From: Hamiltosporidium tvaerminnensis FI-OER-3-3 | Taxonomy: Eukaryota; Fungi; Microsporidia | NCBI GenBank assembly: GCA_022605425.2 | Contig: JAKIMF020000005.1 | Span: 248,001-312,000 of the forward strand | DNA length: 64,000 nt | Reading direction: 5' to 3' | Part shown: piece after piece, positions 1-64,000 of the stretch | How positions within the stretch are numbered: the stretch's first letter is position 1 | Layout of the letters: each line of letters begins with the position of its first letter | The notes under the pieces: generated by a model | What the model saw: the letters and a program-made list of their open reading frames with translations, nothing else | Database searches by the model: none | Told to the model about the DNA's origin: nothing | Made by a program: the position numbers and the translations under genes

Positions 1-1744
1 AACCATCTAAGCTATTTGAGCATTTTAACAATCTGCATGTTAGTAAAGGTATGAATAGCAGGAATAGTTTGAAGTCAAAAGAGGATCAGTGAGATTAAGG
101 GGTAAAATTCTAAAAGTATGTGCTTAGCACTCGAAAAGCCTTTGTTAGAGTGCCCTATCAATCGGCATATTTTGCAAGAAAAAAAACTTCACACGATTGT
201 TGAGTAATTGATAAAACTTTGCGCATTAATAATAGCCAAAATGGCAGTAAATTCTAATGCACATAATATAATCCAAGACATTCCGTTATCGAATGATATA
301 ATTTGAGCGTGAATTCAAGATCTTAGTAAAGATATTTTACTGCATACAATAGATACATGAAAGTAAGTCCACTAAAGACGGGCATATAATTTATTGGGTT
401 CACAGATATTGATAATTGCTCCAGCTACTAGTTCTTGTGCGATATATAGAAGAAAAATAATAATAAAGGAGTTTATATTTTAGGAATCACCGTGTTGACT
501 TCAAGAGAAACATATATTTGTAATCACATAAAAGATTTTTTAAAAATATTTTTACCATTGTTTGTGAAAGGCGCTATACATATTGATGGGACTAAGGTAA
601 TGTTAGGCAACATGCTGGAATTTTTTAAAAAACGAAAAGGGAATTTCTGCAAGTTACAATAACATAATGCATTTTAGATCGTTACGCATTTGCCTTAAAA
701 ACTCCACCAGAAACTTTAAAATATCATCTAATTACAGCAATAAAATCAGTAAAATATATCCGTAAACGAGCTTCAAGCATAATATTTTTCGTTTTCCGCA
801 CGAAGAAATCAATGCTGCCCATACTGATCTTCTATATCACACCGAAATAGGATGGTTCTTTGAAGGCAGCATATTGAGCGAGTTTTTAAATTGCATGAAG
901 AAATTATTCAGTTATTGACATGTCGAAACGTGATTTAGTAAATGATCTTGAGACTAAGAACTCTATTAAAGACAACCCTAGTTAGCAGGTATATAGCCCA
1001 TAAATGAATTGAGCATATCAATCAAAGTATTTGGTGCAAATATAATAGTAGCTAGTGAAAATTATCTTCATTTATTTGAAAAAAAGAAACTCGGGTACTC
1101 GAAGGGAAATTGGAAATTTTGTTAACTTTTTCTCGCTTGATTCAATTGTTGTAGAAAAAGAAAAAAAATACCAGTATACACGGCATTGCAATGCATTTTA
1201 AATCATTGACTGAATCATTAAGTGGATATCTTTCTACTTTAAATACTACCAAAATCAAAAATAGATACAAATCCAATTCTTTATAACCTAAATTCGATAG
1301 ATGATAGTGATTTAAAAAAAGAAATCTTATTAAAAGGCGAGATAGTGGACATATTTAAATGAAATTCAAACAGTTATAATGCATCCACAATTGGCAAAAG
1401 AAGCATTAGAGTTGCTTCTACCATTTGCTACTACTATTTTTATTAAATAAGGTTTTCTCCACTTTTGCACATAAAATGCAAAGCGATAAATTGCTTGAAT
1501 GGAAGCGATGACTTGATTTTTCTCTTTCAAAAAATAGATTCGCTTCACATAATTTCAATAAACAAGCAACACCAGTCTATCTATTAAATATAACAATATT
1601 TTTAAGTATTTGGTATATAATATCTAAATTTTTTTCTATAAACAACACATTTGCAAAAAATCGTAACACCTTTTGATCAGAGGCACGGAGCCCAATTTTC
1701 AGATACAAAGGGGTGCACCTCATTTACTATGTTAAAAATCATTG
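1..1744 (+). mobile_element. Decayed hAT-superfamily (Buster/Charlie/ZBED5-like) DNA transposon, 5' part outside the window
   Basis: Broken reading frames retain hAT motifs in the expected order: PSKLFEH near position 1 (cf. KPSKLxRH), IDGTKVMLG at ~582 (cf. TDGAxxMxG), LLYHTEIGW at ~829 (cf. LLxHTEVRW) and LLLPFATT at ~1412 (cf. LLPFxTTYLCE). The end at 1731-1744 (GTTAAAAATCATTG) resembles a Buster-type right TIR. Many stops and frameshifts. Confidence 0.75.
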
Positions 1745-2618
1745 ATCAAACTTATATATCTAAGGGATTAAAGAGACATCCAAGATCCATTGTTAAATTA
1801 TTTGATTATACCTTATAGATCTAATGAATAACTAATTACGTATGACAACTACAGATGAAAAGTCGATTAAGTCAAAGTTTTTTTAATAATTCTAAACTAT
1901 ACACATTATTTCTAGTCTATAAAACGAAAAAATATATGAAACAACAATTTCGATGGCGAAGAAGATTAGAATCAAAGCCGTACTATTGGTAGTAGTAATT
2001 AAAACACATTAATATCACAAAAAGCACGAAATATCAAATAAGACGAAACATCATGAAAAGATGTCGAATGCAAAATATATTAATTACGAGATAGATATTC
2101 CATAAAAGAATATAGGCGTTTATATTAAGTATTAAAATCGGAAAAAAATTGAAAAATAATACAAAAGGTGGCAATTAATGTCATATAATGCCCGAGGTTT
2201 TCGATAATCACAAAAAAATTATTTCTTTATATTCGCATATTTGATTATGAAATTTAACATCATAGTTAATATGTTAGTAGCTTTTCCGTATGGATGTGGA
2301 CTAAATTAGATGCTTATTGGATGTTTTCACTTTTATAATCTTTTAGACATTTCTTATTGACTTATTAGGCTATTAGTCAAAAGTACTTTATTTTTCCTTC
2401 AGTTATTACTTTCCTTATATTTTAGGTTCAAATTTTAAAAATTTATATCTTTCATAGTTTTTGTTCTTCATACTTTATTATTTATTTATATTCTGGTTAT
2501 ATTTCGACAATTCTTTATATTCTTTAAATTTCAATTTTTCTTTATTCTTTATCTTTCCTAATTTTCTTTTATACAATTTATTTTTGTTTATTTAAAATTT
2601 ATTTTCACAGGAACTTGA

Positions 2619-4700
2619 ATGAATAAAGAAGAAGATGTAGAAAAATATGAAAAAGAAATTTTAAAAAAAGTAATAGAAGACAAAACAAAGAAGAAAATAG
2701 AAAAGATAAACGAAGAAATAAAGCAATGTATAAAAGAAAACGATACAAAAAAGATTGATAAGTTAAACCAAAAAAAGGAAAAAATTGAGCGAAATTACGA
2801 ATCTGAGAAATTATTATTTTCAGATGAAGATTTTGAAAAGAACACATTTTCAAACTATGAAGAGATAAAACCTTTTTCCAAACATTATGAGTGTGACAAT
2901 GATTTAGAAAAATTTATTAAAGAAAGAAATATAAAAATTAAAGAAATTTATGGCGAAGAAACTGAAAAAATAGAAGATTTTTATAATTTTTTAAAAACAC
3001 AAAGTCATAAATTAGAATTTTTATATATTTACAATCCTATTTGGAATATTTTATTTTCTTATCAGAAAGAATGTCTAGATTGGTTGTTATTTTTATATAA
3101 AAACGAAGAAGGCGGTATTTTGGCAGATGAAATGGGGTTAGGAAAAACCTTACAAATTTTATCTTTTTTATCTGCCATGTTTCAAAGTAAATTCATAAAA
3201 AATGTTCTTATATTGTCACCTGCAACTGTAATGAAACACTGGGTATGCGAATGGAAGTCAATATTTCCATTCGAAAGAATTTGTATTTTTCATAAATCGA
3301 AATCCTCGTCGGTAGAAAAACTTATAAATTCATTTAAATTTTTTGGTGGCATCGGTGTTGTTTCCTACGATGGTTTCAAAATATATTTTAAAAATTTAAA
3401 AAAAATTAAATGGGATTACACGATTCTTGACGAAGGCCATAAAATTAAAAATATGAATTCTTTAATATTTAAATATGTCAAAGAATTTGAATGTGAGAAT
3501 AAGATTATGATTACTGGAACGCCTATTCAAAACAATTTAGGAGAACTTTGGACACTTTTTGATTTTATTGTACCTGGAAAGTTAGGAAGTTATTCTTCAT
3601 TTATGGAAGAATATGAAATTCCTATTAAGGAAGGTGGATATATGAATGCTAATCAAAATCAAATTCAAAAGGCGTATAAATGTAGTGTTATACTTAGAAA
3701 TCTAATCGAACCCAACATACTAAGAAGATTAAAATCCAAAGTTGCTGGCCAATTACCCAATAAAACAGACAAAGTAATTTTTTGTAGTTTGACTGAAGAA
3801 CAAATATTTTTTTATAAAAAATGTTTAGACAGTGATTTAGTGGAAGGAATTTTTAAAGGAGAAATTAATGTGTTGACAGGAATCGACTCATTGCGGAAAA
3901 TATGCAACCATTTGTTTCTTCATACGCAGAACGATAAATATTTAAATCCTGAATATTTGGTAAATTTTTGTGGAAAAATGATAATTTTAGACAATTTTTT
4001 AAAAAAATGGAAAAAAGAAGAAAATAAAGTTTTAATTTTTTCACAGACAATAGGAATGTTGAATATAATCGAAAAATATTTAAAATATTCTAATTTTAAT
4101 TATTTAAGAATGGACGGTAAGACTTCAATTTCAAAAAGAAATGAAAATATTGAAAAATTTAATAATGAAAAAAATATTTTTGTTTTTTTACTCACCACAC
4201 GTGTTGGTGGTTTGGGATTGAACCTGGTTGGAGCAAACAGAGTTATAATTTACGATCCAGATTGGAATCCTTCTACTGACAACCAAGCAAAAGAAAGAGC
4301 GTATAGATATGGACAATCACAAGATGTAGAAACGTACAGACTTATCTGTGCAAATACGATAGAAGAAAAAGTTTATCAAAAACAAATTTTTAAAAATTTA
4401 CTTTCTAAAAAAATTCTAAAAAATCCAAATATTTCCAAATTTTTCGCCAAATCAAATCTTATTGATATTTTTACCTACGAACACAACACAACCCAAATAG
4501 GTAAAATTACTTCACCAGAAAATGAAAATGTACAAGAATCTAACTTTATAGATTTACATGATTATGAATTTAAAAATATTATAGAATTAACCAATGAAGA
4601 AAAAAAAATAATTAGTAATTATAAACTTAAAAATATACTTACAGACACAGAAATGATAGATTTTATTAATTTAAGAGAAAGAGATATAAAAGAGGATTGA
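2619..4700 (+). CDS. RAD26: SNF2-family DNA-dependent ATPase, Rad26/ERCC6 (CSB)-like
   Basis: GGILADEMGLGKT, ILDEGHKIKN, TGTPIQNNLGELW, LLTTRVGGLGLNLVGANRVIIYDPDWNPSTDNQAKERAYRYGQ. PATVMKHWV and GGYMNA are typical of the ERCC6/Rad26 subfamily. Confidence 0.9.
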   Translation: MNKEEDVEKYEKEILKKVIEDKTKKKIEKINEEIKQCIKENDTKKIDKLNQKKEKIERNYESEKLLFSDEDFEKNTFSNYEEIKPFSKHYECDNDLEKFIKERNIKIKEIYGEETEKIEDFYNFLKTQSHKLEFLYIYNPIWNILFSYQKECLDWLLFLYKNEEGGILADEMGLGKTLQILSFLSAMFQSKFIKNVLILSPATVMKHWVCEWKSIFPFERICIFHKSKSSSVEKLINSFKFFGGIGVVSYDGFKIYFKNLKKIKWDYTILDEGHKIKNMNSLIFKYVKEFECENKIMITGTPIQNNLGELWTLFDFIVPGKLGSYSSFMEEYEIPIKEGGYMNANQNQIQKAYKCSVILRNLIEPNILRRLKSKVAGQLPNKTDKVIFCSLTEEQIFFYKKCLDSDLVEGIFKGEINVLTGIDSLRKICNHLFLHTQNDKYLNPEYLVNFCGKMIILDNFLKKWKKEENKVLIFSQTIGMLNIIEKYLKYSNFNYLRMDGKTSISKRNENIEKFNNEKNIFVFLLTTRVGGLGLNLVGANRVIIYDPDWNPSTDNQAKERAYRYGQSQDVETYRLICANTIEEKVYQKQIFKNLLSKKILKNPNISKFFAKSNLIDIFTYEHNTTQIGKITSPENENVQESNFIDLHDYEFKNIIELTNEEKKIISNYKLKNILTDTEMIDFINLRERDIKED

Positions 4701-4714
4701 AATAACTTAGAAAT

Positions 4715-4940
4715 ATATAGAATGAGGAAATAAGGAAATATATCACACAAATAAAATAAAAATATTTTAAAATTTTATTAAATAAACTAGAATGAAGAAA
4801 TAAGGAAATATATCACACAAATAAAATAAGAATAGTTTGAAATTTTAGAAATATAGAATGAAAGGATAAGAAGTTATATTTATCACTCAAATAAAATATT
4901 ATGATTAAAAAAAAATATAAAATGAAAGGATAAGGAAATG
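4715..4940. repeat. Degenerate ~66-70 bp tandem repeat just downstream of RAD26
   Basis: TAGAATGA(G/A)GAAATAAGGAAATATATCACACAAATAAAATAA recurs at ~4718 and ~4788, with a more diverged copy at ~4854. Confidence 0.75.
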
Positions 4941-5067
4941 AAATGCTTTAAAAATATAATAATTTTAAATTTTTTAATATTTTCAAAATATAGATTTAAA
5001 TTATTGCTTAAATATTAAAATCAAAATAATTAAAATTTAAAATTACAATTAATTGTATTACTGATCT

Positions 5068-5245
5068 ATTTTTTTTAAAAAAACTTTATTTAATATTTTA
5101 CTTTTTAAGCATAAATTTTTTAATTTAGATGCATAAAAACGATTGCAATATATTTTTTTAAAAAAGCTTTATTTAATATTTTACTTTTTAAGCAAAAATT
5201 TTTTAATTTAGATGCATAAAAACGATTACAATATATTTTTTTAAT
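5068..5245. repeat. 83-bp tandem duplication upstream of the 5261 ORF
   Basis: CTTTATTTAATATTTTACTTTTTAAGC...TAGATGCATAAAAACGATT occurs at 5084 and 5167. Confidence 0.85.
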
Positions 5246-5260
5246 AAAATTCAAAAACCC

Positions 5261-5821
5261 ATGAATAAATCTTCTTTTGCTGAAAATTATAAAAAAAATT
5301 TAGAAAAAATACTTCTTAAATATTCAAATATAAATGATGAAAAAGAAATTGGAATTGATTTATTTGAAAGAAAATCAAATAATAGGAAATCTAATGACAA
5401 TGAATTAAATAATAGAAAATTAAGAAATAAAGAATCAATTAATACAGAATTAAGAGATATAAAATCAGATAGAAAATTAAGAAATAAAGAATTAAATAAT
5501 AAAAAATTAAATAATAGAAAATTAAATAATGGAAAATTAAGAAAAAGAGCCTCAATTAATAGAAAATCAAATAATACAGAATCAAATAATAGAAAATCTA
5601 ATAATAAAGAATCAAGTAATAGAAAATTAAATGTGGAGGAAGACAATTATTATAATGCTTTCTTTAGTAAATCACATAAAAGATGTCTGACTCAGCAAAA
5701 AGATTTTAAAACGGTGGATAAACTTATTGGTTCGTATGGGTTTAATATTATTTTTGATACACTTTTTTCTGATTGTAATTTTGATACTTTATATGAGAAA
5801 GTAATTGATTATAATTTATAA
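5261..5821 (+). CDS. Hypothetical protein with an internal 15-nt (N-N-R-K-L/S) repeat expansion
   Basis: 186-aa ORF with a CCC motif directly before the ATG (AAAACCCATG). Unique N- and C-termini flank a 5-aa repeat. Confidence 0.65.
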   Translation: MNKSSFAENYKKNLEKILLKYSNINDEKEIGIDLFERKSNNRKSNDNELNNRKLRNKESINTELRDIKSDRKLRNKELNNKKLNNRKLNNGKLRKRASINRKSNNTESNNRKSNNKESSNRKLNVEEDNYYNAFFSKSHKRCLTQQKDFKTVDKLIGSYGFNIIFDTLFSDCNFDTLYEKVIDYNL

Positions 5822-6296
5822 AATAAAATGTAAATCGAATTTTTTTTTAATTTCTGTTTTTTTTTTAATTTTTTTTTTAAATTTTTAAATAAATGAAACA
5901 TAAAATTTTTTGGAAAATATTGAAATAGAAATATTTTTTTAATTTAAAAAATTTATTTGGAAAAGATATTTGAATTTAAAAAAAATTTATTTGGAAGAGA
6001 TATCTGAAAATTAAAAAATTTATTTTGAAGAGATATTTAGTTTTTTAAAAAAAGTTATTTTTAAATAAAATAATATCATTTTAAAAAAAAAATTTCTAAA
6101 TGAAATATTACGAGGAAGATGAGTTAAAACAGAAATCTTTTTAAAATTCAATACTTTTAAATATTTTTTTATAAAAAAATAGAAATTTGAAAGAAAAACA
6201 TGAGATTTATAATTTTATTCACTTTAAAAATATCAGAAATATAAGTCAAACCCTGATGAATAAAAGTCACTGGTCATTGACCGTGACTGCTCAAAA

Positions 6297-6653
6297 TTAG
6301 TAGCATACGAAAGGTTGCCAGTATCCTTCACAAGTAGCATTGTGCTTTGGCGTGAAGAAACAGACTTTGGAATTAGTATTTGCTACCAAATGAGTAGACA
6401 CAGGTTCAATGCCAGATGAGCTTTTAGGAGGGTCATTTACAGACGGACAGTACTGTAAATGACCATATATCAGTATTTCAAGCCGGGCTAATCTCTCTTT
6501 CAATTCATTGTTTGTCTGTAAAAGACTTTCATTCAATTTTTCTAACATTTCTATTTTCTTTTGCCGGTTTTCAACACTTTTTCTCGCTGACAGTCTATTT
6601 TTTAGTTGAACTGCCTTTTTCTTTTCATCGTCACAAATCACCGGTCTTCGCAT
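6297..6653 (-). CDS. Small bZIP transcription factor (ATF/AP-1-like)
   Basis: Basic region KNRLSARKSVENRQKK followed by a heptad zipper (L..LNE.L...N..L...L..L) and H-x3-C, as in ATF/Fos-type bZIPs. CCC motif before the ATG (ACCCTTACATG). Confidence 0.8.
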   Translation of the reverse strand: MRRPVICDDEKKKAVQLKNRLSARKSVENRQKKIEMLEKLNESLLQTNNELKERLARLEILIYGHLQYCPSVNDPPKSSSGIEPVSTHLVANTNSKVCFFTPKHNATCEGYWQPFVCY

Positions 6654-7077
6654 GTAAGGGTTTGTATTTTAATTTCATTTTTAAAATTATATTAAATTTC
6701 TAGAAAAAAAAATAATTTAATTTTTTAATAAAAAATTTTTTATCTTTGATCACCGATAAGAATTTTTTAATATAATTTTTTATTAAAAATTTAAAAATAT
6801 CAATCTAATGATATATTAAATCTAATTTGTATTTATATATCATTTGCTTGTTTGACTTGTACCACGTTTTCTTTCTATAATCTCCTTTATATTTTATTAT
6901 TTTTATTATTCAATAACAAATTATATGTAATTTAATACATTTTTGCATTGATTTAATCTAAAATCACAAAGCAATATATAAATAAATTTATGTGTCTATT
7001 TATAGTAAATTTAAAAACATAAATTAAATTTAAGTTTTATGACATATTTTTAGAGTTTAACTTTTATTAATGTGATT

Positions 7078-7260
7078 AATTTTGTAGCAAATTTCTGTAT
7101 TTAAATTTGTATTTTGTAGTTTAGTTTTGTGTAATTAAATGTAAATCTAATCATTTGTAGCAAATTTCTTTATTTAAATTTGTAAAGTTGTTTTTTAGTT
7201 TTGTGTAATTAAATGTAATACTAATCATTTGTAACAAATTTCTTTATTTACATTTTTAAA
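7078..7260. repeat. ~73-bp tandem repeat (about 2.5 copies) upstream of the bZIP gene
   Basis: TTTGTA(G/A)CAAATTTCT.TATTTA recurs three times and TAGTTTTGTGTAATTAAATGTAA twice. Confidence 0.75.
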
Positions 7261-7924
7261 GTTGCATGAATAAGCAATGAAATTGATTTCGGAAACTTAT
7301 TTGGTAATAAATGATTGTAAAAACAACAATAAGAAGAAAAATGGGGATTATAGAGGTAATCTGAACAAAATTACTTTTAAATGTAGAATATATTCAATGC
7401 GAATCATTCTTTTTCATGTTTAACTTATATAGATATTGTATTTGATATATTTTTTATATCTGAAATTCCGAACATAGAATTAAAGAAAAGAGATAAATAA
7501 TTTGTATTTTGATAGAAATTTATTTAATTTATGCCAAATTTTATTGGTTTATGGTAAACACAATCTGTTTCTTCCTTCTTAGAATCAACTTAATGTTAAA
7601 AACATTTATTTCTGCTGAAAAATTTCTTAGATCAAAAGAAATACTTCGGCTGTAACTTTGGTACTGTCGACTGTATATATGCATCGATTTTATGGTACAT
7701 GGAACTTATTTTAAGTTACAGCTTATAATAGATAGAACTAATGTAGAGTTATTCACTTAAAGGAATATTACAACACTATCTATAAATTACAGGCAGTAAT
7801 TCTTATAGTAGGCTTTTATTTCATTGATTTTTTCAATTTCAACAATCATTTGTGAATTTTATTTTTATTCCCACTTCAATGAGTGTTATTCTATTTAAAT
7901 TCATATCTAAAGTAAAAATCAGGC

Positions 7925-8056
7925 CTATTTTTACAAACATTAACTTAAGTTTTTATTCTGATGTCCACTCTTATCTCTGCATACTCATTTTCCAGAATTT
8001 ATTGAACTGTGTGACTTCTAATTCGTTTTGAAGACTTAAATTTATATTTATTTAGA
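7925..8056 (-). mobile_element. Internal fragment (endonuclease region) of the RLE non-LTR retrotransposon
   Basis: GTTTTTATTCTGATGTCCACTCTTATCTCTGCATACTCAT...TAATTCGTTTTGAAGACTTAAA matches ~22840-22950. Confidence 0.85.
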
Positions 8057-9038
8057 AAGGTAATGAGGGTTCTTAAAATTATCTTATTATGTAATTAAAT
8101 AGAATAATTTAGTCTTTCCTTTCCCGAAAAAACACATAAATCATATTCAATATATCATTTAACTCTAAGTTTTCAGAGCATTAAACACAAATTTTTTTTT
8201 ATAGATTCATATATGTATTCAGGAATAATTTTTTACAAAAAAAAGAGTAAAATTGCAAATCAAAATTGAATTTTCAACCTTTTAAAATTCAGGTTTTTCA
8301 TTTCTTAAAAATAAGATAAATGAATTTCCGGTGGAATTTTCAAAATTATTTTTCTACCTATAAATACATCAAATATCTTCTAATCAAGATGTTATATAGT
8401 CAAAAATCTATTATCGATTGATTATGACTTTTACATTCCACATTTTACTCAAAAAATATTTTTAAAAATAAATTTAAAAACAGTTAAAATTTATAATAAA
8501 ATTAAAAAGTATAAATAAAATATCAGATAATCTATTTTATACTAAAATTAAATAAAATATCAGACAATCTATTTTATACTAAGATTAAAAAAAAATGTTT
8601 CAAATTTCTGATAAATCCTATAAAATGAATATAAATATTTTTTTAAAATATTCGGTATTAAAATATAAAAAATATTCAAATATGAGTCAGTAAAAGCACT
8701 TTAACAATAAAAAATAGTGAAAAAATAAATTTCTGCTTTAATTAAATTCTTAGATAAATTAAATAAATTATTTTTTACAAAAAACAATACAAACACATAT
8801 ATTAACTATAAGGAATCCTTAAAGAAACAAAAATCCTAAAAAAACCAATATTTTTGTAAAAAATAATATCCTAACAAAAATTCTAAATAATATATAATTG
8901 AAGAATATAAATCCTAAAAGTGCAAAAATCCTAAAAAAAACCAATATCCTAACAAATATATAATTGAACAATATAAATCCTTAAAGAAAGAAAAATCCTA
9001 AATATAAATCTTAGAAGAAAATTAATTTTTATTTTATT

Positions 9039-9362
9039 TTATTCATTTTTTTTTATATCCTCAAATTCTTTACTATCCCCTTCCTCGCTATGAACATTAC
9101 ACTCTGTAAAAGTACTTTTATTATCCAAAATATCCGTACCAATAATATCATCAGAATTAGAAATAATACTTGTTTCTTCTTTTAAATTAAACTTTTCCAT
9201 TTCATTACGCATTCGATTTAGAAATTCTTCTTTATCTTTTAAAAGAGTCATTTTTATAGGATTTATTCTTTTAAATTGTTTTCTAAAAGGAGAACGTCCT
9301 ATTTTATTTGTTGGGGAGTCATAGTTATAAAAATTGTTTCCTTTGGTATTTTCTTCTGGCAT
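9039..9362 (-). CDS. Hypothetical protein; likely start at MPEEN rather than 9458
   Basis: The ATG at 9362 is preceded by CCCCTTGAAA (CCC motif) and is in frame with the called ORF. The upstream extension is low-complexity AT sequence. Confidence 0.55.
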   Translation of the reverse strand: MPEENTKGNNFYNYDSPTNKIGRSPFRKQFKRINPIKMTLLKDKEEFLNRMRNEMEKFNLKEETSIISNSDDIIGTDILDNKSTFTECNVHSEEGDSKEFEDIKKNE

Positions 9363-9614
9363 TTTCAAGGGGACATAAATTATATTTACAAGAATTAAAA
9401 AATACTTTTTTTTTAAATATTTTAAAGAATATAAATTCTCTTGTTCAGGTATATTCAAAGGAAATTTTTGTATTTCATTTTAAATATATTCGGAAGTATA
9501 AAACTATATCTTTACAGATTTAGAAAAAATAATATTTGTATTTGAAAAATTATAATTTATTTAAAAAATGTAAATAAATCTAAAAAATGTAATTTAAATA
9601 ATGAATTTTTTGTC

Positions 9615-9771
9615 TAAATTCAATACTTCGGTATAGAAAAGATTAAATGAATATTTCTGTAATATTTATCTATTAATAAAAAAAAAATTGTATTTTTATG
9701 ATAATTTATCGATTAATTGGATATAACAGAAATATTCATTTAATCTTTTCTGTACCAAAGTATTGAATTTA
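9615..9771. mobile_element. MITE-like 157-bp element with 46-bp inverted arms
   Basis: 9615-9660 is the reverse complement of 9726-9771 with 2 mismatches. Both outer ends are TA. Confidence 0.6.
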
Positions 9772-10060
9772 TTATTCTGTTATTATACATCTATTCTAAT
9801 TCTTTACAAAGAAACAATAATTTATATTAATCTGAACATTTAAATGAATTTCATTTTATGATAACAAATATTTGAATAAAAAAACATCTTTTTGTTATAA
9901 AAAAAGAAAAAAATTCATTTCTATAACAAAAAAATATAAAAAAAGACAAATCCATATAATAATTAAAAAAAGAAATCAACTGAATTCTAATATTTTTAAT
10001 TTTTATTAAATAAAGAAAAATAGAAATATCTTTAAAAATACTATAGTTACGACCCTTCTT

Positions 10061-10570
10061 ATGTACTGTATAATTTGTCAAAAATCATTTAAAAATACTT
10101 TATCTTATAACACACATTGTACAAGTAAAAACCATAAAAATACGTTATCGTTGTATAATAAAGATAGAAGAGAATTTAGAAAAAAACTAACAGATAATTT
10201 TATATCAGATTTTTATGAGTATGTATCTTGCGTAGAAGAATATACAGAGATAAATAATTTGTACAAACGGTTTATTAGTAAATCTAAGTGTAGAATTCAA
10301 GGGACGTTTTTTAAAGATTTGGGATGTGTGGTTGATAAGTTGAAAAATAGAATTTCTGTTCAGATGTGTGATGGGGAAGTTTATGTTAAACAGAATAGTG
10401 TTAGTAGATTTGGGGATTTTAAATGTAAAGATTCTTCTAAAATGTTTGATTTAAGTGTAAATAATACTGAGCCAGATACAGATACTTTGGAAATCCGTCA
10501 CGAAGATTATAGAGATGAAGAATATGTAAGAGAAGAAAAGAAATATGAAAATATTTTTGATAATTTGTAA
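10061..10570 (+). CDS. KIN17: KIN17/Rts2-like C2H2 zinc-finger protein (reduced)
   Basis: N-terminal YCxxCQK...H-C-x-S-x-x-H finger followed by the FxxDF helix, as in KIN17. CCC motif before the ATG. Confidence 0.65.
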   Translation: MYCIICQKSFKNTLSYNTHCTSKNHKNTLSLYNKDRREFRKKLTDNFISDFYEYVSCVEEYTEINNLYKRFISKSKCRIQGTFFKDLGCVVDKLKNRISVQMCDGEVYVKQNSVSRFGDFKCKDSSKMFDLSVNNTEPDTDTLEIRHEDYRDEEYVREEKKYENIFDNL

Positions 10571-12426
10571 AATATATTAGAATTTATTAGAAAAGCAAGA
10601 AGTATGAAAATATTATGAAAAGAAATATTAAAATATTTTTGATAAACTGTAAAATATATAAGAATTTATTAGAAAAGCAAGAAGTATGAAAATATTGTGA
10701 AAAGAAATCTAGAATTGTTTAATCCGTAAGAAAAGATATAAAATTTGAAAAATGTATTTATTCTCACATTTTTATAGTTGAAATACTTACATATTACTGG
10801 ATAATTACATTTATATATAAATAAATTACATTAAACATTGAAACAGTGTTTTTCACATTTTAATACTATTTTTTTTTACTTTAACAGTTGAATTCTGCCA
10901 TATAAACAAGAAAATATTATGAAAATAATTTTGGTACCATAAATTGATGCAAAAAATATAATGGAGTTTTTTTAAAAAATTTCGAATATATTTTATAAAT
11001 TTCTCATACAAATAAGATCAAATATGTAAATATTTTAGAACATTAGAAATTATACCTTTAATTTAAATTAATTTAATCTATCTAATATAGAATATTAAAA
11101 AATCCTATTAAATATTTCTTAAATTCTCTTCTACTTAGAATTTAGAGGTATTATAGAAACCTTTAACGCATCTTTAAATAATATTAATTAGGGATTATAC
11201 GATATCGGTTCGTATTTCTCTTTTGATTAAGAGATCGATTTGCTATATTCTCTAAGCTTTCAAACAAAACAGGTTTTCCCATAAAGAGATTATATATAAG
11301 TATATTTCTTTATAATTTCATTATACCATAGCTATTGTATGTTTTGAATGTTATTTTGCCCCTATTTTTGTATTATTTATGAAATACCCTCCACTATATA
11401 ATATTTAATTTTGGGATTTTGTTCAGTGACTTAAAATCAAAATAAAATTCATTTTTTAATAGAATATTTCATTTTTAAACAAATAAAAAATTTGTCATGA
11501 CTATCGCCCTAAACTTACATGGATATTTCTCACAAAACATACATGAAGGTTATTCTTTCTTTAGAAATAAAATTATTTTTTTATCTTTCATACAATATTA
11601 GTCGATCAATTTTAGTAAAATTTGAATTTAGTTTATCTTAATTTTGCACGTTTAAATCATTATTTAAGATTTTAATCTACTTTATGAAAAGTTTTCTTAT
11701 AAATAATAAAATTATTTGTTTCAACAATTTATTTTTTAGAAACATTTTGTTATGAAAAAGATTTTTAGGTTTTTTTTAATCTGTTTTCAATTAAATCTAC
11801 GATCTTGGTAAAAATCATATGTATGACTCTCTATATAGTTAAAAAAAGGTATAATTTTTGACTTAAACAAAAATAAATACAATTTAAACTTAATCTATAT
11901 ATTAAATAAAAATACCATCTCAGGTTATCACATAAGGAATTATTTCAACACTACATCTATAAATAAGATTAGACTTTTAGATAGATATGTAAGAAATCTA
12001 ATTTAGGTTTCTTAATAAATTCAAAAAAAATATATAAAAATTTATTATTTGTATTCAATTAGAAAAATGTTTAAATCTTTAATTTGAGAACTTTTTGAGG
12101 AAAAGAAGAGATTTATAAATATAAAAATTGTAAAAAAATGACTTTAGACCTCTTACCATCCTTAACTTTATTCTTTGACTTATTATAGAAAATACAATAC
12201 CAATGAAACGATCTATGTAAGGCAAATGACTTTTGCAAAACAATATTTTTTTTAATCAAATATGCTCCAATCGTACCAAATGCTTTTAAATCTTTCCACC
12301 TGTTTTTTCGTCAAAATGTATTTTTCTCTGATTGTAACGGACAGGGGTTTAAATTTTATTGAAATATTTATTTTTAAAAAATTAAAGAAAATTTAAAATT
12401 AAAAAAGAGTAATTAAGACATTATAT

Positions 12427-12855
12427 TTATTTCTCAATGAGTATAGTAGTCGGTCCATCGTTGACCAAATGTATTTCAAGTTTTTCTCCAAAACATCCTT
12501 CTTTGATTTTAAGTATAGAATATTTATTTTTAAATGTTTCTATAACTTTTTTAATATATGTATTAGCTATGTCTCTTTTTTCAGCGAGATGGAAATCAGG
12601 TTTGTTCCCTTCAAACCTGGCAAACAGTGTAAACTGTGATAAAACTAGGATTTCACCATTTACATCTACAATATTGTTTTTCCATTCGTTAAATAATCGC
12701 ATTTTAAGAATTTTATTAACTATCCATTCAATTTTATCTTCGTTGTCGTTTTTTTGTATGCCAACCAGTAATGCATATCCGTAGCCTATGCTTGATATTA
12801 TTTCTCCATTCATATAAACTACAGCATTTTTAACTTTTTGTAAAACTATTTTCAT
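12427..12855 (-). CDS. DTD1: D-aminoacyl-tRNA deacylase
   Basis: MKIVLQKV start, SQFTL motif, KPDFH, G-x-FG and the C-terminal NDGPTT (Gly-cisPro motif). Confidence 0.95.
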   Translation of the reverse strand: MKIVLQKVKNAVVYMNGEIISSIGYGYALLVGIQKNDNEDKIEWIVNKILKMRLFNEWKNNIVDVNGEILVLSQFTLFARFEGNKPDFHLAEKRDIANTYIKKVIETFKNKYSILKIKEGCFGEKLEIHLVNDGPTTILIEK

Positions 12856-15570
12856 AAGGATGTATGAATTGAAAGCGATTTTTATTTTTATAAATTAATG
12901 TTTTGGTTTTTATAAAATTCCAAAACTTTGATTTGTGATTCGTTTCATGTCAATGTTTGTTTTATCATATTTTAAAACGTTTAGGTTTAACCATCTGGGT
13001 GCAAAGATACAAATTTTATTTGATAAACTCGTATTAAAGTCATAAATCTAATATTAAAATTTACATTTTTGATCTTTTCAATATGATATTGTATTACAAA
13101 AATATTCTGTCATATTCAAGATATAGATACTTTACAAATATGTAGGAATAATAAATATTAACAAAGACAACGTTACACTTGGAATATTTAAAGAGATGCA
13201 AAATATCATCGGTAAGTGCTAAAAATGTTATCATATAAAACCGAAACCGAAAATTCTTCTCATTATTACCGAACGTGCAATTTTTTAAATTAATAACTAT
13301 TTGGTAATCTTTCTACGCAGAGGAAATTCCAAAAAGAGAATAATTGTTGTGAACAGTATTAGTCTTCAACGAAGTAAATTATAGGAAAATATACAAGAAA
13401 GAGTATATTGTGAAATTGAAATTTTGGCTCATATGAGATTTACATTTAAACAAATTATAAATTACGATAGCTGTTTAAATTACCAATCATTAAAAAGTAA
13501 TAACAAAATATCAATCAAGGAAGTAGCTAACTAAAACCTTAAAATAAAATAAAGGTACGTCCTGTTGCAAAGAGTTATATTGAAATTATTTTTGGACAAA
13601 AAATGATTAAACAATAAAAAACTTAAAAATATACAACCAACATCATTATAAGACAAAATAAAAAGATTGAATAATCCAAACTTGTATAATTAAGAACTAT
13701 GAATTTTAATTATTGTTTTATTTCTAAAATTCAAAATGAAAAAGGAATTCGAAAACTATGAGAATAACTCGTCTTCATCAAAAAATAAGAAAATAATGTG
13801 ATCCATTACACAGAGAGTAGATTGTAATACTCTAAAAACACCAAAATCGGTTTATTCTATTAAATCTGGGAAATAAGTTTAAATATAAGCTTCTATAATG
13901 TCCCAAAATTCTTTATATGGTTGATAAACAATCTTTTTATAACCATATGATTGCGTACAAGCAAGGCCTGAGAATTGGTTTGGGGTTTAACTGTTGAGAC
14001 ACGGATTTGACATTAGTAAAAATTTTGAATAAAAAATCTTAATTTTTGCAATATTGATATAAAATCAAGAATATAATGCTTGCCGATTTCAAAATACTTA
14101 CAAAGTAGGCGTTTTTGACATATGGATTGTATAAATTAGAAGATTTGGTCTAAACATACCTTGCGAGATATGTTAGCATTGTATTCTCGCCAATTATTAC
14201 AAATCCGATACCATTTAGATCTAAGTAGATGCTAAAAATCAGGATATTCTCGGTATCATTTTTTTACATCAAAGAGTTAAACCTATAAATTATATTCTTA
14301 CATATATGTACATATGATGAAGAATTCAGACAAAATCTGGAAATTTTATAGAATAGGTAAGGTGAAACTAAAAAAACATGTCTCGATTCCCGTGTATTAG
14401 TTTGGTAGAAGGCGGTAGGGAATTAATAACTTTGATTTTCCAATAATAGTATAAAAAATATAATAGAAAACAAATGCAGCAATCTAAAATATAAATGGTA
14501 CACAAATCCTGAAATAATATAAACGAAAGAAGGAAAAACACATAAATAACAATGTACTGTATTGCTCAGTATACTGACAAAACAACTTAAATTTTATTTT
14601 ACCGCTAATAAATTAAGAAATAAATTACATTCTATTGCATCTTTTAATACTTAAGCAATGGGAAATATCTATTTTTTTTAAACATTTTGAATTTTCTAAC
14701 AAGTAAAGAATTCAAAGCGAGTAAGGCATGTAAATTCTTTTCCATAAAATGTATAGAATATTCTTTTTAGTAGGCTTTTTGAATTCTACGGTGATAGTAA
14801 TTTATGTTTAAACATATAGTATTTCATTGTATATTTTTATATTAAAATGCAATTTTTTTTAAAAGAAGTTTTGTTCTTATGTCGTGCGAAAATATATAAT
14901 TCTTTAGTTTAAAGCTTTTCTAAGATTTATTCTTAATATAAAATCTTTTCACTTACACAGAAATCTAATATAAATTTTATTTTGTGATCTTAAAAAAAAT
15001 ATTTTATAATATAAATTTACAAAGTCTAAATATGTCTTTGAGCAGAGAGAAGGAAAGAAATTTTATATTCAATTAAACTTTTAATTTACTAAAATCGTTT
15101 ACAAATTTAATAAAAATTATGGTTATATTAAATATAATTTATTATAAAAGTATAAATATATGAAAATATTTCTAAAATATGTTATATTATTTATTCTATA
15201 GTTTCCTCGTTGTGAAGACAACAATGGTGGATGGTAAATTTTTATCCGAAAATACCAATCCTCTTCCAGAATATTGTAAAGACATGAATTGTGTATCGCC
15301 ATTTTATGCAATAGAAGAAATTGATAAAAATAAACATCCTTTAATGTCAAATACAAAAGCATATCTTAAAATGCCTGTTTTGTTGATAAATAGAAAAGAT
15401 ATTTCCCAATAAAATAAAATCATGAAGAAAGCAAAATATAACGAATGTATGAGGCAGAAAAAATGTGATGGATCTCTTATAAAATATCAATTAGAATTTT
15501 TGCCGGGATTTCTACGAATAAAATATGAAATATTATCTACCATGAAATATAGTTGTTCAAAAAAATAAAT

Positions 15571-16273
15571 TGTAGAGCGAGGATAACCACAAAAAAACTT
15601 TCTGCTTGGCAATGAGTATGTGAACCTGGTGTTAGATCAAATTTTAGATTTTTAGTGGGAAAAAACCTACTACGTTGTCGGTTATTCCATGGTAGTTGTT
15701 ATAAAGAGAAGAAAGTCTATTAAATAGCGAAACCTTTTTAATAAATATATTTTGTTGTGGTTTATGTAGCTAGATCGAAGACCGCATCTGAAATTGTAGA
15801 TAATTGCATGCAAAATCATAGCCTCTAGTCTCGCCTACTCAGCTTAGAATACTTAGTGCCCGAGGGATATTTAATGAAACCTTCAAATCCGGTAAATCTA
15901 AGATGCAGGTCATGCCTTTTGCTATGGCATGTAATATCTAGATAGACTTGATTTAAATCGCCGAGATATATTTTAGCTAGAGATTTACAGCGCGAAAAGT
16001 TTAGAGTAAGTGGGAATGATGCATAATATTGAAGAAGCCCAGGATGGGTTTTGGCCCTCGATCACACTCAATTAAACTAACATGGACGAGCTCCGGGCCA
16101 CCGCCTCGCTTATTAATTGGGTTCTACACACTATTTAGATCAAATCCTTAGGATATAAGTATCATATTGGATACCGATCGAGTGTTGGAGAGCAGTTAGA
16201 TGTAGAACTCAATAATAGGCTAATTTCATGAAAACGAATATATCAATTGCCATTGTTTTTAATAAATGTGATA
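15571..16273 (+). repeat. ~700-bp dispersed non-coding element, copy A (diverged)
   Basis: Head TGTAGAGCGAGGATAACCAC...CTGCTTGGCAATGAGT and tail ATGTGATA. Collinear with the reverse complement of 16732-17450. Confidence 0.85.
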
Positions 16274-16731
16274 TTTTCAATTAAAAGTTCTTTTTGTTTC
16301 ATATTCTTGGTTTATAGTGGGTTGATAATATTAATTTGGATACGAGATTGGTTTTTTGATATTTGGTTGTCTTAAATATCATTATATTTGCATTTTTTTA
16401 CATGTTAAACATATAAATTGAGAATTTATTTTGAAAATTTCCGATTATTCTAAGTAATTTTAGAAATGTTTGAAGACAGTTTTATTGCTTTGATACTTTA
16501 GTTGTTCAAAATAATATTTAAAATTTTTTTATAAGTAGATTTTTGTATTTTGGCATCAAAAATAATCAAACACATGTGATACAAAATAAAATGTACGGTT
16601 TGTTTACTAGGCTAAATATAAATCTGTAATTTTGAACACAGAAATCACATACTAGTATTTGAAGAACTAACTTTTTTTTAGTATTGTACGATATTTAAAA
16701 AACAAATGTGTTATAAAAATTTAGTTAAAAA

Positions 16732-17450
16732 TATCACATCTTTTTAAAACAGTGGCAAGTGTTATATTTGTTTTCATGACATTAACGCAGTTCTAGTTTT
16801 AGCATAAATAACTGCTACCCCAAAACTCCATCAGTAACTCCTGCGATACCTACGTCCCAAAGCCTTTTATCTACCAGGTGTGTAGAACCTAATTAATAGG
16901 CGAGGCAATTGCTCGGAGTTCGTTTATGTCCGTTGCATGGGTTGTGATCGAAGGCCAAAGCCCCCCCCTGAGCTCCCCCAAGACTATGTAGCATTCCCAC
17001 TTACTCTACACTTTCAGTCACCCAATAAACTTCTAGCAAAGATATATTTCAGAGATTTACATGGGGTTTACCTAGACAGTGCAATGTCATACCAACAGGT
17101 ATAACCTGCTACTTAGCTTTCCTGGCTTTAAATGGTTTTTTGTTTTATATCTCCCAGGCGCTAAGTCTTCTAACCCGAGTGAGCAAGGCTAGGTTTCCAT
17201 GCTTTTACATGGCAATTACCTACATGTTCAGCTGTGGTCTGCAATCTGGTTACATAAAAAACTACAAAAAAATTTGAAGAAAAAGTTTCGCAATTTTGTA
17301 GACCTCTCCTCCTCATACGACTTCCTATGGAACAACGGAAAATGTATTGGGGTATTATTCCCCCCAAAAATCTAAACAATGATCTTCACACCAGTTTCCC
17401 ACACTCATTGCCAAGCAGAAAGTTTTTTATGTGGTTATCCTCCTTCCACC
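16732..17450 (-). repeat. ~700-bp dispersed non-coding element, copy B
   Basis: Highly similar along its whole length to 34425-35150. No long ORF. Confidence 0.92.
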
Positions 17451-17808
17451 TATTTAATAGTAAAATAAATATATTCTTTAAATATTAAATTTCATGTTTT
17501 AATTACTTTGTAACTTATCTGTTATTTTTATATTTTAACTCTTTTTTAGCTTTTCCAGTTTCTTTTATAATCCCATCTTCTTTTAATAATTTCATCTTCC
17601 TTATAATACTTCATCCGCTTTTAATAATCCCATACTCTTTATACTATATCATCCTCTTTTTATAATACTTCATACTCTTTTTATATCCCATACTCTTTTT
17701 ATATCCCATTTTCCGATATTAAAATTTTTTCGATCAAAATTTTTTTTCCTGTAATTTTATAAATATAAATACCTTCCTAAAATAAAATGTCAATCACACA
17801 AAAGTTTT

Positions 17809-17827
17809 ACCCTACAAAAATAAAATG
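17809..17827 (+). promoter_or_regulatory. Microsporidian CCC-type motif upstream of the start codon (POL3 shown as example)
   Basis: CCC lies within ~15 nt of the ATG at 5261, 6653, 9362, 10061, 17825, 38938 and 54962; GGG at 29536. This is a known microsporidian transcription-start signal. Confidence 0.7.
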
Positions 17828-20800
17828 ACAAAAAAAACCGACACCGATTTAATATTTCTTTCTACACACATCGATAACCCACCAATATCACCAAACACAA
17901 TAAAAATATCCGGTATAACTCTACAAGGCACCCCACTGACACTACACGTAACAGACTTTAACCCATACTTCTACATAAGACCGCCCAATCCAGAACCAAA
18001 AAATTTTATTTCTTTACTTTCATCCGCACTCACAAAAAAAATGAACGAAAAAAGCAAATCAGTTCTCCTTCGAATAGAAAAAGTGTATAAAAAGAGTTTT
18101 TTATACTATTCCCCTACACCTGTACTTTTCTACCAGTTATTTTTCACCAACACTCTTCTTTTTTCACAGCTCACCAAAATACTTGAATCAGGTATTTACA
18201 TAGACGATGTTTCATACACATTCCAAGTTTTTGAATCCAATATACCACTTCCTATCAGATTTATGATAGATAAGGAACTTACAGGTATGTCATACATCAA
18301 AGTTACCAAATATAAAAAAATAAAAAATAAAAATTCTAATCAAAATAATTCAAATAATGAGACCAATATTGATAGTGGATGTACTACAACCAACACTAAT
18401 CCAACCAATACTGATAAGAATATATCTAATATAACTAAAAATAATACTGACATACCAAATACTTCACATTATATAGAATACATCACTTCACATACGAATA
18501 TTTCACACATCGATTCCATTACAACTCTTCCACCTCTAAAAATACTTTCTTTTGATATAGAATGTATAAGCAAGACTTCTTCATTTCCATCTGCAAAAAT
18601 AGATCCAGTAATACAAATAGGAAATATAATATCAGTAGATGGTTTGATATCAAAACACATATTTGCATTAGACAGCTGTGCAGACATACCAAATGCAACT
18701 GTACATTCATTTACTACAGAAACTGAACTTTTAAAAGAATGGATTATTTTTTTAATAAAAACAGATCCTGACATATTATTAGGATACAATATAACTAATT
18801 TTGATTTTCCATATTTGGTAGAAAGAAGTGAAACATTAAAAATTAAAGAATTTAAATTTATAGGACGAGACTCAAGTAGTATACGTATAAATACAAACAA
18901 CAACACAACCACTGTACATATACAAGGTAGAATGATATTTGATTTATACGTTATAATAAAAAAAGAGTATAATTTAAGATCCTACACATTAAATTCTGTA
19001 AGCGAATATTTTTTAGGAAATACTAAAGAAGATTTACCGTACAATTGTATGTATTCATTACAGATGGGAGATAAAGAAACAAGAAGAAGAATTGCTTTGT
19101 ATTGTTTAAAAGACTGTTTACTTCCGTTAAACATATTTGATAAATTAAATATTTTAATTAATTGTATTGAGATGTGTCGGGTTGTAGGAGTACCTATTGA
19201 GTATTTGAATAGAGGACAAGCTATACGTGTGTTTGCTATGATATGTCGTAAGGCAAAGTTTATGGGATATGTTGTTCCTGTTGTTGAGAATACGGAGGGT
19301 GAAAAGTATGAAGGGGGGTATGTTATGGATCCGGTTAAAGGATTTTATGAGGATTGTGTGGCTGTAATGGATTTTAGTTCTTTGTATCCGTCTATAATGA
19401 TTAGTAAAAATCTATGTTACAGTACTTTGGTAAGAAAAAAGGATTTTAAAGAAATTTGTGGGAACAAAAATGGGGAATTTGAGAAAGAGAGTGTTAGTTA
19501 TGAGGATAGCATAGGTGAAAGTGAATTGGAAGGAATGGACGAGGAATATGATAAGGGATTAGATGAGGGTGTTTGTGATAAGGATATAGATGTGGGTGTT
19601 AATGATAGGAGTAATGATAATTATCACCCTCTTAATACCAGTACTGATAAACAACAGGGTGTTAATAACAATAAAGATAAACAACACCCCTTTAACAACA
19701 CACCTAATAATTATCACCCCTTTAATACCAATGACCTTTGTTTAACACCTACAAACAACCTTTTTGTAAAAAAAGACATTTTAGAAGGTTTATTACCGAT
19801 AATTTTAAAAGAATTACTAGAAGAAAGAAAAAAAGCAAAAAAATCGTTAGAAATAGAAAAAAACGAACAAACCAAAGCATCTTTAAATGCCCGTCAACTA
19901 GCACTAAAGATATGTGCGAACAGTGTATATGGATTTACAGGTGCCAGTAAAGGATTTCTTCCATGTATGGAAATATCACAGAGTGTGACTTCATTTGGCC
20001 GCGAAATGATAAATTTTACACGAAAATTAATTGAAGAGAAATATGATGTTAAGGTTATTTATGGTGATACTGATAGTGTAATGGTTAGATTTAAAAAAAT
20101 AAGTGTTTCACAGATATTTCAAACTAGTAGAGATATATGTGAGTATGTTACACAGCGATTTGATAAACCTGTAAGACTTGAATTTGAAAAAGTTTATTGT
20201 CCCTTCCTCCTCATCAATAAGAAGAGATATGTAGGACTGATATGCAAGAGAGGAAGTGAGATGGAAGAGAAGGGTAAGGAAAGTAATGATAGTAAGGATA
20301 ATATAGAATGTAGGGAAAGTAATAGTAAGGATAATAGTAAGGATACTAAAAAAATTAATTTAGAAAGACATAAAGACAATGATATAAGAGATAATTTAGA
20401 TAAAGAAAAGGAGCTTAATAAAGATAATAATAATGATATAAGGGATACTAATAATAACACACTTATTCCTTATAAAATAGATAGTAAGGGAATAGAAACT
20501 GTTAGAAGAGATAATTGTAAATTAGTAAGAAATGTAATGGAAAGTTGTTTGTATAAAATTTTATGGGAAAAGGATTTAGAAGGAACAAAAGAATTTATAA
20601 AAAAAGTAATAACGGATTTATATATGAATAAGGTAGATATAAGTCAATTAGTGATAAGTAAATCTTTAACAAAAAGTAAAGAAAATTATTTAAGTAAAGC
20701 AGCACATGTAGAATTAGCAGAGAAGATGAAGAAAAGAGGAGAAGTATATGGATTAGGAGATAGAATACCGTATGTAATAATAAAAGGTAGTAAGGGTATG

Positions 20801-21301
20801 GCAGCATATGAAAGAGCAGAAGATCCTGTTTTTGTACTGGAAAATAATATACCGTTGGATGTGGAGTATTATATAGAAAATCAGTTATCTAAACCGATAC
20901 ATAGATTATTTGAACCTATAATGGATAATGTAAGTGTTTTATTGAAAGGAGAGCATACAAGAAGTAGAATGGGAGTTTCTAGTAAGTTTAAAGGAAGTAT
21001 GAATGTATTTTTAATTAATCAAATTAAGTGTTTGGGGTGTAAAAGTAAAGGAAAAATTTTGTGTGATTTGTGTAGTAAAGAGTATTCTAAGTATTATTTG
21101 GGATGTTTAAAAAAAGTAGAAGAAAGTAAAAAAGTGTATTGTAAGTGTTGGGTTGAGTGTCAGCGATGTATAGGAAGTGTTATGGGAGAAGTTATATGTG
21201 CTAACAGAGATTGTGATATATTTTATTTAAGAAGTATGGCTAAGAAAGAGTTGATAGAAGAGACAGAGAAATTAGAAATTTTAAAGAAATTTGAGTGGTA
21301 A
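17825..21301 (+). CDS. POL3: DNA polymerase delta catalytic subunit with three low-complexity insertions
   Basis: ExoI SFDIEC, GYNITNFDFPY, DFSSLYPSIM, KICANSVYGFTG, YGDTDS, KKRY, KGIETVRRD, and C-terminal CysA/CysB motifs (CLGC...CDLC; CQRC...C..RDC). Confidence 0.97.
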   Translation: MTKKTDTDLIFLSTHIDNPPISPNTIKISGITLQGTPLTLHVTDFNPYFYIRPPNPEPKNFISLLSSALTKKMNEKSKSVLLRIEKVYKKSFLYYSPTPVLFYQLFFTNTLLFSQLTKILESGIYIDDVSYTFQVFESNIPLPIRFMIDKELTGMSYIKVTKYKKIKNKNSNQNNSNNETNIDSGCTTTNTNPTNTDKNISNITKNNTDIPNTSHYIEYITSHTNISHIDSITTLPPLKILSFDIECISKTSSFPSAKIDPVIQIGNIISVDGLISKHIFALDSCADIPNATVHSFTTETELLKEWIIFLIKTDPDILLGYNITNFDFPYLVERSETLKIKEFKFIGRDSSSIRINTNNNTTTVHIQGRMIFDLYVIIKKEYNLRSYTLNSVSEYFLGNTKEDLPYNCMYSLQMGDKETRRRIALYCLKDCLLPLNIFDKLNILINCIEMCRVVGVPIEYLNRGQAIRVFAMICRKAKFMGYVVPVVENTEGEKYEGGYVMDPVKGFYEDCVAVMDFSSLYPSIMISKNLCYSTLVRKKDFKEICGNKNGEFEKESVSYEDSIGESELEGMDEEYDKGLDEGVCDKDIDVGVNDRSNDNYHPLNTSTDKQQGVNNNKDKQHPFNNTPNNYHPFNTNDLCLTPTNNLFVKKDILEGLLPIILKELLEERKKAKKSLEIEKNEQTKASLNARQLALKICANSVYGFTGASKGFLPCMEISQSVTSFGREMINFTRKLIEEKYDVKVIYGDTDSVMVRFKKISVSQIFQTSRDICEYVTQRFDKPVRLEFEKVYCPFLLINKKRYVGLICKRGSEMEEKGKESNDSKDNIECRESNSKDNSKDTKKINLERHKDNDIRDNLDKEKELNKDNNNDIRDTNNNTLIPYKIDSKGIETVRRDNCKLVRNVMESCLYKILWEKDLEGTKEFIKKVITDLYMNKVDISQLVISKSLTKSKENYLSKAAHVELAEKMKKRGEVYGLGDRIPYVIIKGSKGMAAYERAEDPVFVLENNIPLDVEYYIENQLSKPIHRLFEPIMDNVSVLLKGEHTRSRMGVSSKFKGSMNVFLINQIKCLGCKSKGKILCDLCSKEYSKYYLGCLKKVEESKKVYCKCWVECQRCIGSVMGEVICANRDCDIFYLRSMAKKELIEETEKLEILKKFEW

Positions 21302-21512
21302 ATCAATAGAATATTATTTTATTAAAAATTATTTGATTAGAGATGAATTCTATAAAAAAGAATGTGAAATTAGATATTTGAGTTGTAAATCAAAAGAATA
21401 TTATTTTATTAAGAGATGTTTGATTAGAGATGAATTCTATAAAAAAGAATGTGAAATTAGAGATTTGAGTTGTAAATCAATAGAATAGTTATTTTATTAA
21501 AAATGATTTGAA
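21288..21512. repeat. 87-bp tandem repeat (about 2.5 copies) starting inside the last codons of POL3
   Basis: TTGAGT(G/T)GTAAATCAA occurs at 21291, 21378 and 21465. Confidence 0.9.
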
Positions 21513-21847
21513 TAGTATATTATCTATTATAAGAATAAATGTTTAGAAAAAGAAATGTTTGGAAAAATATTTAACCGAAATAAATAATTCAAATATAATA
21601 ATTAAGTAGATATTTGTAATTAAAAATATTTTTATAAGAATATTTAATTTAGATTAATTATATTAAATTGGAAAGTATTTTTAAACAATAATTTAATATT
21701 TTAATATAAAAATATTCTTATAAATAAAATGTACTTTTTTCTATATTTTATTTTTTTATTTAAAGTATTTCTTTGTAAATTTTATTTTTTTGTTTACATG
21801 TATTTCTTTGTATATTTAATTTTTTTATTTAAAAGTATGACTATAAA

Positions 21848-21955
21848 AAAAGAGTCGGATTTGGAAGAAGAGACAAAAGTGGTTAAAGAGGTAGAAGAAA
21901 ACATATAAAAATGGTAAAAATATTTTAACCCAGAATTTTATTAAATAAAAAAAAT
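21848..21955 (+). mobile_element. Solitary 3'-end fragment of the RLE non-LTR retrotransposon
   Basis: Nearly identical to 61781-61880 (AAAGAGTCGGATTTGGAAGAAGAGAC...CCAGAATTTTATTAAATAAA). Confidence 0.92.
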
Positions 21956-22205
21956 GAATATAAAAAACTTGTAGGATAGACTTTGGAGAATATTAAGCCT
22001 GTACATTAGGATGTTTCTTACACTTGATAGTAATATAAAATAATACTTTATAAAAATTAAAGAAAGGTAAATATAAGTGTTTATAAAGTAAAAAGTTTAT
22101 TGTGTGAATATATTCTTCTTTTCTAGTCTAATTTAAAAATCTTTTATTTTTAATTTTTAATAAAATTTTAAAATGTATTTATTTAAGGGTTAAATTAGAT
22201 GATAA

Positions 22206-25200
22206 TTTATTTAAAAAAATTCGGAGTTAAAATATTTTTACCATTTTTTACATGTTTTCTTCTACCTCTTTAACCCCTTCTGTCTCTTCTTCCAAATCCG
22301 AAACTTCTTTTATATTTATCGTCGGTTCCTTTTTCTGAAATAAGAGGTGTATTATTTTTTGGTTTTAAATTTTCTGCACCATCTTCCACTCTACTTGCTA
22401 CTTTTAAAGAGGTTTTAATTCCACATGCATCTCTGCTCTCATAATAACACCCATTGATGCTCTCTCCCCGCTCTCTTTGTCATTTAGTCCTGACTCAAGT
22501 CCTCTTCGTCGATCAAAGGAAATTGTTTCGACTGTCTCCTTAAGTACTATAGACTAAATGTATGCCTCTACATTTATTGGGTATTTCTAGTCTTTTAAGA
22601 TGAGATTTATGGTATTTTGTCACGATACCGTCCCAGGTCATCACATAAGGGATTATCTCAACACTACACTTATAAATAAGACCCAACTCATTGGCTAGCA
22701 GGTCATACTGTCTAAGTTTTTCAGATTCAACTATTTGAAGTGAATCTTGGGAAGTGATTCCTTCTTCAATGAGTGTTATCTTATTCTTCTTCTTATCTAA
22801 AATAAATATGTCGGATCTGTTTCTCCGAATTTTAACATCAGTTTTTATTCCGATGTCCACTCTTATCTCTGCATACTCATTATCAAGAATTTCTTGAACT
22901 GAGTAACTCCTAATTCGTTTTGAGGACTTAAACTTATATCTATTTAGGAGAAGTAGGTGTAGGCATCTAACCACTTCATTATGCCATCTGGTGTAGTCAT
23001 GGCCTAGCATTTTTTCACATCGAGTTGCTAGATGATCTACAGTTTTACCAGACTTCCCGTAATGTTGACACACACCATCTGCTCCCCAGAATACATTTCT
23101 ATCCTGGATATAGCAGAACACAGCTTCATTTCGTGGCCTAATATTTCCTCTCTTTAGCCATCTTGAAGAGTCACTAACACACTCAAGCTCATTATTTCTT
23201 GCATTATATAACTTTGAATGGAGTTTTCGTTTTTCTATTTCGTTATATAGTTTTGCAAGTTGAGCTTCTTCTAAACTTTTCTTAGTGACTTCTTCTACCA
23301 ACCTGTACTTTACTTTTAAGAAGCCTTTTATTAGTGCAAGATGGGTTTTATTATTATTCTCCACCTTGAGGATTGCTGCTCGTCTAGTTGATATTTCTTT
23401 ACTTTTTTCCAGACAATCCAAGAGTTGCAGAAGCATATGTTCGCTTCGCAACTCAACACTATGTAGGCCTCTTCCAAGTTCTGTTCTAGGAAGGTATAAA
23501 CGCTCTTTACATCCTGGGCGGAGATGTATCTTATTCTTCACCAACACCGCACGCACTGCATCATCTAACTTAGAGAAGTCAGCCGGTTCAAGTCGGAGTA
23601 CTCCTATGTGGTAGTTGATTTACGATATCGCATGTTGATTGATTGCAGAAAATAAATTTTTTGCATTTAATCTAGTGTGACAAAGTCTTTCAACTCTTGA
23701 TAAAAGTTTGCTCTGTACTTCTTCAAATGAGCTACGTGTTGGAATTCCTCTGCTATCTTCTATTATTCCTAAATATTTGTAAACACTAACACCTTCTATA
23801 AGAGTAGCAGTATCTTCACAACACGTATCATTTGTGGCTGACTTCTCTTTGTTAATCTCTAACCCAATCACCTCTAAAAATTCCTTTGCCTCGCCTGTCA
23901 TAGCACTCAATGTGGAGCTGTCTTTTGCAAGGAGCTTAAGATCATCAATAAACAAGAGATGATATGTAGAATGGGATTCTGCATCTGTTTGTACTGTCAC
24001 TTTTGTGTATTTTTCATTAAGCTTTCGGCTTAATGGATCCATACGTAACACAAATAACAAAGGTGACAGACTATCTCTCTGTAGAATCCCTCTATCAATA
24101 TTCTTGCTCATGATTTTTTCAGGCCCTACTGATATATCAATTTTCCATTTTGGTATAATTACCTTGATAAATTTCAGGATCCAATCAGGTAAATTAAGGG
24201 TTTCAATGTATTGAGTCAAATAAGCGTGATCTATTAAATCATAAGCTTTTTTAACATCAATCCATGTTGCCTTAAGATTGTTTCCGTACTCTTTATTTAA
24301 GGCGATATTCAGTAGAGCTTGCTCTTTCGCTCCCTACACGCCTCTTACCTCCCCTAATTAGTTCTCTGCAAGCAACCCTCGCCTTTCCACTTCAATTTGA
24401 ACGACTTTCGTTACACACTTTGTCGTTAACTTGTAGAGGTTGGACATACAAGTGATTGGCCTGTAGTCAGAGCCTCTTTGTGGAATTCCTTTGGGTATCA
24501 AATAGGTAAGTCCGCAGTAAAACCAATCAGCTTGAGGTGTTCCTTCTAAACATATAACTCGCACAATATCATAAAGATATTTGTGTAGAGTTGTAAGTTT
24601 CTTAATGAAAAAATTGTAAATACCATCAATTCCAGCAGCTTTCAAATTAGGGAGCCAATTAATGATATTTACAAATTCATCAAGTGAAGGAACCGTGGTC
24701 GGATGATTATCTGATACAAATGGAATCAAATAATCATCATACATGACTGTGTCATCATTTTTGTTCCACATTGTAGACCAAAAACTCACAATTTCATCAC
24801 GACTGACCACATGCTCGGATTCCACACGCTCATATAACCTACGATAAAATCTACCTCGGAAAAGCTCACACATACGATTCTCTTTTCGGAATTTCTTCCT
24901 ACTTTCATGCATCGTAATTTTTTTCTCGTAAACGTTCAAAGACTCATTCTTCTTAACCAAAGCCTAAGAAAGATCAGTTACACTGCTCAAGTTTAAATTT
25001 AACTCTCGCATGATTTTCTTAAGGCTCGTCGTTTCCGAAGTGGAGAGCTTTTCCTGCTTACGAGCCTTCTCGAGAAGATCTTTAGAAAGTACTAACTTAG
25101 AAATTTTACTTTCTATGTTTTCCTTCCAAGCAAATCTAGGCTTTTCTTTGCGTGTTAGCTCGTCATAGCATACCTGGGCTGCTTGGATTATCCGTGCCAC

Positions 25201-25976
25201 TGCAGTTATCGTCATCGGCACACAAGAATCAGAATACTCACCGATAATTCGATTAATAAGGTCCAAAACTTTACTGTCAACCAATTCACTTGGAAGCTTT
25301 CGAGTTCGGACCACCACTTTTCCAATTTCCTTCTCCGAGATTTCTTTGATTTTACTCAAAAATTTATCTCTCGGGTTTATGTACTCCGTGGTGTCAGTCA
25401 GGGTGCATGGCTCAGTGAGACAAGTGGCGATTCTACGTCGCTCTCCATTCTCTTCTTGCCTAGCTTCCCTTTCTGCCTCATTTTGTGCGAGTTTTTTAAA
25501 CGCATCGATATCTAATGTGCAGCCAAATTTCTCATTATAGTACCTCAGAGTAGCGGGCCAGCCATTTCTGGGCATTCTCTCAAACCTTTTTTGCACTGTT
25601 AGAATAGAATCTAGGCCAGTCTTGCTCTACGACTGTGACAGAGTCAAGTATTGAGTGCAATACCATCAGTCGATTCTCTTCTAGACTGGTATCTGTATTG
25701 AGGTTTGTCATGCCGTTGGCTGGTCCACACGCAGTTGCATCGGTACCAGAAGACGAGGGTATGGTGTCAACCAAGCAGACTGGACTAGTCTGACAACTAC
25801 TACTTGGTGGGTGGGTGATGTTATGAAAGGTCGGTGGAGGTGGAAGTCTTTCGGATAACATTGCTACATCTACATCACACATCAAAATCTCTCCTGCGCT
25901 GTTCTCCAAGTTGTTTACAGCCTTTATTTTTTCATTTCTTATATTTTCGCTGTCTACTTTTTTTTCTTCTACCCAT
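22206..25976 (-). mobile_element. Near full-length non-LTR retrotransposon, RT + CCHC + PD-(D/E)xK restriction-like endonuclease (R4/Dong-like), disrupted
   Basis: ORF pieces carry KAAGIDGI, YRPITC, GILQRDSLSP, LFIDDLKL, YKYLG, CQHY...HLATRC and (R)SDIFILD...IEE...EKLRQY. Several stops and frameshifts; AT-rich 3' tail. Confidence 0.93.
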
Positions 25977-26194
25977 AAATACAAATTAAGAGATAAAATT
26001 TAATTTAATAATGATAAATGTCCTTTTAAAGTGTAAATAAATATAAAACTTTTCTAATAATTCGATTTCGGTATAAATTGTAAATAATTATAAATTTCCT
26101 TGTAAATTGTAAATAAAACTTTTTCTAAAAATTAAACACCTCAAATCTAAAAAAAATACTGCCTTTTTAAAATAAATTTATTTTAAATTTAAAA

Positions 26195-27502
26195 TTATGA
26201 TTTCGAGCCAAATATTGAATCCCATTTTATATATTCTTCTAAATCACTCTTATTAACGCTTTTTCTAATTTGAGTACTGGCTTTTAAAAAATCATTAAAC
26301 ACTATTGGTCTCGTAGAATCATTAGAAACCTTTAAAATATCTTCAATTTCACGTAAAGGTTCCATTGCGGCTTCTCTACAAAGATTGTATAAATCAGAAC
26401 CGGAATAGCCATCAGTTAATTTTGAAATTTCTTCAAGTTTATCTTCAGTTATTAGATTGGTAAATTCTTTTATAAGATTTCTTATTAAATTTTTTCTTGC
26501 TTCGTTTTCTGGTAACGGAACATAAATTCTTTTTACGAGTCTTCGTCTTGCTGCTTCGTCTATTTCTTGGGGTCGATTGGTTGCGCCAATAACTAATATT
26601 TTATCTGTTGATAAAGTAGACACACCATCGAATTGCACCAAAAATTCTGTTTTAATTCTTCGAGTACCTTCATTTTCGTTTTCACTTCTTTGAGACAACA
26701 AAGAATCAATTTCATCAATAAAAATTACAGAAGGCTGAAGTTCTCTTGCCAAAGAAAACAATGCTCTAACCATTTTTTCACCTTCACCTACCCATTTAGA
26801 TGTGAGTGAAGATGCACTTATAGAAAAGAATGTGGCTTTACACTGACTGGCTATACATTTTCCTATCATAGTTTTTCCATTGCCTGGCGGTCCAAAGAGC
26901 AGCATTCCCTTAGAAGGTTCTCTTAATCCTTTAAAAATATCAGGGCGAATCATTGGCCATACCACAATTTCATTTATTGTTTTTTTAACACTTTCTAATC
27001 CTATAATATCTTCCCATTTGATGCTTACAGTTCCTTCTAATATTTCACTTCTAATTCTATCATAAATTGCTTGATTCTGTGTATTTTCTTTTGAATTTGT
27101 TTCTTTTAATTTCTTATTTTGTACCGAATTGTTAGTTGAAGAATCGGTATTTTCTATATTTTGATTATTTGCTTTCTTAAATTCGTTATTGGTAAATTTC
27201 TTATTGTTTAGTTGATTTTGACACGAACATAATTTATCTGTAAAAAAGTCACTACTTATTTCTTTTTCTGTCAATAAAGAAGATATTTTTTCTAAATCTG
27301 CTGGTATACCAACACCAATATAATCAGATAGAACTGGAAAATTTGAATGGTTCTTTGAAACATTATAGAGAACAGATTTATAGAGGTTTTCATATTGGTT
27401 CTTTATATTTTCACTACGTAACTCTTTTGGAATAAAAGTGGGACATTCCGGAATATTATTTTCTTCTAATTTCTTCTGCAGTTCGAAAAATTCTTTTTTC
27501 AT
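26195..27502 (-). CDS. Meiotic-clade AAA+ ATPase, fidgetin-like 1 / Sap1-Yta6-like
   Basis: [62 protein letters not shown]. The likely start is MKKEFF (27502); the extension to 27652 is AT-rich noise. Confidence 0.9.
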
Positions 27503-27687
27503 GCATAAATTTTGAAACAAAATATTTATTTCTTTTTCAAAAAAATAAATGATATGAATCAACAAAATTTTTATATTTGAGCAATAAAATTTCCAAAAGA
27601 ATAAATTTATTTTATTTAAGAAAAATACATGGATTTTATTAAAAGAGAGCAATGTTTTATATTTATTGCCTTTATTTTCAATTTAAT

Positions 27688-28395
27688 CGTTGAGAGCGCA
27701 TAAACACTAAAACCTATCCACCGGCAAAAAGTATAAAATTGATGTAAAAATTATTGTTGAGATTTTCGGTGAACCAGAAAACGTTTAAATTTTCGGTTGT
27801 TCAAAGCATAAGTATATACAAGAAAGTCTACAAAACTTTGAGGAATTTTCCACCAAAATAATTTGTTATTTTTTATGTTATCAAATTCTAAACAAAGATT
27901 GAATTTTTGGCAAATTTTCATATAGAATCATAGAAGCCTAACATTTCTTACTCGAGTTAGTAGACTATACGTCTGGAGAATACAAAAAAGCATCATTTTA
28001 AAAGCCAGAAATGCTAGGTAGCAGGTTATACGTGTTGTTATGATATTTCAATGTTTAGGTGAACATAATTGTAAGTCACCAACAAATATTTTAGTAGAAA
28101 TTCTGTTCAGGTCGAAAAGTGTGGTGTAAGTTAGAATGCTGCTGGTCTCGGAGATGCCTAAGGGAAGTTTCTATATCGATCAAGGTTTGAGCGACGAGCA
28201 TGAACAAACTCCGGGTAACGACCTCGTACATTAAGGGAACTCATCACATTTTTTATTAGAAAAGCCTTGTGAATATGTATAGTAGGAGATACCGATGAAA
28301 TATTAGAGAGAGATTAATTATCTATGTTAAACCTAGAAATGCGTTAATGTCATGAAAACAATATAACATATGCTACTCTTTTTAAAAGATATAAA
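27688..28395 (+). repeat. ~700-bp dispersed non-coding element, copy D (strongly diverged)
   Basis: Collinear blocks TTACTCGAGTTAG, AAAGCCAGAAATGCTAGGTAGCAGGTTATAC and CCTAGAAATGCGTTAATGTCATGAAAACA. Confidence 0.8.
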
Positions 28396-29535
28396 CATAT
28401 TAAATTAAACTTTCAAATATATTCTTTCGTAATATATTTAGCCAAAATTCAAAGGAAAATCATATTTTTTTATAATGCATGCCAATAAAAATAAAAGTTT
28501 AAATCATACAAATATCAAAATTATTAAACTCAAAGTTTGTAGAAATTTCAATCAAAAAATTGATACAAAATATATAATAGAGTTAAAATAAAGTGGAATA
28601 GGCAAATAAACCCGACATAGGGGATATAAGTTTAGTCATAAAAAGAAAAATATGCTTCATTAATTAGATTTTAAAATCAACAGCATCAAATTTTAGTTTT
28701 TTGTTTCTATTTATAGATTTTAAAACATTAAAGTATAACTTACAGTTTTCCGATGCTTTATTTGAATGTTTAATATTAAAATAATTTCATGGAAATATGC
28801 AAAAGTCTATTATAACATTCAATAAAATTGGATAGGGTATTTAAAAGAACACGAAATAACTTATGAATAAATACTATAAATTCACCAGGTAAAACTAAAT
28901 AAATATTCAAATTATTTATTTTTATATCATGGCAAAAATTCAAGTAAAGTCTTAAGTTTAAAACGAAAGGTAAAGCCAATATAAAGTTACTTATATTGTG
29001 TAATATATCTTGAAAAATTGTAAAAATACATCAATATGTAAAAATTAAAAATAAAGAATCAAATATGCCAATATAAATACAGATATGAAATTATAGGTAT
29101 AAAATCAAGTCAAATCTTAACGATGAAACGAGATAAATAAATAGTTAATAAGAATGAATAATTAAAAAATGGCAGTTCAGATGCGACAGCACAATAAAAA
29201 ATTGAAAAAATATATAGTGCCAGATATATTTAAAAAGGTTTCTGATGTATTTATATTATAATATTAAGAAACTCTGTTTATTTAAGCTTAAAATGCTATT
29301 GGAAACCAAAAAGAATCTCGTTTAAATTTTTAAATTGTAATATTGCTTAAAAATAGTTTTTTAATTTTTAAAATATTTAATTTTAATATAAAATTTTCTT
29401 TCTTTGATTTTTTGATAATAATACAAAAAGAACGATCTTGTCCTTAATTTATTCTATATACAAATTTATCGAAAATCCTGATATATTGCGATAATATTAT
29501 TTTTTAATAAAATTTATTTGCAAGGGTAGCAAGTT

Positions 29536-31851
29536 ATGATGTGTGAAGCAATCTTGAAGGCAAATAATATAAAAACAAATTTCACATTTTGGTCGTTATG
29601 TATTCTCTCAATATCCGAAGTAATATTAACACAAAAGACAATCGCTATAAATTTTTATGAAACAAAAGAAATCCAATTAACAGAGAATGGAACGAAGAAT
29701 TGCGATTATTTTGATGAGTTTTCCTATTTTGACGATCAAAAACCCGTTCTTTATAGTTTGGATTCAAATAGTAAAGTTTTACAGGTATTTATAATTAATT
29801 TGGAAACTTTCTTCTTGAATTTTTCTAATGAAGAGGAAATACAAGAAAACCAGCAACATAACATATATATAAATATAAATATATTGAGTTATAACGAATT
29901 TTTATACTTTTATAATATAGTAATGTGTTTTCCATTTTTAATTGAAAATGTGAACGAAATCAGATATCAGCTTATGCTTAAAATATGTGATATTCTCAAG
30001 ATTAAAACAAATAAGCTTTTTGAAAAATTTATTCGTTTGATACTATTTTTTCAGATATTTAATCCAGGAGCAACAAACAAATGGAAAGTCATATCTACTT
30101 CAAAAAGTTATCGATGTTCTGGTATTATATCTAAAAAGGCTATTGTAGAATTTTTTAAAATTTATTTTATTTCAGAAAAAACACAAAAAAAGATAAAAGA
30201 TATTTCCCGTGCTTTATATTTAACTGCTGACTTTTCCTTTGATTTTATAAAGTTGACCGATGATTTTCTCTATCTCGATGACGATATTCTAAATGAAATT
30301 TTAGAAAAAGTTAAAAAATCAAATGATGATCTAAAAATATTTGATTATATATTTTGTATTCATGAATTTACCTGCATATTTTTGAGTGAGATATCTTATA
30401 CCGATGTATATGATCAGTTATTTGATTCGTCGCTATTTAAAAATCTTAATGAAATATTTATAAATCGATGTCTAAATGCAGATGTATTAATTCAAAAAAT
30501 TTATAATTCTTGTGGTTCGAAATGTATTAAAACCTTAAATATTATTGAATCGGATTTTACAATGAAATATGAAATTCCATGGTTAAGAAAGCTTGATTTC
30601 GAGGCTGTAAATTATATTGTTGGAAATTATGGCCGTTTAGCCATTTTTTACAACTCAGATGCCAGTCCACTGGTTCAAAATATTTTTTCAAGATTTATAG
30701 ATGAAATATACGAAGAAAACAAACCAAATATTTTTGTGCGCACAAGTGAAGTATCTTGTTATGATCAAGATAAAAAGTTTTTCGTTCAGTTTTATCAAGA
30801 AAGAAGTAAATTAGAGAATTTTACAACACCAAATTCACCAATCCAAACATATATCTACACTGAATTAATCAATGCTTTTTTATCATTCAATTTCTATATT
30901 ATAAATTTTTCTGAATTAAAGAATATAAAGATTCATCTTTCAAATACCTGCATTAAGGATTTCAACATACGTGAATCCGAAATACTAAACAATATAAGTA
31001 CAGTGAGTATCGTTGATTCCACACTCGATGCTATTTTTTTGTCGAAAATTCTAATGCTTCTTTCTTTGAAATATGTTATTTTTATGAAATGTATAGTTAC
31101 ATTCCATAAAAACGTGATCGATTTTAATGTAAACAGAAAAATTGTAAAACTTTATTTTGGAAATTCTTCAATTGATGACCAGAATCATTTTTTTAAATTT
31201 ATAAATCATATGGTAGGCTTGAAAATACTAGATATCCACAGTTCTAGTTGTTGTAAAAATTCAAATATTTTTGCATTTAAAACAGATAGTAGTACTTTAG
31301 ATTTTTCCAATCTTAAGTCTTTAAGATATCATGTTTTTTACTTCAACAAAGATATTAAACCAGTATTTCCAAAATTTTTACAACTTTTACAATTTGATTT
31401 TGGAGTAAATTATCCAAAGGGTACACTCAATAAGATATTTTATAACAATAATTTTAGCTGTCTTGAGAAATTAAATATTTATGGAAGTTACATAGGAAAA
31501 AAAGATGAATTAGCCTTTGAAAATTACATAAATCTTCTTTCTCTATGTTTTTTTGGATATTCCGAATGTTCGGAAATGAATTTTTGTAAACTTTTCAATT
31601 CGAATAATATATACTCATTGAAGAAACTAAAACTTCCTGATATAGAAATTACTTGTTTGGATTTGGAATTTCTCTCAAAACTCAAGTGTTTAAAAAATAT
31701 ATATATTTATAGTTTAGCCCCACAAGTCAATATATTTTATTTCATTACATCATTATTATTTGTCCAAAAAATTGAAATCGCTAAAAAATCAAATTATATA
31801 AATGAAATATATGAAGAGTTTGGTAAAAAATTAAAATCTAACATGATATAA
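29536..31851 (+). CDS. Lineage-specific LRR-like protein with an N-terminal hydrophobic segment (family member 1)
   Basis: 771-aa ORF. Hydrophobic FTFWSLCILSISEVIL near the N-terminus and repeated LxxLxL units in the C-terminal half. GGG motif before the ATG. Confidence 0.7.
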   Translation: MMCEAILKANNIKTNFTFWSLCILSISEVILTQKTIAINFYETKEIQLTENGTKNCDYFDEFSYFDDQKPVLYSLDSNSKVLQVFIINLETFFLNFSNEEEIQENQQHNIYININILSYNEFLYFYNIVMCFPFLIENVNEIRYQLMLKICDILKIKTNKLFEKFIRLILFFQIFNPGATNKWKVISTSKSYRCSGIISKKAIVEFFKIYFISEKTQKKIKDISRALYLTADFSFDFIKLTDDFLYLDDDILNEILEKVKKSNDDLKIFDYIFCIHEFTCIFLSEISYTDVYDQLFDSSLFKNLNEIFINRCLNADVLIQKIYNSCGSKCIKTLNIIESDFTMKYEIPWLRKLDFEAVNYIVGNYGRLAIFYNSDASPLVQNIFSRFIDEIYEENKPNIFVRTSEVSCYDQDKKFFVQFYQERSKLENFTTPNSPIQTYIYTELINAFLSFNFYIINFSELKNIKIHLSNTCIKDFNIRESEILNNISTVSIVDSTLDAIFLSKILMLLSLKYVIFMKCIVTFHKNVIDFNVNRKIVKLYFGNSSIDDQNHFFKFINHMVGLKILDIHSSSCCKNSNIFAFKTDSSTLDFSNLKSLRYHVFYFNKDIKPVFPKFLQLLQFDFGVNYPKGTLNKIFYNNNFSCLEKLNIYGSYIGKKDELAFENYINLLSLCFFGYSECSEMNFCKLFNSNNIYSLKKLKLPDIEITCLDLEFLSKLKCLKNIYIYSLAPQVNIFYFITSLLFVQKIEIAKKSNYINEIYEEFGKKLKSNMI

Positions 31852-32317
31852 TAATTCTTTTAAGATTGAGTCATTATAAGAATTTTCTAAAAAAAGTTTT
31901 AAAATTACTAAAGTAACTATAAATTTTAAAACAATACAATTATATAATCAAATGAAATTAAAAATTTTATAAACTTTTTTTAATATTATATTATCACTAT
32001 TATTTGGCTAGTGATGTTCATTTGAGCTCTTAATACTTCGTTATTTTTGTGCAATTTTAGAATGGTGATTATATTTATAAGTGATATTTGTATAAAAAAC
32101 TTAAATTTACCTGTAAATAACCTATGAGCACAATTAAATGTCGTAATCATATCCGATCCCCTATATTTATAAGATCTTTTTGTTTAAATTTCTATTTTTT
32201 TCCTACAAAGAGAAACCCATAAAAATGGGTTTTACAAAAAAAATATATATTTTTCCTAATTAAATTTCTTTCCGGATGTTCTAACTGGAAAAGTTTCAAA
32301 GAAAGCTTAAAATTTGG

Positions 32318-34413
<2,096 letters not shown>

Positions 34414-34424
34414 TTATTTAAAAG

Positions 34425-35150
34425 TATCACATCTTTTTTAAAATAGTGGCAAGTGTTATATTTGTTTTTATGACATTAACGCAGTTCTAGGTTTAACATA
34501 AATAACTGTTACCTCAACATTCCATCGGTACCTCCTGCAATGCCTACGTCTTAAAGCCGTTCATATACCAGGTGAGTAGAACCTTAGTAATAGACGAAGC
34601 AGTTTCCCGGTGTTCGTTACTGTCCGTATGATGGAGTGTGATCAGAGAGCCAACCCCTCTGGGCCCTCACAAGATTATGCGGCATTCTCACTTACTCTAC
34701 ACTTTCTGAATCTAATAAACTTTTAGCTAAGATATATTTCAGAGACTTACATGGGGTCCACCCAGACAGTGCAATGCCATACCAACAGGTATAACCTGCT
34801 ACTTAGCTTTCCCGGCTTTTAATGGGTTTTATTTTTATATCTCTCAGGCGCTCAGTCTTCTAACCCGAGTGAGCAAGGCTAAGTTTCCATGCTTTTACAT
34901 GGCAATTACCTACATGTTCAGTTGCGGTTTACAATCTGGTTACATAAAAAACTACAAATAAATTTGTAGAAAAGTTTCTCCATTTCTTAGACCTCTCCTC
35001 CTCCTAAAAACTCCCATGGAATAACCAAAAATGTAGTGGGGTATTATTCTCCCCCCAAGAAAAAAAAATTTAAGCAATGATCTTCACACCAGTTTCACAC
35101 ACTCATTGCCAAGCAAAAAGTTTTTATTGTGGTTATCCTCCCTCCACCAC
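34425..35150 (-). repeat. ~700-bp dispersed non-coding element, copy C
   Basis: TATCACATCTTTT...AGTGGCAAGTGTTATATTTG through GTGGTTATCCTCCCTCCACCAC, matching 16732-17450. Confidence 0.92.
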
Positions 35151-35324
35151 TAAATAAATAAAATAATTATTTAATAAATATAAAGAAATAAACCTTTAAT
35201 ACTAACCTTATATTTACCAATAAAATAATAAAATATTATCTTTACTATCTTTACTAATACACCAACCTTATCTTTACTAATAATATCTACCTTATTACTA
35301 ACACCTACTATCCCTACCACCAAA

Positions 35325-35580
35325 CATATAACTACCCCCTATCACTCAGTCCTATTTGTAATAACCCCACAACTCCTACCTATTAACCTTATCACTACCA
35401 TATAACTACCCCCTATCACTCAGTCCTATTTGTAATAACCCTACAACACCTATATATTAACCTTATCACTACCAATTAACTACCCCCTTCCTCGCCTTTT
35501 AAACCCCACCCTATTAACCTTATCACTACCAATTAACTACCCCCTATCACTCAGTCCTATTTGTAATAACCCTACAATCC
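35325..35580. repeat. Tandem duplications of the SEC31 3' end (last ~12 codons plus stop)
   Basis: ACTACCCCCTATCACTCAGTCCTATTTGTAATAACCC occurs at 35331, 35405 and 35536 (the real gene end), with a partial copy at ~35479. Confidence 0.9.
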
Positions 35581-38500
35581 CTACAACCCACACATCAACA
35601 CCTTTAACACCCCCATAACACCTAACAATATCCTCACACACACATCTAACCTTCTCATACCATACATCCCTTAAATCACATAACCTCTTCTCTTCTTCAC
35701 ATAATAATACCTCTTCCTCACTTACTATATATAACACCTCTTTTAATTTATTTAATATATCAATAGGTATATCATTCTTATTAATATTATTATAACACTC
35801 TAATCTACGTAAACATTCATTTATTTTATTCTTATAAATAAGACCCTTCTTTTTACTAGCTAATCTCTTAATTAATAACACCCTTTTATCAATAGTATTA
35901 ATAATATCAGTAGTGTTAGTGTTAGTGTGGGGAGGATTGTTATTTATATTAGTAGTAGTGTTAGTAGTAGGGCTAGGGTTAGTAGGAGGAGGGGAAGGAT
36001 AAGTATTAGTACTACTAACACCAATATTACTAGAAGTAGATAAGGGTGGTGATATAGGCTTGTTATATAAAGGTACTGTTCTATTCAATGGTTTAACATA
36101 TCCACTACCCATACTACTACTTATATTAGTATCTATTGGCTTTGTATATCCTGTTGTTCTTATATTATCTTCTTTATTATTAAAAGGTGTTGTATTAGTA
36201 GTATTTAAAGGGGGTGTTATTTTACTATTAAGTTGTCCATAGGTTTTACTGTTACGTAACTGTCCATAGGTATGTGGCTTAGTAGGTATATTAGTAGTAG
36301 GGGGTATGGGGGGTATGTTAGAGGGGGATATAGAAGGTGTGTTAGTAGAGGGCATAGAAGGTATGCTGGAAGTAGGTATGTTACCAGTATTACTAGTGTT
36401 GGGTATAGGGGGTGTGTATTGTCTAGTTAATGGTTTAGGAATTGAAGGAGTAACAGGGTGTTGGGGTGTAGGAGTAAAGGGGTGTTGTTTATAAGGATTG
36501 TTACCAACACCCTGTTGTTTATAAGTATTGTTGTTAAAGGGATGTAAGGCATTAGTAGGCTCAATAACACCCTTTAAACCACCAGTACTGTTACTAACAC
36601 CCTCTAATATATTATTCTTACCACTAACACCCCTTACTTCCATCTTACTTACCTTACTACTAACACCCTCTACCCTATCCTTATAACTTACCTTGTTATA
36701 CTTACTATACTCTCTCATTAAAATACTATCATTAACACCTCCCATAGTATAACACTCTCCTACAACACTACCATATTTCTTAAGTGTTTCTATTACTTTA
36801 AATACACTTTTAGGTATTTCAAATTCATTGTTACGTACCTTAAAGTATTTTTTTAAATTACCAGCAAGTAAATAACATATAAGTGAGTAATAAGTATAAG
36901 TGTTGTTAGTAAAAGGGTGTTGTTCATCAGTACTGTTGTTAATAGGGTGTTGTTCCTTAGTACTGTTGTTAATAGGGTGTTGTTCCTTATCCATATAATT
37001 AACACCCTCTTCTTTACTAGTACTGTTATTAACACCCTCTTCTTTAATAGTACTGTTATTATCACCCTTTACACTACTAACCTTATCACTAACACCCTCT
37101 AATCTACTATTACTCAGTCTATCACCTAATATTGTAAGTAACTCACTATACTCATCATAACACACATCAATATAACACAACAAATATAAAACAACATACC
37201 ACTGTTCTAACACAACATTATCAACAACATACTTATATTCATTACATAACACACATAACAATAAATGTATTTTATCATTTTTAGTTTTATTTCTTAATTC
37301 TTTTATTTTTACTTTTATTTCTTCTTTATTCATACATAGTAGTATTGTATATATTAAAGGGTGTTGTTCTTTGGATTTTAAAGCTAAGTCATAAGCATTT
37401 ATAAAGTCACCCTTTAACAAAGACAAAGTAATAACATCCTTTAAATCAAAGGAAATAAAGGTAGTGCTAATGGGGTGTTGTTTATTAGTACTATTACTAA
37501 GAGGGTGTTGTTTAATAGTACTGTCATTATCACCCTGTTGTTTACTAGTACTCTTAATAAGAGGGTGTTGTTTATTAGTACTGTCATTATCACCCTGTTG
37601 TTTACTAATACTGTCATTATCACCCTGTTGTTTACTACTACTATCCCTATTACTATCACCCTCTTCTAATCTATCCCTATTACTAACACCCTCTTCCAAT
37701 CTATCCTTATCATTATCACCCTCTAATCTATCCTTGTTATACTCACTAAATATTAAATCCCCAATCCTCTTCCTTACATCCCTACACAACCCCTTACCCT
37801 TATCTAATACATTACTACCCTTATCACTATCTACCATAATACTATATATACGATATATAAGTGTATTCTTATTAATATCACTAGACATATAAATCTTAGG
37901 TAATTTATAAATATTATAACACTTATTATTATAAGAATATAAATTATAAGAAGTAACAGTTAAATTAGAATTATTATAAGGTGTTATATAAGGAGTATTA
38001 TGTATATTAAGTATGTTAGTTAGTAATGTCTTACCATCTGTATAAGATATAGAAGAGAGAAGAGGAGTATAAGTGGAGAGTTGTAAGTCACTTATATTAT
38101 TAGAGGAGGTAGTAAAGGGATTAATATTATTACTATTACTATTATTAGTAGATATGCTGAGTGGCTGTGTGGTTATGGAGGTGGGTGTGGTGTATAGAAG
38201 GAAAGGGTCATCACTATTACTATTGTGTATGGAGAATGTGTTGAGATATTTGGTGGTGACTAAAGTGGTGGTTGTATCAGTGGAGAGGTCAAAGGAAAGG
38301 ATGGAGGTGGGAGAAGAGGCAAGTATAGAAGTGGTGGAGAGAGGGTGCCAGAGTATCTGAGTGATGTGTTGTAAATGTGGATGTGAAATACGAAGTACTT
38401 CTTTTTTCTGTCTTAAATCTAAAACAACAATACTTCCGGTGGTGGTGCCTGCACAGAGGATGTGTGACACTTTGGGGTTAAAAGAAAGTGAAGAAATATG

Positions 38501-38938
38501 AAAAGTGTCGGGTTTTATTTGAGGGGCTAGAAATGGCTTGTCGGGGGTGTTAATATCATATAAAATTATTTTTGAAGAAGAACCGCCAATGGATAAAAGG
38601 TGTTTGGAATGATTATATGACATACCAGTTATATCACCAGTTAGATGTGTACTGTTAGTGTAATACGGGTGTAAAGTGTCATCGTAATGTTTAAATATTT
38701 GAAATGTACCGTTTTCTTGACCGGCGGATAAAAATGAGTAGGAAGGTGATTCACACCAAAGTACTGTGTTAAAACGGAGGTCTTGGTCGAGAGTGGTGGT
38801 TTTGTTTGTTTTGTAGTTGTGTAGTGATATGTCGGAACATGATGAGAATGAAGGATCGAAGGTTCTGGATTTCGTGGCTAGTACTGCTGTGGGAGAGAAG
38901 GAAGAGAATGAAACTATGCATCTTTTGTTGAGGAGCAT
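35537..38938 (-). CDS. SEC31: COPII outer coat protein Sec31-like, with repeat insertions
   Basis: N-terminal ATKSRTFDPSFSSCSDISL (cf. Sec31 GT..G..D.SFS....LE), WD40 repeats (FNPKVSHILCAG, IVVLDLR, WHP), helical middle, Pro-rich linker and helical C-terminal domain. CCC motif before the ATG. Confidence 0.8.
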   Translation of the reverse strand: MLLNKRCIVSFSSFSPTAVLATKSRTFDPSFSSCSDISLHNYKTNKTTTLDQDLRFNTVLWCESPSYSFLSAGQENGTFQIFKHYDDTLHPYYTNSTHLTGDITGMSYNHSKHLLSIGGSSSKIILYDINTPDKPFLAPQIKPDTFHISSLSFNPKVSHILCAGTTTGSIVVLDLRQKKEVLRISHPHLQHITQILWHPLSTTSILASSPTSILSFDLSTDTTTTLVTTKYLNTFSIHNSNSDDPFLLYTTPTSITTQPLSISTNNSNSNNINPFTTSSNNISDLQLSTYTPLLSSISYTDGKTLLTNILNIHNTPYITPYNNSNLTVTSYNLYSYNNKCYNIYKLPKIYMSSDINKNTLIYRIYSIMVDSDKGSNVLDKGKGLCRDVRKRIGDLIFSEYNKDRLEGDNDKDRLEEGVSNRDRLEEGDSNRDSSSKQQGDNDSISKQQGDNDSTNKQHPLIKSTSKQQGDNDSTIKQHPLSNSTNKQHPISTTFISFDLKDVITLSLLKGDFINAYDLALKSKEQHPLIYTILLCMNKEEIKVKIKELRNKTKNDKIHLLLCVLCNEYKYVVDNVVLEQWYVVLYLLCYIDVCYDEYSELLTILGDRLSNSRLEGVSDKVSSVKGDNNSTIKEEGVNNSTSKEEGVNYMDKEQHPINNSTKEQHPINNSTDEQHPFTNNTYTYYSLICYLLAGNLKKYFKVRNNEFEIPKSVFKVIETLKKYGSVVGECYTMGGVNDSILMREYSKYNKVSYKDRVEGVSSKVSKMEVRGVSGKNNILEGVSNSTGGLKGVIEPTNALHPFNNNTYKQQGVGNNPYKQHPFTPTPQHPVTPSIPKPLTRQYTPPIPNTSNTGNIPTSSIPSMPSTNTPSISPSNIPPIPPTTNIPTKPHTYGQLRNSKTYGQLNSKITPPLNTTNTTPFNNKEDNIRTTGYTKPIDTNISSSMGSGYVKPLNRTVPLYNKPISPPLSTSSNIGVSSTNTYPSPPPTNPSPTTNTTTNINNNPPHTNTNTTDIINTIDKRVLLIKRLASKKKGLIYKNKINECLRRLECYNNINKNDIPIDILNKLKEVLYIVSEEEVLLCEEEKRLCDLRDVWYEKVRCVCEDIVRCYGGVKGVDVWVVGIVGLLQIGLSDRG

Positions 38939-38984
38939 TTTTTTAGGGGGTGGAAATAAAGGTTTTAAAAATAGGGAATAGAGA

Positions 38985-39230
38985 TTAAGTTTAAGGGTTA
39001 AGTTAGAGTAATATTAGTAAAGGGTTAAGTTAGAGTAATATTAGTAAAGGGTTATATTATATGTATATGGTTACATATATTATTATGGTTATAGACAGTA
39101 ATAATATATGTTTATAGACATTAGAGACAGTATAGAGATTAGAGACAGTATAGACATTAGAGACAGTATAGACTATAGAGTCAGGATAGACATTAAAGAT
39201 ATATAGACATTAAAGACAGTATAGATTAAC
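38985..39230. repeat. Short tandem repeats upstream of SEC31
   Basis: 27-bp AAGGGTTAAGTTAGAGTAATATTAGTA x2, then an ~18-bp TATAGACATTAGAGACAG array. Confidence 0.8.
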
Positions 39231-40804
39231 ATACTATTGCTTATCTTTTTATTTAATTAAAAAAAATTTAAAATTTAATTAGGAGAAAGCCCTGTGTTTT
39301 TAAGGAGAAGTTTGTATTAAGGAGTACTTATGTTTTATATGTATTAATATGTGTGTTTGGATTAGTAGTTATTATAAATAAAGTATATTATATGGTGGTT
39401 TATTGTCTTATTATTAATATTATTTTCTTATTATAAGTCATTTGTTATTAGTAATAATCATTTGTTATTGGTATTAGTCATTTGTATTTAGTTATAAATC
39501 ATTTGTTATAAGTCATTTGTGTTTATACAAAGAAATATTGACTAGAAGAGCAGCAATTCTAAAGGTGGAGAATACTAATAAAATATTTCTTTTAAGGATA
39601 AGAGAAAGTGGTTTAATATTGAGGATATATAATCAATAGAATTAGAGATATTTCAAGATGTGGTTGTAATATATACAATGTGTGTATAAAAATATTAAAA
39701 ACTCGAATAATTTAGGAATTTAAGTACTTATATTCTTGAAACTATTGGTTATTTTAATAAAAGTTTAAAAATTATAGAAGAGAACAGGTTATGTGTATAT
39801 TGTGTTTTATTTAGATGATTAATTATTTTGAGAAGGGGGAAGCTAATATAAACATTATGGAAATAAATGTAGGGTAATAATGTATTTAGTGAATATGTTG
39901 TAAAAAAGACGTTTTTATGTAACTATTATGGATTGTTATGAAGATTTCTTGATAAACTTTATGGCTATTGGATTTAAATTTTTATTTAAATATTTTTTTT
40001 GTTTTTAAAACGAATTATGAATCATTCGGTTCAAAAAATATTATAAATATGTGGTTGAGGATAAAAACTATCTGTTTGCGATGAGGGTTTAAAGCTCATG
40101 TGAAAAATTCTTAATATTATTTTGTTTTAGTGGTATTTACATATAATTAATAGAATTGGGAATTAGTTCTTAATATTTGCTTCGAGTAGTTTAAATCGGG
40201 TGGTTTTGGATAAGGCGTTCAATATTACTTTTTTTATTGAAGTTGTGTAGAATTGGGTTTTTAATAAATAATTTGATGTATAAGGGCTATAATTGTAAAT
40301 CTTATACTAATAAGCACTTTGTGTTATTGGAATAGAAATGTATGTCAAGTGTTGTTTGGTCAAATATAAGATAGCACATTGATTTTAACTGAAAAAGAAT
40401 ATTTTAGATAAAATAAAATGTTAGATTGTAAGCTGAAAAATATTTGAGATGTCTTGCAATTTGTTATGATGTTGAATGAAGCTATACGCATATTAATTTT
40501 TCATCTTTAACTAGTATGGAAATATTTGTAAATCAATAATAAAGTTTTTTGTTATTGACATTATATTGATCTGTAAAGTTATTAAGTCTTAACATATATA
40601 AGAATAAAAGAATGACCATTAATTATCTAAAATTGGTAAAGGGTAGGGAGGTATTAAAAAATACACCTACAGAACTTAACTTACAATACAATCAATTTTT
40701 TAATCTATAAAAAGATAAAAATATATTTTAATTAATGTATCTTAAGATAAAATAATATTTAGATAACCAATTAATTATATATTAAACAATTTGAAAGCCT
40801 TGAA

Positions 40805-43150
40805 ATGAATATTTCATTTGGAATGTTTACGTATAGAATGAATAAAAAAGTTTTGAATATTGAAGTGATTTTTAGTTGGATTAATATATTATCCACGTTT
40901 ATATTCTTTAATTCCGTTGATTCGTATAGTTTTACTTATGTTTTTAGAAGAAATGGACACTCGCAAATTTTATTTTTCGAAAAACAACAAATTGAAGTTT
41001 TAATATGTCAAGAATCGAATAATGATTTTGAAGTAACATATCTAACGCAGCATCATGATAATTTTTTTGGAGAACTAAAACTCATGTTTATATACGATAA
41101 AGAAAATTTTGTAAAATTTGAAATTTTAAATGATTTTTTATCGCAAAATCCCTTGAAAAATGAATACGTGTATGGAATAATCAAGTGTAATTTCGAATTG
41201 TCTTATTATTTAAAGATATCAAAAGATATAACAGAAATAACGGAATATCTAAATTTTTTTCAATTTGATGAAATGTTGACATGTCTAAGTCTTTTAAAGG
41301 CAACAAAGAACAAAGATTATGATGAATTTATAAGGGCTCTGATCTATAAAAATTTGATTTCTAAGAATATCGATACAATATTTAAACAAGAAAGTTTGGC
41401 GAGGATAGATGTTTCTATGAAAAAAGACAATTTTATTTCAGCTGTCTTAGATTTTTTTATGATAAAATATGATTTCTATGATGGAAATTTGATTCTGCTA
41501 GATAAAAAAAAGGATATTTATGATGTTAAAAATTTCGATAAGCATATTCCATATAAAAATTTATTTTTTAATAGCTTTAAAATATTTTGTAGATTAGAAA
41601 TTATCTTAGGAAATTTTTACGCCTCAAATTTATTTATAATATTACTAAATGAACTTAATATCAAATCACTCATAATAAGCAATAAAGATAACTATAAAAT
41701 TCTTGATAAACAGTTTAATTTTCATATTCTATCGACCAAAATATTTAAATCGATAGTAATTATAAATTTCAAGGACATTTCCTCGCTATTATTCTTATCA
41801 AAACTAAATCTGGCTATCCCAAACAATATAGAATTCTTAAGTTTTAGAAATTTAGTTGTTCCAGTGAACATACTCAATTCGTTTTTAGAAAGTAGAAAAC
41901 TTATAGGATTAGTATTAAATGAAATGAAATTTACAGGAGCGTTTCCTTTTATAAAAGATTTTTATGATTCAAATGAAACATTAGAATATATAAATATCTG
42001 TTATGCGGATATAAATAGTACCTGTTGGAATAATTTTTTCTCGAGGACGAATGTTAGAAAAATAATTCTTAGTTTTAGTAGTTCGTCGGCCGAAGCATGT
42101 TTCTTGAAAGAGTTCTATGCTTCTGCGCCATATAAAAGCGTGAGATACATTGAAGTAAGATTTCATCGAGCATCAGTTATATCAAAAAAAATTCTTGAAT
42201 TTTTAAAACATTTTACCATTTTAGAATTATTAAAACTTCATGGATACATAATAGAAAAGAATGCCGAATTTCATATTCCAAACGCAATTGAATGTATGAA
42301 AGACTTGGAATATCTCGAGATAAGTCAACTAAATTACAATCCAGATTTCTATAATTTCTTGCCTGGAAAATCTAGAATCTCCGTTTTGCACATATATAAC
42401 GTTTTATTAGACAAAGAAGCACCTCTTATTGATTTTATAAAAAATCACAAGTCATTAACAGAATTGGATTTGAGAGAAACCGTTATAACCCAGTCTTGTT
42501 TGCAGGAAATATTTAGATTAGAACATTTAAAAACATTCATAATGAAATCATGTGTCTTGGAACTTTTTATGGATGATCTATTGTTAGAATTCGCGTCGAA
42601 GCGTTTAAATACATTATGTTTAAGTCGTATCGATTCGAATTACACAAAGTATTTTAATTTTGTAACCAAACTTGATTGTTTAGAATATTTAGAAATACTA
42701 AATAATAAATTATTACCTGGATATTTACCAAATCTAAGCGAAAAATACAATTTGAGTTTAAAAAAACTTTCTTATATATCTACTATTTTAAATGAAGATA
42801 TTATGAATAGGATGGGACAGCTTGGGGTGTTAAATGAATTATATCTTTCTAAATGTAGTTTTATCTATACTCATTTTCACAAATTAGGAAATTTTTGCAA
42901 ATTTTTTAATTCGTTGAAAATTTTAGATCTATCTTGTGTCGAGCTAAATATTGAAGATTTAAACTATATTAAAAATTTTAAAAAGCTCATAAAGTTATCA
43001 ATTAAAATGCCTGATTTTGATCTAATACCACTAAAAAACTGCTTGATACTTCTACCGAACTGCCAACTTCAAATATTTTATGGAAAGCAAAAAGGTAATT
43101 ACGATATTATTCGTAAATATCTTTTTGAACAGAACGTTGATTTGGTGTGA
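40805..43150 (+). CDS. Lineage-specific LRR-like protein with an N-terminal hydrophobic segment (family member 2)
   Basis: 781-aa ORF. Hydrophobic IFSWINILSTFIFFNSVDS, and LRR-like units LTELDLRET, LNTLCLSRI, LNELYLSKC, LKILDLSCV. Confidence 0.8.
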   Translation: MNISFGMFTYRMNKKVLNIEVIFSWINILSTFIFFNSVDSYSFTYVFRRNGHSQILFFEKQQIEVLICQESNNDFEVTYLTQHHDNFFGELKLMFIYDKENFVKFEILNDFLSQNPLKNEYVYGIIKCNFELSYYLKISKDITEITEYLNFFQFDEMLTCLSLLKATKNKDYDEFIRALIYKNLISKNIDTIFKQESLARIDVSMKKDNFISAVLDFFMIKYDFYDGNLILLDKKKDIYDVKNFDKHIPYKNLFFNSFKIFCRLEIILGNFYASNLFIILLNELNIKSLIISNKDNYKILDKQFNFHILSTKIFKSIVIINFKDISSLLFLSKLNLAIPNNIEFLSFRNLVVPVNILNSFLESRKLIGLVLNEMKFTGAFPFIKDFYDSNETLEYINICYADINSTCWNNFFSRTNVRKIILSFSSSSAEACFLKEFYASAPYKSVRYIEVRFHRASVISKKILEFLKHFTILELLKLHGYIIEKNAEFHIPNAIECMKDLEYLEISQLNYNPDFYNFLPGKSRISVLHIYNVLLDKEAPLIDFIKNHKSLTELDLRETVITQSCLQEIFRLEHLKTFIMKSCVLELFMDDLLLEFASKRLNTLCLSRIDSNYTKYFNFVTKLDCLEYLEILNNKLLPGYLPNLSEKYNLSLKKLSYISTILNEDIMNRMGQLGVLNELYLSKCSFIYTHFHKLGNFCKFFNSLKILDLSCVELNIEDLNYIKNFKKLIKLSIKMPDFDLIPLKNCLILLPNCQLQIFYGKQKGNYDIIRKYLFEQNVDLV

Positions 43151-43777
43151 TTAAATTTTAATTAAATATTGGTTCTTATAGTTTCTATTTGGGGCAATTT
43201 ATACTGATATATATAATTATGATAAAATACATCATTTACTTCAAATATATATTTTATAAATAATGATGTGATTTGGCATGGTATGTTTTAAAATTTGTTT
43301 CTTTGCAAATGACATGGTTTGCTTGTTTTAAATTTCTAGCTTGTTATTTATTGAGCTTTTTTTCTCAGTCATTAATAATTTAGTCGATTATTTCAATTCA
43401 AAAATATTACCTATGTATCAATCCTTTTTAGTTTCTTAAAAAATATATTTTACGAATTTGAATCTTATGGGATCTATAAAAAAGCAATACATGTTATGTG
43501 ACTGATATTAAGAATATCTACTAAACCAATTTTTTTTAGTATTTCACAGTTCTTAAAAGTAAATTTTTCTTTCAATTTAAAGTTTCTTATCAAAAAACTA
43601 CAATGAAAGACAGAAGCTAATAGAAGACAAAAGGCGACCAACAATATTTTGTATTGTGCTATATCATAAATATATATTGTGCGATGGTTGCTGTTTCACA
43701 GGCCAAAATTTGTTATTTAAACCAAGATCTATTACCATATAATCCTTTAAATTTGATTCGTGATATATTTGTATTTG

Positions 43778-44000
43778 TTCCTTCACCATCAAAGGAGCAT
43801 ATTTAATTTGAAAAATCTCTGCTTGTCGTAAGAGGCGACTAAAAAGGATTGGCTTTCCAGGTTGGGCGTAGGGCTAATAACCCACTCTTTAAAACCATTT
43901 TGTTATGAAACCTAAAAAAGTAAACAAACCACTAAAAAAAGACCATTCTACGGTATTAGTGAAAGCTGCAAAAGCCCGTGCAGAACCATAGGGCCGAGAA
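43778..44000 (+). mobile_element. Short element resembling the 5' UTR of RTE-clade retrotransposons, copy 1
   Basis: CTCTGCTTGTCGTAAGAGGCGACTAAA followed by GGTTGGGCGTAGGGCTAATAACCCACTC..TAAAA..TGTTATGAAACC. A homologous copy lies 1.2 kb downstream. The RTE assignment rests on my recollection of such 5' UTRs. Confidence 0.6.
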
Positions 44001-44957
44001 TAATATATTTACTATAATTTAAACTCTTAAAGAAATTCTTTTTTGTCTCTTATCGCTTTTAAAATAATGACGATTTCTTGTTGGATTCGAACGGAATTTT
44101 ACACAGTAGATATTATATGAATTATCCTACGTCATTTATGGATAATTTTTTTAAAAAAAAATCAAAAACAGAGAACCAAATTATATTTCAATATTATTGT
44201 TATAAAGAACCAGTAAAAATTCTTTCTAGAGTTCTTTTTATTTTTAAAAAACTTTCCTATTATTTTATTTCGGCCAATTAATTTAAATTGAAAATATTGT
44301 CATAAAGGCCTGGATATTCTGTTTCTATGTTCGATATTCCCCTTCTTTTTTTCAATGATTGCCGTGGAAATTCTTCTAAGACAGCCGTCGATACATTATC
44401 GAAATATATCTAGATCAACAAATGATTAGTTGAATTTCAAAACTTTTAATTGATTGGGATCAGAATATTAGCAGTTTGATTTTTATAATTTATTTTTGGC
44501 AATTACATTTACGAAATTGTTTTCTATAAATATATCTTTCGTTCCTTTTCGGAATTTTTTATAAATTTTTGCTTTTTAATGTAATATAATAACCTTTAAA
44601 ATTTCTAGAATGCTATCAAATTCTTCGTATTTGTACTTCTTCTAGCTTCTAACACCTTAATTTATATTTTATAAGTTTAATTCGGGATCTGATATACACA
44701 TAAAACACAAAAAAAAGAGTATCCAAAAGTAAATATTTTGGAAAATAATGAGTCGTCATCTAAATAATCGAAAATTGTGTAGAAATAGCTTGGATGTTTT
44801 AAAATTTTCCTTCGGGTAACATAAAGCTTCGTTGTGATCTAATAAATTAATTATTCTAAAAATTAAAATAGATTTATAAGCCTGATGTAAACTAAATCAA
44901 GTATAAAAAAGCTAAAAAAACTATCAATTCCGTTTTCAATACTATTGGAAATCGTTT

Positions 44958-45175
44958 TTTCCTCACCATGCGGAGCAAAATTGGCTTAGAGTATTCTCTG
45001 CTGGTCGTAAGAGGCGATTAAAAGGGACTGGACCTCTACTTTGAAGTTGTACCCGGGCCAAAAATCCGCCCCTTAAAAACTCTTTGTTAAGAAACCCGAG
45101 AAGTAAATAAACCCACTAGAAAAATATCGGAAGGGATATTACTGAAAGCGGACGAAACTGGGTGTTGAGGATGAA
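44958..45175 (+). mobile_element. Short RTE-5'UTR-like element, copy 2
   Basis: CTCTGCTGGTCGTAAGAGGCGATTAAA...TAAAAACTCTTTGTTAAGAAACC..GTAAATAAACCCACTA..TATTACTGAAAGC, collinear with copy 1. Confidence 0.6.
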
Positions 45176-46067
45176 GATTACGAATTATTCTTGTAAGATT
45201 TTTAATCATAATCACTTAAAGACATATCTAATTCCAAAATAAGTATACAGTAATCAGAATGTTCATTTCGAAACAAAATACCATGCATAGTATCAGCGTT
45301 TGATAAAAGAAGGGAGATAATATTCATGGATTACTGTATTAGATAGAAACATAGATCATTCGGTGATTATATCCACTTTTAATAAAATTCAACTCCAACT
45401 TCAACCAATGCATCTTTAATTCGTAACATTCTAAAAGCAGTGTAAATAAACAAGCGTCCACAGCTTAATACAAAACTGGCTTGAAAATTTAGATCCAAAC
45501 GAAGATTGTTTAGAATAACTTTCAAGTATATGAAATTTTCTATTAAGACGATATTTTTTTTAACACACACTTTGGTTGTAATCATCTCACCTGTACCTAA
45601 ACGCGAGCTGATATCAAATCTATCGGATTTTATTAAGACCGGAATAAAAAGTCTTCAGATAACAAATATTGCTACATTCTGACGAAGAAAAAATTTATCA
45701 ATGAAAATTCGACTTTATGCAAAGTTGGTATTGTACTGTATTTATAGTCTTAATCAAAATTCGGAATCCTTTTTTTAACTAGACAGTGGATGTAGTAAGA
45801 TTTTTATAGATGTAAAACATTAGAAAAAAAAACATTTTTCTAAAACATATAGATATCTCATACTCGGAAACAATATGATTTTTAGATATAAACCGGCTCT
45901 ATAGATGTACTTGCTAAAAGACACAAAATTTTCGGTTTCTAAATAAATAGTGAAATACTATAAAAAAATCTTAGTTAACTCATAATAAAAACGAAATACA
46001 ATCATAACTAGAATACACAAGCCTAAATCGATAGTGAAATAAAAACAATACAATATATGAATACTAT

Positions 46068-47328
46068 AATTTTATTTAATAAAATTCTGGGTTAAAATAT
46101 TTTTTATCATTTTTTATATGTTTTCTTCTACCTCTTTAGCCACTATTGTCTCTTCTTCCAAATCCGACTCTTCTTATGTTATTGGTCGGTTCCTCTAGTG
46201 GTTCTCCTTGTAAAATAAAGGGTGCTTTATTTTTAGTTTAAAATTTTTGCCTCATTTTCTCTCTTATCTCCTTTTAAAGGGGGTGTTGGTTCCTCGCTTC
46301 TGCTCTCATAATAACACACATTACGCTCTCTCACAGCTCTCTTCGGCATTTGGTGCTGACTCAACTCCTTCGTCGATCAAGGAAATTGTTTCACTGTCTT
46401 TATACTATAGACTGAATGTATGCCTCTACATTCATGGGTATTAGTCTTTAAGATGAAATTTATGGTATTTGCACAATACCGTCTCGTCATCACATAAGGG
46501 ATTATCTCACACTACACCTATAAATAAGACCCAACTCATTGGCTAGCGGTCATACTTCCTAGTTTTCAGTTTCACTATTTGAAGTGAATCTTAAGTGATT
46601 CCTACTATGAGTGTTATCTTTTTCTTTTCTAAAATAAATCTGTCCGGTCTGTTATTCTAATTTTAACATCGTTTAATTCTGTTCCACCTTATCTCTGCAT
46701 ACTCATTATCAAGAATTTCTTGAACTGAGTGACTTCTATTTGTTTTGAAGACTTAACTTATATCTATTTAGAAGAAGTGTGTGGTATCTAACCATCATAT
46801 GCCGTCTGGTGTAATCATGGCCTGCATTTTCACATCTGTTGCTATGATCCACATCTTACCAGACTTCCCGCATGTTGCACACACCATCTGCTCCCCGAAT
46901 ACATTTCTTCTGGATATAGCAGGACACAGCTTCATTTCGTGGCCTAGTATTTCCTCTCTTTAACCATATTAAAAAATCACTAACCCCAACAACCTCTTTT
47001 TTTTTTAATTTTATAATTTTGAATGGATTTTTCGTTTTTCTATTTCGTTATATAGTTTTTCAAGTTGTGCTTCTTCTAAATTTTTTTTAAAAACCCTTCC
47101 CCCCCCCAAAACTTTACTTTTAAAAAAAATTTTTTTTATAAAAAATGGTTTCTATTATTATTTTCCACCTTTTAAATTTTTTTAAAAAAAATATTAATTT
47201 TTTTTTTTTTCCAGACAATCCAAGAGTTACAGAAGCATATGTTTTCCCAAAAAAACAAACTATGTAGGCCTCTTCCAAGTTCTGTTCTAGGAAGATATAA
47301 ACGCTCTTTACATCCTGGGCGGATATGT
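46068..47328 (-). mobile_element. 5'-truncated copy of the RLE non-LTR retrotransposon
   Basis: Matches ~22206-23530 and the reverse complement of ~60545-61880. Many 1-bp deletions and a garbled stretch at 46970-47210 suggest sequencing error. Confidence 0.9.
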
Positions 47329-48011
47329 AAATACTATAATAAAAACTTAATTCACTATAATTATAAATAGTTTTATTATGAAAAAAAATTTACGTAAAAA
47401 GATAATGACAAGATCAAGTAAAATTACATGTTTAAATGAATTTTGCTTGTGGTATGCCAACAAATGATAGTTTGAATCGTTCTGATAGTAAGATGGTTTT
47501 ATAAAAATCATCATTTTATGTATACAAATTGATATAATTCTCACTATAAAAAAGCCTTAGGTTTCGATTCATAACAAAAATTTACGCTTGTAAATATCTT
47601 TATTTTAGTTATATTCAAATAAAAAGCCTAAAATTGCCTAAATTAGACAAAGATAATTATTTCTATGTTTTTTTGAAAAATTACGCTAATTCATATCTAT
47701 TCAACTAAGGAACAAAATTTCTTTTATATGAAAAAATTTAAACGTCTAAAGCATATTATTCATGTTTTTTAGTAATTCAAAGTGTAGATTCGTAATGTTT
47801 AATTGTTACATAAATTTCGAAGCCAACCAAATATAAAAATATAATTAAACAATGAAGAATATCAAAGAACATAATTTTATTCAATACTAAACTAGATTCA
47901 AACAATAGATTACTAAATCAAATATTTTAGAGCATTTTTGAAATATAAAACCAAACATTCTTTTAATGTAACATTAATAGTCACTCTCTCCTCAGTAAAG
48001 CACTCAGAAAT

Positions 48012-50556
48012 CTAAGAAAATTTAATGTTTTTTAAATATTTCAAGCATGAAATATCTTCTACAGAAAGAATGCCATCATTTATAGTTAAATTTATAAAAT
48101 GAAGATTTATCAACGATAATTGTGCTGTTATAAACTTTATCGGAATTTTAGTTGTAGAAGTGCTTAGCAAAACCAATGTACTTAATTTAGAAAAACTTAT
48201 ATTTCCGTATCGAGCAACAAATTGCATATAAATACGATCATCAAGTGTAATTGAAAGATAATTAAGATTTTTTAATAGACTTAAACTATAAATATCGTGG
48301 ATATCTAATTGATTCTCGGAAATGTCTAGTTTCTGCAATGATGAACAAGAAAACCCGAATTTGATAAATCTCATAAATCCAGGTTTAAAGTCACAGTTCG
48401 CGATTTTCAATTCTTTTAAACAATTAAACTGGCATAGAAACATCAAATCCTTTTGAAAGAATTTTGAATTTGATAAATCGATGGAAAGCAACGTATTTTT
48501 AAAAGAAAAATCTAAACCGGTCAAACTTTGTTCCAAAGAAGGTAAATTACAAAGTTTCAGGGCTTCTAATTTTTCAAACTGTTTCAAAAAATCAATTTCT
48601 ACGGAATCCAATGGACAACCACTAAGATCTAAACTCTTTGTAGATGTATGTAAAGTTTTCTGTTTTAATATACATTTAAGCTCTATCGAGCTCATATCTG
48701 TCAAAGATAAATTTTCAACTTCAATATCAGCATAGAAAAAATTCGAAATATATTCTAATATATTAAATCCGGAAAGCTCTAACGAATTAAAGTTTTTTCT
48801 ACCCAATAAAAAGGATCCGGATTTATTACATGGAAATTTTATATGTCTAAGGCTTATATATTCAAGGTTTTTAGATTTAATCAGAAAGTTTGTGCATTCA
48901 TTACCTAATTTAGAATAATCAATTCGTAAACCTCGCAGTGTATTGTCATCGTCCCATATTATTAATTTATCATTACAACATTTATAATAGCAGTCTATTA
49001 AATCTAGGTATTCTATTTTGATTTTGATTAAATTGTTGAAAAAAACCTCATTCAATTTAAGACCAACAAGTTTTAATATTCTAAGTCGTGGAAAATTAAA
49101 ATACAATTTTGAGAAAAAGTGAATATTAGTCGGCCAAATACAATTGACTAAAGATAGTGATTCTAAATTCCTGAAAGATGTAAATAGATTCAAATCATAA
49201 AAAGATAAAGCGATGCGTTCTAGCTCCAGGAACTTCGTATCGTATTTAGTTGTTAAAAAAATATCTTTTAATACATCGAAGGAGAAAATATTTAAATTTG
49301 AATGTACTTCTCCACTTGGTAATTTTTTTGAGATATAATTTTTATCATTTTCATAGGCTTCGGAATAATATATATTATCATGAGATATTTTAACAGTGTT
49401 TATTATATATAAATGAATTAACCATGAAAATAATTCGGTATCAATATTAGGTTCGTTTGTAATCAAAATAAGTGCATCGAATGTAGCGCGAATTATTAAT
49501 TTTTGAATTGTTTTTGTATCAAAGAAAAATATCTCAAACTGATTTGATTTCTTTGAGAACAATAGTTCATCGGTATTTTTATCAAATTTTACATCGACTG
49601 TCCGAAATATTGTGGATAGAAATGGTAAAAACAGCATAGAATTCTTAAATAGAGTGTTTTTTACTGTTTCATCAGGTAGTTTTAACTTCACATAATTCAT
49701 ATATGATACCAATAACGGAGTTAAATTTTTATATAGAGTGTACATTACACTTGAATTTGTATAACAACTTAAATACGTAAAAGCTTCTAAAAAATTGATG
49801 AAATTTTTTGTTTTCAAATCTAAACATTTTTTATGATAGCCAAAATGTAAAACATAAAGCAAAATTTCGAATGTCTGAATATCAATATTTGTGCTTGTAA
49901 TCTCCGAAATGTTAAATTTATGATCATCAGGCTTTGATTCTCTAAAATTGTTAAAATACCTCGATTGGATTATAAATTTGTCTGAGTAATCAAAAGATAT
50001 GCTCGTATTGCTTTTTTTTAACCATTCCGAATCCTTATCTTCGATTATTTGTGAACTTTTAAATTTTTTTTACAAGATAAATCGAGTGGTTGAGAATCAT
50101 CAAAGTCTGAATGAATTTCTGCTGAAAGACAGCTACCACTTGGTATAATATTATCATCAAATTTTCGTTTTGCGCGTATGTTCCGTTTGTTTGCTTTTAT
50201 CAAATTCTTGATCTATATCAACAATGTTTACTTCTTGAATATAATTGGTATTTTTTGTCGTATTTGAAAAGGCTTGGTTACTTGTGGATGGTATTAATTG
50301 GTTTTCACCGATTGGTTTGTAAAACATAAGGGGTACTATCTTTTCGAATCGATTGACGTTTTCCTTCTTCATTTGGAAACATAACTTCAATACGAAAACA
50401 ATTGCACGGTTTGAATAAACTTTGAAAAAGAATGAGCAATGTAATAAGTTTTATACTACCTTGGTATTCTGAAAAATGATGTTTTTCTGTTTCGTTTTTT
50501 ATTTTTCTCTTTTTATCAGGTTTGCAATATCTTGATATTTTATTAATCCTTGGCAT
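48012..50556 (-). pseudogene. LRR-like family member 3, split by frameshifts (pseudogene or indel errors)
   Basis: Three consecutive minus-strand ORFs (50305-50556 with hydrophobic LITLLILFQSLF; 50157-50390; 48012-49862, whose frame stays open upstream past 50000). Clear LRR units: LESLSLVNC, LDLSGC, LKELKIANC, LQKLDISEN. Confidence 0.7.
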
Positions 50557-52408
50557 TTAGAAATAAAAAAATTCTGAGCCTATATATTAAAATGAAAGAT
50601 AAAATTGTTTTTTTAATTATTTTAATTGATTAAAATCTTTTATTAGAATTTTTTTTTGAGATTTTTTCTTTAATCAAAATAATTCGTATCTTTCCTTAAT
50701 AAAAAATAATTTTTTAAACGACGAATTGTTTGTATAGCTTGTGACTAACAATTACATAAAATTAAAAAATATTGGCTTATAAGATTAACTTTCGATACTA
50801 TTTGGTTTTCATACAAGAATTAAAATTCAATTATAAGGAAATATTATACTACAAATAATAATGTAAATTGCTGATTAGAGGAAAAAATAATTTATATCTG
50901 GGTTTTAGTCTGATTTTATGATTTGAAATGCGATCAAATAAAGATCATACATAAAAGAACATAAAAAAGTGGTGATTGTTTTCTCAGTCTATCTTAAAGA
51001 AAAATTAATAAATTTTTTGTTTTTTCGTTAAATACATTTGCCTTTTATATAAAGAAAAGATTTAGTTGCTTTTGAATTACTCTGATTGTATAGATACTAA
51101 GAAAAAATTTAAAATTTTTTAACAAGATATTTAAATATATTCAAAGGTAAAATATTTTATAAAAGAAAGTTTTACATTTTCTGTATGTTTTATAGTTCTA
51201 TTTATTTTACTGGTCTATTTAAAGCGTGTTTTAAATTTAGTTTTTATCTAGATTTTAAGGATAACACTTGCTGAAAATCACATTAGTACGCTTGAATTTC
51301 ATTTTCTCCAACAATAATATATATTGTTAAATGCAATGTATATATGCAGGTTTTGCATGATTTTTGCATTTTTGCTCCGCCTTACTAACCCTGGATGTGT
51401 TTTCCGCTCGGTGTAGCCTCTAACTTGACTAAAAACCTTTTTTTCAATCTAAAGAAATTGTCAGTATGAATTTTCAGTACATATTGATCACTTCCAGATT
51501 AGTAAAATTAACGATATTAACCAAACAGATATATCTTATGAAATTTGTCGAAAATAACTTCCTATGTTTGTTTATTGTATATTGTTTGAAATATAAGTAA
51601 AAATAAGATCCTATATACCGACTGGTGAGCAAAATATCGTTTAATTATTAATTGAATTGCTTAAAAAATATGTTATGAAAAACTATACGCCTAAAAAGCT
51701 CAATATAATTTATTTTTATCGAAAATGAAATCACTAGCGTATTATCTCTAATTATAGTTCAAAGTTTATTCAAATATATTTTTTTCAGATACTTTTCTTC
51801 GAGTTTTTGATTAATAATGCGACCGATTGTTCTAATTTATAACTAAGGTAATTTACTATTTAGAAATATATTGGAGATAAAGCTTAATTATCATGGAACC
51901 TTGTATAGAAATAATTTGGTGCTTGCTCCATTTATTTGACAAAGGCTCTATAGACTTATTTCACTTTCTACTATTGGGTCACTTTCTTTTTGTAATCTAG
52001 AATACATTTCTATTCACGGGTATATAAGAGATAGCCTTTTCCTACTATTATATTCTTATTTAGTCATCCTAAGAAATCACTTACATTTTTTAACTAATTT
52101 TTTCTAAAATTATATTGTTAAAGATGAAATTGTTCGATTTATATTTGCTATATAAACGACTTGACTCCCGTATTTTTGTTGGAAAGCAGCTAATTTTGAA
52201 GTAAATGTCTACCAAAAAGGTGCTTTTGCTCATCATTACTGTACTAATATATAAATTATTGTTTTTAAACGTAAATGCGGTGTCTCTAATTATGTTATTC
52301 TTGGTCATATTTATCTTTTTGTCATGCCTTTCTTGTGATGCCTGATTTACTGTTCATTCTGGTACCTCTTTTTGTTTTTAAATATAATTATATTTTATAA
52401 ATTTCTAT

Positions 52409-53070
52409 ATAGAGGATCGATAATCCCAAAAAAAACCATCTTGTTGGCAGTGTGTATGAGAAATTAGCAAATGAAAGTCAAGGGTTGCTTTTTAGTGAAA
52501 ATAGAACTACATTTATTTTCGGTCTTTCATGTGGTTAATATGAGGAGAAGATCTAAGAAACAGCGAAACTTTTTTCAAAAATTATTTGGTAGTTTTTCAT
52601 GCAGCGAGTCTGCAGACCACAGCTGAACTTGTAGACAATCGCCATGCAAAAGTATGAAAAACATGAGTGGCTTACTCGGGTTAGAAGAATAAGCTCCTAA
52701 TTGCTTTAAATTAATAGCCTTTAAAGCCGGGATAGCTAAGTAGCTGGGTATATCTCTTGGTATGCCAAGGCCCTTTTTAGGGGTATCCCATTTCGATTCT
52801 TGAGGTATCTTAGTATGAAATTTATTTTGTTTATAAAGTTAAGAGTAAATGGAAATGTTCTTGGATTTTAAGGAACCAAAATAGGGCTCGAATATATATT
52901 ACGCAACAGGGAACAAAACTAATGAAATCCTTGCTACTTCCATGCCAGTTTATGCGCTTTCTATGTTTTTGTCATGAAAAGATGGTAGGAAACTATCTAT
53001 CTAGGCAATATAACTGCTTTAATTTATGAAAAGAATGCAATATGTGCTGTTGTTGCTAAATGATGTGATA
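52409..53070 (+). repeat. ~700-bp dispersed non-coding element, copy E (diverged)
   Basis: TGCAGACCACAGCTGAAC, TTACTCGGGTTAGAAGA, TTAAAGCCGGGATAGCTAAGTAGC and the terminal GATGTGATA. Confidence 0.85.
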
Positions 53071-54961
53071 TTTATAAGATAAATATAATGTATTAAATTA
53101 GAAAGATGGTAATTCCAATTTATTTTTCAAAAAGATAAAATAAATAAATTATACGCTCTTTTAATATCAATAATTCCGTAACTGAATCTATGTATAGCAT
53201 AAATTAAGTAAGAACTTTTTTGGGTTTGTGATTTAATCTTTATGCTTTTACACGGCAAACAATTTCCGAAAGATAATTATGCTCTTTGCACTTTGATTGG
53301 AAATATATTTGACACATTTTGCTGTTTATGTGTTTGTTTTTCAAATTGAATGTTTGTCTAAATTTGAAGGTTTGAATTTTCATGATTCAAATCTGATAAA
53401 TGTATCGCAATAAATTATATTTAACGTAAATAGTCTCTAAAAAAATTTTTTAAACAGATAACTATATCTATATATAATAACATCCTGTTAAATAAATTAT
53501 GAAAAAGAATGATTCTATCATGTTATATACATAAAACGAATCAATAGGATTTGCATTTTCATCATGATTTAAACAACGTCTGAAAATATTTAAATACCAA
53601 AAACATTATCAGTTGTTTCTTATAAAAAATTTAAATAGCATTTGAATCTCGAGTTCGATCAAAAAGTTAGAGATTTCGCATAAAATTCCTATTTTAGATG
53701 TAACATTTACAAATATAATATCTTACAATAAAACTGACCAATAGAAACTAAACCATTGAATTACGTTTGAATCTACTGCTATTTTTATGTAACTTTTGAT
53801 TATTCATATATTTAATAGTAGCTTTTTTCAAAAATCACTTAAACTAAAAACTTTGTAGTTTAATTAAAATAAGCGCCCGTAAGGTTTTTTTCTATCTTTC
53901 GGATATAGAAAGTATGATTTTCTTATCTCAAGATTTCTTTCTGGGCTATCTCAATAAATTTACATATTAAATTTACATATCCTGGTTTGCTTAAAGCGGA
54001 TCCAAGCTTTTCCGTCGTTTAATAATAACATATGATATTGCATATATGAAACTTACTATCTGAACCGAACAAAAATATGTCAACATCTAAGAATTTCCCC
54101 CTTATCTAAACAAGGAAAACAAAATCTTACTGGAAATTATTTCGATGAGAAGTTTTGGAATGCACATCATTTCGTTCAAAAATTATTTTTCGAGCTGTTT
54201 TTATGTTTACATAAATACTTCTTTTTGTAAGATATAGTAGATTCTAGTGTTCGAAACAAAACATGAGTGAGCGATACAAATGCTCTTTTGGTTGTGACTT
54301 TTTCTAATCGAGTTATGTTTTTATCTTTACGATTTTATTATATGACAAGCCTTTATTAGACGTGAAGCAATAATTATAAAAACTTTTATTGGCCATCTAG
54401 AAGCTCGTCTAGTATTTTAGAATTCTTTTTAAATTCTGGTCTGGTCAACTTTATCTACTTATTTAATTAATTCTGCTTTTACGCGCTCATTTCATTTTGC
54501 TTGTAGATAATCTCTTGATTCTTCCGCGAAAACATTGTTACGATATTTCATCGTATTCGGTTGGTCAACATGCACAAACCATAGCTCATAAATGATATCT
54601 GGAAATCAACGAAGGTACAAATTTCAAATACCAGATTCATTTGATTTGTTCGCTAGAATTAGTAGAGATATTATATTAGTTTTTAAAATTTATAAAGACA
54701 AATTTTAAATATAATGCTATTGTTGTTTTTTACACCATTTATAGCCTTTTGGTATCAAAATTCGTTTGATACCGGAAACATTCGGGGTTTTTTAAATTAA
54801 AAAATGTAAAAACGACCTCTAAAGATTCATTATATTTCTCTACCAAACATCTGTTACTATAAAATTTAATTTTTATGTTCTAAAAATTCTTTATAAAGGT
54901 AATTCTAAAAAAAATCGTTATATAAATATTAAATTTTAATTTAATAAAAACATTCCCTTAT

Positions 54962-56482
54962 ATGTTGCAATACAAAATATCTGAGATACCAAGATATGCC
55001 ACAATTTCTCAACTGAAAAAAAGTTTCGTTAAAAATTTAAAGATAAAAGTAAGCGATTTTAAAATTACTTACGTACAAAAAAATGATTTTGGTTTTATAA
55101 TATTCAAAGAATCTCTCTCTTCCCAACAATTAGAACAATTTGAAAATTTTTATTTAAAAAATAATGTAAAATTAAAATTTAGACGATTAGAGGACAAAGA
55201 AGATGGTTTCTTTGGTAAAAAATCGAAGGAAATTTGTTTCCAGTCACATAATACAGTATCTATGGAAATTGATATACGAGATGTTGTAACAACTCTATGG
55301 AAAATGCCCTATGAGGAACAATTAACATATAAAAGTAATACTTTAGAGTCTTTTTATAAAAATATTTACAAAAATTTTATTTCTATGAAAAGTTCCGATA
55401 CAAAAGTAAGAAATAATTGTCAATTTAGTTTTGGATTCGATAAGAATAATGATATAATAGTTGGATTTAGAGGACATAAATTTATAGAATATCCAAATCT
55501 TGTATATAACGTTTCTAACTGTCTAAATGTGAGCGAAAATATGAAAAATATTGTTGGGAATTTAAATAATATTTTACAAGATAAAAAAGATTTGGTTTTT
55601 GACAGAATAAACAAAAAAGGATTTTTAATGATTCTATCCGTAAGAGAATTCAATGATAAAAGTTTATCTTTAATCAAAATCAAATCAAAAGACATTTCTT
55701 TAAAAGAATTTTCAGAGATTATCGATATTTCTAGAAATATTTTAACTGATAATTCTTTTTTACAGATTTCTAACGATACATTTGAAGGAATAAAACCCGA
55801 AAAAAATATTCTTTCTAAAGAATTGTCAGATTCCTTTCTAAATGAAATCAAAACAAAATATACACAACCAGACGAAACATTAGATATTTCACCGGTAGTT
55901 ATATGCTTAAAAGGACATCCAGATTTAGAAACTTGTCTTTTATCAAATTTTAAATTCAAAATTTCTATTTTTTCATTTTTCCAAATAAATACAGAAGTAA
56001 CCGAATATTTAATTCAAAAAATCAAAAAATTAAAAACCACAGATACACTTTTAGATCTCTGTTGTGGAACAGGTATGTTCAGCGTCTGTTTAAACAAAGA
56101 CTTTAATGAAATAATTGGATTAGAATTAAGCAAAGAATGCATATCAGATGCACATCGAAATATTAAAATAAACGGTATTAATAATATTACTTTAGTAGAA
56201 AATACTGTTGAAAAAGCCAAATTTCCGGATAAGGAATGTTCTGTCATATTAGATCCTCCTCGAAATGGTGTTTCAAATAAATTAATGAACAAAATTAAAA
56301 ATCATATTTTTATTAAAGAAATATTTTATATTTCGTGTGCTTATGAAAAAACCCTTAATAATATTTTAGAAGTCGTTTCTCTTATAGATCTGCCATCTTT
56401 TAAAGTAGAATGGATTGGTGGGTTTGATATGTTTCCAAATACAAAAAATACAGAAGTATTGATATATTTGAAGAGAAATTAA
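54962..56482 (+). CDS. TRM2: tRNA (uracil-5-)-methyltransferase, TrmA/Trm2 family
   Basis: FFQIN, LLDLCCGTG, DPPRNG, YISC (catalytic Cys), DMFPNT..E; RRM-like N-terminus as in TRMT2A. CCC motif before the ATG. Confidence 0.9.
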   Translation: MLQYKISEIPRYATISQLKKSFVKNLKIKVSDFKITYVQKNDFGFIIFKESLSSQQLEQFENFYLKNNVKLKFRRLEDKEDGFFGKKSKEICFQSHNTVSMEIDIRDVVTTLWKMPYEEQLTYKSNTLESFYKNIYKNFISMKSSDTKVRNNCQFSFGFDKNNDIIVGFRGHKFIEYPNLVYNVSNCLNVSENMKNIVGNLNNILQDKKDLVFDRINKKGFLMILSVREFNDKSLSLIKIKSKDISLKEFSEIIDISRNILTDNSFLQISNDTFEGIKPEKNILSKELSDSFLNEIKTKYTQPDETLDISPVVICLKGHPDLETCLLSNFKFKISIFSFFQINTEVTEYLIQKIKKLKTTDTLLDLCCGTGMFSVCLNKDFNEIIGLELSKECISDAHRNIKINGINNITLVENTVEKAKFPDKECSVILDPPRNGVSNKLMNKIKNHIFIKEIFYISCAYEKTLNNILEVVSLIDLPSFKVEWIGGFDMFPNTKNTEVLIYLKRN

Positions 56483-57059
56483 AATATATTCGTTTTAAAT
56501 ACTTTAATAATTTTAAATTTATTTCTCTAAAAGATATCATTAAATATGAAAATATTTTAATAAATTTAAATCTACTTCTTTAAAAGTTATCATTAAATTT
56601 ATTTCTCTAAAAGTTATACTAGTATAGAACAAAGTTTAATATTTTATATTACGTGTTACTTAACTATTTAATTCTACCTTTTTTTAAACCGTTTTTTGCA
56701 ATTTTTTATTAATTATTTAAAAATACTTTTTTTAAGATTTTAAGTATTTTTTAAAATGTTTTTTACATCAAAAATATTTCTCTTTTTTTCTTACACAATA
56801 ATATCACTAATAAAATCTTTACACATCTATCATACCTTATCTAATGTTATTGTAATAAATATCTCTAATAAAACATTTACACACATATCATACCTTCTAT
56901 AATGTTATTCTAATAAATATGAGGTTTAATTTCTAAATTACTTCTTCTAACATAAATATGCCACTATAAGTTATCTAAGTGTCTGTAATTGTAAGTAACT
57001 CAATTTAAGAAACTTTTACTGTTTTTTATAAATAATTAATAGATTTTATAAAAACTAAA

Positions 57060-57698
<639 letters not shown>

Positions 57699-58081
57699 CT
57701 TTTAAATAAAGTATTTCCAATTTTATTTAATAAAATTCTGGGTTATAAAAACTGATGTAAAAAAATATTTTTGCTTTTAATTCACAAATTTTAGAATTAA
57801 TTATCTAAAATTTTAAATATTTCTTTAAAAATTTTAAATAAGTAAATTTGTAACTTAGTTATTAGATATCAAACACACAAATATTATACATTTCATTTAT
57901 TATTCTATACTCTTTTTTTTTAAATTATTTCTCATTTTTAATTATTGAAATCTAAATTTTTAACTTATAAAGATATCGAAAGACACTTCTAAATAACAAT
58001 ATACTCGTTTTCGAAAATATTGAATAAACTGTAAACTTAAGAGAAAGAAATATAAAAAATATTATTTATAACTCTCTACTA

Positions 58082-61000
58082 ATGGGTAGAAAGAAAAATG
58101 TTAGCAGCGAAACATTAAAAAATAATAAAATAAAAGATGCAAACGACGCCGATGAGGTGAAGAAAAGTGAGAGTGGCATACAAAAATGTGAGCTACACCC
58201 ACTGGCGATTTCCCTACCTTCCTCCTCCTACACAAAAACCACACATCCACCACTATGCCAAACATTCAGTAACATGCAAAACAGTGGGCTTGACACCTTA
58301 CCTTCGCCTAATATACCACTTCCCTCTTCGGTTGAAGTCCCTGCGTGCGAGCCATCGTACGACATGACAAACCCCTGTACTCTAGCTATTCCAGAAGGTA
58401 ACAGGCTAATGGCCTTACGGACGATATTCGATTTTGTAACAGCCGACCCGAAGGAATGGCCTCGAATTGTTTTTTTTGCAGTACAGACAAGGTTTGAAAG
58501 AATGCCAAGAAATGGCTGGACAGAGCTTCACAGGTACTATAATGAGAAATTCGGCTGCACTGAAACTCTCGAAGTGTTAAAAAAATTGGCACAAAGTGAG
58601 ATAGAAAAGGAAGTAAAATCAGAAGAGAATAGAGAGCGACGTAGAATCGCCACTTGTCTCGCTGATACATGCACTTTGACCGACACCACGGAGTACATAA
58701 ACCTGAGAGATAAATTCTTGAGTAAAATCAAAGAAATCTCGGAGAACGAAATTGGAAAAGTGGTGGTCCGAACTAGAAAACATTCAAATGAATTGGTTGA
58801 TAGTAAAGTTTGGGGCCTTATTAATCGAATTATCGGTGAGTATGCTGATTCTTATGTACCGATGACGATAACTGCAGTGGCACGGATAATCCAGGCAGCA
58901 CAGGTATGCTATAACTAGGCAACACCTAAAGAGAAGCCTAGATCCGCTTGGAAAGAAACATAGAAAGTTAAATTTCTAAGTTAATACTTTCCAAAAATCC
59001 CCTCGAGAAGGCTCGTAAACAGGAAAAGCTCTTTACTTCGGAAACGAAGAGCCTTAAGAAAATCATGCGAGAGTTTAATTTAAACTTGAGCAGTGTAACT
59101 GATCTTTCTGAAGCTTTAGTTAAGAAGAATGAGTCGTTGAGTGTTTACGAGAAAAAAATTACGATGCATGAAAGTAGGAAGCAATTCCGAAAAGAGAATC
59201 GTATGTTTGAGCTTTCCCGAGGTCGATTTTATCGTGGGTTATCTGAGCGTGTGGAATCCGAGCATGTGGTTAGTCGTGATGAAATTGTGAGTTTTTGGTC
59301 TACAATGTGGAACAAAAATGATGACACAGTCACCTATGATGATTATTTAATTCCATTTGTATCAGATAATCATCCGACCACGTTTCCTTCACTTGATGAA
59401 TTTGTAAATATCATTAATTGGCTCCCTAATTGGAAAGCTGCTGGAATTGATGGCATTTACAATTTTTTCATTGAGAAACTTACAACTCTTCACAAATATC
59501 TTTATGATTTTGTGAAAGTTATATGTTTAGAAGGAACACCTCAAGCTGATTGGTTTTACTGCGGGCTTACCTATTTGATACCCAAAGGAAGTCCACAAAG
59601 AGGCTCTGACTACAGGCCAATCACTTGTATGTCCAACCTCTATAAGTTAACGACAAAGTGTGTAACGAAAGTCGTTCAACTTGAAGTGGAAAGGCGAGGG
59701 TTGCTTGCGGAGAACCAGTTGGGAGCAGTTAGAGGTGTGCAGGGAGCGAAAGAGCAGGCTCTACTGAATATTGCCTTAAATAAAGAATATGGAAATAATC
59801 TTAAGGCAACATGGATTGATGTTAAAAAAGCTTATGATTCAATTGATCATGCATATTTAACTCATGCATTGGAAATCTAAATTTACCTGATTGGATCCTG
59901 AAATTTATTAAGGTAATTATATCAAAATGGAAATTTGATATATCAGTAGAGCCTGAAAAAATCATGAGCAAGAAGTTTGAGAAAGGGATTCTGCCGGGAG
60001 ATAATTTCTCACCATTTTTATTTGTGTTGTGTATAGATCCATTAAGCCGAAAGCGTAATAAAAAATACACAAAAGTGACATTACAAACAGATGCAGAATC
60101 CCATTCTACTAATCATCTCTTGTTTATTGATGATCTTAAGCTCCTTGCTAAAGACAGTTCGACATTGAGTGCTATCACAGACGAGGCAAAGGAATTTTAT
60201 AAGGTGATTGGGTTATAGATTAATAAAGAGAAGTCAGCCACAAATGATACGTGTTGTGAAGATACTGCTACTCTTCTAGAAGGTGTTAGTGTTTACAAAT
60301 ATTTAGGAATAATAGAAGATAGCAGAGGAATTCCAACACGTAGCTCATTTGAAGAAGTACAAAGCAAACTTATATCAAGAGTTGAAAGACTTTGTCACAC
60401 TAGATTAAACGCAAAAAATTTATTTTCTGCAATCAATCAACATGCGATATCGTTAATCATTTATCACATAGGAGTACTTCGACTTGAACCGGCTGACTTT
60501 TCTAAGTTAGATAAGGCAGTTCGTACGGTGTTAGTGAAGAATAAGATACATCTTCGCCCAGGATGTAAAAAGCGTTTGTATCTTTCTAGAACAGAACTTG
60601 GAAGAGGCCTACATAGTGTTGAGTTGCGAAGCGAACATATGCTTCTGCAACTCTTGGATTGTCTGGAAAAAAGTAAAGAAATATCAACTAGACGAGCAGC
60701 AATCCTCAAGGTGGAGAATAATAATAAAACTCATCCTGCACTAATAAAAGGCTTCTTAAAACTAAAATACAGGTTAGTAGAAGAAGTTAATAAGAAAAGT
60801 TTAGAAGAAGCTCAACTTGCAAAACTATATAACGAAATAGAAAAACGAAAACTCAATTCAAAGTTATATAATGCAAGAAAAAATGAGCTTGTGAGTGTTA
60901 GTGACTCTTCAAGATGGCTAAAGAAAGGGAATATTAGACCACGCAATGAAGCTGTGTTCTGCTATATCCAGGATAGAAATGTATTCTGGGGAGCAGATGG

Positions 61001-61885
61001 TATGTGTCAACATTGCGGGAAGTCTGGTAAGACTCTAGATCATCTAGCAACTAGATGTGAAAAAATGCTGGGTCATGATCACACAATCGACACAATGAAA
61101 TGGTACGATGTATAAATTTACTTTTGCTGAATAAATATAATTTTAAGTCGCCAAAACGAATTAGCAGCCATTCAGTTTTTGAAATTCTTGATAATGAGTA
61201 TGCAGAGATAAGAGGGGACAATAGAATAAAAACTGATGTTAAAATTCGGAATAACAGACCTGACATATCTATTTTGGATAAGAAGAAGAATAAGATAACA
61301 CTCATTAAAGTACAAATCACTTCCCAAGATTCACTTCAAATAGTTGAAACTGAAAAACTTAGGGAGTATGACCTGCTAGCCAATGAGTTGGGTCTTATTT
61401 ATAAGTGTAGGTTTGAGATAATCCCTTATGTGATGACCTGGGACGGTATTGTGACAAAATACCATAGATTACACCTTAAAAGACTAGAAATACTCATGAA
61501 TGTAGAGGCACAAATTCAATCTATTGTACTTAAGAAGACAGTCGAAACGATTTCCTTTGTTCGACGAAGAGGACTTGAGTCAGGACTAAATGCCGAAGAG
61601 AGCTGGGAGAGAGCGTCAATGGGTGTTATTATGAGATCAGAGATGCATGAGGAACCAACACCCTCTTTAAAAGAAGAGAAGAGAGAGCAAGATGGTGCAA
61701 AAATTTTAAAACCAAAAAATAAAGTACCCTTTATTTTACAAGGAGGAACCACTTTGGAGGAACCGACCAATAACATAAATAAAGAGTCGGATTTGGAAGA
61801 AGAGACAATAGTGGTTAAAGAGGTAGAAGAAAACATATAAAAATGGTAAAAATAATTTAAACCAGAATTTTATTAAATAAATTAA
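58082..61885 (+). mobile_element. Near full-length RLE non-LTR retrotransposon (same family as 22206-25976), disrupted
   Basis: WKAAGIDGI, YRPITC, DVKKAYDSI, LFIDDLKL, CQHC...H...C, NRPDI...EKLREY. The 3' tail is CCAGAATTTTATTAAATAAA. Confidence 0.93.
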
Positions 61886-62378
61886 AATAAAATTATGGGT
61901 AGAAGGAAAAAATATAAACAACTCAAATTATAAGAAAATAAAAGTTTAGGAAACTTAAGAATAATAATCAGTCTATGAAATAATTGGTTTAAAAAAAATT
62001 ATAGATATAAATAAGAGAAATGAATTAGAAATATTTTTATTATTTCTCAATTTGGGTTGTTTATATCTATAATTTTTTTTTCGTTTCATGAATTCTAAAT
62101 TCTAAATTTTAAATTTAGTGTTTTTTTTTATTGCTGTTTCTTAAAATTTGGAAATTATTATTTAATTGAATTTAGAATTTAGTCCAAGGTTTAAGTATTT
62201 CATTTTTATTTCTTGTATTTATTTGATTTGAATAGGCGAAGGTTTTACTTTTATATTTTCTTTAAATATTCATTCGAATTTTTTTTTGTAAATCTATTAT
62301 TTTTTTAAAAAATGTGTTATTTTAAATATTTATACGAAGCTAAAACCAAATACTTTTGGATTTTTTTTAAATTTCAAC

Positions 62379-62518
62379 GAGGTGGAAGAAAATATATAAA
62401 AAGGTAAAAAATTTTTAACCTTGAATCTTATAAACGATTTTTAAAGTTAAAAGAGGTAGAAATAAATATATAAAAATGGTAAAAATATTTTAACCCAGAA
62501 GTTTATTAAATAAAAAAT
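62379..62518 (+). mobile_element. Two tandem 3'-terminal stubs of the RLE retrotransposon
   Basis: GAGGTGGAAGAAAATATATAAAAAGGTAAAAA..TTTTAACC and GAGGTAGAA..ATATATAAAAATGGTAAAAATATTTTAACCCAGAA..TTATTAAATAAA. Confidence 0.85.
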
Positions 62519-64000
62519 TATACTTAGATATATACTATTAGATAAGTAAAACAATTTATTGTACTACACTTTCTTCTTTAAATGTATTTTTATCTAATTT
62601 TATTTCCCTAACAATTAAAATCTTATATTCCATCCTAATATAATTTCACATTAATTTAATTCATTCTAATAAATTTCTTATAAATTCAATCTTAATTTTA
62701 TTCGATGATTTAATTTAAATCTTATCTAATAAAATGATGCCTGTATGATCGTTTTGGCATTTAATTCGTATACTTTTGTCCCTAATTTTTATTTAGAACT
62801 TCTAAATACTAAACAAGTAACTTAAAGATCAAAACAATAGAATTAAGTTTCTGTATTAAGAAGATTTTTTTAAATAAATATGATAACAGGTCTAATCTTG
62901 AATTATATTCTTAGTTTAAACTATATAAGAATAAATCTTATACAAAAAATTCATAATTTCATTTATATTAAATTAAAATAATACTTTAGGTGTATAGAAT
63001 GCTAGTATGGGATATATCCTCGATATAATATTATTCTTAGCATCTAATTATGTTTTATTTCCCGTGTGTTACCCAAAAAATTCTGTTGCAAACATACAGT
63101 GGATTACTAGTATTTTACAATGTATTATGCTATTAATTTACTAAGTATTTCTCTGTTGCCTGATAGACATCAAACGATTGTATTTACATGTGTTTTTAAT
63201 CTATCAAAGATTTTGGCACGTATTGGAGTATAAATATAGCAGATTAAAGCAAAATTTTCGGTTTATAAATTATACTATGATTGCGACTTGATATAACAGA
63301 TGTGTTATAGTGAGTAATCCGAAGAAAATTACTTTTTAAATAAAATATTGAAAATTTAATTATAAAAGTCGGACTTATAATCTCATTCAGTAGCTAAAAA
63401 TTTTTAAAATATATAAATTCAAATAAAATGTAGGACTTAAATACTCTCATTTGCTTGCTGATAAGGGTAAAAAAATATCTACATACTAAAATAGAATGTA
63501 AAATTCTTTTTTAATTCTATTCTATCAGATATAAAGTACTATTAAGTCGATATTTTTATTAAATTACGTCTAATTCGAGAAAATATATAATTTTAGCTAT
63601 TTACAATCACTCTGCTCGAATACACTTTTTAATTTAAAAAAATAATAGATAAAAGAATAAAAGATTTTAAAATAATTCGGCTTAAAATAATCTCTTTTCT
63701 TACAAAACCAAAGAACATCTTCAATTGATGATTTAAAATAGTCAATTGTTTAGTATTTTATCTAAAGTTAACAATATAAGATATGATAATAAATGGTAGA
63801 TGAATTTTATTAAAAATTAATTTAATATCTGATGTAATATCATTAAGGAAATTAAAATAAGATTAAAAGATATATTAATAACCTTTTTTCATTTTGATAC
63901 ACTTTGTTTAAGATAAAGAAAATCAATGCAGATTTATAAATAAACACTCGATTTCAAATCTATATAATAAAAAAAACAATAATAAACAAATGATTGGCAA

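Follow-up and report, generated by a model that had tools for sequence, protein, structure and literature searches.

The window analysed here is a stretch of 64,000 nt from Hamiltosporidium tvaerminnensis FI-OER-3-3 (contig JAKIMF020000005.1, positions 248,001-312,000, forward strand), a parasite of water fleas whose lineage is vertically transmitted. Two of its genes, POL3 and SEC31, carry in-frame insertions built of short repeats (Table 1). Both gene identities hold, SEC31 being supported by the UniRef names of its cluster members as well as by Pfam. The POL3 product is longer than its microsporidian orthologues, which measure about 960-980 aa. The arrays lie where the original prediction placed them; the one seen in POL3 at 19540-19735 is present there, but alignment moves the start of the insert upstream to about 19463.

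Table 1. Features of the POL3 and SEC31 loci, numbered from the first letter of the window
Feature	Position	Strand	Remarks
Skew domain around POL3	16950..22230	.	Limits are intergenic G-to-C switches near 16954 and 22233
POL3, DNA polymerase delta catalytic subunit; host gene	17825..21301	+	1158 aa; identity by Pfam
POL3 C-rich low-complexity insert(s), without core	18335..18520	+	aa about 171-232
POL3 in-frame core-bearing insert, after NLCYSTL	19463..19738	+	aa 547-638; alignment-defined
POL3 G-rich low-complexity insert, without core	20243..20449	+	aa 807-875
Kb-scale skew domain around SEC31	34650..40300	.	Coding strand: upstream C-rich, downstream G-rich
SEC31, host gene	35537..38938	-	1133 aa; Pfam; WD40 N-terminus, proline-rich C-terminal region
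SEC31 array 3	36449..36690	-	Degenerate units; switch near 36560
SEC31 array 2	36893..37120	-	Seven 30-nt units (four G type, three C type); switch near 36984
SEC31 array 1	37460..37741	-	Nine in-register units of 30-36 nt; switch near 37585

The repeats are tandem, with periods of 30 and 27 nt dominating, and thus fall within the size range of minisatellite units (about 10-100 bp). Their conserved core (GGGTGTTA in either orientation) is the only invariant part; unit length and the remaining sequence vary. In POL3, G-type cores lie at 19567, 19594 and 19657 and C-type cores at 19623, 19683 and 19713; a G-rich half is followed by a C-rich half with a skew switch near 19620. The two exact words said to be common to POL3 and SEC31 are correct letter for letter, and the peptide order EGV, QQGV, QHP stands, apart from one place in SEC31 array 1 where it is locally reversed. 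All cores in the POL3 and SEC31 arrays are in one codon phase, and 326 of 348 core-bearing ORF rows have a period that is a multiple of 3. The insert translations are in frame, sense and hydrophilic and are sited in variable loops; no HINT splicing domain, the mark of an intein, was matched by Pfam in any host ORF. Such near-universal frame keeping argues for translation of the inserts. The POL3 site is, as proposed, a normally short loop, as seen in Encephalitozoon, Nosema and salmon; independent expansions of it, which do not contain the motif, occur in Gurleya vavrai and four other microsporidian-like sequences.

Insertion in both orientations, as originally described, is true of the 7-11-nt core only. 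Whole units are sense-oriented, words of at least 24 nt being shared sense to sense in a ratio of 122:1, and the unit scaffolds follow the coding strand. Likewise, the fold-back proposed for each array is limited to the core, as the 5' half aligns with the reverse complement of the 3' half over 11-14 nt only. The array halves are instead direct repeats in which G and C are swapped (G/C-blind direct alignment scores of 28, 55, 45 and 19). The centres of the core are GGG (176) or CCC (213) against at most 3 for each mixed centre, and this near-absence of intermediates fits a concerted loop flip or conversion.

A genome-wide search revealed that the motif is not confined to these two genes. The 8-base core occurs 6,387 times in the genome, compared with 288 for the reversed control, and family 15-mers occur 341 and 177 times against 0. 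In the window itself, the 11-nt core pattern has 12 matches where 0.29 are expected (0/100 shuffles). At least 20 unrelated housekeeping genes contain full units in frame, in keeping with the proposed frame-preserving family common to many essential genes; the hosts include POL3, SEC31, HDAC, RPA2, PI4K, PRP8 and IleRS. Dozens of essential genes appear to be enlarged by translated arrays of related repeats of ~30 bases. The insert and skew statistics given here derive from a sample of ~300 kb picked around motif hits, gene counts being extrapolated from it, and inserts make up ~40% of all residues of the host ORFs sampled. All 17 protein matches to the motif belong to Hamiltosporidium, and the motif was found neither in the Gurleya or Edhazardia loci nor in the metagenome contigs searched, which supports a family that is specific to the genus.

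The same arrays recur in independent assemblies of other strains and of H. magnivora, where whole units have been gained or lost. The arrays are length-polymorphic, with indels of 30, 57, 60 and 90 nt between strains, species and paralogues, as is usual for minisatellite copy number. H. magnivora POL3 has one additional 30-nt unit, EEGV-type units replace the central QQGD/QHP units of SEC31 array 1 in two other assemblies, and SEC31 array 2 has one unit more in three other assemblies. Several host genes are frameshifted in the assembly and long poly-A runs occur, as might be expected of an assembly artefact, but the chance of this explanation is practically negligible: independent Illumina assemblies of two species agree on the arrays, the SEC31 stretch is contained in 20 sequencing runs from 7 studies, none of them on record as RNA, and RT-PCR of such inserts, albeit other than those described here, is reported to have revealed their retention in the mRNA of Octosporea bayeri (= H. 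tvaerminnensis) (PMC2784321).

The main clue, missed in the first reading, is a G-to-C polarity that includes silent flank sites. GC skew is higher in the 5' half of 122 of 131 inserts, a G core precedes a C core in 53 of 56 arrays, and all 11 alignment-defined inserts are polarised. The polarity is strand-symmetric and the switch reaches 300 nt into the synonymous sites of the conserved flanks. At four-fold flank sites, G/(G+C) is 0.67-0.83 before the insert and 0.23-0.36 after it, while at 21-50 codons the G3 of K/E/Q falls from 0.41 to 0.16 (p 2e-11), in a test whose insert mask is composition-based, so that insert edges may leak into the nearest bin. Strain SNPs mirror the two sides of the switch, and isolated G/C polymorphisms are a minority (11/128 on the two sides). 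Switch-to-switch spacing peaks at 400-600 nt. In the G-rich POL3 insert without a core, skew drops from 0.94 to 0.52 along its length. Non-coding tandem repeats flank the skew domain of SEC31. Since the strand bias is centred on the arrays and extends to silent flank sites, it points to a process at the DNA level rather than to a mobile element in two genes.

Whole host genes, POL3 among them, run from a C-rich 5' part to a G-rich 3' part, and the intergenic switches share the polarity of the arrays. The same pattern is described for fungal genes, whose 5' ends are C-rich and 3' ends G-rich, giving intergenic G-to-C switches (PMC3315797); in Hamiltosporidium the skew is much more pronounced, is found in some genes only and recurs within them every 400-600 nt at the arrays. 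It is conceivable, though we consider it rather unlikely, that each insert mimics a transcription boundary, as a cryptic terminator or promoter or a polymerase pause site at which the fungal gene-end bias acts, the repeats amplifying CCC/GGG promoter-like and AATAAA-like words; the root would then be transcription and not repair, although this overlaps with the reading preferred below. Microsporidia in general have CCC/GGG promoter motifs (PMC2803860), the AATAAA or ATTAAA contained in the central units is the poly(A) signal of the species (PMC10542269), the unit scaffolds run with the coding strand, and a weak version of gene-boundary-type polarity is present in the POL3 of Gurleya. However, AATAAA is equally a plain N-K codon pair, functional terminators in POL3 or PRP8 would be costly, six other genes of the window are almost without cores or skew, and transcription alone leaves the identical units in different genes unexplained.

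The original proposal was a selfish, invertible piece that moves in either orientation by reverse transcription or templated repair; a LINE could possibly have seeded it. In its favour, one 27-mer is identical at 12 loci on 9 contigs, identical 30-nt units occur in up to three genes, and cross-gene units with at most 2 mismatches exceed a codon-column shuffle (71 against 0.3, 219 against 84 and 27 against 5.9), a null that destroys sub-type structure; sharing by old common ancestry or by a few mutational attractor words is possible. A discrete element is nevertheless unlikely, for the arrays differ in length and make-up, have no fixed ends, share a core-bearing tract of at most 46 nt between any two loci and keep to the sense orientation; the synonymous skew of the flanks would also be left unexplained. 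POL3, SEC31 and HDAC are without presence/absence polymorphism, and no empty-site allele was found in these genes, RPA2 or PI4K among the few assemblies, the databases holding no close outgroup. An APE-RT LINE on contig 1 has, about 400 nt upstream of the ORF2 end, a stretch that nearly matches the unit and is read in a different frame. The match is real, but with an E value of about 0.17 over the whole genome (about 0.004 per Mb) it is not significant as evidence of a LINE donor, and the flank of the core differs in 4 of 6 copies. The protein relatives of this LINE are only about 30% identical.

Rickettsia palindromic elements, single dispersed palindromes of ~100-150 bp that are homologous end to end, offer a parallel in another intracellular parasite, in that a shared DNA repeat is translated in frame in loops of unrelated conserved proteins. 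The Hamiltosporidium arrays differ in being tandem, variable, polarised and palindromic over 11 nt only, with neither end-to-end homology nor an element-long palindrome.

The G-then-C polarity is also that of a head-to-head telomere fusion, which would arise if a telomerase-like activity added G-rich tracts to both ends of a break that were then joined. The genome has a telomerase, the core can be decomposed into two pieces of TTAGGG repeats, and a minor second family, NPNPNKCINT, has two or three TTAGGG copies (25 matches on 7 contigs). This origin is highly improbable for the main family, as TTAGGG, the species' telomeric repeat, is observed 94 times in G-rich windows where 136 are expected, most of the unit is non-telomeric, and the two halves repeat a single A/T scaffold directly and are not inverted arms.

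Selection for a function, be it as oriented candidate binding sites for a Myb-type factor, as protein linkers or as mRNA stems, would agree with the invariance of the core alone, with the ~30-nt core spacing of non-coding arrays, with about ten Myb-domain genes in the genome and with the predicted folding of the SEC31 arrays, which is more stable than that of triplet shuffles. Folding energy stays the same when the halves are swapped, though; units turn over rapidly between strains, the arrays are absent from all other microsporidia found, and the lineage is drift-dominated (PMC6944219), all of which makes this explanation decidedly doubtful.

In-frame, unspliced inserts in this organism have already been published (Corradi 2009). 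The text of that description gives large amino-acid insertions of 15-57 aa in 14 proteins of O. bayeri, which, like the arrays, are in frame, in conserved proteins and outside functional cores, and are almost certainly the same objects; it presents them without a shared DNA core, polarity, flank skew or inter-gene sharing, and cites Plasmodium low-complexity insertions as similar (PMC2784321). Asn-rich MCM expansions are also on record (PMC6944219). In our literature search no description of a common core or polarity was found. The present analysis adds the flank skew at synonymous sites, the recurrence of switches every 400-600 nt, and near-identical cross-gene units in excess of the shuffled null. 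The Plasmodium insertions resemble the arrays as Asn-rich hydrophilic loops with length polymorphism in an AT-rich parasite, and to our knowledge they have no oriented common core or polarity. One core across loci is also a property of human hotspot-linked minisatellites. Candida glabrata megasatellites, too, are tandem repeats in coding sequence, with motifs common to arrays of different chromosomes, and motif transfer between arrays has been proposed for them; they differ in that their motifs, which belong to adhesin and cell-wall genes, measure 135 to over 300 bp, compared with motifs of 27-30 nt with a polar G-to-C gradient in housekeeping genes here (PMC2566889, PMC2919712).

The reading that we favour, with a probability of about one half, is that minisatellites, set off by a putative trigger, grow at recurring sites that resemble gene boundaries, through strand-asymmetric mutation, slippage and short ectopic copying and under a protein-selection filter. 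The coding family inside these long, old genes would be passive and self-reinforcing rather than an autonomous element. The sites of growth probably carry few nucleosomes and are liable to breaks or gaps; on each side one strand may be exposed or differently repaired, so that C is lost from left flanks and G from right flanks. Units could be duplicated in the course of this repair by slippage or unequal conversion, short ectopic templating between arrays could spread unit sub-types, and the self-complementary 11-nt core may flip as a block through template switching or conversion. Purifying selection would discard all readings but those that are in frame, sense and hydrophilic, and the bloat would be tolerated through drift in a vertically transmitted parasite. 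Break hotspots leave a comparable footprint of strand-asymmetric substitutions on either side of a centre, with insertion-biased repeat changes in unit multiples (PMC7615360). In Hamiltosporidium, by contrast, the putative process lies inside essential coding sequence, lacks a REV1-type C-to-G excess in present-day strain SNPs, and is smaller in scale, its 500-nt teeth comparing with human resection footprints of ~2 kb. Among repair genes, one Y-family polymerase and a weak Spo11-family match were identified; a genome search gave no match for Ku.

Tentatively, and with a rather low probability, the oriented core, bound by a putative sequence-specific factor, may itself create the break- or gap-prone site every ~500 nt in genes. 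If so, repair would write the G-to-C asymmetry and copy more cores, and the motif would propagate without an encoded enzyme, remodelling about a hundred essential genes (an extrapolated figure) as a hotspot motif that seeds itself and is spared the erosion usual for hotspots.

Because ~40% of sampled host-ORF residues are insert, the arrays are a principal way by which proteins and genome become bloated in a lineage renowned for compaction. They show the extent of foreign loop that POL3, RPA2, PRP8 or IleRS tolerates, and they are usable as VNTR markers for the parasite. Finally, they supply hundreds of internal replicates of the unexplained gene-end skew of fungi, the cause of which is directly testable with public strain data.

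The four arrays of the original prediction, one in POL3 and three in SEC31, were confirmed in position, and the two words said to be common to these genes are exact. These arrays are real coding minisatellites, with units mostly of 30 or 27 nt around a conserved 8-nt core; an 11-nt core pattern has 12 matches in the window against 0.29 expected, all array cores lie in a single codon phase, and each of six other window genes contains none or one. The POL3 insert (aa 547-638, as defined by alignment) was placed originally in a normally short loop, which holds for Encephalitozoon, Nosema and salmon but not for Gurleya and four relatives, where the loop is expanded without the motif and is hence best described as tolerant. 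Across the POL3 gene of Gurleya vavrai (L041), which has this core-less expansion, a weakly C-rich start is followed by a weakly G-rich end. The POL3 stop codon lies within an 87-nt tandem repeat, and longer, repeat-derived C-termini are predicted in other assemblies.

Positions of genes, repeats and mobile-element remnants in the window
Feature	Position	Strand
Small ORF with 15-nt coding repeat	5261-5821	
POL3 ORF	17825-21301	+
87-nt tandem repeat	21285-21515	
Non-LTR retrotransposon, broken copy	22540-25596	-
Lineage-specific ORF	29536-31851	
Poly-A run, 1,840 bases	32572-34411	
SEC31 ORF	35537-38938	-
Lineage-specific ORF	40805-43150	
Lineage-specific ORF	48012-49862	
Poly-A run, 247 bases	57250-57496	
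Non-LTR retrotransposon, broken copy	58082-61840	+

The small ORF carries 17.8 copies of its G-skewed, core-less repeat, and the three long lineage-specific ORFs are leucine-rich-repeat-like in look, with neither a Pfam match nor arrays. In the two poly-A runs, LINE tails have probably been lengthened through long-read assembly or gap artefacts. The two broken retrotransposon copies belong to one non-LTR family, distinct from the LINE described below.

The repeat is not limited to POL3 and SEC31. A search of the 17-contig assembly (21,638,905 bases) returned 6,387 matches to the 8-nt core (control, 288), 341 and 177 to two 15-nt centres (controls, 0), and 14 exact matches to a 27-nt unit, which are spread over several contigs and each lie in an open frame, always in one reading phase. 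Around all contig-1 and contig-2 matches, the QQGV word occurred in sense and in frame 93 times, in another sense frame three times, and never in antisense. Further hosts include PRP8, a Ski2/Brr2-like helicase, IleRS, PI4 kinase, HDAC, TGT, a WD40 protein, TAF2, myosin, RPA2 (seven inserts; 1523 aa versus ~1050), Sec7-like and ATR-like proteins, VPS13, a CPSF_A-family protein and a Myb protein. A protein search with a SEC31 array, covering only 0.55-1.75x the query length, added other host proteins, with 17 of 17 matches in Hamiltosporidium. Extrapolation from ~15 gene loci in 3.8 Mb suggests 70-90 genes with exact words; non-coding arrays also exist, their spacings being ~30 without a triplet rule. 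In the assembly, PRP8, VPS13, TAF2 and other large host genes (L017, L020, L027, L028-L029, L031-L032, L033:2741-4484, L034) are broken up by frameshifts, probably polishing errors in repeats, as the WD40 gene adjoining RPA2 has one base more than in H. magnivora.

A second shared coding repeat, reading NPNPNKCINT, occurs at G000:C1:169329 and 24 further places on seven contigs (L015, L017, L020 and L034 among the stretches compared). It joins two or three telomere repeats (TTAGGG in this species; PMC10542269) to an invariant flank of 15 nt, with a palindrome at the centre, its coding strand being the C-strand in all loci seen, and could represent capture of telomerase RNA or of a subtelomere junction.

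In-frame, unspliced inserts have been reported previously in H. tvaerminnensis (PMC2784321), including in MCM proteins (PMC6944219); neither the core nor the polarity nor the flank skew is described in the papers that our literature search, incomplete in coverage, brought up. The same arrays are present in independent assemblies of both H. tvaerminnensis and H. magnivora, which rules out an assembly artefact. They are still moving: the H. magnivora POL3 array is one unit longer, SEC31 array 2 has an extra unit in three assemblies, the central units of SEC31 array 1 are exchanged for another type in two, and larger indels are mainly whole units. No empty allele was seen among the assemblies compared. 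Two inverted copies of PI4 kinase (L022, L024; G000:C1, ~1.17 and ~1.27 Mb) differ by whole repeat units of 57-60 nt.

As predicted, EEGV and QHPL cores are mutual reverse complements. They are equally interconvertible by exchanging every G for C, owing to the self-complementary A/T skeleton of the core; the two operations predict different sequences outside it, and there the data favour the swap. Array halves aligned directly with G and C merged score 28, 55, 45 and 19, while as inverted arms they match over just 11-14 nt, which speaks against an imperfect fold-back; both halves of the inserts have a positive AT skew (+0.16 and +0.17). Nor do whole units occur in both orientations, since words of at least 24 nt common to different genes are sense-sense by 122:1. 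Antisense readings are hydrophobic, so selection alone could enforce this sense scaffold. The core centre is GGG in 176 cases and CCC in 213, with each mixed form at most three times (the two main centre words make up 518 of 577 genome-wide); the core thus changes as a block, perhaps by a local template switch in a small hairpin or by conversion from another unit.

Polarity and unit sharing were assessed in ~300 kb centred on motif matches, the polarity set comprising 29 host ORFs with 131 internal inserts. GC skew is higher in the 5' half of 122 of these inserts, 32 of the 36 core-less ones among them, and 53 of 56 arrays place their G cores ahead of their C cores. The codons that lie between inserts flip as well: before an insert, four-fold sites, third positions of K/E/Q and of pyrimidine-ending codons, and the choice of serine codon all lean to G, and after it to C, out to 100 codons. 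The flanks of alignment-defined inserts follow the same synonymous trend. Since these sites flip likewise, the polarity is not a protein effect. The G-then-C order is identical from either strand, and switches, spaced 400-600 nt and almost never below 300, occur additionally at both flanks of genes. Strain SNP classes mirror the two insert sides, with no excess of G/C transversions. Fungal gene ends are marked by identical polarity (PMC3315797), which makes transcription the main rival as its cause, albeit an unlikely one.

Exact tracts common to different genes are mainly one unit long (maximum, 46 nt); near-identical units in different genes occur many-fold above a codon-column shuffle, and half of distinct units have their nearest neighbour in another gene. 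Short ectopic copying would account for this, and so would old sub-types common to the genes; that null cannot separate the two. A near copy of the unit was found in a LINE, in another frame, but the match is not significant (E ~0.17); this young APE-RT family (L019:4607-9558, minus strand; L018, L023) has copies 99% identical, a TTTTA-repeat tail, an intact 1195-aa ORF2 and relatives only ~30% identical.

Break repair is the nearest precedent yielding both strand asymmetry and unit gains (PMC7615360). The genome search gave no match to Ku, one Y-family polymerase, a weak Spo11-family match and telomerase, a content compatible with break repair rather than evidence for it. From the polarity, flank skew, turnover and sharing of units, and their frame and sense, all directly observed, we infer, with a probability of about one half, that inserts arise at recurrent gene-boundary-like sites, where mutation would be strand-asymmetric and where slippage and ectopic templating over short tracts would act, and that protein selection would filter their readings while drift tolerates them.
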